The translations under genes were made by a program, and so were the position numbers. The notes under the pieces were generated by a model that did not search any database, was not told the DNA's origin, and saw nothing but the letters and a program-made list of their open reading frames with translations. Source: Eledone cirrhosa (lineage: Eukaryota). Taken from it: a DNA stretch of 64,000 bases. Shown here piece by piece: positions 1 to 64,000 of this stretch. Each line of letters starts with the position of its first letter. Within the stretch, counting starts at the first letter, position 1. The stretch is taken from assembly GCA_964016885.1 (NCBI GenBank), contig OZ024764.1, forward strand, positions 26,474,001 to 26,538,000, given 5' to 3'.

Positions 1-357
1 ATATAGTGAGTTCAAATCTGACTGACATGCATGGTATATATTTATGTTTCATTATACAACGACACAATACACAGGAACTTATAAAGATATGTATATATTG
101 TCCAGGAGTTTCGAGTTTAGTGGGAATTGGTACAACTCTCAATTGGAGCTAGTTCCTGCAAGATCAGCATAAATAATGTTATACCTTTTCATGAAATCTT
201 GCACACCCGATGTTTTATACATGATTATTTAAAGGTGAACAAAAACCAAAGAACATTGTGCAGCATTTCTCAACCTTTCTACCCATGTCGATCTCTTGAA
301 ATAGTTTTTATGTCTCAGGGATGCCCTGCATAAAATATACTTTTTCTATCTCTAGAG

Positions 358-410
358 CAGTGGTTCCCAAATCGTGTGCTGCGAGATGAAACAAGATGAG
401 CTGCAAAAGA
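358..410 (+). mobile_element. hAT/Charlie-like terminal fragment (repeated at ~2938, 5519, 17530, 20241, 22942, 57638)
   Basis: CAGTGGTTCCCAAA terminus immediately preceded by CTCTAGAG (350-357), which fits the NTCTAGAN target consensus of Charlie-type hAT elements; no matching other end nearby. Confidence 0.55.
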
Positions 411-480
411 CTAAGATTAAGTTTTAAGATGTGAAAAATATAAAACTGAAATTTCATATAAAAGTTCAAATATAGCTACA

Positions 481-710
481 GCCACAAACCTAGGCTCCAC
501 ACCCCGCAATGCAAAGGATAGTAAGATAGTACCAAGGCCTGACTCACCTCTTCCACTCCATTGAGACCTCTGCCATACTTGGTCCCTGTACTGCTGATTT
601 CCTCCATAAAGTCGGGAGGAAAGACGACAGGAGCCTCATGAGGAGGGGCGACTATTGTAGCAGGTGTCTCTGGCCTTGCTCCGAGGTAACGCTTTTACGT
701 TTCTTCCACA
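481..710 (+). pseudogene. CRE/R2-type non-LTR retrotransposon C-terminal RLE endonuclease remnant (copies at ~3061, 5642, 17653, 20364, 23065, 57761)
   Basis: Manual translation across frameshifts gives ATNLGSTPRNA(K/E)DSKI / YQGLTHLFHSIETSAILGPCTADFLHKVGRK / EPHEEGRLL*QVSLALLRGNA, matching the F.P.AVET.G..G...FL..LG and Q.LS.A+.RGNA motifs of CRE-like elements. Confidence 0.6.
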
Positions 711-1081
711 GGTTGCGGCTGAGGGACCACTTAGACTGGGGTGAAGTGTCTGTCCCTCCCCCGACTTCTTACTTCTTTTTTTTTCTCATTTTCATTTTCT
801 TTTCTCTTCTTGCTTATCTCTGCTATACCACGGCATCAAAAACATATATGATATGTGTATGTATGGTATAGGTGTATTTATATTTAGGATAGTTATCAAA
901 GGTAAATAGACTGGTTGAAGCAATAACAGTCTTGTTTATGTATATACACACATATATATATATATATATATATATCTGTTTGTTCTTGTATTTCCATAGA
1001 AAAGGTAAAGAAAAGAAGAATGCTCTATGTATTGTACAGAGCTATTTAATTACATAATAAACAACAGAATATAATTATTCC

Positions 1082-1335
1082 ATGCAAATAGACTTAGACT
1101 GGAAAACATTCAGACAGAGAAGAATGGATAATGAGCGTCGTAAGAGAAATTGGCCAACAATTAATATTAATGGAAATGTAGAAGGATTTCATATTAGTGA
1201 TATGAATGTTTCGTGTGATCACTGTGGAGCTTTGAAATTTAGAAATGAAAATTGTAACTGTTGTAATAAAGGAAAGGTTGTGTTGCCACCATTGCAAATA
1301 TACCCTGAGAGACTGAGAAATCTCTTTGAAAGAGA
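1082..1335 (+). pseudogene. Truncated Helitron RepHel N-terminal Cys-rich segment
   Basis: MNVSCDHCGALKFRNENCNCCNKGKVVLPPLQIYPERLRNLF is the Helitron CxxC...CC..GKV.LP.L motif; it is cut off at the fold-back. Confidence 0.8.
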
Positions 1336-1358
1336 TTTCTCAGTCTCTCAGGGTATAT
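1298..1358. repeat. Perfect 30-bp-arm fold-back palindrome (also ~3879-3939, 18497-18557, 21198-21258)
   Basis: atataccctgagagactgagaaatctcttt-g-aaagagatttctcagtctctcagggtatat; the copy at ~18.5 kb has two mismatches. Confidence 0.95.
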
Positions 1359-2066
1359 ATTCCCGCCGTTGAAATAAAAATTTTAATAGAAAAACGGCGG
1401 GAATATATGTTACAACCCAATCTATATATATTTAGGTTGTAACATATATTCCCGCCGTTGAAATAAAAATTTTAATAGAAAAACGGCGGGAATATATGTT
1501 ACAGCCCAATCTATATATATTTGGGTTTTAACATATATTCCCGCCGTTGAAATAAACATTTTAATAGAAAAACGGCGGGAATATATGTTACAACCCAATC
1601 TACATATATTTGGGTTGTAACATATATTCCCACCGTTGAAATAAAAATTTTAATAGAAAAACGGCGGGAATATATGTTACAACCCAATCTACATATATTT
1701 GGGTTGTAACATATATTCCCGCCGTTGAAATAAAAATTTTAACATAAAAACGGCGGGAATATATATTACAACCCAAACATATATAGGTTGGGTTGTAACA
1801 TATATTCCCGCCGTTTTTCTATTAAAATTTTTATTTCAACGGCGGGAATATATGTTACAACCCCAAAATATGTAGCTTGGATTGTAACATATATTCCCGC
1901 CGTTTTTCTATTAAAATTTTTATTTCAACGGCGGGAATATATGTTACAACTCAAATATATATAGATTGGGTTGTAACATATATTCCCGCCGTTTTTCTAT
2001 TAAAATTTTTATTTCACCGGCAGGAATATGTTACAACCCAAATATATATATATTGAGTTGTAACAT
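1355..2066. repeat. 89-bp alternating-inverted-repeat array, 8 units
   Basis: tcccgccgtt (one copy tcccaccgtt) recurs at 1361, 1450, 1539, 1628, 1717, 1806, 1895, 1984; unit = 28-bp R' + 22-nt loop + 28-bp R + 11-nt loop; 5 units in one loop orientation, then 3 reversed. Confidence 0.95.
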
Positions 2067-2147
2067 GGGTTACATATAAGGTCTCATTTTTTTTCTTTTC
2101 TTTCTTTCAGTTTTCTTCTTATCTCTAGATATAAATATATATACATA

Positions 2148-2256
2148 AGGTAACTTGGTAGAATTGTTAGAACATCAGATAGAATTCTTTGCAGTATTTT
2201 TCCAGTTCTTTACTCTGAGTTCAACTTTACCTTTCTTCCATTCAGTGTCGATAAGT
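2148..2256 (+). mobile_element. Degenerate tRNA-derived SINE fragment (present in each 2.6-kb unit)
   Basis: ttggtagaattgttagaac...ctgagttcaactttacctttcttccattcagtgtcgataag is a decayed plus-strand version of the SINE at 6737-6905 (A-box/B-box remnants). Confidence 0.5.
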
Positions 2257-3662
2257 CTTGAATATGTCTAACGTAGCAATAACTGGAGCTACTTAACCAA
2301 GTTTTCCCAACCTAGTCGATGTCACCTACTGGTTGGCGATTTAAACTGTTGGCTGCGACAATGACCAACTAATCAGTCAGATTCGAACTCACTATGTCTG
2401 GCATATATTTTATATTTTATATTTGAATGAAGTTCTGTAAGTAACCTGGTGGCTTAGATGGCAATACTGCTCGAATAGATGGCTTCTAGTTCATTCCCTA
2501 TCCAGGATTGTAGAATTAATTTTATTTAGTTATTATTTAATCAATTGTTTTAACAAACAAATTATATCTATAAAACGCCAAATATAGTGAGTTCAAATCT
2601 GACTGACATGCATGGTATATATTTATGTTTCATTATACAGCGACACAATACACAGGAACTTATAAAGATATGTATATATTGTCCAGGAGTTTCGAGTTTA
2701 GTGGGAATTGGTACAACTCTCAGTTGGAGCTAGTCCCTGCAAGATCAGCATAAATAATGTTATACCTTTTCATGAAATCTTGCACACCCGATATTTTATA
2801 CATGATTATTTAAAGGTGAACAAAAACCAAAGAACATTGTGCAGCATTCTCAACCTTTCTACCCATGTCGATCTCTTGAAATAGTTTTTATGTCTCAGGG
2901 AAGCCCTGCATAAAATATACTTTTTCTATCTCTAGAGCAGTGGTTCCCAAATCGTGTGCTGAGAGATGAAACAAGATGAGCTGCAAAAGACTAAGATTAA
3001 GTTTTATGATGTGAAAAATATAAAACTGAAATTTCATATAAAAGTTCAAATATAGCTACAGCCACAAACCTAGGCTCCACACCCCGCAATGCAGAGGATA
3101 GTAAGATAGTACCAAGGCCTGACTCACCTCTTCCACTCCATTGAGACCTCTGCCATACTTGGTCCCTGTACTGCTGATTTCCTCCATAAAGTCGGGAGGA
3201 AAGACGACAGGAGCTTCATGAGGAGGGGCGACTATTGTAGCAGGTGTCTCTGGCCTTGCTCTGAGGTAACGCTTTTACGTTTCTTCCACAGGTTGCGGCT
3301 GAGGGACCACTTAGACTGGGGTGAAGTGTCTGTCCCTCCCCCGACTTCTTACTTCTTTTTTTTTTCTCATTTTCATTTTCTTTTCTCTTCTTGCTTATCT
3401 CTGCTATACCACGGCATCAAAAACATATATGATATATGTATGTATGGTATAGGTGTATTTATATTTAGGATAGTTATCAAAGGTAAATAGACTGGTTGGA
3501 GCAATAACAGTCTTGTTTATGTATGTACACACACATATATATATATATATATATATCTGTTTGTTCTTGTATTTCCATAGAAAAGGTAAAGAAAAGAAGA
3601 ATGCTCTATGTATTGTACAGAGCTATTTAATTACATAATAAACAACAGAATATAATTATTCC

Positions 3663-3916
3663 ATGCAAATAGACTTAGACTGGAAAACATTCAGACAGAG
3701 AAGAATGGATAATGAGCGTCGTAAGAGAAATTGGCCAACAATTAATATTAATGGAAATGTAGAAGGATTTCATATTAGTGATATGAATGTTTCGTGTGAT
3801 CACTGTGGAGCTTTGAAATTTAGAAATGAAAATTGTAACTGTTGTAATAAAGGAAAGGTTGTGTTGCCACCATTGCAAATATACCCTGAGAGACTGAGAA
3901 ATCTCTTTGAAAGAGA
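3663..3916 (+). pseudogene. Truncated Helitron RepHel N-terminal segment
   Basis: Same translation as the 1082 copy. Confidence 0.8.
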
Positions 3917-3935
3917 TTTCTCAGTCTCTCAGGGT

Positions 3936-4647
3936 ATATATTCCCGCCGTTGAAATAAAAATTTTAATAGAAAAACGGCGGGAATATATGTTACAACCCA
4001 ATCTATATATATTTAGGTTGTAACATATATTCCCGCCGTTGAAATAAAAATTTTAATAGAAAAACGGCGGGAATATATGTTACAGCCCAATCTATATATA
4101 TTTGGGTTTTAACATATATTCCCGCCGTTGAAATAAACATTTTAATAGAAAAACGGCGGGAATATATGTTACAACCCAATCTACATATATTTGGGTTGTA
4201 ACATATATTCCCGCCGTTGAAATAAAAATTTTAATAGAAAAACGGCGGGAATATATGTTACAACCCAATCTACATATATTTGGGTTGTAACATATATTCC
4301 CGCCGTTGAAATAAAAATTTTAACATAAAAACGGCGGGAATATATATTACAACCCAAACATATATAGGTTGGGTTGTAACATATATTCCCGCCGTTTTTC
4401 TATTAAAATTTTTATTTCAACGGCGGGAATATATGTTACAACCCCAAAATATGTAGCTTGGATTGTAACATATATTTCCGCCGTTTTTCTATTAAAATTT
4501 TTATTTCAACGGCGGGAATATATGTTACAACTCAAATATATATAGATTGGGTTGTAACATATATTCCCGCCGTTTTTCTATTAAAATTTTTATTTCACCG
4601 GCAGGAATATGTTACAACCCAAATATATATATATTGAGTTGTAACAT
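3936..4647. repeat. 89-bp alternating-inverted-repeat array, 8 units
   Basis: Copy of 1355-2066 at offset 2581. Confidence 0.95.
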
Positions 4648-6106
4648 GGGTTACATATAAGGTCTCATTTTTTTTCTTTTCTTTCTTTCAGTTTTCTTCT
4701 TATCTCTAGATATAAATATATATACATAAGGTAACTTGGTAGAATTGTTAGAACATCAGATAGAATTCTTTGCAGTATTTTTCCAGTTCTTTACTCTGAG
4801 TTCAACTTTACCTTTCTTCCATTCAGTGTCGATAAGTCTTGAATATGTCTAACGTAGCAATAACTGGAGCTACTTAACCAAGTTTTCCCAACCTAGTCGA
4901 TGTCACCTACTGGTTGGCGATTTAAACTGTTGGCTGCGACAATGACCAACTAATCAGTCAGATTCGAACTCACTATGTCTGGCATATATTTTATATTTTA
5001 TATTTGAATGAAGTTCTGTAAGTAACCTGGTGGCTTAGATGGCAATACTGCTCGAATAGATGGCTTCTAGTTCATTCCCTATCCAGGATTGTAGAATTAA
5101 TTTTATTTAGTTATTATTTAATCAATTGTTTTAACAAACAAATTATATCTATAAAACGCCAAATATAGTGAGTTCAAATCTGACTGACATGCATGGTATA
5201 TATTTATGTTTCATTATACAGCGACACAATACACAGGAACTTATAAAGATATGTATATATTGTCCAGGAGTTTCGAGTTTAGTGGGAATTGGTACAACTC
5301 TCAGTTGGAGCTAGTCCCTGCAAGATCAGCATAAATAATGTTATACCTTTTCATGAAATCTTGCACACCCGATATTTTATACATGATTATTTAAAGGTGA
5401 ACAAAAACCAAAGAACATTGTGCAGCATTCTCAACCTTTCTACCCATGTCGATCTCTTGAAATAGTTTTTATGTCTCAGGGAAGCCCTGCATAAAATATA
5501 CTTTTTCTATCTCTAGAGCAGTGGTTCCCAAATCGTGTGCTGAGAGATGAAACAAGATGAGCTGCAAAAGACTAAGATTAAGTTTTATGATGTGAAAAAT
5601 ATAAAACTGAAATTTCATATAAAAGTTCAAATATAGCTACAGCCACAAACCTAGGCTCCACACCCCGCAATGCAGAGGATAGTAAGATAGTACCAAGGCC
5701 TGACTCACCTCTTCCACTCCATTGAGACCTCTGCCATACTTGGTCCCTGTACTGCTGATTTCCTCCATAAAGTCGGGAGGAAAGACGACAGGAGCTTCAT
5801 GAGGAGGGGCGACTATTGTAGCAGGTGTCTCTGGCCTTGCTCTGAGGTAACGCTTTTACGTTTCTTCCACAGGTTGCGGCTGAGGGACCACTTAGACTGG
5901 GGTGAAGTGTCTGTCCCTCCCCCGACTTCTTACTTCTTTTTTTTTCTCATTTTCATTTTCTTTTCTCTTCTTGCTTATCTCTGCTATACCACGGCATCAA
6001 AAACATATATGATATATGTATGTATGGTATAGGTGTATTTATATTTAGGATAGTTATCAAAGGTAAATAGACTGGTTGGAGCAATAACAGTCTTGTTTAT
6101 GTATGT

Positions 6107-6151
<45 letters not shown>

Positions 6152-6736
6152 TGTTCTTGTATTTCCATAGAAAAGGTAAAGAAAAGAAGAATGCTCTATG
6201 TATTGTACAGAGCTATTTAATTACATAATAAACAACAGAATATAATTATTCCATGCAAATAGACTTAGAATGGAAAACATTCAGACAGAGAAGAATGGAT
6301 AATGAGCGTCGTAAGAGAAATTGGCCAACAATTAATATTAATGGAAATGTAGAAGAATTTCATATTAGTGATATGAATGTTTCGTGTGATCACTGTGGAG
6401 CTTTGAAATTTAGAAATGAAAATTGTAACTGTTGTAATAAAGGAAAGGTAGTGTTGCCACCATTGCAAATATACCCTGAGAGACTGAGAAATCTCTTTGA
6501 AAGAGGCCAGGAAGCAGTTGATTTCACAGAAACATCTGCAATTAAAACTACATTTATTTCACTTCATTTGGTGTTACCACCCGGCAGAGGCCCGTATAGA
6601 TTTCATATTCAGGGTCAAACATATCAATACACACCCATCTCTGTAACCTGCAGAAAATACACCACAATATGGCCAGTTATATATTATTGATGGGAACGAA
6701 GGTGTGTAGCACAGATTGGAAGTACAACCAAATAAT

Positions 6737-6905
6737 TGTTTCTGGCACAAGGCCAGCAATTACTGGTACTTTATTCTATCGACCTCATAAGGATGAAAAC
6801 AAAGTCAACCTTAGAGGGATTTGAACCCAGAACGTAAAGGGCCATAACCCTATGCTGCAAAGCATGGTGTCTGACGCTCTACCGATACTGCCAATCCACT
6901 GCCCT
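6737..6905 (-). mobile_element. tRNA-derived SINE inserted in the Helitron (orthologous copies ~24110-24278, 49014-49182, 58806-58974)
   Basis: Minus strand has A-box TGGCAGTATCGG and B-box GGTTCAAATCC; flanked by an imperfect 16-bp TSD agtacaaccaaataat / agtcccaacaaataat (6721-6736, 6906-6921); resembles Octopus SINEs. Confidence 0.8.
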
Positions 6906-7540
6906 AGTCCCAACAAATAATGACTGCTCACCACAAAAAATGGCTATGATAAGAGAGGTGTTGCATGAATATAATCCATATGTCGAAGTGTACAATACAA
7001 TGCATGGCATCACAAATGAATATATATATATATACTACTAAAGTGTATGTAAAATTTTAAAATAAATACTTAAATTCAATTTGTATAATTACACATACAA
7101 TATGTTTTGTTGTAAAACCCTAAATAATGATTTAAGAAATGATGTCAATCTCTTTGTACAGAGAAAAACAATTTATATATATGCATCGTGTGCGCGTGTA
7201 TACTCCATTTAAGACAGCGAAAAACCTAGTACCTCCTTCAAAGAATGCCAAATAGTTTATGCCTAAGGTGTAACACTAATTAAGTTACTGGTATAGATAT
7301 TTCAGTTGAACCCTGCTTCAAACATGCATATTATTATTATATATTTTCAAACACACTTACATACATTATATTTATACACATAGAAATGTTAAAACTAAAG
7401 TATAATGATATAACAACAGTATATAATAGTTTTCTTCACTTTATTGAGATGCAATCGTTTTAAAGAAAAAACATGACAGTATAAGAAATATTTAATATGA
7501 TAACATAATATTTCAGGTAGGATGGTGGTTTCTCTTTGAA

Positions 7541-7716
7541 CTAATAATTGTTTCTACTTTAGGCACAAGGCCAGCAATTAACCAGTACATTACTGGTACT
7601 TTATTTTATCGACCCCGTAAGGATGAAAGGCAAAGTTAACCTCGGATCGTAAAGGGACGTAACTATGCTGGAAAGCATGGCGTCAGACCCTCTACCGATA
7701 CTGCCAATTCACCATA
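7541..7716 (-). mobile_element. Second SINE of the same family (also ~24936-25110, 59642-59816)
   Basis: tactggtactttattttatcgaccccgtaaggatgaaaggcaaagtt...ctctaccgatactgccaa, homologous to 6737-6905. Confidence 0.75.
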
Positions 7717-7917
7717 CAGTATAATTATACAAATATGCATATAGATAGCAATATATATACACTAATATGTATGTACATATTTATACATATATACATATAT
7801 ATAGGGAGAGAGAGAGACACATGTATGTATATATATATACACATGCGTGTATGTATGTGTTTATGTACATTCTTCGGTATATATATATGAGTCACGGTTT
7901 ATTACACATTGGAGATA

Positions 7918-9152
7918 CAGAGAGAAAGAGTTGAAACGAGAGGTGAGAGAGTTGAAACAAGAGAGGAGAGAGTTGAAACGAGAAAAGAGAGAGAGAGTTG
8001 AAACGAGAGGAGAGAGAGAGAGAGTTGTAACGAGAGGAGAGAGAGAGAGAGAGTTGAAACGAGAGGAGAGAGAGTTGAAACGAGGAGAGAGTTGAAACAA
8101 GAGGGTGAGGGGAGAGAGGGGAGAGAGTGATGAAACGAGTCGGAGATAGAGTGTGAAAGAGAGAGAGAGAGGAAGAGAGAGAGAGAGAGGAAGAGAGAGA
8201 GAGAGGAAGAGAGAGAGAGAAAGAGAGAGAGAGAGGAAGAGAGAGAGAGGAAGAGAGAGAGAGGAAGAGGGAGAGGGGGGATGAAACAAGAGGGTGAGGG
8301 ATGAAACAAGAGAGAGAGGGGAGAGAAAGAGAGAGGGGAGAGAAAGAGAGAGGGGAGAGAAAGAGAGAGAGAGAGAGAGAACGAATTGAAACAAGAGAGA
8401 GATGAAACAAGTGAGGGATTAGAGTGTTGAAACAAGAGAGAGAGGAAGAGAGAGAGAGAGCAAGATGGAACGAGAGAGAGAGAGCGAGATGAAATGAGAG
8501 CGAGATGAAACGAGAGAGAGAGAGAGTGAGATGAAATGAGAGAGAGAGAGAGCGAGAGAGAGAGCGAGATGAAACGAGAGAGAGTGAGAGAGAGAGAGAG
8601 AGCGAGATGAAATGAGACAGAGAGAGCGAGATGAAACGAGAGAGAGAGAGAGCGAGATGAAATGAGAGAGTGAGTGCGAGATGAAATGAGAGAGAGTGAG
8701 AGCGACATGAAATGAGAGAGAGAGAGCGAGATGAAACGAGAGAGAGAGAGAGCGAGATGAAATGAGAGAGAGAGAGCGAGATGAAATGAGAGAGAGAGGA
8801 AACGAGACTAGAGAGCGAGATGAAACAGGAGAGAGAGAGCGAGATGAAACAGGAGAGAGAGAGCGAGATGAAACGAGAGGGAGAGAGAGATGAAATGAGA
8901 GAGCGAGAGAGAGATAGAGGGAGATGAAACGACAGAGAGAGAGACAGATGAAACGAGAGAGAGAAATAGAGATGAAACGAGAGAGAGTGATGAAACGAGA
9001 GAGAGGAAGAGAGAGATGGAACGAGAGAGAGGAAGAGAGAGATGGAACGAGAGAGAGGAAGAGAGAGATGGAACGAGAGAGAGGAAGACAGAGATGAAAT
9101 GAGAGAGAGAGAGAGCGAGATGAAACGAGAGAGAGAGAGCGCGAGATGAAAC
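7918..9152 (+). repeat. GA-rich compound minisatellite (core GAGATGAAAC/TGA + (GA)n)
   Basis: Strongly purine-biased strand; irregular ~20-28-bp units. Confidence 0.95.
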
Positions 9153-9495
9153 TCTGTCATGTAATGTTATGGACATATCTGCCCCTGGGGCTAATAATTG
9201 TCATGTAATGTTATGGTCATCTCTGCCCCTGTGGTTAATAATTCTGTCATGTAATGTTATGGTCATGTCTGCACCTGTGGCTAATAAATCTGTCATGTAA
9301 TGTTATGGTCATCTCTGCCCCTGTGGCTAATAATTCTGTCATGTAATGTTATGGACATCTCTGCCCCTGTGGCTAATAATTCTGACATGTAATGTTATGG
9401 ACATCTCTGCCCCGGTGGCTAATAATTCTGACATGTAATGTTATGGACATCTCTGCCCCTGTGGCTAATAATTCTGACATGTAATGTTATGGACA
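9153..9495 (+). repeat. 46-bp satellite, ~7 copies
   Basis: catgtaatgttatggacatctctgcccctgtggctaataattctga unit. Confidence 0.95.
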
Positions 9496-11105
9496 TTGCT
9501 ATCTTGTTTCATCTCAAACAGCAAAGTGCAAGAAGAGAAAATTGTCGTGTACAGAACTGTGAATTAAGATTTAGAAGAGGATCAGATATGAGCTGCTCTA
9601 ATTTACCAACTAGTAATGATAGCTGTTGTTTTGTGGGGGATTGAGGGCACACCACCTGTACAAAGAGATATTATCATCTTTCCTAAAGACCATCCTCCTC
9701 AGAAAATACCACATAATGCATGCCACTTGGACCTCATGACCGACCGATAATGGTGAATTTTGGTGGCATAGTGCCATGGAGAGGAATGTAGGACCTGTGT
9801 TTGCAATAGACTGACAATGCAGGAGTATTACATATACTGTATAGCATATAGAGGAGGATTTAGTGCGATATATAGGGCAGGTAAATTATTTTAGCAGTAT
9901 TTAGTGGATGCCTATATGAAAGTAGAGGGATGCAGGCTTCAATATTTGAGGAACAATCAAGCCCAATTGTGAGTGGATGAGTATAATGGTTTAATGAATT
10001 ATCTAAACAGATGATAACACTGAGCCTTAAAAAATGAAGACAAGATAAGAAACAGAGAAGACATTGACAGAATCGTGTCAGCAGAAATACCTGCATTGGA
10101 AGATGATCCAGTACTACATGAGCAGGTTTAAAAGTTTATGATCCACAGGCCATGTGGTTCTGGAAACCCTTTTCCCCCATTTATACAAAATGGATTTTTC
10201 AAAAAGAACTATCCAAAAACCTACAGAAGGGAAACATTATTGAACCTAAATGGATACCCAGAGTACAGGAGGTGCAAGACAGGAACTGCAGTGTAAATTG
10301 GATGACATTCAGTAGATAACAGGAATGTTATGCCATTTAATGCCTTTTTGATTAAGAAATATTGTGCACATATTAATGTTGAAGTTTGCGCTTCTGTAAA
10401 AAGTGTCAAGTACCTCTTTAAATATGTTACATGGGGCATGATTGTACATCTATAGAAGTAACGAATAATGCATTACCTAATGAGGCTCAGAACCAACACA
10501 ACCATGATGAAATAAGAACCTATCTTTGTTGCAGGTATGTGTCTCAGCCAGAAGCAGTGTCGTGTCTCTCGGAATTTAAGCTTCATGGTACATCACATAC
10601 AGTATACAGCCTAGCCACACACCTGGAGAACAAACAGAGTTTACTTTCAAAGAGGCAATGCTCAGGTTGTGGTAGAAATGCAGGGACCCTTGCTGCCTGG
10701 TTCAAGCTAAATGAACTTGCTTACACCTTCTGGGATGCCGCCTCACTAACTCCAATTATAAGCAGGATCAATAATAATGCTTCTATGGAATATTTCAATC
10801 CAGAACAGATTATGTAATGGCACAAGATTAGAAGTAGTAGAACTGCATAAACATTTTATCAAAGCTTCTCATATCTATGGTCCTTTGATGGGCAGGTGTG
10901 TTTTGATCCCAAGACTGAAGTTATCCCCCAGTGGTGCCAACATCCCTTTTACTTTGGAAAGACCCCAGTTTCCATTAAGACTGTCATATGCCATGACAAT
11001 CAACAAGAACCATGGTCAAATACATGATAAAGTGGGTCTGTTCCTCCCTGAGCAAGTATTTAACCCTGGACAATTGTATGTTGCTTTTTCAAGAGTTCAC
11101 AGACA

Positions 11106-11447
11106 GATGTAAAAATTAATCCTAGCAAACCCCCACCACTCCTACAACTGTTAGCTGTTAGCCCACCCCCAGCACCACCCAACCTCCGTTCTAGTCCCAC
11201 CGTTAGAACCAATGCTGCTTACCCTGCCTCTTTTACTAGTTCACTCCGTCGCTCGAATTTCAAAGCTGGCCCTCTACACTTGGTCGTTGCCAGCTCACCA
11301 CCTGGTTGTGCTCTCTGTGTCCGCACTAGCCGGTACCTAAACACAATAAAATGTCACCTGTGCTACCAAAACTACCACAGGAACTCTGTCGGCATCAGCA
11401 AGGCTCAAGCCGAAAGGCTTCAATACTAGACCTGTAATCAGGGCCAC
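11106..11447 (+). pseudogene. Pro/Ser-rich linker plus degenerate PHD-like zinc finger directly after the helicase (also ~50878-51219, 63705-64000)
   Basis: Stop-free frame from DVKINP... to CALC-x11-CHLC-x4-H-RN(S/C)VGISKAQAERLQY*TC; the copy at ~63.98 kb reads HRNCVG. Confidence 0.5.
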
Positions 11448-11681
11448 TTTACCTCCGACGACCAGCTTTCTACCGAGTGTGTGTTGATGGAGGGGACATG
11501 AGACCAGCAAAGTCCTAGGAGTAGAGACTAGTAAATAATAAACGGTCCTAGCTATGTTAAGAATATATATAAGAAAAATGTTCTATACATTTAAGAAGAC
11601 AAGAGAAATAAATATTTACCTCTTTCATGTAGGTAATATAGCGGTGTTATAAAAGTATAACTGATGCAGGTAGTTTGTTTC

Positions 11682-11939
11682 AAACTATAACACATATAAC
11701 TCTATCAGTGAAGCCCTTTAGTATAGGTCAACTGGGAAACTATAACACATATAACCCTATCAGTGAAGCCCTCTGGGAAACTATAACACATATAACTCTA
11801 TCAGTGAAGCCCTTTAGTATAGGTCAACTGGGAAACTATAACACATATAACCCTATCAGTGAAGTCCTTTAGTATAGGTCAACTGGGAAATTATAACACA
11901 TATAACCCTATCAGTGAAGTCCTTTAGTATAGGTCAACT
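11682..11939 (+). repeat. 55-bp tandem repeat, ~5 units
   Basis: aactataacacatataaccctatcagtgaagtcctttagtataggtcaactggga; one 41-bp deleted unit. Confidence 0.95.
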
Positions 11940-11989
11940 AACAGAAGTATTACGGGTATGGAAAAAATTCTAAATAAGCCTACAACAGT

Positions 11990-12059
11990 CATTGCGGGCC
12001 ACTCTGACTGGTCAGGTGGGCTCGATTGTGGCCCGCGGGCCGCCTGTTGCACGCCCCTC
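11990..12059 (+). mobile_element. hAT-type MITE 3' terminal fragment (also ~52150-52219)
   Basis: ggcccgcgggccgcctgttgcacgcccctc followed by ctttagac; GGCCCGCGGGCC subterminal motif is typical of hAT MITEs. Confidence 0.5.
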
Positions 12060-12091
12060 CTTTAGACAGAATATCTATCACTGTTAAGTAA

Positions 12092-12290
12092 TACTGTGAT
12101 CTGTCGGCTAACTACATTTTCCAGCCTGTGGCGTTTGGGGGAGTCGGGATACTGACTGCGAGATTCCTATCTTCACTGGCGGCTAGCCTGACGAAGGTGA
12201 CTGGTGAAGCTCGTGAGGGCACTTGGTTGTTCCAGCTCCTCAGCCTCGCCATCGCCCGAGGTAACGCTGCAGACGTGCTGGCTTGCCTAA
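12092..12290 (+). pseudogene. CRE-like RLE C-terminal remnant, second lineage (also ~52252-52449)
   Basis: YCDLSANYIFQPVAFGGVGILTARFLSSLAASLTKVTGEAREGTWLFQLLSLAIARGNAADVLACL. Confidence 0.7.
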
Positions 12291-12384
12291 AAAATCATTA
12301 GAGAGGTTTCCCAGTGCTCCTCGCGATACTGTTATCTTTTGCTCTAGTAGCAGCTCGTTTGTCCACCCCTTTCGCCTGCCTTTG

Positions 12385-12570
12385 GTTGTATGTCGTCCTA
12401 GATGTGTGTATTACCTGCTTGTGTGTTGTATGTGGTCCTAGATGTGTGCATTACCTGCTTATGTGGTCCTAGATGTATGTATTACCTGCTGGTGTGTTGT
12501 ATGTGGTCCCAGATGTGTGGATTACCTGTTTTTGTGTTGTATGTGGTCCCAAATGTGTGTGCTACCCGCT
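12385..12570 (+). repeat. ~40-bp tandem repeat, 4-5 units (also ~52545-52725)
   Basis: tgtggtcctagatgtgtgtattacctgcttgtgtgttgta with a shorter variant. Confidence 0.85.
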
Positions 12571-13277
12571 TCTGTGATTTGTTGTTTCTTCTTTCTCTCT
12601 TCCGAGAAACAATCCTGTATTTTTTTAATCTATTCCATGCGTTAAGTAATTAGCAGCAACAACAAACTGATTTTCAGTTGTAAAAAGAATCTTTAAACCT
12701 TCACCATTTACATTAACACATACCATACGTTGTCCCAGCCACAAATAAACAGTAAAAAAAACTTACTTTGCGGTTAAATTCTTCACAATTAAAAGAAAAA
12801 TATTTCTAACACGTTTCTAGACAACACCAAGTTTACACCTTCAATATCCGGTAAAAGTAAAAACAAATTCTGGAGACATTTAACGAAACGAAACTATGTA
12901 AAGAAAAACGAAAATTAAACGAAGACAAATAGTAAATTTTAATTTTTATTAAATAAAATACCAGTAATTCACTGCAGTAGATTTAATCAACTTTACTCTC
13001 TCTGCACGAAAGAAGAAAAAAATTCCTGACTTAGTGCTTAATATATAGAGAGGGGGAGAGTTTGGTGTTACTTCATATAGAGAGGGGTATTGGAAGAGAG
13101 TGCCGTGTAGTAGATATAGAGAGGGAGAGAGTGTGTGCTAATTGATATAAAGAGGGGGATTTGCACACCCCTCCCGCCTAGAAAAATTCTGAAATGCTTC
13201 GACCTCCCTGTACATATATATATATATATAGTATACACACACAGACATATATATAGTAAATAAATGTGTGTGTGTAT

Positions 13278-13462
13278 CAGTGGTCCCCAAACTTTTCTGT
13301 TCCACACGCCTCCTCTAAAATATGTTTATGTTCCCCTTTAATATAAAAACAATCCGAGTATTCTGAAAGTATTATTACTGTAATATAAAGTAGAAACCCT
13401 TTATTTAAACAAAGCTACGATGCAGCGATGATCAAAACAAACTTCTCGTAGGTGCTGCCAAG
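13278..13462 (+). mobile_element. hAT-type MITE 5' part
   Basis: Starts CAGTGGTCCCCAAAC; body homologous to 54386-54600 and to the fold-back arms at 14839/16044. Confidence 0.6.
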
Positions 13463-13979
13463 CGGGGAAAAGTGGATGTATAATGATGATGATATATATA
13501 TATATGCCCCACCCTTGCAAACAGGGAAAAGCAGACGTAAAATGAAAATGATGATATATATATAGATAGATAGATATGTATATATATATATTTATACTTA
13601 TACGTCATGGTGGCTACAGGTGCCAAGAGGAAGAAGCCGGTCAAATCCTCTGATATTTGTTTATCTTCCTTTCCTTTGTATATATATATATAGTATGTGT
13701 GTGTGTATGAAGATGTATGACCCCTAGCAAGCCAAACTACAGTTACTCCCCGACATGGAGAGCAAATTAAAACATTACCTGTTAGAGACGAACGTGAAAT
13801 GATTTGTTAGTGAACTACCGGTGTCACAGTAATTATGTTACCGGTGTAACTATTTCTGTTTACCTTATTTTTAAATGACACTCCTATATTAGTTTAGTGA
13901 CCTTTCAATTCAAATAAATTCTTGATGATGATTGAACTCGCATCGGAGTAGCCCAACGCCTTGGCCTCCGCGTGTGTGA

Positions 13980-14335
13980 GCCACATAAATGCTCTCAACG
14001 ACATAGTGAGAAGAAGCCTGGACGCAGCTGAATTTCCATCTCAACTGGAGTCAGCAGGCTTAGGCCGCGGAGATGGCAAGCACCCCGAGGGAATCACCCT
14101 CTTCCCATTCGAAGGAGGTAGATCCACAAACCCCAGCATCGCTGCCCGTCTCGCAGATGAACATAAAATAAACAAATTCCGGTGTTTGTCCTGGAGCCTC
14201 TTCTAAGCACCAGCCGCCGTCGAGACCCCGGGCCAACTTGGACCCATTACAGCCGAGCTCCTCCGCAACATCGCAGTGTCTGTGGCCCGTCTGAGGATGG
14301 AGTCCCACGAGGTTGGATGCCTGTTGCAGCAGGTG
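13980..14335 (+). pseudogene. CRE-like restriction-like endonuclease remnant, third lineage
   Basis: HINALNDIVRRSLDAAEFPSQLESAGLGRGDGKHPEGITLFPFEGGR (cf. DGKRPDG PD..D motif); same frame continues past one stop as APAAVETPGQLGPITAELLRNIA...LLQQV. Confidence 0.75.
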
Positions 14336-14462
14336 TTACTGTCCTTACATATATATACGTAAATGTTCCCTTGACTGCTATTTCTAGCATATATTAATAG
14401 ACACTTTAGAAACAGCAGCTAAAAATCAAGAAACAACAGTGTGTGTCTGTATATATATACAC

Positions 14463-14531
<69 letters not shown>

Positions 14532-14616
14532 GAGAGCAGCCAAAGACACGCACACACGAACATACACATACACACAGGTGTATGTCTGCGTGTATGTATA
14601 TATATGTGTGTGTCTT

Positions 14617-14706
<90 letters not shown>
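14463..14706. repeat. (GA)n, (TC)n and (TA)n microsatellites
   Basis: Long pure dinucleotide runs. Confidence 0.95.
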
Positions 14707-14710
<4 letters not shown>

Positions 14711-14838
14711 GTCAGTGATCCCCCTCGCAACCTTTAATTAAACAAACCTGCGATGATCAAAATAAACACCAAAGTATAAACAAACAGCCCATAGGTGCTG
14801 CCGGATACACGATAACATGTGTAGACGAAGTAAAACTT

Positions 14839-16044
14839 TTATTACTGTAATATAAAGTAGAAACCCTTTATTTAAACAAAGCTGCGATGCAGCGATGATC
14901 AAAACAAACTTCAAATAACATGTGTATACGAAGTGTATCTGGAAGCTTGGTCGTATTATATGACTTTCAAATTGACCCCTATTATATTCAAATTATCCCC
15001 TGTGGGGCGTGCACCCCACGTTGAGAATCCCTCATAAATAAATATATGTGAGTGTGTTGCTATGACTGCTATTTCTAGCAGGTTTACTGCAGTCCTGTAG
15101 ACGCACAACAAAAACCGGAAGTGGCAGCCATTAAAAAACTTTGGCTTAAAATCAGGCAAAAGTTTTTTAACAATTTGCCAAGAAAGATAACTCTTGTCTT
15201 ACTTAATCGCAAAAATCGAGGCAAAAATTTTGTGGGTGTACAGTTTGTTTGGTGTATTTGACTGCTATTTCTAGCATGTATGGACACTTTAGAAATAGCA
15301 GCGAAAAACGGAAAACAGCAGAAAGAAGGACACACACCTATATATATATATATACCAGCTATACACTCACCCATACATATATATATATACCAGCTATACA
15401 CACACCCATATCTACGTATAGGTGTGTGTGCGCGCGTGTATGTATATATAAATATATATATTTAAATGTATATATCTGTGCATATATATATGTATATATA
15501 TATACGTGTGTGTCCTTCTTTCTTATGTTTCCCGTGTTTCGCTGCTATTTCTAAAGTGTCCATATATGCTAGAAATAGCAGTCAAATACACCAAACAAAC
15601 TGCACACCCGCAACATTTTTTGCCTCGATTTTTGCGATTAAGTAAGACAAGAGTTATCTTTCTTGGCAAATTGTTAAAAAACTTTTGCCTGATTTTAAGC
15701 CAAAGTTTTTTAATGGCTTCCACTTCCGGTTTTTGTTGTGCGTCTACAGGACTGCAGTAAACCTGCTAGAAATAGCAGTCATAGCAACACACTCACATAT
15801 ATTTATTTATGAGGGATTCTCAACGTGGGGTGCACGCCCCACAGGGGATAATTTGAATATAATAGGGGTCAATTTGAAAGTCATATAATACGACCCAACT
15901 CCCTGTTACACTTCGTATACACATGTTATCGTGTATCTGGCAGCACCTGCGAGAAGTTTGTTTACATTTTGGGGTTTGCTTTGATGATCGCTGCATCTCA
16001 GCTTTGTTTAAATAAAGGGTTTCTACTTTATATTACAGTAATAA
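14839..16044. repeat. Fold-back structure: ~500-bp inverted arms around a ~170-bp TA-rich spacer
   Basis: Identical spurious ORF on both strands apart from one residue (14956-15159 minus, 15685-15888 plus); arms include a hAT-MITE end (gttgagaatccct). Confidence 0.9.
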
Positions 16045-18117
16045 CACTTTTACAAGACTCGGATTGTTTTTATATTAAAGGGGGACATGTTTTTTAAACT
16101 CTGAACTCAGCATCTTTCTGTTGTTCTCCGGGATTCTAGCAAAGTATAAAAAAAAATATATATATATAGATATATATATATATATCTGGCAGTCAACCTC
16201 AGACTCGAAAAAGCCGCCGCTAATCGTGATCGTTGGGGTTATAATTCGACTAAAGTGCTTCCACTGGGCACCATTAGCTGGTTGTGATCATTGGAGAATT
16301 CTTTCTGCGCTGAAAGAGCCTAGGACTAAAAGATATATATATAGATGTCGAAACGGCAGTAGCACAGCCGTTGGGGTCCTGAATATTTTCACATCTATAT
16401 ATGTGTGTGTATTCTGCGACATTTATAATTACATAAGCAAGCATATTTGAATAACAAAATTTGAGGTTTAAATACTTTATTTTTTACCAATAACATAGAG
16501 AAAGGCATGAACAACACCACATGTTAATTACTTTAATATTGAAAGTAGGCTTATAAATATTAAAAAAGCAGATGTTTGTATCTTTCATGGTGGTCTGGTG
16601 GGTGATACCAGAGATGGTGGTAGTCATGGTTTCGGTTTCAATCCTGGTCATGGGTTACATATAAGGTCTCATTTTTCTTTCTTTCAGTTTTCTTCTTATC
16701 TCTAGATATAAATATATATACATAAGGTAATTTGGTAGAATTGTTAGAACATCAGATAGAATTCTTTGCAGTATTTTTCCAGTTCTTTACTCTGAGTTCA
16801 ACTTTACCTTTCTTCCATTCGGTGTCGATAAGTCTTGAATATGTCTAACGTAGCAATAACTGGAGCTACTTAACCAAGTTTTCCCAACCTAGTCGATGTC
16901 ACCTACTGGTTGGCGATTTAAACTGTTGGCTGGGACAATGACCAACTAATCAGTCAGATTCCAACTCACTATGTCTGGCATATATTTTATATTTTATATT
17001 TGAATGAAGTTCTGTAAGTAACCTGGTGGCTTAGATGGCAATACTGCTCGAATAGATGGCTTCTATTATGAAGTTATAAGTTCATTCCCTATCCAGGATT
17101 GTAGAATTAATTTTATTTAGTTATTATTTAATCAATTGTTTTAACAAACAAATTATATCTATAAAACGCCAAATATAGTGAGTTCAAATCTGACTGACAT
17201 GCATGGTATATATTTATGTTTCATTATACAGCGACACAATACACAGGAACTTATAAAGATATGTATATATTGTCCAGGAGTTTCGAGTTTAGTGGGAATT
17301 GGTACAACTCTCAATTGGAGCTAGTCCCTGCAAGATCAGCATAAATAATGTTATACCTTTTCATGAAATCTTGCACACCCGATATTTTATACATGATTAT
17401 TTAAAGGTGAACAAAAACCAAAGAACATTGTGCAGCATTTCTCAACCTTTCTACCCATGTCGATCTCTTGAAATAGTTTTTATGTCTCAGGGAAGCCCTG
17501 CATAAAATATACTTTTTCTATCTCTAGAGCAGTGGTTCCCAAATCGTGTGCTGCGAGATGAAACAAGATGAGCTGCAAAAGACTAAGATTAAGTTTTAAG
17601 ATGTGAAAAATATAAAACTGAAATTTCATATAAAAGTTCAAATATAGCTACAGCCACAAACCTAGGCTCCACACCCCGCAATGCAGAGGATAGTAAGATA
17701 GTACCAAGGCCTGACTCACCTCTTCCACTCCATTGAGACCTCTGCCATACTTGGTCCCTGTACTGCTGATTTCCTCCATAAAGTCGGGAGGAAAGACAAC
17801 AGGAGCCTCATGAGGAGGGGCAACTATTGTAGCAGGTGTCTCTGGCCTTGTTCCGAGGTAACGCTTTTACGTTTCTTCCACAGGTTGCGGCTGAGGGACC
17901 ACTTAGACTGGGGTGAAGTGTCTGTCCCTCCCCCGACTTCTTACTTCTTTTTTTTTCTCATTTTCATTTTCTTTTCTCTTCTTGCTTATCTCTGCTATAC
18001 CACGGCATCAAAAACATATATAATATGTGTATGTATGGTATAGGTGTATTTATATTTAGGATAGTTATCAAAGGTAAATAGACTGGTTGGAGCAATAACA
18101 GTCTTGTTTATGTATAT

Positions 18118-18180
<63 letters not shown>

Positions 18181-18281
18181 TGTTCTTGTATTTCCATAGA
18201 AAAGGTAAAGAAAAGAAGAATGCTATATATATTGTACAGAGCTATTTAATTACATAATAAACAACAGAATATAATTATTCC

Positions 18282-18535
18282 ATGCAAATAGACTTAGACT
18301 GGAAAACATTCAGACAGAGAAGAATGGATAATGAGCGTCGTAAGAGAAATTGCCAACAATTAATATTAATGGAAATGTAGAAGAATTTCATATTAGTGAT
18401 ATGAATGTTTCGTGTGATCACTGTGGAGCTTTGAAATTTAGAAATGAAAATTGTAACTGTTGTAATAAAGGAAAGGTTATGTTGCCACCATTGCAAATAT
18501 ACCCTGGGAGACTGAGAAATCTCTTTGAAAGAGAT
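18282..18535 (+). pseudogene. Truncated Helitron N-terminal segment (frameshifted)
   Basis: CDHC...CCNKGKV motif in ORF 18350-18571. Confidence 0.75.
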
Positions 18536-18552
18536 TTCTCAGTCTCTCAGGG

Positions 18553-19354
18553 CATATATTCCCGCCGGTGAAATAAAAATTTTAATAGAAAAACGGCGGG
18601 AATATATGTTACAACCCAACCTACATATTTTTGGGTTGTAACATATATTCCCGCCGTTGAAATAAATATTTTAATAGAAAAACGGCGGGAATATATGTTA
18701 CAACCCAATCTATATATATTTGAGTTGTAACATATATTCCCGCCGTTGAAATAAAAATTTTAATAGAAAAACGGCGGGAATATATGTTACAACGCAATCT
18801 ATATATATTTGGGTTGTAACATATATTCCCGCCGTTGAAATAAAAATTTTAATAGAAAAACGGCGGGAATATATGTTACAACCCAACCTATATATGTTTG
18901 GGTTGTAATATATATTCCCGCCGTTTTTCTGTTAAAATTTTTATTTCAACGGCGGGAATATATGTTACAACCCAAATATATGTAGATTGGGTTGTAACAT
19001 ATATTCCCGCCGTTTTTCTATTAAAATTTTTATTTCGACGGCGGGAATATATGTTACAACCCAAATATATATAGATTGCGTTGTAACATATATTCCCGCC
19101 GTTTTTCTATTAAAATTTTTATTTCAACGGCGGGAATATATGTTACAACCCAAATATATGTAGATTGGATTGTAACATATATTCCCGCCGTTTTTCTATT
19201 AAAATTTTTATTTCAACGGCGGGAATATATGTTACAACTCAAATATATATAGATTGGGTTGTAACATTTATTCCCGCCGTTTTTCTATTAAAATTTTTAT
19301 TTCACCGGCGGGAATATGTTACAACCCAAATATATATATATTGAGTTGTAACAT
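18553..19354. repeat. 89-bp alternating-inverted-repeat array, 9 units (4+5)
   Basis: Unit starts at 18560, 18649, 18738, 18827, 18916, 19005, 19094, 19183, 19272. Confidence 0.95.
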
Positions 19355-20828
19355 GGGTTACATATAAGGTCTCATTTTTTTTCTTTTCTTTCTTTCAGTT
19401 TTCTTCTTATCTCTAGATATAAATATATACACATGAGGTAACTTGGTAGAATTGTTAGAACATCAGATAGAATTCTTTGCAGTATTTTTCCAGTTCTTTA
19501 CTCTGAGTTCAACTTTACCTTTCTTCCATTCAGTGTCGATAAGTCTTGGATATGTCTAACGTAGCAATAACTGGAGCTACTTAACCAAGTTTTCCCAACC
19601 TAGTCGATGTCACCTACTGGTTGGCGATTTAAACTGTTGGCTGGGACAATGACCAACTAATCAGTCAGATTCGAACTCACTATGTCTGGCATATATTTTA
19701 TATTTTATATTTGAATGAAGTTCTGTAAGTAACCTGGTGGCTTAGATGGCAATACTGCTCGAATAGATGGCTTCTATTATGCAGTTATAAGTTCATTCCC
19801 TATCCAGGATTGTAGAATTAATTTTATTTAGTTATTATTTAATCAATTGTTTTAACAAACAAATTATATCTATAAAACGCCAAATATAGTGAGTTCAAAT
19901 CTGACTGACATGCATGGTATATATTTATGTTTCATTATACAGCGACACAATACACAGGAACTTATAAAGATATGTATATATTGTCCAGGAGTTTCGAGTT
20001 TAGTGGGAATTGGTACAACTCTCAATTGGAGCTAGTCCCTGCAAGATCAGCATAAATAATGTTATACCTTTTCATGAAATCTTGCACACCCGATATTTTA
20101 TACATGATTATTTAAAGGTGAACAAAAACCAAAGAACATTGTGCAGCATTTCTCAACCTTTCTACCCATGTCGATCTCTTGAAATAGTTTTTATGTCTCA
20201 GGGAAGCCCTGCATAAAATATACTTTTTCTATCTCTAGAGCAGTGGTTCCCAAATCGTGTGCTGCGAGATGAAACAAGATAAGCTGCAAAAGACTAAGAT
20301 TAAGTTTTAAGATGTGAAAAATATAAAACTGAAATTTCATATAAAAGTTCAAATATAGCTACAGCCACAAACCTAGGCTCCACACCCCGCAATGCAGAGG
20401 ATAGTAAGATAGTACCAAGGCCTGACTCACCTCTTCCACTCCATTGAGACCTCTGCCATACTTGGTCCCTGTACTGCTGATTTCCTCCATAAAGTCGGGA
20501 GGAAAGATGACAGGAGCCTCATGAGGAGGGGCGACTATTGTAGCAGGTGTCTCTGGCCTTGCTCCGAGGTAACGCTTTTACGTTTCTTCCACAGGTTGCG
20601 GCTGAGGGACCACTTAGACTGGGGTGAAGTGTCTGTCCCTCCCCCGACTTCTTACTTCTTTTTTTTTCTCATTTTCATTTTCTTTTCTCTTCTTGCTTAT
20701 CTCTGCTATACCACGGCATCAAAAACATATATAATATGTGTATGTATGGTATAGGTGTATTTATATTTAGGATAGTTATCAAAGGTAAATAGACTGGTTG
20801 GAGCAATAACAGTCTTGTTTATGTATAT

Positions 20829-20881
<53 letters not shown>

Positions 20882-20982
20882 TGTTCTTGTATTTCCATAC
20901 AAAAGGTAAAGAAAAGAAGAATGCTATATATATTGTACAGAGCTATTTAATTACATAATAAACAACAGAATATAATTATTCC

Positions 20983-21236
20983 ATGCAAATAGACTTAGAC
21001 TGGAAAACATTCAGACAGAGAAGAATGGATAATGAGCGTCGTAAGAGAAATTGCCAACAATTAATATTAATGGAAATGTAGAAGGATTTCATATTAGTGA
21101 TATGAATGTTTCGTGTGATCACTGTGGAGCTTTGAAATTTAGAAATGAAAATTGTAACTGTTGTAATAAAGGAAAGGTTATGTTGCCACCATTGCAAATA
21201 TACCCTGAGAGACTGAGAAATCTCTTTGAAAGAGAT
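20983..21236 (+). pseudogene. Truncated Helitron N-terminal segment (frameshifted)
   Basis: CDHC...CCNKGKV motif in ORF 21051-21272. Confidence 0.75.
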
Positions 21237-21254
21237 TTCTCAGTCTCTCAGGGT

Positions 21255-22055
21255 ATATATTCCCGCCGGTGAAATAAAAATTTTAATAGAAAAACGGCGG
21301 GAATATATGTTACAACCCAACCTACATATTTTTGGGCTGTAACATATATTCCCGCCGTTGAAATAAATATTTTAATAGAAAAACGGCGGGAATATATGTT
21401 ACAACCCAATCTATATATATTTGAGTTGTAACATATATTCCCGCCGTTGAAATAAAAATTTTAATAGAAAAACGGCGGGAATATATGTTACAACGCAATC
21501 TATATATATTTGGGTTGTAACATATATTCCCGCCGTTGAAATAAAAATTTTAATAGAAAAACGGCGGGAATATATGTTACAACCCAACCTACATATGTTT
21601 GGGTTGTAATATATATTCCCGCCGTTTTTCTGTTAAAATTTTTATTTCAACGGCGGGAATATATGTTACAACCCAAATATATTTAGATTGGGTTGTAACA
21701 TATATTCCCGCCGTTTTTCTATTAAAATTTTTATTTCGACGGCGGGAATATATGTTACAACCCAAATATATATAGATTGCGTTGTAACATATATTCCCGC
21801 CGTTTTTCTATTAAAATTTTTATTTCAACGGCGGGAATATATGTTACAACCCAAATATATGTACATTGGATTGTAACATATATTCCCGCCGTTTTTCTAT
21901 TCAAATTTTTATTTCAACGGCGGGAATATATGTTACAACTCAAATATATATAGATTGGGTTGTAACATATATTCCCGCCGTTTTTCTATTAAAATTTTTA
22001 TTTCACCGGCGGGAATATGTTACAACCCAAATATATATATATTGAGTTGTAACAT
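21255..22055. repeat. 89-bp alternating-inverted-repeat array, 9 units (4+5)
   Basis: Copy of 18553-19354 at offset 2701. Confidence 0.95.
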
Positions 22056-23641
22056 GGGTTACATATAAGGTCTCATTTTTTTTCTTTTCTTTCTTTCAGT
22101 TTTCTTCTTATCTCTAGATATAAATATATATACATGAGGTAACTTGGTAGAATTGTTAGAACATCAGATAGAATTCTTTGCAGTATTTTTCCAGTTCTTT
22201 ACTCTGAGTTCAACTTTACCTTTCTTCCATTCAGTGTCGATAAGTCTTGAATATGTCTAACGTAGCAATAACTGGAGCTACTTAACCAAGTTTTCCCAAC
22301 CTAGTCGATGTCACCTACTGGTTGGCGATTTAAACTGTTGGCTGGGACAATGACCAACTAATCAGTCAGATTCGAACTCACTATGTCTGGCATATATTTT
22401 ATATTTTATATTTGAATGAAGTTCTGTAAGTAACCTGGTGGCTTAGATGGCAATACTGCTCGAATAGATGGCTTCTATTATGCAGTTATAAGTTCATTCC
22501 CTATCCAGGATTGTAGAATTAATTTTATTTAGTTATTATTTAATCAATTGTTTTAACAAACAAATTATATCTATAAAACGCCAAATATAGTGAGTTCAAA
22601 TCTGACTGACATGCATGGTATATATTTATGTTTCATTATACAGCGACACAATACACAGGAACTTATAAAGATATGTATATATTGTCCAGGAGTTTCGAGT
22701 TTAGTGGGAATTGGTACAACTCTCAATTGGAGCTAGTCCCTGCAAGATCAGCATAAATAATGTTATACCTTTTCATGAAATCTTGCACACCCGATATTTT
22801 ATACATGATTATTTAAAGGTGAACAAAAACCAAAGAACATTGTGCAGCATTTCTCAACCTTTCTACCCATGTCGATCTCTTGAAATAGTTTTTATGTCTC
22901 AGGGAAGCCCTGCATAAAATATACTTTTTCTATCTCTAGAGCAGTGGTTCCCGAATCGTGTGCTGCGAGATGAAACAAGATGAGCTGCAAAAGACTAAGA
23001 TTAAGTTTTATGATGTGAAAAATGTAAAGCTGAAATTTCATATAAAAGTTCAAATATAGCTACAGCCACAAACCTAGGCTCCACACCCCGCAATGCAGAG
23101 GATAGTAAGATAGTACCAAGGCCTGACTCACCTCTTCCACTCCATTGAGACCTCTGCCATACTTGGTCCCTGTACTGCTGATTTCCTCCATAAAGTCGGG
23201 AGGAAAGATGACAGGAGCCTCATGAGGAGGGGCGACTATTGTAGCAGGTGTCTCTGGCCTTGCTCCGAGGTAACGCTTTTACGTTTCTTCCACAGGTTGC
23301 GGCTGAGGGACCACTTAGACTGGGGTGAAGTGTCTGTCCCTCCCCCGACTTCTTACTTCTTTTTTTTTCTCCTTTTCATTTTCTTTTCTCTTCTTGCTTA
23401 TCTCTGCTATACCACGGCATCAAAAACATATATGATATATGTATGTATGGTATAGGTGTATTTATATTTAGGATAGTTATCAAAGGTAAATAGACTGGTT
23501 GGAGCAATAACAGTCTTGTTTATGTATATACATATATATATATATATATATGTTTGTTCTTGTATTTCCATAGAAAAGGTAAAGAAAAGAAGAGTGCTCT
23601 ATGTATTGTACAGAGCTATTTAATTACATAATAAACAACAG

Positions 23642-24385
23642 AATGGAAAACATTCAGACAGAGAAGAATGGATAATGAGCGTTGTAAGAGAAATTGGCCA
23701 ACAATTAATATTAATGGAAATGTAGAAGAATTTCATATTAGTGATATGAATGTTTCGTGTGATCACTGTGGAGCTTTGAAATTTAGAAATGAAAATTGTA
23801 ACTGTTGTAATAAAGGAAAGGTTGTGTTGCCACCATTGCAAATATACCCTGAGAGACTGAGAAATCTCTTTGAAAGAGGCCAGGAAGCAGTTGATTTCAC
23901 AGAAACATCTGCAATTAAAACTACATTTATTTCACTTCATTTGGTGTTACCACCCGGCAGAGGCCCGTATAGCTTTCATATTCAGGGTCAAACATATCAC
24001 TACACCCCCATCTCTGTAACCTGCAGAAAATACACCACAATATGGCCAGTTATATATTATTGATGGGAACGAAGGTATGTAGCACAGATTGGAAGTACGT
24101 CCAAATAATTGTTTCTAGCACAAGGCCAGCAATTACTGGTACTTTATTCTATCGACCTAATAAGGATGAAAACAAAGTCAACCTTGGAGGGATTTGAACC
24201 CAGAACGTAAAGGGACATAACCCTATGCTGTAAAGCATGGTGTCTGGCGCTCTACCGATACTGCCAATCCACTGCCCTAGTACCAACAAATAATGACTGC
24301 TCACCACAAAAAATGGCTATGATAAGAGAGGTGTTGCATGAATATAATCCATATGTCGAAGTGTACAATACAATGCATGGCATCA
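23642..24385 (+). mobile_element. Helitron RepHel 5' portion (copy C); its 3' part never resumes
   Basis: ORF 23668-24063 homologous to 6253-6690, then SINE, then the insert starting at 24386. Confidence 0.85.
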
Positions 24386-25309
24386 CAAATGAATATATAT
24401 ATATATACTACTAAAGTGTATGTAAAATTTTAAAATAAATACTTAAATTCAATTTGTATAATTACACATACAATATGTTTTGTTGTAAAACCCTAAATAA
24501 TGATTTAAGAAATGATGTCAATCTCTTTGTACAGAGAAAAACAATTTATATATATGCATTGTGTGCGCGTGTATACTCCATTTAAGACAGTGAAAAACCT
24601 AGTACCTCCTTCAAAGAATGCCAAATAGTTTATGCCTAAGGTGTAACACTAATTAAGTTACCGGTGTAGATATTTCAGTTGAACCCTGCTTCAAACATGC
24701 ATATTATTATTATATATTTTCAAACACACTTACATACATTATATTTATACACATAGAAATAATAAGTTAAAACTAAAGTATAATGATATAACAACAGTAT
24801 ATAATAGTTTTCTTCACTTTATTGAAATGCAATCGTTTTAAAGAAAAAACATGACAGTATAAGAAATATTTAATATGATAACATAATATTTCAGGTAGGA
24901 TGGTCGTTTCTCTATGATGGTGGTTTCTCTTTGAACTAATAATTGTTTCTATTTTAGGCACAAGGTCAGTAATTAACCAGTACATTACTGGTACTTTATT
25001 TTATCGACCCCGTAAGGATGAAAGGCAAAGTTGACCTCGGATCGTAAAGGGACGTAACTATGCTGGAAAGCATGGCGTCAGACCCTCTACCGATACTGCC
25101 AATTCACCATACAGTATAATTATACAAATATGCATATAGATAGCAATATATATACACTAATATGTATGTACATATTTACACATATGTACATATATATAGG
25201 GAGAGAGAGAGACACATGTATGTATATATATATACACATGCGTGTATGCATGTGTGTTTATGTACATTCTTCGGTATATATATCGGTATACACATTGGAG
25301 ACACAGAGA

Positions 25310-28300
25310 GAGAGAGTTGAAACGAGAGGTGAGAGAGTTGAAACAAGAGAGGAGATGGTTGAAACACGAGGAGAGAGAGAGAGTTGAAACGAGAGGAGAG
25401 AGAGAGAGTTGAAACGAGGAGAGAGTTGAAACAAGAGGGTGAGGGGAGAGAGGAAGAGAGAGAGAGAGAGGAAGAGAGAGAGAGGGGATGAGAGAGAGGA
25501 ATAGAGATAGAGGGGAAGAGAGAGAGGGGGAGAGAAGGGGATGAAACAACAGAGAGAGGGGAGAGAAAGAGAGAGGGGATAGAAAGAGAGAGAGAGAGAG
25601 AGAGAGAGAAAGAATTGAAACAAGAGAGAGATGAAACAAGTGAGGGATTAGAGAGAGATGAAACAAGTGAGGGATTAGAGTGTTGAAACAAGAGAGAGAG
25701 AGCGAGATGAAATGAGAGAAAGAGAGTGAGATGAAATGAGAGAGTGGGAGCGAGATGAAACGAGACAGGGAGAGCGAGATGAAATGAGAGAGTTAGAGTG
25801 AGATGAAACGAGAGAGTGAGAGCGAGATGAAACGAGAGACAGAGAGAGCGAGATGACACGAGACAGAGAGCGAGATGAAATGAGAGAGAGAGAGTGAGAG
25901 AGAGAGATGAAACGAGAGAGAGAGTGCGAGATGAAACGAGAGTGAGAGAGCGAGATGAAACGAGAGAGAGAGAGCGAGATGAAATGAGAGAGAGAGAGAA
26001 CGAGATGAAATGAGAGAGAGAGAGAGCGAGATGAAATGAGACATAGAGAGATGAAACGAGAGAGAGATGAAACGAGAAAGAGAGGAAACGAGAGAGAGGA
26101 AACGTGAGTAGAGAGCGAGATGAAACAGGAGCGAGAGAGCGAGATGAAACGAGAGGGAGAGAGAGATGAAACGAGAGCGAGAGAGAGATAGAGGGAAATG
26201 AAACGTCAGAGAGAGAGACAGATGAAACGAGGGATATAGAGATGAAACGAGAGAGAGAGATGAAACGAGAGAGAGGAAGAGAGAGATAGAACGAGAGAGA
26301 GGAAGAGAGAGATGAAACGAGAGAGAAGAAGACAGAGGTGAAACGAGAGAGAGAGCGAGATGAAACGAGAGAGAGAGCGAGATGAAACGAGAGAGAGGAA
26401 GAGAGAGAGCGAGAGATGAAACTCTGTCATGGACATATCTGACCCTGGGGCTAATAATTGTCATGTAATGTTATGGACATCTCTGCCCCTGTGGCTAATA
26501 ATTCTGTCATGTAATGTTATGGACATCTCTGCCCCTGTGGCTAATAATTCTGTCATGTAATGTTATGGAAATCTCTGCCCCTGTGGCTAATAATTCTGAC
26601 ATGTAATGTTATGGAATCTCTGCCCCTGTGGCTAATAAATCTGTCATTTGATGTTACGGACATCTCTGCCCCTGTGGCTAATAAATCTGTCATGTAATGT
26701 TATGGACATCTCTGCCCCTGTGGCTAATAATTCTGACATGTAATGTTATGGACATCTCTGCCCCTGTAGCTAATAATTCTGACATGTAATGTTATGGACA
26801 TCTCTGCCCCTGTGGCTAATAAATTCGTCATGTAATGTTATGGACATCTCTGCCCCTGTGGCTAATAAATCTGTCATGTAATGTTATGGACATCTCTGCC
26901 CCTGTGGCTAATAATTCTGACATGTAATGTTATGGACATCTCTGCCCCTGTGGCTAATAATTCTGACATGTAATGTTATGGACATCTCTGCCCCTGTGGC
27001 TAATAATTCTGAGAGAGATGAAACAAGTGAGGGATTAGAGAGAGATGAAACAAGTGAGGGATTAGAGTGTTGAAACAAGAGAGAGAGAGGAAGAGAGAGT
27101 GAGAGCGAAATCAAACGAGAGAGAGCGAGATGAAATGAGAGAGTGAGAGCGAGATGAAACGAGAGAGAGAGAGAGAGCGAGATGAAATGAGAGAGAGAGA
27201 GCGAGATGAAATGAGAGAGAGAGAGCGAGATGAAACGAGACAGAGAGAGCGGGATGAAACGAGACAGAGAGAGCGAGAGCGAGATGAAACGGGACAGAGA
27301 GAGCGAGATGAAACGAGAGAGAGAGAGAGCGAGATGAAATGAGAGAGAGAGAGAGCGAGATGAAATGAGAGAGAGAGAGCGAGGTGAAACGAGAGAGTGA
27401 GAGCGAGATGGAACGAGACAGAGAGAGCGAGATGAAACGAGAGTGGGAGAGCTAGATGAAACGAGAGAGAGAGGAAATGAGAGAGACGAAACGAGAGAGA
27501 GGAAACGAGAGTAGAGAGCGAGATGAAACAGGAGAGAGAGAGCGAGATGAAACAGGAGCGAGAGAGCGAGATGAAACGAGAGGGAGAGAGAGATGAAACG
27601 AGAGAGCGAGAGAGAGATAGAGGGAGATGAAACGACAGAGAGAGAGACAGATGAAACGAGGGAGATAGAGATGAAACGAGAGAGAGAGATGAAACGAGAG
27701 AGAGGAAGAGAGAGATGGAACGAGAGAGAGGAAGAGAGAGATGGAACGAGAGAGAGGAAGACAGAGATGAAACGAGAGAGAGAGAGAGCAAGATGAAACG
27801 AGAGAGAGAGATGAAACGAGAGAGAGGAAGAGAGAGATGGAACGAGAGAGAGGAAGAGAGAGATGGAACGAGCGAGAGGAAGACAGAGATGAAACGAGAC
27901 AGAGAGAGATCGAGATGAAACGAGAGAGAGGAAGAGAGAGAGCGCAAGATGAAACGAGAGAGAGATAGAGAGCGAGATGAAACGAGAGAGAGGAAGAGAG
28001 AGAGCGCGAGATGAAACGAGAGAGAGGAAGAGAGAGAGAGCGCGAGATGAAATGAGAGAGAGAGAGCGAGATGAAATGAGAGATTGAGAGTGAGATGAAA
28101 CGAGAGAGTGAGAGAGAGCGAGATGAAATGAGAGAGAGAGAGCGAGATGAAATGAGAGAGAGAGAGCGAGATGAAACGAGACAGAGAGAGCGGGATGAAA
28201 CGAGACAGAGAGATCGAGATGAAATGAGAGAGAGAGAGCGAGATGAAATGAGAGAGAGAGAGCGAGATGAAACGAGAGAGTGAGAGCGAGATGGAACGAG

Positions 28301-31300
28301 TCAGAGAGAGCGAAATGAAACGAGAGAGTGAGAGCTAGATGAAACGAGAGAGAGAGGAAACGAGAGAGAGAGGAAACGAGAGAGAGGAAATGAGAGAGAG
28401 GAAACGAGAGTAGAGAGCAAGATGAAACAGGAGAGAGAGAGAGCGAGATGAAACCGGAGAGAGAGAGCGAGATGAAACGAGAGGGAGGGAGAGATGAAAC
28501 GAGAGAGCGAGAGAGAGATAGAGGGAGATGAAACGAGAGAGTGATAGCTAGATGAAACGAGAGAGAGAGGAATAGAGAGATGGAACGAGAGAGAGGAAGA
28601 CAGATATGAAACGAGAGAGAGAGAGAGCGAGATGAAACGAGAGAGAGGAAGAGAGAGAGCGCGAGATGAAAGTCTGTCATGTAATGTTATGGACATATCT
28701 GCCCTTGGGGCTAATAATTGTCATGTAATGTTATGGACATATCTACCCTTGGGGCTAATAATTGTCATGTAATGTTATGTACATCTCTGCCCCTGTGGCA
28801 AATAATTCTGTCATGTAATGTTATGGACATCTCTGTCCCTGTGGCTAATAATTATGTCATGTAATGTTATGCACATCTCTGCCCCTGTGGCTAATAATTC
28901 TGTCATGTAATGTTATGGACATCTCTGCCCCTGTGGCTAATAAATTCGTCATGTAATGTTATGGACATCTCTGCCCCTGTGGCTAATAAATCTGTCATGT
29001 AATGTTATGGACATCTCTGCCCCTGTGGCTAATAATTCTGACATGTAATGTTATGGATATCTCTGCCCCTGTGGCTAATAATTCTGAGAGAGATGAAACA
29101 AGTGAGGGATAAGAGAGAGATGAAACAAATGAGGGATTAGAGTGTTGAAACAAGAGAGAGAGAGGAAGAGAGAGTGAGAGCGAGATCAAACGAGAGAGAG
29201 AGAGCGAGATGAAATGAGAGAGTGAGAGCGAATGAAACGAGAGAGAGAGAGCGAGATGAAATGAGAGAGCGAGAGCGAGATGAAACGAGAGAGAGAGAGC
29301 GAGATGAAATGAGAGAGAGAGAGCGAGATGAAACGAGAGAGTGAGAGCTAGAGGAAACGAGAGAGAGAGGAAACGAGAGAGAGGATACGAGAGAGAGGAA
29401 ACGAGAGTAGAGAGCGAGATGAAACAGGAGAGAGAGAGCGAGATGAAACAGGAGAGAGAGAGCGAGATGAAACGAGAGGGAGAGAGAGATGAAACGAGAG
29501 AGCGAGAGAGAGATAGAGGGAGATGAAACGACAGAGAGAGAGACAGATGAAACGAGGGAGATAGAGATGAAACGAGAGAGAGAGATGAAACGAGAGAGAG
29601 GAAGAGAGAGATGGAACGAGAGAGAGGAAGAGAGAGATGGAACGAGAGAGAGGAAGACAGAGATGAAACGAGAGAGAGAGAGAGCGAGATGAAACGAGAG
29701 AGAGGAAGAGAGAACGCGAGATGAAACGAGAGAGAGAGAGAGCAAGATGAAACGAGAGAGAGGAAGAGAGAGAGCGCAAGATGAAACGAGAGAGAGAGCG
29801 CGAGATGAAAGTCTGTCATGTAATGTTATGGACATATCTGCCCTTGGGGCTAATAATTGTCATGTAATGTTATGGAAATCTCTGCCTCTGTGGCTAATAA
29901 TTCTTTCATGTAATGTTATGGACATCTCTGCCCCTGTGGCTAATAATTCTGTCATGTAATGTTATGGACATCTCTGCCCCTGTGGCTAATAAATCTGTCA
30001 TGTAATGTTATGGACATCTCTGCCCCTGTGGCTAATAATTCTGACATGTAATGTTATGGACATCTCTGCCCCTGTGGCTAATAAATATGACATGTAATGT
30101 TATGGACATCTCTGCCCCTGTGGCTAATAAATCTGTCATGTAATGTTATGGACATCTCTGCCCCTGTGGCTAATAATTCTGACATGTAATGTTATGGACA
30201 TCTCTGCCCCTGTGGCTAATAATTCTGAGAGAGATGAAACAAGTGAGGGATTAGAGAGAGATGAAACAAGTGAGGGATTAGAGTGTTGAAACAAGAGAGA
30301 GAGAGAGGAAGAGAGAGTGAGAGCGAAATCAAACGAGAGAGAGCGAGATGAAATGAGAGAGTGAGAGCGAGATGAAACGAGAGAGAGAGAGAGAGCGAGA
30401 TGAAATGAGAGAGAGACAGCGAGATGAAATGAGAGAGAGAGAGCGAGATGAAACGAGACAGAGAGAGCGGGATGAAACGAGACAGAGAGAGCGAGAGCGA
30501 GATGAAACGAGACAGAGAGAGCGAGATGAAACGAGAGAGAGAGAGCGAGATGAAATGAGAGAGAGAGAGCGAGATGAAATGAGAGAGAGAGAGCGAGGTG
30601 AAACGAGAGAGTGAGAGCGAGATGGAACGAGACAGAGAGAGCGAGATGAAACGAGAGTGGGAGAGCTAGATGAAACGAGAGAGAGAGGAAACGAGAGAGA
30701 CGAAACGAGAGAGAGGAAACGAGAGTAGAGAGCGAGATGAAACAGGAGAGAGAGAGCGAGATGAAACAGGAGAGAGAGAGCGAGATGAAACGAGAGGGAG
30801 AGAGAGATGAAACGAGAGAGCGAGAGAGAGATAGAGGGAGATGAAACGACAGAGAGAGAGACAGATGAAACGAGGGAGATAGAGATGAAACGAGAGAGAG
30901 AGATGAAACGAGAGAGAGGAAGAGAGAGATGGAACGAGAGAGAGGAAGGGAGAGATGGAACGAGAGAGAGGAAGACAGAGATGAAACGAGAGAGAGAGAG
31001 AGCAAGATGAAACGAGAGAGAGAGATGAAACGAGAGAGAGGAAGAGAGAGATGGAACGAGAGAGAGGAAGAGAGAGATGGAACGAGCGAGAGGAAGACAG
31101 AGATGAAACGAGACAGAGAGAGATCGAGATGAAACGAGAGAGAGGAAGAGAGAGAGCGCAAGATGAAACGAGAGAGAGAGAGAGAGCGAGATGAAACGAG
31201 AGAGAGGAAGAGAGAGAGCGCGAGATGAAACGAGAGAGAGGAAGAGAGAGAGCGCGAGATGAAATGAGAGAGAGAGAGCGAGATGAAATGAGAGATTGAG

Positions 31301-34300
31301 AGTGAGATGAAACGAGAGAGTGAGAGAGAGCGAGATGAAATGACAGAGAGAGAGCGAGATGAAATGAGAGAGAGAGAGCGAGATGAAACGAGACAGAGAG
31401 AGCGGGATGAAACGAGACAGAGAGATCGAGATGAAATGAGAGAGAGAGAGCGAGATGAAATGAGAGAGAGAGAGCGAGATGAAACGAGAGAGTGAGAGCG
31501 AGATGGAACGAGTCAGAGAGAGCGAGATGAAACGAGAGAGTGAGAGCTAGATGAAACGAGAGAGAGAGGAAACGAGAGAGAGAGAGGAAACGAGAGAGAG
31601 GAAACGAGAGAGAGGAAACGAGAGTAGAGAGCAAGATGAAACAGGAGAGAGAGAGAGCGAGATGAAACCGGAGAGAGAGAGCGAGATGAAACGAGAGGGA
31701 GGGAGAGATGAAACGAGAGAGCGAGAGAGAGATAGAGGGAGATGAAACGAGAGAGTGATAGCTAGATGAAACGAGAGAGAGAGGAATAGAGAGATGGAAC
31801 GAGAGAGAGGAAGACAGATATGAAACGAGAGAGAGAGAGAGCGAGATGAAACGAGAGAGAGGAAGAGAGAGAGCGCGAGATGAAACGAGAGAGAGAGAGC
31901 GAGATGAAACGAGAGAGAGAGCGAGATGAAACGAGAGAGAGGAAGAGAGAGAGCGCGAGATGAAAGTCTGTCATGTAATGTTATGGACATATCTGCCCTT
32001 GGGGCTAATAATTGTCATGTAATGTTATGGACATATCTACCCTTGGGGCTAATAATTGTCATGTAATGTTATGTACATCTCTGCCCCTGTGGCAAATAAT
32101 TCTGTCATGTAATGTTATGGACACCTCTGTCCCTGTGGCTAATAATTATGTTATGTAATGTTATGGACATCTCTGCCCCTGTGGCTAATAATTCTGTCAT
32201 GTAATGTTATGGACATCTCTGCCCCTGTGGCTAATAAATTCGTCATGTAATGTTATGGACATCTCTGCCCCTGTGGCTAATAAATCTGTCATGTAATGTT
32301 TTGGACATCTCTTCCCCTGTGGCTAATAATTCTGACATGTAATGTTATGGATATCTCTGCCCCTGTGGCTAATAATTCTGAGAGAGATGAAACAAGTGAG
32401 GGATAAGAGAGAGATGAAACAAGTGAGGGATTAGAGTGTTGAAACAAGAGAGAGAGAGGAAGAGAGAGTGAGAGCGAGATCAAACGAGAGAGAGAGAGCG
32501 AGATGAAATGAGAGAGTGAGAGCGAGATGAAACGAGAGAGAGAGAGCGAGATGAAATGAGAGAGAGAGAGCGAGATGAAATGAGAGAGAGAGAGCGAGAT
32601 GAAACGAGACAGAGAGAGCGAGGTGAAACGAGAGAGAGAGAGAGCGAAATGAAACGAGACAGATTAGAGCGAGATGAAACGAGAGAGAGAGAGCAAGATG
32701 AAATGAGAGAGAGAGAGCGAGATGAAACGAGAGAGTGAGAGCTAGAGGAAACGATAGAGAGAGGAAACGAGAGAGAGAGGAAACGAGAGAGAGGATACGA
32801 GAGAGAGGAAACGAGAGTAGAGAGCGAGATGAAACAAGAGAGAGAGAGCGAGATGAAACAGGAGAGAGAGAGCGAGATGAAACGAGAGGGAGAGTGAGAT
32901 GAAACGAGAGAGCGAGAGAGAGATAGAGGGAGATGAAACGACAGAGAGAGAGACAGATGAAACGAGGGAGATAGAGATGAAACGAGAGAGAGAGATGAAA
33001 CGAGAGAGAGGAAGAGAGAGATGGAACGAGAGAGAGGAAGAGAGAGATGGAACGAGAGAGAGGAAGACAGAGATGAAACGAGAGAGAGAGAGAGCGAGAT
33101 GAAACGAGAGAGAGGAAGAGAGAGAACGCGAGATGAAACGAGAGAGAGAGCAAGATGAAACGAGAGAGAGGAAGAGAGAGAGCGCAAGATGAAACGAGAG
33201 AGAGAGAGCGCGAGATGAAAGTCTGTCATGTAATGTTATGGACATATCTGCCCTTGGGGCTAATAATTGTCATGTAATGTTATGGAAATCTCTGCCCCTG
33301 TGGCTAATAATTCTGTCATGTAATGTTATGGACATCTCTGCCCCTGTGGCTAATAATTCTGTCATGTAATGTTATGGACATCTCTGCCCCTGTGGCTAAT
33401 AAATCTGTCATGTAATGTTATGGACATCTCTGCCCCTGTGGCTAATAATTCTGACATGTAATGTTATGGACATCTCTGCCCCTGTGGCTAATAAATATGA
33501 CATGTAATGTTATGGACATCTCTGCCCCTGTGGCTAATAAATCTGTCATGTAATGTTATGGACATCTCTGCCCCTGTGGCTAATAATTCTGACATGTAAT
33601 GTTATGGACATCTCTGCCCCTGTGGCTAATAAATCTGTCATGTAATGTTATGGACATCTCTGCCCCTGTGGCTAATAATTCTGACATGTAATGTTATGGA
33701 CATCTCTGCCCCTGTGGCTAATAATTCTGTCATGTAATGTTATGGACATCTCTGCCCCTGTGGCTAATAAATTCGTCATGTAATGTTATGGACATCTCTG
33801 CCCCTGTGGCTAATAAATCTGTCATGTAATGTTATGGACATCTCTGCCCCTGTGGCTAATAATTCTGACATGTAATGTTATGGATATCTCTGCCCCTGTG
33901 GCTAATAATTCTGAGAGAGATGAAACAAGTGAGGGATAAGAGAGAGATGAAACAAATGAGGGATTAGAGTGTTGAAACAAGAGAGAGAGAGGAAGAGAGA
34001 GTGAGAGCGAGATCAAATGAGAGAGAGAGAGCGAGATGAAATGAGAGAGTGAGAGCGAGATGAAACGAGAGAGAGAGAGCGAGATGAAATGAGAGATCGA
34101 GAGCGAGATGAAATGAGAGAGAGAGAGCGAGATGAAACGAGACAGAGAGAGCGAGATGAAACGAGAGAGAGAGAGAGCGAAATGAAACGAGACAGATTAG
34201 AGCGAGATGAAACGAGAGAGAGAGAGCGAGATGAAATGAGAGAGAGAGAGCGAGATGAAACGAGAGAGTGAGAGCTAGAGGAAACGAGAGAGAGAGGAAA

Positions 34301-37300
34301 CGAGAGAGAGGATACGAGAGAGAGGAAACGAGAGTAGAGAGCGAGATGAAACAGGAGAGAGAGAGCGAGATGAAACAGGAGAGAGAGCGAGATGAAACGA
34401 GAGGGAGAGAGAGATGAAACGAGAGAGCGAGAGAGAGATAGAGGGAGATGAAACGACAGAGAGAGAGACAGATGAAACGAGGGAGATAGAGATGAAACGA
34501 GAGAGAGAGATGAAACGAGAGAGAGGAAGAGAGAGATGGAACGAGAGAGAGGAAGAGAGAGATGGAACGAGAGAGAGGAAGACAGAGATGAAACGAGAGA
34601 GAGAGAGAGCGAGATGAAACGAGAGAGAGGAAGAGAGAACGCGAGATGAAACGAGAGAGAGAGAGAGCAAGATGAAACGAGAGAGAGGAAGAGAGAGAGC
34701 GCAAGATGAAACGAGAGAGAGAGCGCGAGATGAAAGTCTGTCATGTAATGTTATGGACATATCTGCCCTTGGGGCTAATAATTGTCATGTAATGTTATGG
34801 AAATCTCTGCCTCTGTGGCTAATAATTCTTTCATGTAATGTTATGGACATCTCTGCCCCTGTGGCTAATAATTCTGTCATGTAATGTTATGGACATCTCT
34901 GCCCCTGTGGCTAATAAATCTGTCATGTAATGTTATGGACATCTCTGCCCCTGTGGCTAATAATTCTGACATGTAATGTTATGGACATCTCTGCCCCTGT
35001 GGCTAATAAATATGACATGTAATGTTATGGACATCTCTGCCCCTGTGGCTAATAAATCTGTCATGTAATGTTATGGACATCTCTGCCCCTGTGGCTAATA
35101 ATTCTGACATGTAATGTTATGGACATCTCTGCCCCTGTGGCTAATAATTCTGAGAGAGATGAAACAAGTGAGGGATTAGAGAGAGATGAAACAAGTGAGG
35201 GATTAGCGTGTTGAAACAAGAGAGAGAGAGAGGAAGAGAGAGTGAGAGTGAAATCAAACGAGAGAGAGCGAGATGAAATGAGAGAGTGAGAGCGAGATGA
35301 AACGAGAGAGAGAGTGAGAGCGAGATGAAACGAGAGAGAGAGAGAGAGCGAGATGAAACGAGACAGAGAGAGCGAGATGAAACGAGAGAGAGAGAGCGAG
35401 ATGAAATGAGAGAGAGAGAGCGAGATGAAATGAGAGAGAGAGAGCGAGATGAAACGAGAGAGTGAGAGCGAGATGGAACGAGACAGAGAGAGCGAGATGA
35501 AACGAGAGTGGGAGAGCTAGATGAAACGAGAGAGAGAGGAAACGAGAGAGACGAAACGAGAGAGAGGAAACGAGAGTAGAGAGCGAGATGAAACAGGAGA
35601 GAGAGAGCGAGATGAAACAGGAGAGAGAGAGCGAGATGAAACGAGAGGGAGAGAGAGATGAAACGAGAGAGCGAGAGAGAGATAGAGGGAGATGAAACGA
35701 CAGAGAGAGAGACAGATGAAACGAGGGAGATAGAGATGAAACGAGAGAGAGAGATGAAACGAGAGAGAGGAAGAGAGAGATGGAACGAGAGAGAGGAAGG
35801 GAGAGATGGAACGAGAGAGAGGAAGACAGAGATGAAACGAGAGAGAGAGAGAGCAAGATGAAACGAGAGAGAGAGATGAAACGAGAGAGAGGAAGAGAGA
35901 GATGGAACGAGAGAGAGGAAGAGAGAGATGGAACGAGCGAGAGGAAGACAGAGATGAAACGAGACAGAGAGAGATCGAGATGAAACGAGAGAGAGGAAGA
36001 GAGAGAGCGCAAGATGAAACGAGAGAGAGAGAGAGAGCGAGATGAAACGAGAGAGAGGAAGAGAGAGAGCGCGAGATGAAACGAGAGAGAGGGAGAGAGA
36101 GAGCGCGAGATGAAATGAGAGAGAGAGAGCGAGATGAAATGAGAGATTGAGAGTGAGATGAAACGAGAGAGTGAGAGAGAGCGAGATGAAATGACAGAGA
36201 GAGAGCGAGATGAAATGAGAGAGAGAGAGCGAGATGAAACGAGACAGAGAGAGCGGGATGAAACGAGACAGAGAGATCGAGATGAAATGAGAGAGAGAGA
36301 GCGAGATGAAATGAGAGAGAGAGAGCGAGATGAAACGAGAGAGTGAGAGCGAGATGGAACGAGTCAGAGAGAGCGAGATGAAACGAGAGAGTGAGAGCTA
36401 GATGAAACGAGAGAGAGAGGAAACGAGAGAGAGGAAACGAGAGAGAGGAAACGAGAGTAGAGAGCAAGATGAAACAGGAGAGAGAGAGAGCGAGATGAAA
36501 CCGGAGAGAGAGAGCGAGATGAAACGAGAGGGAGGGAGAGATGAAACGAGAGAGCGAGAGAGAGATAGAGGGAGATGAAACGAGAGAGTGATAGCTAGAT
36601 GAAACGAGAGAGAGAGGAATAGAGAGATGGAACGAGAGAGAGGAAGACAGATATGAAACGAGAGAGAGAGAGAGCGAGATGAAACGAGAGAGAGGAAGAG
36701 AGCGCGAGATGAAACGAGAGAGAGAGAGCGAGATGAAACGAGAGAGAGAGCGAGATGAAACGAGAGAGAGGAAGAGAGAGAGCGCGAGATGAAAGTCTGT
36801 CATGTAATGTTATGGACATATCTGCCCTTGGGGCTAATAATTGTCATGTAATGTTATGGACATATCTACCCTTGGGGCTAATAATTGTCATGTAATGTTA
36901 TGTACATCTCTGCCCCTGTGGCAAATAATTCTGTCATGTAATGTTATGGACACCTCTGTCCCTGTGGCTAATAATTATGTCATGTAATGTTATGGACATC
37001 TCTGCCCCTGTGGCTAATAATTCTGTCATGTAATGTTATGGACATCTCTGCCCCTGTGGCTAATAAATTCGTCATGTAATGTTATGGACATCTCTGCCCC
37101 TGTGGCTAATAAATCTGTCATGTAATGTTTTGGACATCTCTTCCCCTGTGGCTAATAATTCTGACATGTAATGTTATGGATATCTCTGCCCCTGTGGCTA
37201 ATAATTCTGAGAGAGATGAAACAAGTGAGGGATAAGAGAGAGATGAAACAAGTGAGGGATTAGAGTGTTGAAACAAGAGAGAGAGAGGAAGAGAGAGTGA

Positions 37301-38558
37301 GAGCGAGATCAAACGAGAGAGAGAGAGCGAGATGAAATGAGAGAGTGAGAGCGAGATGAAACGAGAGAGAGAGAGCGAGATGAAATGAGAGAGAGAGAGC
37401 GAGATGAAATGAGAGAGAGAGAGCGAGATGAAACGAGACAGAGAGAGCGAGGTGAAACGAGAGAGAGAGAGAGCGAAATGAAACGAGACAGATTAGAGCG
37501 AGATGAAACGAGAGAGAGAGAGCAAGATGAAATGAGAGAGAGAGAGCGAGATGAAACGAGAGAGTGAGAGCTAGAGGAAACGATAGAGAGAGGAAACGAG
37601 AGAGAGAGGAAACGAGAGAGAGGATACGAGAGAGAGGAAACGAGAGTAGAGAGCGAGATGAAACAGGAGAGAGAGAGCGAGATGAAACAGGAGAGAGAGA
37701 GCGAGATGAAACGAGAGGGAGAGTGAGATGAAACGAGAGAGCGAGAGAGAGATAGAGGGAGATGAAACGACAGAGAGAGAGACAGATGAAACGAGGGAGA
37801 TAGAGATGAAACGAGAGTGAGTGATGAAACGAGAGAGAGGAAGAGAGAGATGGAACGAGAGAGAGGAAGAGAGAGATGGAACGAGAGAGAGGAAGACAGA
37901 GATGAAACGAGAGAGAGAGAGAGCGAGATGAAACGAGAGAGAGGAAGAGAGAGAACGCGAGATGAAACGAGAGAGAGAGCAAGATGAAACGAGAGAGAGG
38001 AAGAGAGATAGCGCAAGATGAAACGAGAGAGAGAGAGCGCGAGATGGAAGTCTGTCATGTAATGTTATGGACATATCTGCCCTTGGGGCTAATAATTGTC
38101 ATGTAATGTTATGGAAATCTCTGCCCCTGTGGCTAATAATTCTGTCATGTAATGTTATGGACATCTCTGCCCCTGTGGCTAATAATTCTGTCATGTAATG
38201 TTATGGACATCTCTGCCCCTGTGGCTAATAAATCTGTCATGTAATGTTATGGACATCTCTGCCCCTGTGGCTAATAATTCTGACATGTAATGTTATGGAC
38301 ATCTCTGCCCCTGTGGCTAATAAATATGACATGTAATGTTATGGACATCTCTGCCCCTGTGGCTAATAAATCTGTCATGTAATGTTATGGACATCTCTGC
38401 CCCTGTGGCTAATAATTCTGACATGTAATGTTATGGACATCTCTGCCCCTGTGGCTAATAAATCTGTCATGTAATGTTATGGACATCTCTGCCCCTGTGG
38501 CTAATAATTCTGACATGTAATGTTATGGACATCTCTGCCCCTGTGGCTAATAATTCTG
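25310..38558 (+). repeat. Left arm: alternating GA-minisatellite and 46-bp satellite blocks (8 GA blocks)
   Basis: GA blocks start at ~25310, 27010, 29086, 30228, 32381, 33913, 35152, 37210, each followed by a 46-bp array. Confidence 0.95.
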
Positions 38559-41500
38559 ATTTATTAGCCACAGGGGCAGAGATGTCCATAACATTACATG
38601 ACAGAATTATTAGCCACAGGGGCAGAGATTTCCATAACATTACATGTCAGAATTATTAGCCACAGGGGCAGAGATGTCCATAACATTACATGTCAGAATT
38701 ATTAGCCACAGGGGCAGAGATGTCCATAACATTACATGACAGAATTATTAGCCACAGGGGCAGAGATGACCATAACATTACATGACAATTATTAGCCACA
38801 GGGGCAGATATGTCAATAACATTACATGACAGAGTTTCATCTTGCGCTCTCTCTCTCTCGTTTCATCTCGCTCTCCCTCTCTCTCGTTTCATCTCTGTCT
38901 TCCTCTCTCTCGTTTCATCTCGCTCTCTCTCTCTCTCGTTTCATCTCTGTCTTCCTCTCTCTCGTTCCATCTCTCTCTTCCTCTCTCTCTTCCTCTCTTT
39001 CGTTTCATCTCTATCTCCCTTCTTTCATCTGTCTCTCTCTCTGTCGTTTCATCTCGCGCTCTCTCTCTCTCGTTTCATCTTGCGCTCTCTCTCTCTCGTT
39101 TCGTCTTGCTCTCTCTCTCTCTCGTTTCATCTCTGTCTTCCTCTCTCTCGTTCCATCTCTCTATTCCTCTCTCTCGTTCCATCTCTCTCATCCTCTCTCT
39201 CGTTTCATCTCTATCTCCCTCCTTTCATCTGTCTCTCTCTCTGTCGTTTCATCTCGCGCTCTCTCTCTCTCGTTTCATCTTGCGCTCTCTCTCTCTCGTT
39301 TCATCTCGTTCTCTCTCTCGTTTCATCTCTGTCTTCCTCTCTCTCGTTCCATCTCTCTCTTCCTCTCTCTCGTTCCATCTCTCTCTTCCTCTCTCTCGTT
39401 TCATCTCTATCTCCCTTCTTTCATCTGTCTCGCTCTCTGTCGTTTCATCTCGCGCTCTCTCTCTCTCGTTTCATGTCGCGCTCTCTCTCTCTCGTTTCAT
39501 CTCGCTCTCTCTCTCTCGTTTCATCTCTGTCTTCCTCTCTCTCGTGCCATCTCTCTCTTCCTCTCTCTCTTCCTCTCTCTCGTTTCATCTCTATCTCCCT
39601 TGTTTCATCTCTCTCTCGCTCTCTCGTTTCATCTCTCTCTCCCTCTCGTTTCATCTCGCTCTCTCTCTCCTGTTTCATCTCGCTCTCTCTCTCTCGTTTC
39701 ATCTCTGTCTTCCTCTCTCTCGTTCCATCTCTGTCTTCCTCTCTCTCGTTCCATCTCTCGCTTCCTCTCTCTCGTTTCATCTCGCTCTCCCTCGTTTCAT
39801 CTCTCTCTCGCTCTCTCGTTTCATCTCTCTCTCCCTCTCATTTCATCTCGCTCTCTCTCTCCTGTTTCATCTGGCTCTCTCTCTCTCCTGTTTCATCTCG
39901 CTCTCTACTCTCGTTTCCTCTCTCTCTCTTGTTTCATCTCTCTCTCCCTCCCGTTTCATCTCGCTCTCTCTCTCTCATTTCATCTCGCTCTCTCTCTCTC
40001 GTTTCATCTCGCTCTCCCTCTCTCGTTTCATCCCGCTCTCACTCTCTCATTTCTTCTCGCTCTCTCTCTCTTGTTTCAACACTCTAATCCCTCACTTGTT
40101 TACTATCTCTCAGAATTATTAGCCACAGGGGCAGAGATGACCATAACATTACATGTCAGAATTATTAGCCACAAGGGCAGAGATGTCCATAACATTACAT
40201 GACAGAATTATTAGCCACAGGGGCAGAGATGACCATAACATTACATGACAATTATTAGCCACAGGGGCAGATATGTCAATAACATTACATGACAGAGTTT
40301 CATCTCGCGCTCTCTCTCTCTCGTTTCATCTTGCGCTCTCTCTCTCTCTCGTTTCATCTTGCTCTCTCTCTCGTTTCATCTCTGTCTTCCTCTCTCTCGT
40401 TCCATCTCTCTCTTCCTCTCTCTCGTTCCATCTCTCTCATCCTCTCTCTCGTTTCATCTCTATCTCCCTCCTTTCATCTGTCACTCTCTCTGTCGTTTCA
40501 TCTCGCGCTCTCTCTCTCTCGTTTCATCTCGCGCTCTCTCTGTCTCGTTTCATCTCGCTCTCTCTCTCTCTCGTTTCATCTCTGTCTTCCTCTCTCTCGT
40601 TCCATCTCTCTCTTCCTCTCTCTCGTTCCATCTCTCTCTTCCTCTCTCTCGTTTCATCTCTATCTCCCTCGTTTCATCTCTCTCTCGCTCTCTCGTTTCA
40701 TCTCTCTCTCCCGCTCGTTTCTTTTCGCTCTCTCTCCCCTGTTTCATCTCGCTCTCTACTCTCGTTTCCTCTCTCTCATTTCCTCTCTCTCTCGTTTCCT
40801 CTCTGTCTCGTTTCATCTCGCTCTCTCTCTTTCTCGTTTGATCTCGCTCTCACTCTCTCGTTTCATCTCGCTTCTCTCACTCTCTTGTTTCATCTCGCTC
40901 TCTCTCTCTCTTCCTCTCTCTCTCTTGTTTCAACACTCTAATCCCTCACTTGTTTTATCTCTCTCTAATCCCTCACTTGGTTCATCTCTCTCAGAATTAT
41001 TAGCCACAGGGGCAGAGATGTCCATAACATTACATGTCAGAATTATTAGCCACAGGGCAGAGATGTCCATAACATTACATGTCAGAATTATTAGCCACTG
41101 GGGCAGAGATGTCCATAACATTACATGTCAGAATTATTAGCCACAGGGGTAGAGATGTCCATAACATTACGTGTCAGAATTATTAGCCACAGGGGCAGAG
41201 ATGTCCATAACATTACATGACAGAATTATTAGCCACAGGGGCAGTGATGTCCATAACATTACATGACAATTAGTAGCCCCAAGGGCAGATATGTCCATAA
41301 CATTACATGACAGAGTTCCATCTCGCGCTCTCTCTCTTCCTCTCTCTCGTTTCATCTCGCTCTCTCTCTCTCTCGTTTCATCTCGCTCTCTCGTTTCATC
41401 TCGCTCTCTCGTTTCATCTCGCTCTCTCTCGTTTCATCTCTGTCTTCCTCTCTCTCGTTCCATCTCTCTCTTCCTCTCTCTCGTTTCATTTCTATCTCCC

Positions 41501-44500
41501 TCCTTTCATCTGTCTCTCTCTCTGTCGTTTCATCTCGCGCTCTCTCTCTCTCGATTCATCTCGCGCTCTCTCTCTCTCGTTTCATCTCGCTCTCTCTCTC
41601 TCTCGTTTCATCTCTGTCTTCCTCTCTCGCGTTCCATCTCTCTCTTCCTCCCTCTCTTCCTCTCTCTCGTTTCATCTCTATCTCCCTCGTTTCATCTCTC
41701 TCTCCCTCTCGTTTCATCTCGCTCTCTCTCTCCTGTTTCATCTCGCTCTCTACTCTCGTTTCCTCTCTCTCGTTTCCTCTCTGTCTCGTTCCATCCCGCT
41801 CTCTCTCTCTCTCATTACATCTCGCTCTCTCTGTCTCGTTTCATCTCGCTCTCTCTCTCTCTCGTTTCATCTCGCTCTCACTCTCTCGTTTCATCTCGCG
41901 TTTCATCTCACTCTCCCTGTCTCATTTCACCTCGCTCTCTCTCTCTCTTCCTCTCTCTCTCTTGTTTCAACACTCTAATCCCTCACTTGTTTTATCTCTC
42001 TCTAATCCCTCACTTGTTTCATCTCTCTCAGAATTATTAGCCACAGGGGCAGAGATGTCCATAACATAACATGTCAGAATTATTAGCCACAGGGCAGAGA
42101 TGTCCATAACATTACATGTCAGAGTTATTAGCCACAGGGGCAGAGATGTCCATAACATTACATGTCAGAATTATTAGCCACGGGGGCGGAGACGTCCATA
42201 ACATTACATGACAGAATTATTAGCCACAGGGGCAGAGATGACCATAACATTACATGACAATTATTAGCCACAGGGGCAGATATATCAATAACATTACATG
42301 ATAGAGTTTCATCTCGCGCTCTCTCTCTCTCGTTTCATCTTGCTATCTCTCTCTCGCGTTTCATCTCTGTCTTCCTCTCTCTCGTTCCATCTCTCTCTTC
42401 CTCTCTCTCGTTCCATCTCTCTCATCCTCTCTCTCGTTTCATCTCTATCTCCCTCCTTTCATCTGTCTCGCTCTGTCGTTTCATCTCGTGCTCTCTCTCT
42501 CTCGTTTCATCTCGCGCTCTCTCTGTCTCGTTTCATCTCGCTCTCTCTCTCTCTCGTTTCATCTCTGTCTTCCTCTCTCACGTTCCATCTCTCTCTTCCT
42601 CTCTCTCGTTCCATCTCTCTCTTCCTCTCTCTCGTTTCATCTCTATCTCCCTCGTTTCATCTCTCTCTCGCTCTCTCGTTTCATCTCTCTCTCCCTCTCG
42701 TTTCATCTCGCTCTCTACTCTCGTTTCCTCTCTCTCGTTTCCTCTCTGTCTCGTTCCATCCCGCTCTCTCTCTCTCACATTACATCTCGCTCTCTCTGTC
42801 TCGTTTCATCTCGCTCTCTCTCTCTCTCGTTTCATCTCGCTCTCACTCTCTCGTTTCATCTCGCTTCTCTCACTATTGCGTTTCATCTCGCTCTCCCTGT
42901 CTCATTTCATCTCGCTCTCTCTCTCTCTCTTCCTCTCTCTCTCTTGTTTCAACACTCTAATCCCTCACTTGTTTTATCTCTCTCTAATCCCTCCCTTGTT
43001 TCATCTCTCTCAGAATTATTAGCCACTGGGGCAGAGATGTCCATAACATTACATGTCAGAGTTATTAGCCACAGGGGCAGAGATGTCCATAACATTACAT
43101 GACAGAGTTTCATCTCGCGCTCTCTCTCTCTCGTTTCATCTCGCGCTCTCTCTCTTCCTCTCTCTCGTTTCATCTCGCTCTCTCTCTCTCTCGTTTCACC
43201 TCTGTCTTTCATCTCTCTCTTCCTCTCTCTCGTTCCATCTCTCTCTTCCTCTCTCTCGTTTCATCTCTATCTCCCTCCTTTCATCTGTCTCTCTCTCTGT
43301 CGTTTCATCTCGCGCTCTCTCTCTCTCGTTTCATCTCGCGCTCTCTCTCTCTCGTTTCATCTCGCTCTCTCTCTCTCTCTCGTTACATCTCTGTCTTCCT
43401 CTCTCTCGTTCCATCTCTCTCTTCCTCTCTCTCTTACTCTCTCTCGTTTCATCTCTATCTCCCTCGTTTCATCTCTCTCTCCCTCTCGTTTCATCTCGCT
43501 CTCTCTCTCCTGTTTCATCTCGCTCTCTACTCTCGTTTCCTCTCTCTCGTTTCCTCTCTGTCTCGTTCCATCCCGCTCTCTCTCTCTCTCATTACATCTC
43601 GCTCTCTCTGTCTCGTTTCATCTCGCTCTCTCTCTCTCTCGTTTCATCTCGCTCTCACTCTCTCGTTTCATCTCGCGTTTCATCTCACTCTCCCTGTCTC
43701 ATTTCATCTCGCTCTCTCTCTCTCTTCCTCTCTCTCTCTTGTTTCAACACTCACTTGTTTTATCTCTCTCTAATCCCTCACTTGTTTCATCTCTCTCAGA
43801 ATTATTAGCCACAGGGGCAGAGATGTCCATAACATTACATGTCAGAATTATTAGCCACAGGGCAGAGATGTCCATAACATTACATGTCAGAATTATTAGC
43901 CACAGGGGCAGAGATGTCCATAACATTACATGTCAGAATTATTAGCCACAGGGGCGGAGACGTCCATAACATTACATGACAGAATTATTAGCCACAGGGG
44001 CAGAGATGACCATAACATTACATGACAATTATTAGCCACAGGGGCAGATATATCAATAACATTACATGATAGAGTTTCATCTCGCGCTCTCTCTCTCTCG
44101 TTTCATCTTGCGCTCTCTCTCTCTCGTTTCATCTTGCTCTCTCTCTCTCTCGTTTCATCTCTGTATTCCTCTCTCTCGTTCCATCTCTCTATTCCTCTCT
44201 CTCGTTCCATCTCTCTCATCCTCTCTCTCGTTTTATCTGTATCTCCCTCCTTCAATCTGTCTCTCTCTCTGTCGTTTCATCTCGTGCTCTCTCTGTCTCG
44301 TTTCATCTCGCGCTCTCTCTGTCTCGTTTCATCTCGCTCTCTCTCTCTCTCTCGTTTCATCTCTGTCTTCCTCTCTCTCGTTCCATCTCTCTCTTCCTCT
44401 TTCTCGTTCCATCTCTCTCTTCCTCTCTCTCGTTTCATCTCTATCTCCCTCGTTTCATCTCTCTCTCGCTCTCTCGTTTCATCTCTCTCTCCCTCTCGTT

Positions 44501-47500
44501 TCATCTCGCTCTCTACTCTCGTTTCCTCTCTCTCGTTTCCTCTCTGTCTCGTTCCATCCCGCTCTCTCTCTCTCTCATTACATCTCGCTCTCTCTGTCTC
44601 GTTTCATCTCGCTCTCTCTCGCTCTCGTTTCATCTCGCTCTCACTCTCTCGTTTCATCTCGCTTCTCTCACTATTGCATTTCATCTCGCTCTCCCTGTCT
44701 CATTTCATCTCGCTCTCTCTCTCTCTTCCTCTCTCTTGTTTCAACACCCTAATCCCTCACTTGTTTTATCTCTCTCTAATCCCTCACTTGTTTCATCTCT
44801 CTCAGAATTATTAGCCACAGGGGCAGAGATGTCCATAACATTACATGTCAGAGTTATTAGCCACAGGGGCAGAGATGTCCATAACGTTACATGACAATTA
44901 TTAGCCCCAAGGGCAGATATGTCCATAACATTACATGACAGAGTTTCATCTCGCGCTCTCTCTCTCTCGTTTCATCTCGCGCTCTCTCTCTTCCTCTCTC
45001 TCGTTTCATCTCGCTCTCTCTCTCTCTCGTTTCACCTCTGTCTTCCATCTCTCTCTTCCTCTCTCTCGTTCCATCTCACTCTTCCTCTCTCTCATTTCAT
45101 CTCTCTCTCTCGTTTCATCTCTATCTCTCTCTCTCGTTTCATCTGTCTCTCTCTCTGTCGTTTCATCTCCCTCTATCTCTCTCTCCCTCTCGTTTCATCT
45201 CGCTCTCTCTCTCCTGTTTCATCTCGCTCTCTCTCTCTCCTGTTTCATCTCGCTCTCTACTCTCGTTTCCTCTCTCTCTCCCTCCTGTTTCATCTCGCTC
45301 TCTCTCTCTCGTTTCATCTCGCTCTCACTCTCTCGTTTCATCTCGCTCTCTCTCTGTCTCGTTTCATCTCGCTCTCTCTCTCTCATTTCATCTCGCTCTC
45401 TCTCTCTCGTTTCATCTCGCTCTCACTCTCTCGTTTCATCTCGCTCTCACTCTCTCGTTTCATCTCGCTCTCCCTGTCTCGTTTCATCTCGCTCACACTC
45501 TCTCATTTCATCTCGCTCTCTCTCTCTTCTTTCAACACTCTAATCCCTCACTTGTTTCATCTCTCTCAGAATTATTAGCCACAGGGGCAGAGATGACCAT
45601 AACATTACATGTCAGAATTATTAGCCACAGGGGCAGAGATGTCCATAACATTACATGTCAGAATCATTAGCCACAGGGGCAGAGATGTCCATAACATTAC
45701 ATGACAGAATTATTAGCCACAGGGGCAGAGATGACCATAACATTACATGACAATTATTAGCCACAGGGGCAGATATGTCAATAACATTACATGACAGAGT
45801 TTCATCTCGCGCTCTCTCTCTCTCTCGTTTCATCTTGCGCTCTCTCTCTCTCGTTTCCTCTCGCTCTCTCTCTCTCTCGTTTCATCTCTGTCTTCCTCTC
45901 TCTCGTTCCATCTCTCTCTTCCTCTCTCTCGTTCCATCTCTCTCTTCCTCTCTCTCGTTTCATCTGTCTCTCTCTCTGTCGTTTCATCTCGCGCTCTCTC
46001 TCTCTCGTTTCATCTCGCGCTCTCTCTCTCTCATTTCATCTCGCTCTCTCTCTCTCTCGTTTCACCTCTGTCTTCCTCTCTCTCTTCCTCTCTCTCGTTC
46101 CATCTCTCTCTTCCTCTCTCTCGTTTCATCTCTATCTCCCTCGTTTCATCTCTCTCTCGCTCTCTCGTTTCATCTCTCTCTCCCTCTCGTTTCATCTCGC
46201 TCTCTCTTTCTGTTTCATCTCGCTCTCTACTCTCGTCTCCTCTCTGTCGTTTCCTCTCTGTCTCGTTTCATCTCGCTCTCCCTGTCTCATTTCATCTCGC
46301 TCTCTCTCTCTCTCTTCCTCTCTGTCTCTTGTTTCAACACTCTAATCCCTCACTTGTTTTATCTCTCTCTAATCCCTCACTTGTTTCATCTCTCTTAGAA
46401 TTATTAGCCACAGGGGCAGAGATGTCCATAACATTACATGTCAGAATTATTAGCCACAGGGCAGAGATGTCCATAACATTACATGTCAGAATTATTAGCC
46501 ACAGGGGCAGAGATGTCCATAACATTACATGACAGAGTTTCATCTCGCTCTCTCTCTCTCTCGTTTCATCAGTGTCTTCCTCTCTCTCGTTCCATCTCTC
46601 TCTTGCTCTCTCTCGTTCCATCTCTATCTTCATCTCTCTCGTTTCATCTCTATCTCCCTCCTTTCATCTGTCTCTCTCTCTGTCGTTTCATCTCGCGCTC
46701 TCTCTCTCTCGTTTCATCTCTATCTCCCTCGTTTCATCTGTCTCTCGCTCTCTCGTTTCATCTCTCTCTCCCTCTCGTTTCATCTCGCTCTCTACTCTCG
46801 TTTCCTCTCTCTCGCGTTCCATCCCGCTCTCTCTCTCTCTCATTACATCTCGCTCTCTCTGTCTCGTTTCATCTCGCTCTCTCTCTCTCTCGTTTCATCT
46901 CGCTCTCACTCTCTCGTTTCATCTCGCTTCTCTCACTCTCGTGTTTCATCTCGCTCTCCCTGTCTCATTTCATCTCGCTCTCTCTCTCTCTTCCTCTCTC
47001 TCTCTTGTTTCAACACTCTAATCCCTCACTTGTTTTATCTCTCTCTAATCCCTCACTTGTTTCATCTCTCTCAGAATTATTAGCCACAGGGGCAGAGATG
47101 TCCATAACATTACATGTCAGAATTATTAGCCACAGGGCAGAGATGTCCATAACATTACATGTCAGAATTATTAGCCACAGGGGCAGAGATGTCCATAACA
47201 TTACATGACAGAATTATTAGCCACAGGGGCAGAGATGTCCATAACATTACATGTCAGAATTATTAGACACAGGGCAGAGATGTCCATAACATTACATGTC
47301 AGAATTATTAGCCACAGGGGCAGAGATGTCCATAACATTACATGACAGAATTATTAGCCACAGGGGCAGAGATGTCCATAACATTACATGACAATTATTA
47401 GCCCCAAGGGCAGATATGTCCATAACATTACATGACAGAGTTTCATCTGGCGCTCTCTCTCTTCCTCTCTCTCGTTTCATCTCTGTCTTCCTCTCTCTCG

Positions 47501-48354
47501 TTCCATCTCTCTCTTCCTCTCGCTCGTTCCATCTCTCTCTTCCTCTCTCTCGTTTCATCTCTATCTCCCTCCTTTCATCTGTCTCTCTCTCTGTCGTTTC
47601 ATCTCGCGCTCTCTCTCTCTCGTTTCATCTCGCGCTCTCTCTCTCTCGTTTCATCTCTCTCTCTCTCTCGTTTCATCTCTGTCTTCCTCTCTCTCGTTCC
47701 ATCTCTCTCTTCCTCTCTCTCGTTTCATCTCTATCTCCCTCGTTTCATCTCTCTCTCCCTCTCGTTTCATCTCGCTCTCTCTCTCCTGTTTCATCTCGCT
47801 CTCTACTCTCGTTTCCTCACTCTCGTTTCCTCTCTCTCTCGTTTCCTCTCTGTCTCGTTCCATCCCGCTCTCTCTCTCTCTCATTACATCTCGCTCTCTC
47901 TGTCTCGTTTCATCTCGCTCTCTCTCTCTCTCGTTTCATCTCGCTCTCACTCTCTCGTTTCATCTCGCTTCTCTCACTCTCGCGTTTCATCTCGCTCTCC
48001 CTGTCTCATTTCATCTCGCTCTCTCTCTCTCTTCCTCTCTCTCTCTTGTTTCAACACTCTAATCCCTCACTTGTTTTATCTCTCTCTAATCCCCCACGTG
48101 TTTCATCTCTCTCAGAATTATTAGCCACAGGGGCAGAGATGTCCATAACATTACATGTCAGAATTATTAGCCACAGGGCAGAGATGTCCATAACATTACA
48201 TGTCAGAATTATTAACCACAGGGGCAGAGATGTCCATAACATAACATGACAGAATTATTAGCCACAGGGGCAGAGATGTCCATAACATTACATGACAGAA
48301 TTATTAGCCACAGGGGCAGATATGTCCATAACATTACATGACAGAGTTTCATCT
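38559..48354 (-). repeat. Right arm: the same module in reverse complement (10 TC blocks)
   Basis: ttattagccacaggggcagagatgtccataacattacatg arrays alternating with gtttcatctc(TC)n blocks. Confidence 0.95.
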
Positions 48355-48393
48355 GGTTGGAGTAATAACAGTCTTGTTTATGTATATACACAC

Positions 48394-48425
<32 letters not shown>

Positions 48426-48529
48426 GTTTGTTCTTGTATTTCTATAGAAAAGGTAAAGAAAAGAAGAATGCTCTATGTATTGTACAGAGCTATTTAATTA
48501 CATAATAAACAACAGAATATAATTATTCC

Positions 48530-50884
48530 ATGCAAATAGACTTAGAATGGAAAACATTCAGACAGAGAAGAATGGATAATGAGCGTCGTAAGAGAAATTG
48601 GCCAACAATTAATATTAATGGAAATCTAGAAGAATTTCATATTAGTGATATGAATGTTTCGTGTGATCACTGTGAAGCTTTGAAATTTAGAAATGAAAAT
48701 TGTAACTGTTGTAATAAAGGAAAGGTTGTGTTGCCTCCATTGCAAATATACCCCGAGAGACTGAGAAATCTCTTTGAAAGAGGCCAGGAAGCAGTTGATT
48801 TCACAGAAACGTCTGCAATTAAAACTACATTTATTTCACTTCATTTGGTGTTACCACCCGGCAGAGGCCCGTATAGCTTTCATATTCAGGGTCAAACATA
48901 TCACTACACCCCCATCTCTGTAACCTGCAGAAAATACACCACAATATGGCCAGTTATATATTATTGATGGGAACGAAGGTGTGTAGCACAGATTGGAAGT
49001 ACGACCAAATAATTGTTTCTGGCACAAGGCCAGCAATTACTGGTACTTTATTCTATCGACCTCATAAGGATGAAAACAAAGTCAACCTTGGAGGGATTTG
49101 AACCCAGAACGTAAAGGGCCATAACCCTATGCTGCAAAGCATGGTGTCTGACGCTCTACCGATACTGCCAATCCACCGCCCTAGTACCAACAAATAATGA
49201 GTGCTCACCACAAAAAATGGCTATGATAAGAGAGGTGTTGCGTGATGTAATCCATATGTCGAAGTGTACAATACAATGCATGGCATCAAACAGCAAAGTG
49301 CAAGAAGAGAAAATTGTTGTGTACAGAACTGTAAATTAAGATTTAGAAGAGGATCAGATATGAGCTGCTATAATTTACCAACTAGTAATGATAGCTGTTG
49401 TTTTGTGGGGGATTGAGGGCAGACCACCTGTACAAAGAGATATTATCATCTTTCCTAAAGACCATCCTCCTCAGAATATATCACATAATTCATGCCACTT
49501 GGACCTCATGACCAACCCATAATGGTGAATTTTGGTGGCATAGTGACATGGAGAGGAATGCAGGACCTGTGTTTGCAATAGACTGACAATGCAGGAGTAT
49601 TACATATACAGTATAGCATATAGAGGAGGATTTAGTGCGATATATAGGGCAGGTAAATTATTTTAGCAGTATTTAGTGGAAGCCTATATGAAAGTAGGGG
49701 GATGCAGGCTTCAATATTTGAGGAACAATCAAGCCCAATTGTGAGTGGATGAGTATAATGGTTTAATGAATTATCTAAACAGATGATAACACTGAGCCTT
49801 AAGAAATGAAGACAAGATAAGAAACAGAGAAGACATTGACAGAATCGTGTCAGCAGAAATACCTGCATTGGAAGATGATCAAGTACTACATGAGCAGGTT
49901 TAAAAGTTTATGATACACGGGCCATGTGGTTCTGGAAACCCTTTTCCCCCATTTATACAAAATGGATTTTTCCAAAAGAACTATCCAAAAACCTACAGAA
50001 GGGAAACATTATTGAACCTAAATGGATACCCAGAGTACAGGAGGTGCAAGACAGGAACTACAGTGTAAATTGGATGACATTCAGTAGATAACAGGAATGT
50101 TGTGCCATTTAATGCCTTTTTGCTTAAGAAATATTGTGCATATATTAATGTTGAAGTTTGCGCTTCTGTAAAAAGTGTCAAGTACCTCTTTAAATATGTT
50201 ACATGGGGCATGATTGTACATCTATAGAAGTAACGAATAATGCATTACCTAATGAGGCTCAGAACCAACACAACCATGATGAAATAAGAACCTATCTTTG
50301 TTGCAGGTATGTGTCTCAGCCAGAAGCAGTGTCGTGTCTGTCCGAATTTAAGCTTCATGGTACATCACATACATTATACAGCCTAGCCACACACCTGGAG
50401 AACAAACAGAGTTTACTTTCAAAGAGGCAATGCTCAGGTTGTGGTAGAAATGCAGGGACCCTTGCTGCCTGGTTCAAGCTAAATGAACTTGCTTACACCT
50501 TCTGGGATGCCGCCTCACAAACTCCAATTAAAAGCAGGATCAATAATAATGCTTCTATGGAATATTTCAATCCAGAACAGATTATGTAATGGCACAAGAT
50601 TAGAAGTAGTAGAACTGCATAAACATTTTATCAAAGCTTCTCATATCTATGGTCCTTTGATGGGCAGGTGTGTTTTGATCCCAAGACTGAAGTTAGCCCC
50701 CAGTGGTGCCAACATCCTTTTTACTTCGGAAAGACCCCAGTTTCCATTAAGACTGTCATATGCCATGACAATCAACAAGAACCATGGTCAAATACATGAT
50801 AAAGTGGGTCTGTTCCTCCCTGAGCAAGTATTTAACCCTGGACAATTGTATGTTGCTTTTTCAAGAGTTCACAGACAGATGTAA
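48530..50884 (+). mobile_element. Degenerate Helitron RepHel (copy B) lacking the satellite insert
   Basis: Same motifs as copy A; longest helicase frame 50483-50884 (TPSGMPPHKLQLKAG...LCNGTRL...QLYVAFSRV). Confidence 0.9.
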
Positions 50885-51456
50885 AAATTAATCCTAGCAA
50901 ACCCCCACCACTCCTACAACTGTTAGCTGTTAGCCCACCGCCAGCATCACCCAACCTCCGTTCTAGTCCCACCGTTAGAACCAATGCTGCTTACCCTGCC
51001 TCTTTTACTAGTTCACTCCGTCGCTCGAATTTCAAAGCTGGCCCTCTACACTTGGTCGTTGCCAGCTCACCACCTGGTTGTGCTCTCTGTGTCCGCACTA
51101 GCCGGTACCTAAACACAATAAAATGTCACCTGTGCTACCAAAACTACCACAGGAACTCTGTCGGCATCAGCAAGGCTCAAGCCGAAAGGCTTCAATACTA
51201 GACCTGTAATCAGGGCCACTTTACCTCCGACGACCAGCTTTCTACCGAGTGTGTGTTGATGGAGGGGACATGAGACCAGCAAAGTCCTAGGAGTAGAGAC
51301 TAGTAAATAATAAACGGTCCTAGCTATGTTAAGAATATATATAATAAAAATGTTCTATACATTTAAGAAGACAAGAGAAATAAATATTTACCTCTTTCAT
51401 GTAGGTAATATAGCGGTGTTATAAAAGTATAATAACTGATGCGGGTAGTTTGTTTC

Positions 51457-52099
51457 AAACTATAACACATATAACTCTATCAGTGAAGCCCTTTAGTATA
51501 GGTCAACTGGGAAACTATAACACATATAACCCTATCAGTGAAGTCCTTTAGTATAGGTCAACTGGGAAACTATAACACATATAACCCTATCAGTGAAGTC
51601 CTTTAGTATAGGTCAACTGGGAAACTATAACACATATAACCCTATCAGTGAAGTCCTTTAGTATAGGTCAACTGGGAAACTATAACACATATAACCCTAT
51701 CAGTGAAGTCCTTTAGTATAGGTCAACTGGGAAACTATAACACATATAACCCTATCAGTGAAGCCCTCTGGGAAACTATAACACATATAACTCTATCAGT
51801 GAAGCCCTTTAGTATAGGTCAACTGGGAAACTATAACACATATAACCCTATCAGTGAAGTCCTTTAGTATAGGTCAACTGGGAAACTATAACACATATAA
51901 CCCTATCAGTGAAGTCCTTTAGTATAGGTCAACTGGGAAATTATAACACATATAACCCTATCAGTGAAGTCCTTTAGTATAGGTCAACTGGGAAACTATA
52001 ACACATATAACCCTATCAGTGAAGTCCTTTAGTATAGGTCAACTGGGAAACTATAACACATATAACCCTATCAGTGAAGTCCTTTAGTATAGGTCAACT
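51457..52099 (+). repeat. 55-bp tandem repeat, ~12 units
   Basis: Same unit as 11682-11939, including one 41-bp variant. Confidence 0.95.
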
Positions 52100-53314
52100 A
52101 ACAGAAGTATTATGGGTATGGAAAAAATTCTAAATAAGCCTACAACAGTCATTGCGGGCCACTCTGACTGGTCAGGTGGGCTCGATTGTGGCCCGCGGGC
52201 CGCCTGTTGTACGCCCCTCCTTTAGACAGAATATCTATCACTGTTAAGTAATAATGTGATCTGTCGGCCAACTACATTTTCCAGCCTGTGGCGTTTGGGG
52301 GAGTCGGGATAATGACTGCGAGATTCCTATCTTCACTGGCGGCTAGCCTGACGAAGGTGACTGGTGAAGCTCGTGAGGGCACTTGGTTGTTCCAGCTCCT
52401 CAGCCTCGCCATCGCCCGAGGTAACGCTGCAGACGTGCTGGCTTGCCTAAAAAATCATTAGAGAGGTTTCCCAGTGCTCCTCGCGATACTGTTAACTTTT
52501 GATCTAGTAGCAGCTCGTTTGTCCACCCCTTTCGCCTGCCTTTGGTTGTATGTCGTCCTAGATGTGTGTATTACCTGCTTGTGTGTTGTATGTGGTCCTA
52601 GATGTGTTATTACCTGCTTATGTGGTCCTAGATGTATGTATTACCTGCTGGTGTGTTGTATGTGGTCCCAGATGTGTGGATTACCTGTTTTTGTGTTGTA
52701 TGTGGTCCCAAATGTGTGTGCTACCCGCTTCTGTGATTTGTTTCTTCTTCCTCTCTTCCGAGAAACAATCGTGCATTTTTTAAATCTATTCCATGCGTTA
52801 AGTAATTAGCAGCAACAACAAACTGATTTTCAGTTGTAAAAAGAATCTTTAAACCTTCACCATTTACATTAACACATACCATACGTTGTCCCAGCCACAA
52901 ATAAACAGTAAAAAAAACTTACTTTGCGGTTAAATTCGTCACAATTAAAAGAAAAATATTTCTAACACGTTTCTAGACAACACCAAGTTTACACCTTCAA
53001 TATCCGGTAAAAGTAAAAACAAATTCTGGAGACATTTAACGAAACGAAACTATGTAAAGAAAAACGAAAATTAAACGAAGACAAATAGTAAATTTTAATT
53101 TTTATTAAATAAAATACCAGTAATTCACTGCAGTAGATTTAATCAACTTTACTCTCTCTGCACAAAAGAAGAAAAAAATTCCTGACTTAGTGCTTAATAT
53201 ATAGAGAGGGGGAGAGTTTGGTGTTTCTTCATATAGAGAGGGGTATTGGAAGAGAGTGCCGTGTAGTAGATATAGAGAGGGAGAGAGTTAGTGCTAATTG
53301 ATATAAAGAGGGGG

Positions 53315-53667
53315 ATATTCAAATTATCCCCTGTGGGGCGTGCACCCCACGTTGAGAATACCTCATAAATAAATATATGTGAGTGTGTTTCTATGACTGC
53401 TATTTCTAGCAGGTTTACTGCAGTCCTGTAGACGCACAACAAAAACCGGAAGTGGCAGCCATTAAAAAACTTTGGCTTAAAATCAGGCAAAAGTTTTTTA
53501 ACAATTTGCCAAGAAAGATAACTCTTGTCTTACTTAATCGCAAAAATCGAGGCAAAAATTTTGCGGGTGTGCAGTTTGTTTGGTGTATTTGACTGCTATT
53601 TCTAGCATGTATGGACACTTTAGAAATAGCAGCGAAAAACGGAAAACAGCAGAAAGAAGGACACACA

Positions 53668-53701
<34 letters not shown>

Positions 53702-54360
53702 AGCTATACACTCACCCATACATATATATATATATATACCAGCTATACACACACCCATATCTACGTATAGGTGTGTGTGCGCGCGTGTATGTATATATAA
53801 ATATATATATTTAAATGTATATATCTGTGCATATATATATGTATATATGTATATATATATATATATATACAGATACATAATTATATATATATATATACGT
53901 GTGTGACCTTCTTTCTTATGTTTCCCGTGTTTTGCTGCTATTTCTAAAGTGTCCATATATGCTAGAAATAGCAGTCAAATACACCAAACAAACTGCACAC
54001 CCGCAACATTTTTGCCTCGATTTTTGCGATTAAGTAAGACAAGAGTTATCTTTCTTGGCAAATTGTTAAAAAACTTTTGCCTGATTTTAAGCCAAAGTTT
54101 TTTAATGGCTGCCACTTCCGGTTTTTGTTGTGCGTCTACAGGACTGCAGTAAACCTGCTAGAAATAGCAGTCATAGCAACACACTCACATATATTTATTT
54201 ATGAGGGATTCTCAACGTGGGGTGCACGCCCCACAGGGGATAATTTGAATATAATAGGGGTCAATTTGAAAGTCATATAATACGACCCAACTCCCTGTTA
54301 CACTTCGTATACACATGTTATCGTGTATCTGGCAGCACCTGCGAGAAGTTTGTTTACATT
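53315..54360. repeat. Fold-back structure (copy of 14984-15970, left arm truncated)
   Basis: Inverted arms ~53315-53670 and ~53900-54260 around a TA-rich spacer. Confidence 0.9.
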
Positions 54361-54385
54361 AATAAAAACGATGATTCGTTGTCTT

Positions 54386-54719
54386 CAGTAGTTCCAAACC
54401 TTTTTTGCTCCATGCCCCACCTCAACGTTTAAAAATTAGGTTTATGTTCCCCTTTAATATAGAAATAAACCGAGTCTTGTAAAAGTGTTACTACTGTAAT
54501 ATAAAGTAGAAATGCTTTAATTAAACAAAGCTACGATGCCGCGATGATCAAAACAAACTTCAAAATATAAACAAACTTCTCGTAGCTGCTGCCAGATACA
54601 CGATAACATGTGAACAAAGTGTAACTGGAAGTTTGGTCGTATTATATCACTTTCTAATTGGCCCCTATTAAATTCAAATTGCCCCCTGTGGGGCGTGTAC
54701 CCTTCGTTGAGAATCCCTG
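54386..54719 (+). mobile_element. Near-complete ~330-bp hAT-type MITE
   Basis: Imperfect TIRs cagtagttccaaac ... gttgagaatccctg (rc cagggattctcaac); no clear TSD. Confidence 0.55.
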
Positions 54720-55436
54720 ATATATAAATATACATAAGTGTGTTGTTATGACTGCTATTTCTAGTAGGTTTCTGGCTGTCCTGTAGACGCACAACAAAAA
54801 CCGGAAGTGGCAGCCATTAAAAAACTTCGGCTTAAAATCAGCCAAAAGATTTTCAATAATAGTAAAATTTTATTTTTGACAAGGACGATAACTTTTGTCT
54901 TACTTAATCGCAAAAATCGAGGCAAAAATTTTGCGGGTGTCCAGTTAACACGCTAAAATAAACCTGCTAGAAATAGCAGTCATAGCCACTCACATATATT
55001 TATATATCATATATATATATATATATATATATATCAGCCAAACACACACACTTATATATGTACGTGTGTGTGTGTTGACCGCTATATATATATATAGCAG
55101 CCAAACACATACACAGACACACATATATATATATATACATGTGTGTGTCCTCCTCTCGTCTATGGCTGTTATTTTTACATTGTCCTTTTTGTTATTTTTC
55201 TCGGGATTTGCCCGGATTCGAACATGCGACCACCTATTTACAATATAGAATCTTTACAGCTTTACTGACTTTTAAGTAATCCAAGTTGTAACCCCGGATT
55301 TAGGGGTGTTTAATTTATTTTGAAGTATTTTATTATTGGTCTTAGTTAGACGATCGTCCAAGACCATGCTGGGGCATATATATATATATGTATATATATG
55401 TGTGTGTGTGTGTGTATGCTGGGGCATATATATATA

Positions 55437-55496
<60 letters not shown>

Positions 55497-56190
55497 CTGG
55501 GGCATATATATATATGTGTGTGTGTGTATATATATATATGTGTGTGTGTGTGTGTCCTTTCTGTTATTCGCTGCTATTTCTAAAGTGTCCATATATATAT
55601 CATATATATATATATATGATATATAAATATATGTAAGTGAGTTGCTATGACTGCTATTTCTAGCAGGTTTATTTTTAGCGTGTAAACTGCACACCCTCAA
55701 AATTTTTGCCTCGATTTTTGCGATTAAGTAAGACAAAAGTTATCGTCCTTGTCAAAAATAAAATTTTACTATTATTGAAAATCTTTTGGCTGATTTTAAG
55801 CCAAAGTTTTTTAATGGCTGCCACTTCCGGTTTTTGTTGTGCGTCTACAGGACTGCAGTAAACCTGCTAGAAATAGCAGTCATAGCAACACACTCACATA
55901 TATTTATTTATGAGGGATTCTCAACGTGGGGTGCACGCCCCACAGGGGATAATTTGAATATAATAGGGGTCAATTTGAAAGTCATATAATACGACCCAAC
56001 TCCCTGTTACACTTCGTATACACATGTTATCGTGTATCTGGCAGCACCTGCGAGAAGTTTGTTTACATTTTGGGGTTTGCTTTGATGATCGCTGCATCGC
56101 AGCTTTGTTTAAATAAAGGGTTTCTACTTTATATTACAGTAATAACACTTTTACAAGACTCGGATTGTTTTTATATTAAAGGGGACATGT
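54430..56190. repeat. Second, longer fold-back structure absent from the first macro-unit
   Basis: Inverted arms ~54430-55000 and ~55620-56190 (ORFs 54654-54845 minus and 55786-55989 plus are homologous). Confidence 0.85.
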
Positions 56191-59100
56191 TTTTTAAACT
56201 CTGAACTCAGCATCTTTCTGTTGTTCTCCGGGATTCTAGCAAAGTATAAAAATATATATATATATATATAGATATATATATATATATCTGGCAGTCAACC
56301 TCAGACTCGAAAAAGCCGCCGCTAATCGTGATCGTTGGGGTTACAATTAGACTAAAGTGCTTCCACTGGGCACCATTAGCTGGTTGTGATCATTGGAGAA
56401 TTCTTTCTGCGCTGAAAGAGCCTAGGACAAAAATATATATATATAGATGTCGAAACGGCAGTAGCACAGCCGTTGGGGTCCTGAATATTTTCACATCTAT
56501 ATATGTGTGTGTATTCTGCGACATTTATAATTACATAAGCAAGCATATTTGAATAACAAAATTTGAGGTTTAAATACTTTATTTTTTACCAATAACATAG
56601 AGAAAGGCATGAACAACACCACATGTTAATTACTTTAATATTGAAAGTAGGCTTATAAATATTAAAAAAGCAGATTTTTGTATCTTGCATGGTGGTCTGG
56701 TGGGTGATACCAGAGATGGTGGTAGTCCTGGTTTCGGTTTCAATCCTGGTCATGGGTTACATATAAGGTCTCATTTTTTTTTTTCTTTCTTTCAGTTTTC
56801 TTCTTATCTCTAGATATAAATATATATACATAAGGTAATTTGGTAGAATTGTTAGAACATCAGATAGAATTCTTTGCAGTATTTTTCCTGTTCTTTACTC
56901 TGAGTTCAACTTTACCTTTCTTCCATTCGGTGTCGATAAGTCTTGAATATGTCTAACGCAGCAATAACTGGAGCTACTTAACCAAGTTTTCCCAACCTAG
57001 TCGATGTCACCTACTGGTTGGCGATTTAAACTGTTGGCTGGGACAATGACCAACTAATCAGTCAGATTCGAACTCACTATGTCTGGCATATATTTTATAT
57101 TTTATATTTGAATGAAGTTCTGTAAGTAACCTGGTGGCTTAGATGGCAATACTGCTCGAATAGATGGCTTCTATTATGAAGTTATAAGTTCATTCCCTAT
57201 CCAGGATTGTAGAATTAATTTTATTTAGTTATTATTTAATCAATTGTTTTAACAAACAAATTATATCTATAAAACGCCAAATATAGTGAGTTCAAATCTG
57301 ACTGACATGCATGGTATATATTTATGTTTCATTATACAGCGACACAATACACAGGAACTTATAAAGATATGTATATATTGTCCAGGAGTTTCGAGTTTAG
57401 TGGGAATTGGTACAACTCTCAATTGGAGCTAGTCCCTGCAAGACCAGCATAAATAATGTTATACCTTTTCATGAAATCTTGCACACCCGATATTTTATAC
57501 ATGATTATCTAAAGGTGAACAAAAACCAAAGAACATTGTGCAGCATTTCTCAACCTTTCTACCCATGTCGATCTCTTGAAATAGTTTTTATGTCTCAGGG
57601 AAGCCCTGCATAAAATATACTTTTTCTATCTCTAGAGCAGTGGTTCCCAAATCGTGTGTTGCGAGATGAAACAAGATGAGCTGCAAAAGACTAAGATTAA
57701 GTTTTATGATGTGAAAAATATAAAACTGAAATTTCATATAAAAGTTCAAATATAGCTACAGCCACAAACCTAGGCTCCACACCCCGCAATGCAGAGGATA
57801 GTAAGATAGTACCAAGGCCTGACTCACCTCTTCCACTCCATTGAGACCTCTGCCATACTTGGTCCCTGTACTGCTGATTTCCTCCATAAAGTCGGGAGGA
57901 AAGATGACAGGAGCCTCATGAGGAGGGGCGACTATTGTAGCAGGTGTCTCTGGCCTTGCTCCGAGGTAACGCTTTTACGTTTCTTCCACAGGTTGCGGCT
58001 GAGGGACCACTTAGACTGGGGTGAAGTGTTTGTCCCTCCCCCGACTTCTTACTTCTTTTTTTTTCTCCTTTTCATTTTCTTTTCTCTTCTTGCTTATCTC
58101 TGCTATACCACGGCATCAAAAACATATATGATATATGTATGTATGGTATAGGTGTATTTATATTTAGGATAGTTATCAAAGGTAAATAGACTGGTTGGAG
58201 CAATAACAGTCTTGTTTATGTATATACATATATATATATATTTACATGTTTGTTCTTGTATTTCCATAGAAAAGGTAAAGAAAAGAAGAGTGCTCTATGT
58301 ATTGTACAGAGCTATTTAATTACATAATAAACAACAGAATGGAAAACATTCAGACAGAGAAGAATGGATAATGAGCGTTGTAAGAGAAATTGGCCAACAA
58401 TTAATATTAATGGAAATGTAGAAGAATTTCATATTAGTGATATGAATGTTTCGTGTGATCACTGTGGAGCTTTGAAATTTAGAAATGAAAATTGTAACTG
58501 TTGTAATAAAGGAAAGGTTGTGTTGCCACCATTGCAAATATACCCTGAGAGACTGAGAAATCTCTTTGAAAGAGGCCAGGAAGCAGTTGATTTCACAGAA
58601 ACATCTGCAATTAAAACTACATTTATTTCACTTCATTTGGTGTTACCACCCGGCAGAGGCCCGTATAGCTTTCATATTCAGGGTCAAACATATCACTACA
58701 CCCCCATCTCTGTAATCTGCAGAAAATACACCACAATATGGCCAGTTATATATTATTGATGGGAACGAAGGTATGTAGCACAGATTGGAAGTACAACCAA
58801 ATAATTGTTTCTGGCACAAGGCCAGCAATTACTGGTACTTTATTCTATCGACCTCATAAGGATGAAAACAAAATCAACCTTGGAGGGATTTGAACCCAGA
58901 ACGTAAATGGCCATAACCCTATGCTGCAAAGCATGGTGTCTGGCGCTCAACCGATACTGCCAATCCACTGCCCTAGTACCAACAAATAATGACTGCTCAC
59001 CACAAAAAATGGCTATGATAAGAGAAGTGTTGCATGAATGTAATCCATATGTCGAAGTGTACAATACAATGCATGGCATCACAAATGAATATATATATAT

Positions 59101-60008
59101 ATATATATATATACTACTAAAGTGTATGTAAAATTTTAAAATAAATACTTAAATTCAATTTGTATAATTACACATACAATATGTTTTGTTGTAAAACCCT
59201 AAATAATGATTTAAGAAATGATGTCAATCTCTTTGTACAGAGAAAAACAATTTATATATATGCATTGTGTGCGCGTGTATACTCCATTTAAGACAGTGAA
59301 AAACCTAGTACCTCCTTCAAAGAATGCCAAATAGTTTATGCCTAAGGTGTAACACTAATTAAGTTACCGGTGTAGATATTTCAGTTGAACCCTGCTTCAA
59401 ACATGCATATTATTATTATATATTTTCAAACACACTTACATACATTATATTTATACACATAGAAATAATAAGTTAAAACTAAAGTATAATGATATAACAA
59501 CAGTATATAATAGTTTTCTTCACTTTATTGAAATGCAATCGTTTTAAAGAAAAAACATGACAGTATAAGAAATATTTAATATGATAACATAATATTTCAG
59601 GTAGGATGGTGGTTTCTCTATGATGGTGGTTTCTCTTTGAACTAATAATTGTTTCTATTTTAGGCACAAGGTCAGTAATTAACCAGTACATTACTGGTAC
59701 TTTATTTTATCGACCCCGTAAGGATGAAAGGCAAAGTTGACCTCGGATCGTAAAGGGACGTAACTATGCTGGAAAGCATGGCGTCACACCCTCTACCGAT
59801 ACTGCCAATTCACCATACAGTATAATTATACAAATATGCATATAGATAGCAATATATATACACTAATATGTATGTACATATTTACACATATGTACATATA
59901 TATAGGGAGAGAGAGAGACACATGTATGTATATATATATACACATGCGTGTATGCATGTGTGTTTATGTACATTCTTCGGTATATATATCGGTATACACA
60001 TCGGAGAC

Positions 60009-60306
60009 ACAGAGAGAGAGAGTTGAAACGAGAGGTGAGAGAGTTGAAACAAGAGAGGAGATGGTTGAAACGCGAGGAGAGAGAGAGAGTTGAAACGAGA
60101 GGAGAGAGAGAGAGTTGAAACGAGGAGAGAGTTGAAACAAGAGGGTGAGGGGAGAGAGGAAGAGAGAGAGAGAGAGGAAGAGAGAGAGAGGGGATGAGAG
60201 AGAGGAAGAGAGAGAGAGGGGAAGAGAGAGAGAGGGAGAGAAGGGGATGAAACAAGAGGGTGAGGGATGAAACAACAGAGAGAGGGGAGAGAAAGAGAGA
60301 GGGGAT

Positions 60307-60353
<47 letters not shown>

Positions 60354-60617
60354 ATTGAAACAAGAGAGAGATGAAACAAGTGAGGGATTAGAGAGAGATG
60401 AAACAAGTGAGGGATTAGAGTGTTGAAACAAGAGAGAGAGAGCGAGATGAAATGAGAGAAAGAGAGTGAGATGAAATGAGAAAGTGAGAGCGAGATGAAA
60501 CGAGACAGGGAGAGCGAGATGAAATGAGAGAGTGAGAGCGAGATGAAACGAGAGAGTGAGAGCGAGATGAAACGAGAGAGAGAGAGCGAGATGACACGAG
60601 ACAGAGAGAGCGAGATG

Positions 60618-60653
<36 letters not shown>

Positions 60654-61163
60654 TGAAACGAGAGAGAGAGTGCGAGATGAAACGAGAGTGAGAGAGCGAG
60701 ATGAAACGAGAGAGTGAGAGCGAGATGAAATGAGAGAGAGAGAGAACGAGATGAAATGAGAGAGAGAGAGAGCGAGATGAAATGAGACATAGAGAGATGA
60801 AACGAGAGAGAGATGAAACGAGAAAGAGAGGAAACGAGAGAGAGGAAACGAGAGTAGAGAGCGAGATGAAACAGGAGAGAGAGAGCGAGATGAAACAGGA
60901 GAGAGAGAGCGAGATGAAACGAGAGGGAGAGAGAGAGATAGAGGGAAATGAAACGACAGAGAGAGAGACAGATGAAACGAGGGATATAGAGATGAAACGA
61001 GAGAGAGAGATGAAACTCGAGAGAGGAAGAGAGAGATAGAATGAGAGAGAGGAAGAGAGAGATGAAACGAGAGAGAGGAAGACAGAGGTGAAACGAGAGA
61101 GAGAGAGAGAGCGAGATGAAACGAGAGAGAGCGAGATGAAACGAGAGAGAGGAAGAGATGAAA
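60009..61163 (+). repeat. GA-rich compound minisatellite
   Basis: As 7918-9152. Confidence 0.95.
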
Positions 61164-62095
61164 CTCTGTCATGGACATATCTGCCCCTGGGGCTAATAAT
61201 TGTCATGTAATGTTATGGACATCTCTGCCCCTGTGGTTAATAATTCTGTCATGTAATGTTATGGACATCTCTGCCCCTGTGGCTAATAATTCTGCCATGT
61301 AATGTTATGGTCATCTCTGCCCCTGTGGCTAATAAATGTCATGTAATGTTATGGACATCTCTGCCCCTGTGGCTAATAAATCTGTCATGTAATGTTATGG
61401 ACATCTCTGCCCCTGTGGCTAATAAATCTGTCATGTAATGTTATGGACATCTCTGCCCCTGTGGCTAATAATTCTGTCATGTAATGTTATGGACATCTCT
61501 GCCCCTGTGGCTAATAAATCTGTCATGTAATGTTATGGACATCTCTGCCCCTGTGGCTAATAATTCTGTCATGTAATGTTATGGACATCTCTGCCCCTTG
61601 TGGCTAATAATTCTGACATGTAATGTTATGGTCATCTCTGCCCCTGTGGCTAATAAATCTGTCATGTAATGTTATGGACATCTCTGCCCCTGTGGCTAAT
61701 AAATCTGTCATGTAATGTTATGGACATCTCTGCCCCTGTGGCTAATAAATCTGTCATGTAATGTTATGGACATCTCTGCCCCTGTGGCTAATAATTCTGT
61801 CATGTAATGTTATGGACATCTCTGCCCCTGTGGCTAATAAATCTGTCATGTAATGTTATGGACATCTCTGCCCCTGTGGCTAATAAATCTGTCATGTAAT
61901 GTTATGGACATCTCTGCCCCTGTGGCTAATAATTCTGTCATGTAATGTTATGGACATCTCTGCCCCTGTGGCTAATAATTCTGACATGTAATGTTATGGA
62001 CATCTCTGCCCCTGTGGCTAATAAATCTGTCATGTAATGTTATGGACATCTCTGCCCCTGTGGCTAATAATTCTGACATGTAATGTTATGGACAT
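61164..62095 (+). repeat. 46-bp satellite, ~20 copies
   Basis: As 9153-9495. Confidence 0.95.
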
Positions 62096-64000
62096 TGCTA
62101 TCTTGTTTCATCTCAAACAGCAAAGTGCAGGAAGAGAAAATTGTCGTGTACAGAACTGTGAATTAAGATTTAGAAGAGGATCAGATATGAGCTGCTCTAA
62201 TTTACCAACTAGTAATGATAGCTGTTGTTTTGTGGGGGATTGAGGGCACACCACCTGTACAAAGAGATATTATCATCTTTCCTAAAGACCATCCTCCTCA
62301 GAAAATACCACATAATTCATGCCACTTGGACCTCATGACCGACCCATAATGGTGAATTTTGGTGGCATAGTGCCATGGAGAGGAATGCAGGACCTGTGTT
62401 TGCAATAGACTGACAATGCAGGAGTATTACATATACTGTATAGCATATAGAGGAGGATTTAGTGCGATATATAGGGCAGGTAAATTATTTTAGCAGTATT
62501 TAGTGGATGCCTATATGAAAGTAGAGGGATGCAGGCTTCAATATTTGAGGAACAATCAAGCCCAATTGTGAGTGGATGAGTATAATGGTTTAATGAATTA
62601 TCTAAACAGATGATAACACTGAGCCTTAAAAAATGAAGACAAGATAAGAAACAGAGAAGACATTGACAGAATCGTGTCAGCAGAAATACCTGCATTGGAA
62701 GATGATCCAGTACTACATGAGCAGGTTTAAAAGTTTATGATCCACAGGCCATGTGGTTCTGGAAACTCTTTTCCCCCATTTATACAAAATGGATTTTTCC
62801 AAAAGAACTATCCAAAAACCTACAGAAGGGAAACATTATTGAACCTAAATGGATACCCAGAGTACAGGAGGTGCAAGACAGGAACTGCAGTGTAAATTGG
62901 ATGACATTCAGTAGATAACAGGAATGTTGTGCCATTTAATGCCTTTTTGATTAAGAAATATTGTGCACATATTAATGTTGAAGTTTGCGCTTCTGTAAAA
63001 AGTGTCAAGTACCTCTTTAAATATGTTACATGGGGCATGATTGTACATCTATAGAAGTAACAAATAATGCATTACCTAATGAGGCTCAGAACCAACACAA
63101 CCATGATGAAATAAGAACCTATCTTTGTTGCAGGTATGTGTCTCAGACAGAAGCAGTGTCGTGTCTCTCGGAATTTAAGCTTCATGGTACATCACATACA
63201 GTATACAGCCTAGCCACACACCCGGAGAACAAACAGAGTTCACTTTCAAAGAGGTAATGCTCAGGTTGTGGTAGAAATGCAGGGACCCTTGCTGCCTGGT
63301 TCAAGCTAAATGAACTTGCTTACACCTTCTGGGATGCCGCCTCACAAACTCCAATTATAAGCAGGATCAATAATAACGCTTCTATGGAATATTTCAATCC
63401 AGAACAGATTATGTAATGGCACAAGATTAGAAGTAGTAGAACTGCATAAACATTTTATCAAAGCTTCTCATATCTATGGTCCTTTGATGGGCAGGTGTGT
63501 TTTGATCCCAAGACTGAAGTTATCCCCCAGTGGTGCCAACATCCCTTTTACTTTGGAAAGACCCCAGTTTCCATTAAGACTGTCATATGCCATGACAATC
63601 AACAAGAACCATGGTCAAATACATGATAAAGTGGGTCTGTTCCTCCCTGAGCAAGTATTTAACCCTGGACAATTGTATGTTGCTTTTTCAAGAGTTCACA
63701 GACAGGTGTAAAAATTAATCCTACCAAACCCCCACCACTCCTACAACTGCTAGCTGTTAGCCCACCCCCAGCACCACCCAACCTCCGTTCTAGTCCCACC
63801 GTTAGAACCAATGCTGCTTACCCTGCCTCTTTTACTAGTTCACTCCGTCGCTCGAATTTCAAAGCTGGCCCTCTACACTTGGTCGTTGCCAGCTCACCAC
63901 CTGGTTGTGCTCTCTGTGTCCGCACTAGCCTGTACCTAAACACAATAAAATGTCACCTGTGCTACCAAAACTACCACAGGAACTGTGTCGGCATCAGCAA

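Follow-up and report, generated by a model that had tools for sequence, protein, structure and literature searches.

A Fold-Back Palindrome Marking a Tandem-Duplication Seam within a Decayed Helitron Remnant of Eledone cirrhosa

Near the start of the 64,000-nucleotide stretch of Eledone cirrhosa DNA analyzed here (contig OZ024764.1; hereafter the window), a Helitron-like coding sequence turns back on itself and gives way to an 89-bp tandem array, which raises the question of how such a junction was made and whether the Helitron had any part in making it. An earlier note had proposed that the Helitron was truncated at a native mini-hairpin and extended by self-primed fold-back, and that the site recorded the initiating step of the rearrangement.

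The palindrome and the duplication seam

The junction is a perfect palindrome of 61 bases at 1298 to 1358, with 30-bp arms (1298 to 1327 and 1329 to 1358) around a 1-nt center, G1328. By arm pairing, the left arm, which is native Helitron sequence on the forward strand, is the putative template of the fold-back. The right arm is composite: its first 6 nt are native, the next 20 (1335 to 1354, reverse strand) belong to the fold-back only and are the exact reverse complement of 1302 to 1321, and the last 4 (1355 to 1358) are common to the fold-back and the array, making 24 of its 30 bases (1335 to 1358) non-native. The center of the palindrome is also the center of a native 6-bp inverted repeat (1322 to 1334) built around the same G1328; this repeat folds as a 5-bp stem with a 3-nt loop and is the priming microhomology of junction 1. 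Chance does not account for it: dinucleotide shuffling of the 2.3-kb unrearranged reference (200 replicates) never gave an arm longer than 12 bp, versus the 30 observed, and the folding z score of the 61-mer was -12.5.

A search with an 18-mer ending in the mini-hairpin found eight copies of this site in the window, all on the forward strand, and all eight were examined. Four carry the fold-back palindrome, and the other four continue as Helitron. Arm pairing is 30/30 at centers 1328, 3909 (3879 to 3939), and 21228 (21198 to 21258) and 28/30 at center 18527 (18497 to 18557), where two private, asymmetric substitutions are present at 18507 and 18553. The exact reverse-complement continuation that had been described, with 30-bp arms and a 1-nt loop, is thereby confirmed in three copies, and the insert is the reverse complement of the adjoining sequence at 24 of 24 nt in these and in 22 of 24 pairs in the fourth. 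In the read-through copies (centers 6499, 23872, 48776, and 58568), pairing stops after 6 bp, and the native inverted primer repeat is present in all four; the stretch from 6488 to 6511 indeed reads GAAATCTCTTTGAAAGAGGCCAGG and includes the small hairpin.

The palindrome sits at the seam of a tandem duplication of about 1.85 kb inside the Helitron remnant. The seam consists of a fold-back of 20 to 24 nt and an array insert of 0.7 to 0.8 kb, with non-native bases totaling 729 or 818, and the layout can be written as flank-[U-fold-back-array]n-U-Helitron continuation, where U is the duplicated unit; n is 2 at 16649, 0 at 56751, and at least 2 at the window start. After the array, sequence restarts at the same base of U in four of four arrays, and U has a different, non-array left flank in two places, at 16649 and 56751. 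On the forward strand, U terminates at the mini-hairpin at 2064 to 3915 and is followed by native Helitron continuation at 4645 to 6505 (mini-hairpin, 6493 to 6505) and at 22053 to 23878 (mini-hairpin, 23866 to 23878). A single, unrearranged U at 56751 to 58574, also on the forward strand, retains its native left flank and runs on into native Helitron sequence; it serves as the pre-event reference. No Helitron sequence was lost at the duplication; the Helitron continues in the downstream copy, and the proposed truncation at the hairpin is not borne out, the site being a tandem-duplication seam.

Each of the three junctions has an overlap: 6 nt at junction 1, 4 nt (ATAT, 1355 to 1358) between fold-back and array at junction 2, and 3 nt (CAT, 2064 to 2066, forward strand) between the array end and the start of U at junction 3. 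The second overlap had been reported as TATAT; an overlap does exist, but against the array consensus it is only ATAT, because the base before ATAT at internal unit ends is C in 55 of 59 cases and T in 4 of 59. An overlap of at least 6 nt at junction 1 arose in 0.31% of 67,580 simulated random fold-back junctions, and only 2 of 2,260 centers in the reference have arms of at least 6 bp around a 1-nt center. The chance of an overlap of at least 4 nt at junction 2 is 2.8% and that of at least 3 nt at junction 3 is about 7% (null taken from junction 2); these two junctions are weak evidence. The start of U also seems to resemble the array stem except for a 3-nt gap.

By eye, the boundary between the flank and U resembled a tRNA, and this resemblance prompted a test with ARAGORN. 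Default settings returned no genes in the window. With -ps90, the single match in the window was a tRNA-like cloverleaf on the forward strand at 16584 to 16655, a possible pseudogene detected at the relaxed threshold only; it straddles 16649, the native left edge of U, and in its acceptor stem bases of the flank are paired with those that open U. Shuffled sequence gave 14 matches in 1.16 Mb at this setting (0.012 per kb). A sister match at 56686 to 56757 appeared at -ps80 only, where shuffles give 0.46 per kb, and an Rfam search of 56550 to 56900, around the 56751 boundary, returned no tRNA and eight sub-threshold chance matches. Since the only -ps90 match in the window spans the boundary, versus 0.012 per kb in shuffles, flank-U-Helitron is probably the ancestral arrangement, with moderate evidence for flank-U as the earlier state and for the array junction interrupting the tRNA-like sequence; the negative outcomes at default ARAGORN settings and in Rfam count against this marker of polarity. 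At both positions the 3' end of the cloverleaf, which may be a pseudogene or a SINE head, is the duplication re-entry point.

The same set of three junctions recurs at each of the four palindromes. Divergence among U copies is 0.2 to 1.6% (copy at 48353 excluded), the arms differ by 0 to 2 bases, and the flanks of the four junction copies differ by about 1%. The C at 18553, which would abolish the second microhomology, is private to the copy centered at 18527; the sister copy at 21228 has T at the equivalent position, though the two share variants on either side of the junction, and T is by parsimony the likely ancestral state. Because all four share one junction, they appear to be the product of one event that was amplified later, which leaves no sample of independent truncations, and the suggested clustering of truncations at the hairpin did not emerge among the eight copies in the window. 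The small differences among U copies and arms suggest that the event was recent relative to Helitron decay. Copy number would later have grown by unequal exchange between U copies and by duplication of a larger block.

The Helitron remnant, the array, and the wider window

Of 78 candidates, a single homolog matched the frame that runs through the site: P0001 (1530 aa, E 5e-30), a protein with Helitron_like_N (PF14214) and PIF1 (PF05970) domains, and it is through this single homolog that the Helitron is identified. The decayed Rep/helicase coding remnant at 1112 to 1334 (forward strand), an N-terminal Cys-rich stretch, matches P0001 residues 148 to 223 (tblastn, 60% identity, E 3e-20) and ends in this copy at the junction, which maps to about residue 223. 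Collinear remnants cover 732 of the 1530 residues, in order, at 38 to 77% identity by tblastn. Residues 1 to 147 have no match in the window remnants, and residues 513 to 632 and 868 to 1366 are missing from every window copy (tblastn); an RGLPHCH motif within residues 513 to 632 is presumably the Rep HUH motif. A Pfam search of nine window fragments gave a sole match, to Pif1_2B_dom, in one of the nine. The longest uninterrupted remnant, at 48560 to 50878 (forward strand; mini-hairpin, 48770 to 48782), contains stops, frameshifts, and two large internal deletions. In the alignments, eight stop positions are common to all three long copies, some of them where the aligner ran through a frameshift, and these shared stops suggest that the Helitron was dead before the copies, which differ from each other by 0.9 to 2.4%, diverged. 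With no HUH region and little of the helicase left, its autonomy appears to have been lost. Copies that had been called intact are intact at the mini-hairpin site, but all are decayed, with no HUH region and little helicase.

The Helitron copies in the window are segmental duplicates, not separate insertions, because the duplicated unit starts inside the tRNA-like sequence and the flanks are shared. In long copies other than that at 48560, at least about 2.5 kb of inserted sequence is present (7013 to 9513), consisting of an AG microsatellite, a 46-bp satellite, and other sequence, versus an uninterrupted 49286/49287 in the 48560 copy. Being uninterrupted where the others carry this insert, and 2 to 3% diverged, the 48560 copy would be older or a different paralog.

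Canonical Helitrons (HLE1) begin with TC after an A and end in a hairpin about 11 nt before CTRR, ahead of a T. A scan for a Helitron 3' end (hairpin-CTRR) found no match in 11106 to 16648 and one weak match in 50878 to 56750. The mini-hairpin is 13 nt long and mid-coding, with no CTRR in the 55 nt after it, versus the 19-bp palindrome 11 nt before CTAG given as the terminator of Helraiser (PMC4778049); Helitron termini are also described in PMC11417382. The mini-hairpin is thus not a Helitron terminator. The Helitron remnant would be a passive, incidental substrate, and the link to Helitron biology drawn in the earlier note falls away, as the seam lies in a dead remnant.

The 89-bp array occurs in the window only at the four seams, at 1355 to 2066 (8 units), 3936 to 4647, 18554 to 19354 (9 units), and 21255 to 22055 (9 units); the first and second copies differ at 2 of 711 positions and the third and fourth at 6 of 800. 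Its unit is a dumbbell, with one 28-bp stem in both orientations and loops of 22 and 11 nt. Loop orientation flips mid-array, 4 to 5 units running one way and 3 to 5 the other, and the array has the long inverted arms of tandem subrepeats that are a trait of type-2 foldback elements. Units diverge from the consensus by 2.4 to 3.0% when terminal units are excluded (2.9% in arrays 1 and 2), and several unit variants are common to all four arrays; because unit divergence exceeds that of U and these variants are common to all arrays, we favor the view that the array is an older repeat captured from elsewhere. No donor or monomer template was found in the masked window beyond AT runs (six motifs, blastn-short, nhmmer), and the unit had no match in plasmids or phages. 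The earlier note had allowed that the inverted bases might be native to the array's parent element; this seems unlikely, because 20 of them are the exact reverse complement of adjacent Helitron coding sequence.

Some unit variants recur in mirror image across the two array halves, and the dumbbell unit looks like the arms of a foldback element or a rolling-circle product that has been doubled. The array center is inverted between arrays 1/2 and 3/4 (the 1575 to 1811 region versus the 18863 to 19010 region) with end orientation kept, as would be expected from postevent exchange between inverted arms.

The whole window is made up of a large block, starting near 16649 and 56751, that is present two to three times and has expanded internally, and it is therefore a segmental or macro-tandem repeat. 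A second fold-back, of about 10 kb, lies in the 46-bp satellite/AG block with its center at 38557 (38514 to 38600) and its inverted block extending to about 48352; it has a 1-nt center, 58 of the first 60 pairs match, there is a 2-nt overlap between two unit variants, and GC skew reverses there. At 48353 the inverted block meets U again partway along the unit, through another 2-nt overlap. Two MITE-like elements of about 1 kb (14915 to 15929 and 53315 to 54252) each agree to about 90% with their own reverse complement, with partial copies at 54444 to 56188, and a 55-bp/41-bp tandem array (11682 to 11939 and 51457 to 52099) differs in copy number between two paralogous blocks.

Routes to the junction

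That the fold-back arose by U-turn synthesis, intramolecular or inter-strand, we regard as very likely: the palindrome center coincides with that of the native repeat, an overlap of at least 6 nt being expected by chance in about 0.3% of junctions, which supports a templated U-turn. In the explanation that we prefer, a break or a collapsed fork presumably left a 3' end free at the native inverted repeat of 6 bp; this end would pair with the adjacent repeat, fold back on its own strand, be extended by 20 to 24 nt on its own template, and then be released. The extended end would anneal to the 89-bp array via ATAT and re-enter 1.85 kb upstream, at the start of U, via CAT, with the array probably captured from outside the window in the same event. 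This whole course, snap-back at the native repeat in a single event that also joined the array and re-entered U, seems to us somewhat better than an even proposition. Intramolecular priming would be the likeliest form of the U-turn, and both forms give the same sequence. The enzyme would be of the Pol theta type (end joining) or the Pol delta type (MMBIR synthesis), between which the sequence does not discriminate; Pol theta-linked tandem duplications are described in PMC7368036 and PMC13031629. For microhomology-mediated end joining of the synthesis-dependent kind (SD-MMEJ), a 5- to 6-bp stem with a 1- to 3-nt loop would be atypical, because in the Drosophila data of PMC9303309 90% of insertion primers are 3 nt or shorter and the preferred loop is 6 nt.

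The strongest rival, which we consider a lesser but real possibility, is an inter-strand template switch at a fork or D-loop, in which the nascent end would anneal to the opposite parental strand through the 6 bp of the native repeat. Such a switch yields an identical sequence, according to PMC10766183, and it would use all 6 bp and need no 1- to 3-nt loop. The native hairpin is indeed weak: its folding energy of -2.3 kcal/mol (z -0.33) is marginal, since 61 of 200 shuffles matched it, and the 36-nt strand ending at it has an unfolded centroid and, as its MFE structure, a different hairpin. However, the inverted repeats used in ODIRA mostly span 40 to 80 bp including the spacer, versus 13 bp here (PMC10766183), and directly abutting repeats are the substrate of small-loop single-stranded DNA hairpins, which act as fold-back primers (PMC7467729). 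The switch could have run from left to right or in mirror image, beginning at the start of U, crossing the array and then 30 nt of Helitron, and making the U-turn as its final step; as set out in PMC7954356, mirror cases are indistinguishable without the direction of replication. Because the mirror reading gives the same junctions and places the U-turn last, the claim that the site records the initiating step is not supported. What survives of the snap-back proposal is a templated U-turn at the native repeat; its intramolecular route is not separable from the inter-strand one.

It is improbable, in our estimate, that the junction was built in two steps, the fold-back arm first joining U via a shared GGGT and the array being inserted later at the palindrome base with duplication of GGGT; the U-turn itself would be the same as in our preferred explanation. 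GGGT does stand on either side of the array in three of four copies (1351 to 1354 and 2067 to 2070 at array 1), and in its build the array recalls the inverted arms, made of tandem subrepeats, of the type-2 foldback elements described in PMC5499845. Given boundary ambiguity, however, 10.9% of 20,000 random trials produce an apparent duplication of at least 4 nt, and GGGT is not significant. The ATAT and CAT overlaps would both have to be coincidental, an array-less fold-back was seen in none of the four copies, and the terminal inverted repeat at the array ends is just AT.

We give similarly little credence to a variant in which fold-back and dumbbell array were polymerized in one run of repeated hairpin-primed synthesis, a new palindromic satellite being born at the repair junction. 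The lack of any shared arm mismatch is compatible with the unit divergence of 2.4 to 3.0%, but birth in place is disfavored because the window holds no monomer template and unit variants are common to all four arrays. Were it true, the locus would record nested U-turns at three scales (the 30-bp arms, the 89-bp dumbbell, and the ~10-kb inversion at 38557), and only if the array was born in the same event would the importance of the site be greater.

Still harder to sustain is a flank hairpin that a transposase of the hAT, MULE, or Transib type would have made and that was opened off-center to leave palindromic nucleotides beside a foldback-like element. Such enzymes do hairpin the flank (PMC5499845). 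The array also resembles foldback arms. Some ends in the window may be hAT-like, which would count in favor of this route. The coincidence with the native 6-bp repeat would, however, be chance (0.3%), and there is no element at the site in the four read-through copies. A Muta1-type hairpin (43 + 43 nt) has no center base and a hAT-type hairpin has the complement of the native base at its center, whereas the base observed is the native top-strand G, which largely refutes this explanation.

Helitron rolling-circle transposition that terminated at the mini-hairpin, with the released strand folding back, is barely credible. Helraiser does truncate prematurely when its terminator is lost (PMC4778049), but the mini-hairpin is, as set out above, 13 nt long, mid-coding, and not followed by CTRR within 55 nt, and the long copies share stops, are without the HUH region, and, by their shared flanks, are segmental duplicates. 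A library or assembly artifact is no more credible: fold-back chimeric reads are a known sequencing artifact, but the same junction stands in four copies with flanks about 1% apart, the array comes in two versions (8 and 9 units, center inverted), and one copy has two private asymmetric arm substitutions.

Comparison with known systems

Like the canonical Helitron HLE1 (PMC11417382, PMC4778049), the remnant is collinear with a Helitron_like_N and PIF1 protein; unlike it, the remnant has no terminal hairpin-CTRR that we could find, is deleted for the HUH region and the bulk of the helicase, and carries shared stops. A Helitron-specific precedent (truncation, hairpin, fold-back) was not found in a search of an open-access library, which is not proof of absence. 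As a single event, the junction cannot decide between mechanisms or inform Helitron biology, and so it opens no long-standing question.

Closer parallels come from DNA repair. Snap-back SD-MMEJ, as presented in PMC5728401 and PMC9303309, likewise starts from inverted primer repeats at an end and proceeds by short self-templated synthesis; a new microhomology then anneals to another end, and the product is a longer inverted repeat (PMC5728401). Here the primer is longer (5 to 6 bp) and the loop shorter (1 to 3 nt) than preferred in that system, the partner is a 0.7- to 0.8-kb array, and the outcome is a 1.85-kb duplication, not simple rejoining; the present case is also natural and heritable, not nuclease induced. 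The local foldback inversions at double-strand breaks in yeast reported in PMC11724301 are templated inverted duplications of 5 to 34 bp, compared with 20 to 24 nt here, and they too are primed by inverted microhomology, with a capture microhomology of 0 to 5 bp (4 here). The yeast system differs in its 10-bp imperfect repeat, its 41-nt loop, and its rejoining to the other break end, whereas the repeats here abut and a further insert and a duplication follow (PMC11724301).

In the four-point model of short-range template switching (PMC7954356), a reverse-complement fragment likewise generates a perfect inverted repeat, and our junction, with its return point ahead of its departure point, corresponds to its "4 before 1" pattern, but the return here is 1.85 kb upstream via a nonlocal array, beyond the short range of that model. 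The complex junctions attributed to FoSTeS/MMBIR in PMC5120786 share with it serial microhomology switches and, at a copy-gain junction, a short, nearby templated insert together with an insert of several hundred bases; the scale here is much smaller, and the product was later amplified as a tandem unit. The junction is thus another instance of a well-described class of repair scar, made by an ordinary mechanism and not by new biology. Its interest is as a clean, polarized case, arisen in nature, in which a short templated inversion lies at the seam of a duplication and copies from before and after the event stand side by side. It suggests that the snap-back or template-switch chemistry known from induced breaks can have heritable outcomes as well and can give rise to a new 2.6-kb tandem unit.

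Follow-up and report, generated by a model that had tools for sequence, protein, structure and literature searches.

MADE1, the 80-bp MITE of human Hsmar1 (PMC9062482), is a non-autonomous derivative of a mariner transposon, and the birth of MITEs through internal deletion has been described (PMC3814204). Tandem arrays of full-length MITEs are known from Acropora corals, where replication slippage has been invoked for the CMITEs (PMC2872659), and a fold-back model has been put forward for the Angel MITE by Izsvak et al. (summarised in section 6 of the review PMC12628747). In Atlantic cod, tandem palindromic runs of a hAT-MITE are found at inversion breakpoints (10.1101/2025.01.09.631634). Template switching between inverted repeats homogenises their arms and inverts the spacers (PMC8604942), polymerase theta produces insertions, flanked by microhomology, that are templated by snap-back or from a distant site (PMC7454005), and tandem duplications carrying insertions at their junctions depend on the same polymerase (PMC7368036). 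The repeat annotation of Octopus vulgaris reports Tc1-Mariner, MITE and Helitron families and, in the portion considered here, not the array of Eledone described below (PMC13282606). Our search of the literature, with Dfam and Repbase outside its scope, returned no description of the MITE family in question or of a palindromic array of whole mariner MITEs at a duplication junction; the family may already be catalogued in repeat libraries such as these two.

The window (the whole stretch of 64,000 nucleotides from Eledone cirrhosa that was analysed) contains four arrays of an 89-bp unit, none of which is assigned a strand. Array 1 (1355..2066) was recovered by TRF with a period of 89 and 8.0 copies. 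The original prediction described a 28-bp element, R, strictly alternating with its reverse complement R' and separated by two loops, X of 22 nt and Y of 11 nt; TRF confirms the period, and our parsing the alternation and the loop lengths. The loops had furthermore been described as fixed, which did not hold, marked variants being present in X as well as in Y. The predicted switch of the loops to their complements midway through the array, making the whole a palindrome, was likewise seen, with a self reverse-complement identity of 92% over positions 53-712 of the 712-bp array 1. One copy of R lies at 1393..1420 (forward strand), and R has 60 matches in the window at up to 3 mismatches, where shuffled sequences (n=100) lead one to expect 0.00. 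A complete 78-bp monomer occupies 1432..1509 (forward strand; TIR at 1432-1459, spacer X at 1460-1481, TIR at 1482-1509) and is followed by one copy of Y at 1510..1520 (forward strand). The array comprises seven whole MITEs, a partial MITE and a TIR stub at its ends, and one orientation switch; the 11-nt spacers between the MITEs are derived from (TA)n, the final one being a pure AT run, and the first and last R' are both truncated at the central AT core. Arrays 2 (3936..4647; TRF 8.0 copies), 3 (18553..19354; 9.0 copies) and 4 (21255..22055; 9.0 copies) have the same junctions as array 1, and the centre of array 3 lies in the opposite orientation. Raw reads of run X10 cover 30 of the 30 bins of window positions 1100-2300, and array 1 is thus unlikely to be an assembly artefact, even if no single listed piece crosses it; 97 reads of the same run carry an uninterrupted allele at position 1334.

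Mariner transposases are recognised by a Mos1-type HTH, a DD34D catalytic triad and motifs such as WVPHEL and YSPDL-like sequences. One locus fetched for the dispersed TIR, L073, turned out to hold a full-length mariner with TIRs like R, and a DNA search of the genome, in which 40 of 2680 candidates were scored, added further copies. Three such copies were translated: L073 (1,483 bp, TA/TA flanks), which carries an insertion matching a very common genomic repeat, L095 (1,272 bp, TA/TA flanks) and L094 (1,572 bp, AT/TA flanks). The protein of L073, translated through its stops (written as X), matches the Pfam families HTH_48 (1.5e-18) and Transposase_1 (1.6e-18), and L095 retains the motifs WVPHEL and GDEKW, with 34 residues separating the second from the third catalytic Asp. 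The six TIRs of the three copies differ from R by 1-4 mismatches, those of L073 by only 1-2. The parent thus combines a DD34D transposase with Mos1-type HTH, a length of about 1.3 kb, TIRs of about 28 bp and TA flanks, and all three translated copies contain stops or frameshifts. On these sequence grounds, R is the 28-bp TIR of a DD34D mariner present in the Eledone cirrhosa genome. An earlier candidate reading of R as a recombinase site, with an 11+6+11 layout that we take to resemble dif, was abandoned after R had been recognised as the TIR of a mariner.

The original prediction left it to a genome search to tell whether R also occurs in monomers or solely in arrays at Helitron junctions. 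Searching the genome with 24 nt of R gives 939 exact matches, and 8 of the 100 that were listed first fall outside the array clusters; every one of these 8 is a single R'-spacer-R element of about 80 bp in TA-rich surroundings, the second arm of which is a one-base TIR variant also found in the parent. The parent-type variant, searched as a 25-nt piece, has at least 102 exact matches, and the 100 listed span C1-C28 and a scaffold. Fifty loci fetched for those 102 matches were examined for paired TIRs together with the 8 monomers above, yielding 50 distinct paired-TIR elements, all of which (50/50) measure 74-81 bp. Of the 50, 37 are bordered by TA left and right and 49 by TA at one end or both, as read from the occupied sites. 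Eight matches with a single TIR were excluded from this count. Five of them (L044, L052, L068, L077 and L088) represent this same short element, its second TIR altered by a small indel, while L075 and L060 hold only parts of an element. In the eighth, L069, the element has collapsed to about 40 bp near position 1501, and at 3001-3050 of L035 the TIR is partly repeated, an internal slip at the MITE end.

The spacers of the dispersed monomers join left and right subterminal sequence of the mariner parent and fall into several subtypes, one of which aligns with the array X with about 5-7 differences over 22-24 positions. The family is short, non-coding, dispersed and marked by a TA target-site duplication, has TIRs in common with an autonomous-type element and derives from it by internal deletion; the array monomer at 1432..1509 has the same build as the 50 dispersed elements of 74-81 bp. 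R'-X-R is accordingly identified, from this comparison, as a MADE1-like MITE of about 80 bp derived from the resident mariner, and X is best described as a diverged member of one of its spacer subtypes. Dispersed copies sit in TA or (TA)n, and Y is a remnant of the (TA)n target of the MITE. The resemblance to MADE1 lies in the size of about 80 bp, in the predominance of the two TIRs and in a parent combining a Mos1-type HTH with a DDD domain; the two belong to unrelated sequence families, however, and the Eledone MITE has several spacer subtypes fusing subterminal bases of the parent. The account of MADE1, in the part that bears on this comparison, does not mention tandem arrays (PMC9062482). 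Subtypes with different deletion junctions (L043-L092) converge on 74-81 bp, near the 80 bp of MADE1, suggesting that mariner mini-elements are constrained in size.

The right junction of the array occurs 88 times in the genome and is confined to C18, C20 and C25. Both junctions are present in 76 of 77 X-defined array records (the loci are redundant, and the remaining one is cut by the end of the locus). The search for R revealed dispersed TA-flanked monomers on the one hand and X arrays sharing a single junction pair on the other. The 56 distinct arrays that could be parsed contain on average 8.66 X loops (at up to 2 mismatches); 88 junction copies would then hold 762 loops, compared with 746 found genome-wide. 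As the 88 copies account for about all of the X loops, the array arose once, and there appears to be little room, with the first 100 of the 746 places listed, for independent X arrays elsewhere in the genome. No donor array or monomer carrying the exact X was found on C1-C17 at up to 2 mismatches among the first 100 listed of the 746 places. The window is part of a large, multi-contig family of segmental duplications bearing a decayed Helitron (C25:26.47-29.07 Mb, C20:26.8-27.35 Mb and C18:34.9-35.8 Mb, and also C23, C24 and C25:14.7 Mb). On C23 this family includes tandem units of about 8.2-8.6 kb. No intact host gene is evident in the window among ORFs of at least 120 aa.

According to the original prediction, all four arrays are fused to a broken Helitron. 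The Helitron fragment itself stood up to scrutiny: immediately upstream of array 1 lies the 5' part of a decayed Rep/helicase ORF (1082..1334, forward strand; its start transferred as an offset from the 6253 copy), which is cut internally at 1334. This ORF, which adjoins the array, matches Helraiser (PDB 7lcc, residues 115-221) with E = 9.1e-6, and the helicase piece of the fragment gives E = 3.4e-37; a Pfam search returned no match for the ORF fragment. At least 150 near-identical copies of the fragment exist in the genome, and those fetched all share upstream flanks or are joined to a 46-bp satellite. An uninterrupted copy at 6253..6690 (forward strand) lacks the array at the equivalent position 6505, and the X loop is absent from 9 of 9 paralogous stretches fetched on C18, C23, C24 and C25 (two of which overlap). 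The four fusions, in contrast, turned out to be one junction that was duplicated. The left break lies within the decayed ORF, and the link to the Helitron is most simply a single break in this ORF copied by segmental duplication; the 89-bp unit itself derives from the mariner MITE and not from the Helitron. Inverted repeats several hundred bases long, located upstream of the Helitron fragment at 14915-16088 and 53315-56188 of the window, possibly represent another foldback element. In some paralogues, the sequence preceding the fragment runs directly into the 46-bp satellite, at differing points (L160 near 3164 and L162 near 8231), pointing to frequent rearrangement in the Helitron-bearing duplication family.

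The junctions of the array are those of a filled duplication. A unit of 1,852 bp (2064..3915, forward strand) is tandemly duplicated, with the array and a snap-back filling the junction between its copies. On the left, a hairpin at 1298..1358 (forward strand) has a perfect 29-bp stem and a 3-nt loop: the 24 nt at 1335-1358 exactly repeat those at 1298-1321 in reverse complement, and the last 4 nt of the snap-back (ATAT) are common to the start of the array. On the right, at 2064..2066 (forward strand), the TIR stub that closes the array and the first bases of the duplicated unit have the 3-nt microhomology CAT in common, the uninterrupted form of the unit start being found at 16649-16651. In the array-free state the ORF reads through position 6505, and the unit downstream starts at 16649; the array therefore fills the junction of the 1,852-bp duplication. 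A filler between duplicate copies, a snap-back templated by the flank and microhomology at both ends are the features of templated insertions, and the junction resembles a repair scar. The likeness to end joining by polymerase theta extends to the snap-back, the distant template, the microhomologies at the ends and a duplication within the range of 1 kb-1 Mb (PMC7454005, PMC7368036). Insertions of 5-15 and 2-35 bp, as given in the portion of PMC7454005 considered, are nevertheless far shorter than the 0.5-1.3-kb filler of Eledone, so that the array would have grown after capture or arrived otherwise, and the enzyme proposed here is suggested by geometry.

Each of the 56 parsed arrays contains 6-15 units and exactly one X switch (56/56), showing that whole units have been gained and lost in place. 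Their centres are not all in the same orientation: that of array 1 (1727..1837, no strand assigned), once reverse-complemented, agrees with that of array 3 (18837-18947) at all but 1 of 111 positions, as opposed to 14 mismatches in the forward sense, an inversion between a left R' and a right R. Variants within the TIRs are mirrored across the palindrome. Thus 25T occurs 49 times on R in the right half, 17 times on R' in the left half and once otherwise, counts that are not independent given the common ancestry of the paralogues; 24T and 20G are common in the direct sense too. Position 13 is A in both TIR orientations of the array and T in 6 of 6 parent TIRs, and none of the 50 dispersed monomers has A at this position on both arms. 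Mirror-shared variants would fit fold-back and inversion equally. Iterative hairpin template switching, one of the two origins envisaged in the original prediction, is thereby supported in part: the snap-back, the shared derived base, the mirror variants and the inverted centre all speak in its favour, and they do not separate fold-back from inversion. A larger fold-back exists in the same window, where a GA-rich repeat alternating with the 46-bp satellite over about 23 kb (25305-48345) reverses near 38559; the GC skew flips at this point and the arms are about 80-85% matched in 2-kb blocks. Given this second fold-back, inversion in mid-array is not peculiar to the MITE array in this region.

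In our assessment it is very probable that a MITE of about 78 bp and 11 bases of its TA-rich target became tandemised and, through fold-back copying or inversion, palindromic, were captured once at a duplication junction during microhomology-mediated repair, and were then spread by segmental duplication. The starting point would be a single mariner MITE residing in (TA)n, R having been identified above as its TIR and R'-X-R as a dispersed element. Slippage, unequal exchange or the recopying of one TIR from a hairpin primer could have tandemised it, and template switching between the inverted TIRs would have made the arms alike and turned half of the run around. A broken 3' end, having snapped back over the 24 nt seen at the left junction, would have used ATAT to copy or capture the run and CAT to rejoin 1.85 kb upstream, in the manner of Pol-theta or microhomology-mediated break-induced repair, as the geometry suggests. 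Segmental duplication followed and is on record in the 88 right junctions spread over three contigs, with 6-15 units in the 56 arrays and the centre in both orientations. As no donor array or monomer with the exact X was found, the early steps of tandemisation, palindrome formation and capture could have taken place in more than one order. Two observations sit uneasily with this explanation: X differs at about 5-7 of 22-24 positions from the dispersed spacers although the TIRs differ by only 1-2 from those of L073, and Y consists of an odd number of nucleotides (11), with no clean TA at one of its ends.

The geometry of the unit invites a different account, in which the MITE with its TA flank was turned once into an 89-nt hairpin or dumbbell and copied iteratively by a repair polymerase into a palindromic concatemer, all in one event. 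We regard this as unlikely; its stricter form, in which an 89-nt single-stranded dumbbell was rolled out once as a circle, folded back and captured, is in our judgement distinctly unlikely. A single 89-bp unit does form a 28-bp stem on folding (z = -12.3), and folded as a circle it gives a dumbbell of -28.7 kcal/mol, as originally predicted; any TIR element in tandem yields such geometry, however, which is therefore no evidence for a circle. The uniform orientation of the loops within each half and the A at position 13 of both TIR orientations, without counterpart in the parent TIRs, would also suit a circle. There are precedents of a kind, an anomalous rolling-circle origin having been proposed for the Bari1 clusters (PMC9659126) and hairpin-capped extrachromosomal intermediates occurring in ODIRA (PMC10766183). 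Against this, whole-unit change in situ (6-15 units) makes a circle unneeded, homogenised arms are a known outcome of template switching, and the event occurred a single time. Repeated insertion of mariner elements into one (TA)n target, along the lines of the double-insertion model (section 6 of PMC12628747), could have given the first dimer, and the genome does contain unrelated MITE or TIR neighbours with only (TA)n between them (L113 at C2:53365965, L114 at C7:7187193, L075 and L060), which are likely to be repeated insertions into one microsatellite. The whole array is very unlikely to have been built in this way. A single X and a single 11-nt Y are common to all of its units, in contrast to the wide variation among dispersed spacers; separate insertions would be neither identical nor in register, and the derived bases common to all units exclude independent insertion of each.

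The most far-reaching suggestion of the original prediction, that the arrays could be footprints of a tiny autonomous or Helitron-driven dumbbell or hairpin replicon, the concatemers of which were inserted at Helitron breakpoints, is one to which we attach almost no likelihood. Its appeal lay in the dumbbell geometry, the adjoining Helitron fragment and the near-integer numbers of units. The last of these is explained by the position of both array ends, at the AT core of R', and by whole-unit slippage, and the suggestion fails on the remaining evidence: R is a mariner TIR, a single junction pair recurs in 88 copies with no second, independent insertion of a concatemer found in the tally of junctions against X loops, the break lies within a decayed ORF, and array-free paralogues exist on C18, C23, C24 and C25. 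A retrozyme or another known RNA family had also been considered and was rejected, Rfam giving nothing at the gathering score in the window and no hammerhead core being visible by eye. The ordinary alternative, that of a transposon-derived repeat or satellite expanding in the usual ways, was by contrast largely borne out by the identity of the MITE, the changes in unit number and the single, duplicated break.

Capture of a tandemised MITE during repair, followed by segmental duplication, can be set beside the described cases. As in Acropora, whole MITEs stand in tandem with near-identical spacers; the CMITEs, however, are related to piggyBac and target TTAA, and the portion of that report considered describes neither a mid-array inversion nor a repair junction (PMC2872659). 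The Angel model shares with our proposal a nascent strand that folds back at a MITE and recopies it, the stem-loop entering a new site by local homology, and differs in giving two copies, whereas the Eledone arrays hold 6-15 units in two opposed runs (PMC12628747). In Atlantic cod, too, long runs derived from MITEs and containing inverted repeats are found where rearrangements broke the chromosome, but they come from the hAT family, have units of 167-169 bp and lie at chromosomal inversions instead of a 1.85-kb duplication (as far as the preprint was considered; 10.1101/2025.01.09.631634). The array thus joins known kinds of sequence, namely the mariner MITE, the tandem MITE array and the repair filler, and does not indicate a novel replicon.

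Should the multi-unit array after all have come about in a single step, it would be one of the few fossils that iterative copying of a hairpin or circle has left in repair, and such copying of a hairpin or dumbbell would have given a natural record of hairpin-driven or rolling-circle synthesis in which a whole MITE seeded a satellite. In either case, one genome holds the parent mariner, the MITE subtypes, the tandem array, its junction and 88 paralogues displaying both slippage and a centre flip, which makes Eledone cirrhosa a useful case for the seeding of satellites by MITEs and for rates of template switching between inverted repeats.

What the first reader, a model, noticed from the sequence alone, without database searches (positions are those of the whole stretch)
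25310..48354. ~23-kb inverted satellite domain with a near-zero spacer whose arms evolved separately
Seen: orientation flips inside a 46-bp array at ...ggctaataa-ttctgat-ttattagcc... (7-nt loop, 38554-38560). The arms are not mirror copies. Amplified left blocks join the satellite as gatgaaaGtctgtc, are 0.7-1.7 kb long and are separated by long arrays. Right blocks use the ancestral gatgaaaCtctgtc, are mostly 0.55-0.75 kb, carry private variants (cttgttttatctc, 45-bp unit cacagggcag) and have short arrays. Inference: two independently amplified arrays fused tail to tail, or an old fold-back followed by arm-specific turnover; this is satellite formation inside a Helitron.
Basis: partly seen in the sequence, partly recalled or inferred. 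Interest (0 to 1): 0.7.

Follow-up and report, generated by a model that had tools for sequence, protein, structure and literature searches.

The report
Inverted block in young composite satellite
A young repeat array inside a dead jumping-gene cluster reverses direction abruptly, and its two halves are related but not mirror copies, most likely because the far 10 kilobases of one head-to-tail array were flipped; such flips are already known in fly, beetle and human satellite DNA.

Summary
The flip is real. A composite repeat (GA-rich block plus a 46-bp array) runs forward for 7 units (27011-38557) and reversed for 9.8 kb (38558-48354), turning at a 7-nt loop. It is not a 23-kb palindrome: in-register symmetry ends after about 224 bp. 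The arms are not independent: all 17 units share one derived satellite-to-GA junction. The key addition is a second orientation switch at 48353, so the right arm is an inverted segment between forward Helitron-derived flanks. Its two ends share a 3-nt inverted microhomology, and undoing the flip in silico gives near-canonical joins, so inversion of one head-to-tail array is likeliest (0.5), then inverted insertion of a sister array (0.3). The central junction appears in short reads of two samples; the distal junction and long-range phasing are unconfirmed. The repeat sits in a 2.5-kb insertion that splits a dead Helitron gene; it is not Helitron sequence. Orientation switches are known in Tribolium, Drosophila and human satellites, and this scan noted a flip-flop satellite elsewhere in this genome. 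New member of a known kind.

The parts
23640..24385 (+). 5' part of a degenerate Helitron RepHel gene (upstream unit), forward
   Evidence: tblastn of homologue P0001, residues 154-340
24385..27010 (+). Upstream unit's own copy of the 2.5-kb insertion: AT-rich head, GA block (about 25305-26422), 46-bp array (26420-27012) whose 3' monomers look left-arm type
   Evidence: compared with the complete copy at 7013-9513
27011..38557 (+). Left arm: 7 composite units (starts 27011, 29086, 30227, 32380, 33913, 35152, 37209), long/short alternation, recent higher-order copy of about 4.8-4.9 kb
   Evidence: units 3+4 vs 6+7 differ at 12 of 3408 aligned columns
38514..38600 (.). Central hairpin: 40-bp perfect arms around a 7-nt loop (38554-38560); 2-nt overlap GA at 38558-38559
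   Evidence: a 201-nt stretch folds at -105.1 kcal/mol as single-stranded DNA; junction-type reads in two runs
38558..48354 (-). Right arm, the inverted segment: 11 short 46-bp arrays and 10 GA blocks, more diverged among themselves
44943..45567 (-). Ancestor-like right-arm GA block
   Evidence: its unit carries 21 of 150 right-private 14-mers against 64-123 in the other nine; nearest neighbour is a left unit
48351..48354 (.). Second orientation switch; 2-nt overlap CT; ATC at 48351-48353 is the reverse complement of GAT at 38558-38560
   Evidence: not confirmed in reads
48353..50878 (+). Downstream forward Helitron remnant without the insertion (empty site 49286-49288), internally deleted, with stops and frameshifts
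   Evidence: P0001 residues 303-512 align across the empty site; PF21530 E 5e-14; PF14214 E 3e-6, 27.9 bits against cut-off 28.9
7013..9513 (+). Complete unamplified reference copy of the insertion (2501 bp), flanked by TCA on both sides; a second complete copy ends at 62112

Best explanation
A GA-block-plus-46-bp-array module inside a dead Helitron repeat was copied into a composite satellite, and the far 9.8 kb of that array was likely flipped in place by repair of two breaks joined through 2-3 matching bases, after which the oppositely oriented halves likely stopped exchanging units and only the left half expanded recently. Shown: the module, its single founding junction, two orientation switches between forward flanks, the short overlaps, the arm-private variants, the low divergence of left-arm copies. 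Inferred: a head-to-tail ancestor; that one GA block next to the left break was lost in the event; end joining or template switching at microhomology; that inversion blocks unequal exchange between the arms; the order of inversion and arm divergence. No function is implied.
For: Flanks on both sides are forward Helitron sequence, so two switches are needed; they lie at 38558 and 48353. The two ends share a 3-nt inverted microhomology, GAT/ATC. The left arm stops at the register where all 17 arrays pass into a GA block, and the far end of the right arm starts at a GA-block word; random ends rebuild such a join in 223 of 200,000 draws. Undoing the flip also joins a normal monomer variant to the Helitron flank through 3 shared bases. 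Both arms share the founding junction (17 of 17) and 45 derived 14-mers. The two monomers nearest the centre on the right carry variants found in single-copy inserts and not elsewhere in the right arm, as expected for the terminal array of a tandem amplification. Left copies differ by 0.1-0.7% between matching units, closest right pairs by 1.3-2.3%, Helitron flanks by 1-2%.
Against: The register test was designed after seeing the junctions, and breaks may favour GA-block edges under any model. The model needs two extra joins in the ancestor. The last left array could instead be a truncated copy of the 15-monomer array at 33219, which would make the register a coincidence. A predicted gradient (far right units closest to the left arm) appeared with alignment distances (rho -0.70, p 0.025, n 10) but in only 1 of 10 k-mer measures, and 0 of 10 without the central unit. 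No un-inverted join was listed in 4 runs at either junction, though the tables were cut. The two central right monomers could also come from conversion by the left arm.
Confidence: 0.5

Rival explanations
1. Inverted insertion: a sister array of the same composite family, which had diverged in another copy of this repeat cluster, was copied or ligated in backwards during repair of a break, replacing the 3' half of the upstream unit.
For: Each observed junction has its own 2-nt overlap. The arms have 175 and 150 private 14-mers. The sequence expected after the upstream unit's array (3' Helitron half, tail, head repeats) is missing. The family is multi-copy: satellite and founding junction are in other samples.
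Against: Does not explain the 3-nt inverted microhomology or why both ends sit in registers that rebuild a near-canonical join (223 of 200,000).
Confidence: 0.3
2. Old fold-back: the array copied itself backwards from the hairpin centre, switched back to the flank at 48353, and the left arm was later replaced by expansion of one unit.
For: Near-zero spacer and 40-bp perfect arms; variants common in left arrays in the first two right monomers; left arm is recent enough to have erased mirror pairs.
Against: Mismatches at offsets 41, 70, 87 and 92; no left position gives a mirror of the second right monomer; mirror partner ranks first for only 2 of 7 units; 2-nt overlap is little to prime a fold-back.
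Confidence: 0.12
3. Assembly mis-join of two arrays, at the centre or at 48353.
For: No contig piece spans either junction in runs X4 or X1 (centre) or X4 (distal); the distal junction is unconfirmed; assemblers have mis-oriented satellite centres (PMC5411766, passages).
Against: No N in the window. In raw reads 47 of 1,120 (X9) and 33 of 1,526 (X10) laid reads are counted at 38558 away from their ends, and 17 X9 reads start at the AATT at 38552 behind mixed partners. A fold-back read artefact would give mirror arms.
Confidence: 0.08

Closest known systems
Tribolium macro-dyad symmetries (T. madens TmSat1/TmSat2; PMC13081366, abstract, outline and passages read)
   Same: Kilobase subarrays of one satellite in opposite orientation, a few to tens of kb, mostly two subarrays, hairpin predicted at the turn; satellite-microsatellite conjunctions also described there (TmSat4 with AC runs).
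   Different: There the inversion sites are thousands of conserved copies (2044, 3486, 6428) in megabase putative pericentromeric arrays; here one site in the window, a 21-kb array, arm-specific subfamilies, a defined second breakpoint, and no chromosomal location known.
Inversions in human satellite arrays (bioRxiv 10.1101/2021.07.12.452052, passages read)
   Same: Segment of an array inverted between same-strand flanks; the chr1 alpha-satellite inversion is polymorphic (11 of 24 haplotypes); over 200 breakpoints in HSat3B5 and beta satellite.
   Different: Megabase scale and centromeric there; here 9.8 kb in a young composite repeat, with both breakpoints readable to the base.
Drosophila Responder locus (PMC5411766, passages read)
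   Same: Satellite flips orientation within a locus; small satellite clusters nested in transposons nested in transposons; duplication plus inversion invoked.
   Different: Rsp flips at a G5 element fragment; here the flip is monomer to monomer with a 7-nt loop.
Helentron-associated HINE elements with central tandem repeats (Crassostrea gigas Cg_HINE; PMC7492417, passages read)
   Same: An inserted element with a microsatellite-like block followed by a short tandem array, in a likely mollusc genome (organism recalled, not tested).
   Different: No sub-terminal inverted repeats or 3' palindrome module found at the insertion's ends; only 17 bp follow the array; 3-bp direct repeat at the ends.

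Membership tests
Satellite array with internal inversion | Tandem units change strand within one family | tested here: met
Satellite array with internal inversion | Two breakpoints between same-strand flanks | tested here: met
   38558 and 48353; forward Helitron hits on both sides
Satellite array with internal inversion | Un-inverted state exists or existed | tested here: inconclusive
   In-silico undoing gives near-canonical joins; no such join listed in reads (tables cut)
Tribolium-type macro-dyad | Multi-kb opposite subarrays of similar length | tested here: met
   11,547 and 9,797 bp
Tribolium-type macro-dyad | Inversion site conserved in many copies | tested here: inconclusive
   1 copy per 161 monomer cores in the window; 47 of 1,120 and 33 of 1,526 reads in enzyme-cut libraries, no spanning contig in X4 or X1; no genome held
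Tribolium-type macro-dyad | Pericentromeric, megabase-scale location | not testable with these tools
   needs FISH, CENP-A or a chromosome-level map
Fold-back palindrome | Arms are collinear mirror copies | tested here: not met
   symmetry ends after about 224 bp; mirror partner first for 2 of 7
Helitron (host sequence) | Rep plus PIF1 helicase coding remnants | tested here: met
   265 homologues of 904 candidates, best E 6e-122, all 120 listed carry PF14214; PF21530; PF14214 just under its cut-off
Helitron (host sequence) | 5' TC and 3' hairpin-CTRR termini (recalled) | not tested
   termini not mapped
Helitron-derived satellite | Repeat unit is part of the Helitron itself | tested here: not met
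   no RepHel hit within 24394-48559; insertion splits the gene; empty copy present
HINE / DINE-1-like element (the 2.5-kb insertion) | Sub-terminal inverted repeats and 3' palindrome | tested here: not met
   only two 6-mers, both inside the satellite, match between first 150 and last 60 bp; end hairpins about -5 kcal/mol
HINE / DINE-1-like element (the 2.5-kb insertion) | Microsatellite upstream of central tandem repeats | tested here: met
   GA block precedes the 46-bp array
HINE / DINE-1-like element (the 2.5-kb insertion) | TT target, no target duplication | tested here: inconclusive
   TCA on both sides may be a duplication or microhomology; a T run lies at the site on the minus strand

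The most novel reading that the evidence does not exclude
The hairpin junction is itself a multi-copy, conserved feature: the 21-kb two-armed domain is being amplified across a Helitron-derived heterochromatic cluster, giving a Tribolium-type macro-dyad outside beetles caught at birth, with founder element, empty site, both breakpoints and arm-specific subfamilies all readable in one 64-kb window. Junction-type reads are 2-4% of satellite reads against 0.6% expected from the window, which this reading predicts but library bias can also give.
Probability: 0.15. Interest if true: 0.55.

Novelty: new member of a known kind. Interest (0 to 1): 0.3.

Why it matters
As an ordinary case it is a clean, base-resolved record of how a satellite is born from a nested insertion and how an inversion can split one array into separately evolving halves; the junctions are scoreable markers for population data. 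It also shows that a near-zero spacer can persist when the arms match in register for only about 0.2 kb. It would matter more if the junction proved multi-copy and centromeric, since the T. madens paper states that macro-dyads are so far documented only in Tribolium. Nothing here points to a function.

Tried and rejected
No whole genome is held, so copy number and other flips could not be counted. Perfect-palindrome artefact rejected: arms diverge. Gradient test along the right arm: inconclusive. The satellite-only tree did not group the right arm as one clade (5 units nearer the left arm, 5 apart); whole-unit and GA-only trees grouped 9 of 10; trees had no support values. Distal junction in reads: only 2-14 reads deep on the Helitron side, no spanning piece or joint listed. 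A loose end in X11 at 48350 (13 reads) does not continue as the flank and was set aside as a likely chimera. Summed contig depths were not used as copy number. Long ORFs in the GA blocks are low-complexity artefacts. Organism not identified: the named Octopus hit is only 60% identical; 'octopus' rests on my recall of a SINE-like stretch and on an AI note. Searches for a description of this satellite in cephalopods listed none; most subscription papers are not searched. Earlier findings near this place: none; by sequence: one unrelated phage hit sharing 3 of 180 words. Supplements were not opened.

Full report
Observation. The window has no N. A 46-bp satellite occurs in 21 arrays: 9 forward between 26420 and 38557, 11 reversed between 38560 and 48348, wait-free single arrays at 9150 and 61162 being part of the forward set outside the domain (one search lists 9150, eight arrays from 26420 to 38048, eleven reversed, and 61162). 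Arrays alternate with GA-rich blocks built of words ending in GATGAAAC (86% purine in the block measured). The strand switch is at 38554-38560, a 7-nt loop. Walking outward, mismatches fall at offsets 41, 70, 87, 92, 184 and 209, and symmetry is lost from 225. The central 201 nt fold at -105.1 kcal/mol, which is expected for facing satellite monomers and does not show extrusion in vivo.

Arm histories. I cut 17 composite units (7 left, 10 right). Only 2 of 19,448 possible splits separate them as well as left versus right; there are 175 left-private and 150 right-private collapsed 14-mers. Neighbour-joining on whole units and on GA blocks put 7 of 7 left units together and 9 of 10 right units together; the unit at 44943-45567 is ancestor-like. 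The satellite-only tree split the right arm in two; no support values were computed. Mean substitutions per 100 aligned columns: left-left 2.4, right-right 3.4, left-right 4.0, either arm to single-copy inserts 5.1; these are rough because the blocks are low-complexity. Matching left units differ by 0.1-0.7% (units 3+4 vs 6+7: 12 of 3408 columns), less than the Helitron flanks (1-2%), so the left higher-order expansion of about 4.8-4.9 kb is the youngest event. Mirror partners rank first for only 2 of 7 right units. Yet the arms have one origin: all 17 units begin at the same satellite-to-GA junction, absent from the single-copy inserts, and share 45 14-mers absent from them. The upstream insert has a shortened first monomer shared with the copy at 61162 and not with either arm, so the left arm was probably joined to it by exchange within the satellite (inference).

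Setting. The window is a tandem cluster of degenerate Helitron-derived units at 97-98% identity. Read with X at stops, 49196-50500 finds 265 homologues among 904 candidates (best E 6e-122), all 120 listed carrying PF14214; the helicase end matches PF21530; PF14214 itself scored 27.9 against a cut-off of 28.9. Homologue P0001 aligns up to residue 340 at 7020 and resumes at residue 341 at 9516, while residues 303-512 align straight through 49184-49783. So the GA block and satellite lie in a 2501-bp secondary insertion (7013-9513), flanked by TCA, present at 3 of 4 sites and absent at 49286-49288. It resembles a HINE in having a microsatellite before a tandem array (PMC7492417, passages) but lacks the terminal modules; its class is open.

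Two breakpoints. Helitron sequence is forward on both sides of the domain, so the right arm is an inverted segment, 38558-48354 (9,797 bp; left arm 11,547 bp). The central junction has a 2-nt overlap (GA), the distal one a 2-nt overlap (CT) with a site just upstream of the Helitron gene. GAT at 38558-38560 is the reverse complement of ATC at 48351-48353. Undoing the flip there in silico gives a satellite-to-satellite join that looks like the founding junction with its GA block collapsed, and a join of a normal monomer variant to the flank through 3 shared bases. Random ends rebuild the first kind of join in 223 of 200,000 draws; this test is post hoc, and breaks may prefer block edges anyway (polypurine tracts are fragile: my own knowledge, not tested). 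A similarity gradient predicted by the inversion was seen by alignment (rho -0.70, p 0.025) but in 1 of 10 k-mer measures only.

Reads. Eleven runs were listed; five were laid. At the centre the two RAD libraries behave as if cut at AATT: 476 and 701 molecules end at 38555. At 38558, 47 of 1,120 (X9) and 33 of 1,526 (X10) laid reads are counted away from their ends; that these span the loop is my reading of the table. Seventeen X9 reads begin at the AATT at 38552 behind mixed partner sequence (agreement 0.40), which ordinary monomers cannot give. The evidence covers only 6 left-arm letters before the overlap and cannot tie the reads to this locus. Contigs of X4 and X1 show no spanning piece; X1 does hold the founding satellite-to-GA junction. 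At the distal junction depth on the Helitron side is 2-14 reads, and X4 shows only the two canonical neighbours; it is unconfirmed. The junction share (2-4%) exceeds 1 in 161 monomer cores, but another variant that is single in the window reaches 3-6% of reads, so this may be library bias.

Mechanism. Most likely (0.5): tandem duplication of GA block plus array through one junction, growth and diversification by unequal exchange, inversion of the distal 9.8 kb at microhomology, and recent expansion of the left arm only. Rivals: inverted insertion of a sister array (0.3), old fold-back with turnover (0.12), mis-join (0.08). Long, similar arms with short spacers are the risk factors for palindrome breakage (PMC7999016, passages); the short in-register match here would limit that risk (inference).

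Comparison. Opposite multi-kb subarrays with conserved turning points are described in Tribolium (PMC13081366, abstract, outline, passages), single and multiple inversions in human satellites (10.1101/2021.07.12.452052, passages), and a flip plus nested satellite-in-transposon clusters at Drosophila Rsp (PMC5411766, passages). Searches were seen as listings only and showed no description of this repeat. An unchecked note from this scan describes a 30-bp flip-flop satellite elsewhere in this genome. Verdict: real, well resolved, a new member of a known kind; interest 0.3.

Noticed in passing
window 1355-2066, 3936-4647, 18553-19354, 21255-22055: 89-bp tandem repeat whose unit holds two short palindromes; arrays match each other on both strands and interrupt the Helitron gene after the zinc-finger-like part in the 2.6-2.7 kb head repeats.
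   Followed up: no
window 14915-15929; also 53315-54360 and 54444-56188: Imperfect fold-back of about 1 kb (91% identity) and related inverted copies: the cluster holds other inverted rearrangements.
   Followed up: partly
window 5544 and six paralogous sites; 9500-9515 on the minus strand: The word GAGATGAAACAAGAT lies in the head repeats behind a hAT-like end (label recalled) and, reversed, at the right end of the insertion; it is also where the amplified unit starts. May mark the termini of an unrecognised element.
   Followed up: partly
window 49286-49288 vs 7013-9513, 24385, 59081: Filled and empty alleles of the same insertion coexist among Helitron copies that are 98% identical.
   Followed up: yes
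window 11682-11939 and 51457-52099: 55/41-bp tandem repeat that differs in copy number between two units.
   Followed up: no
window 6753-6899 and 7582-7712: Two related short interspersed stretches (84-87% alike) that I recall as octopus SINEs; the first interrupts the Helitron gene.
   Followed up: no
window 33219-33914: The 15-monomer array looks recombinant: first 10 monomers as in the array at 38048, last 5 as in the arrays at 28670, 31964 and 36793, a direct trace of unequal exchange.
   Followed up: partly
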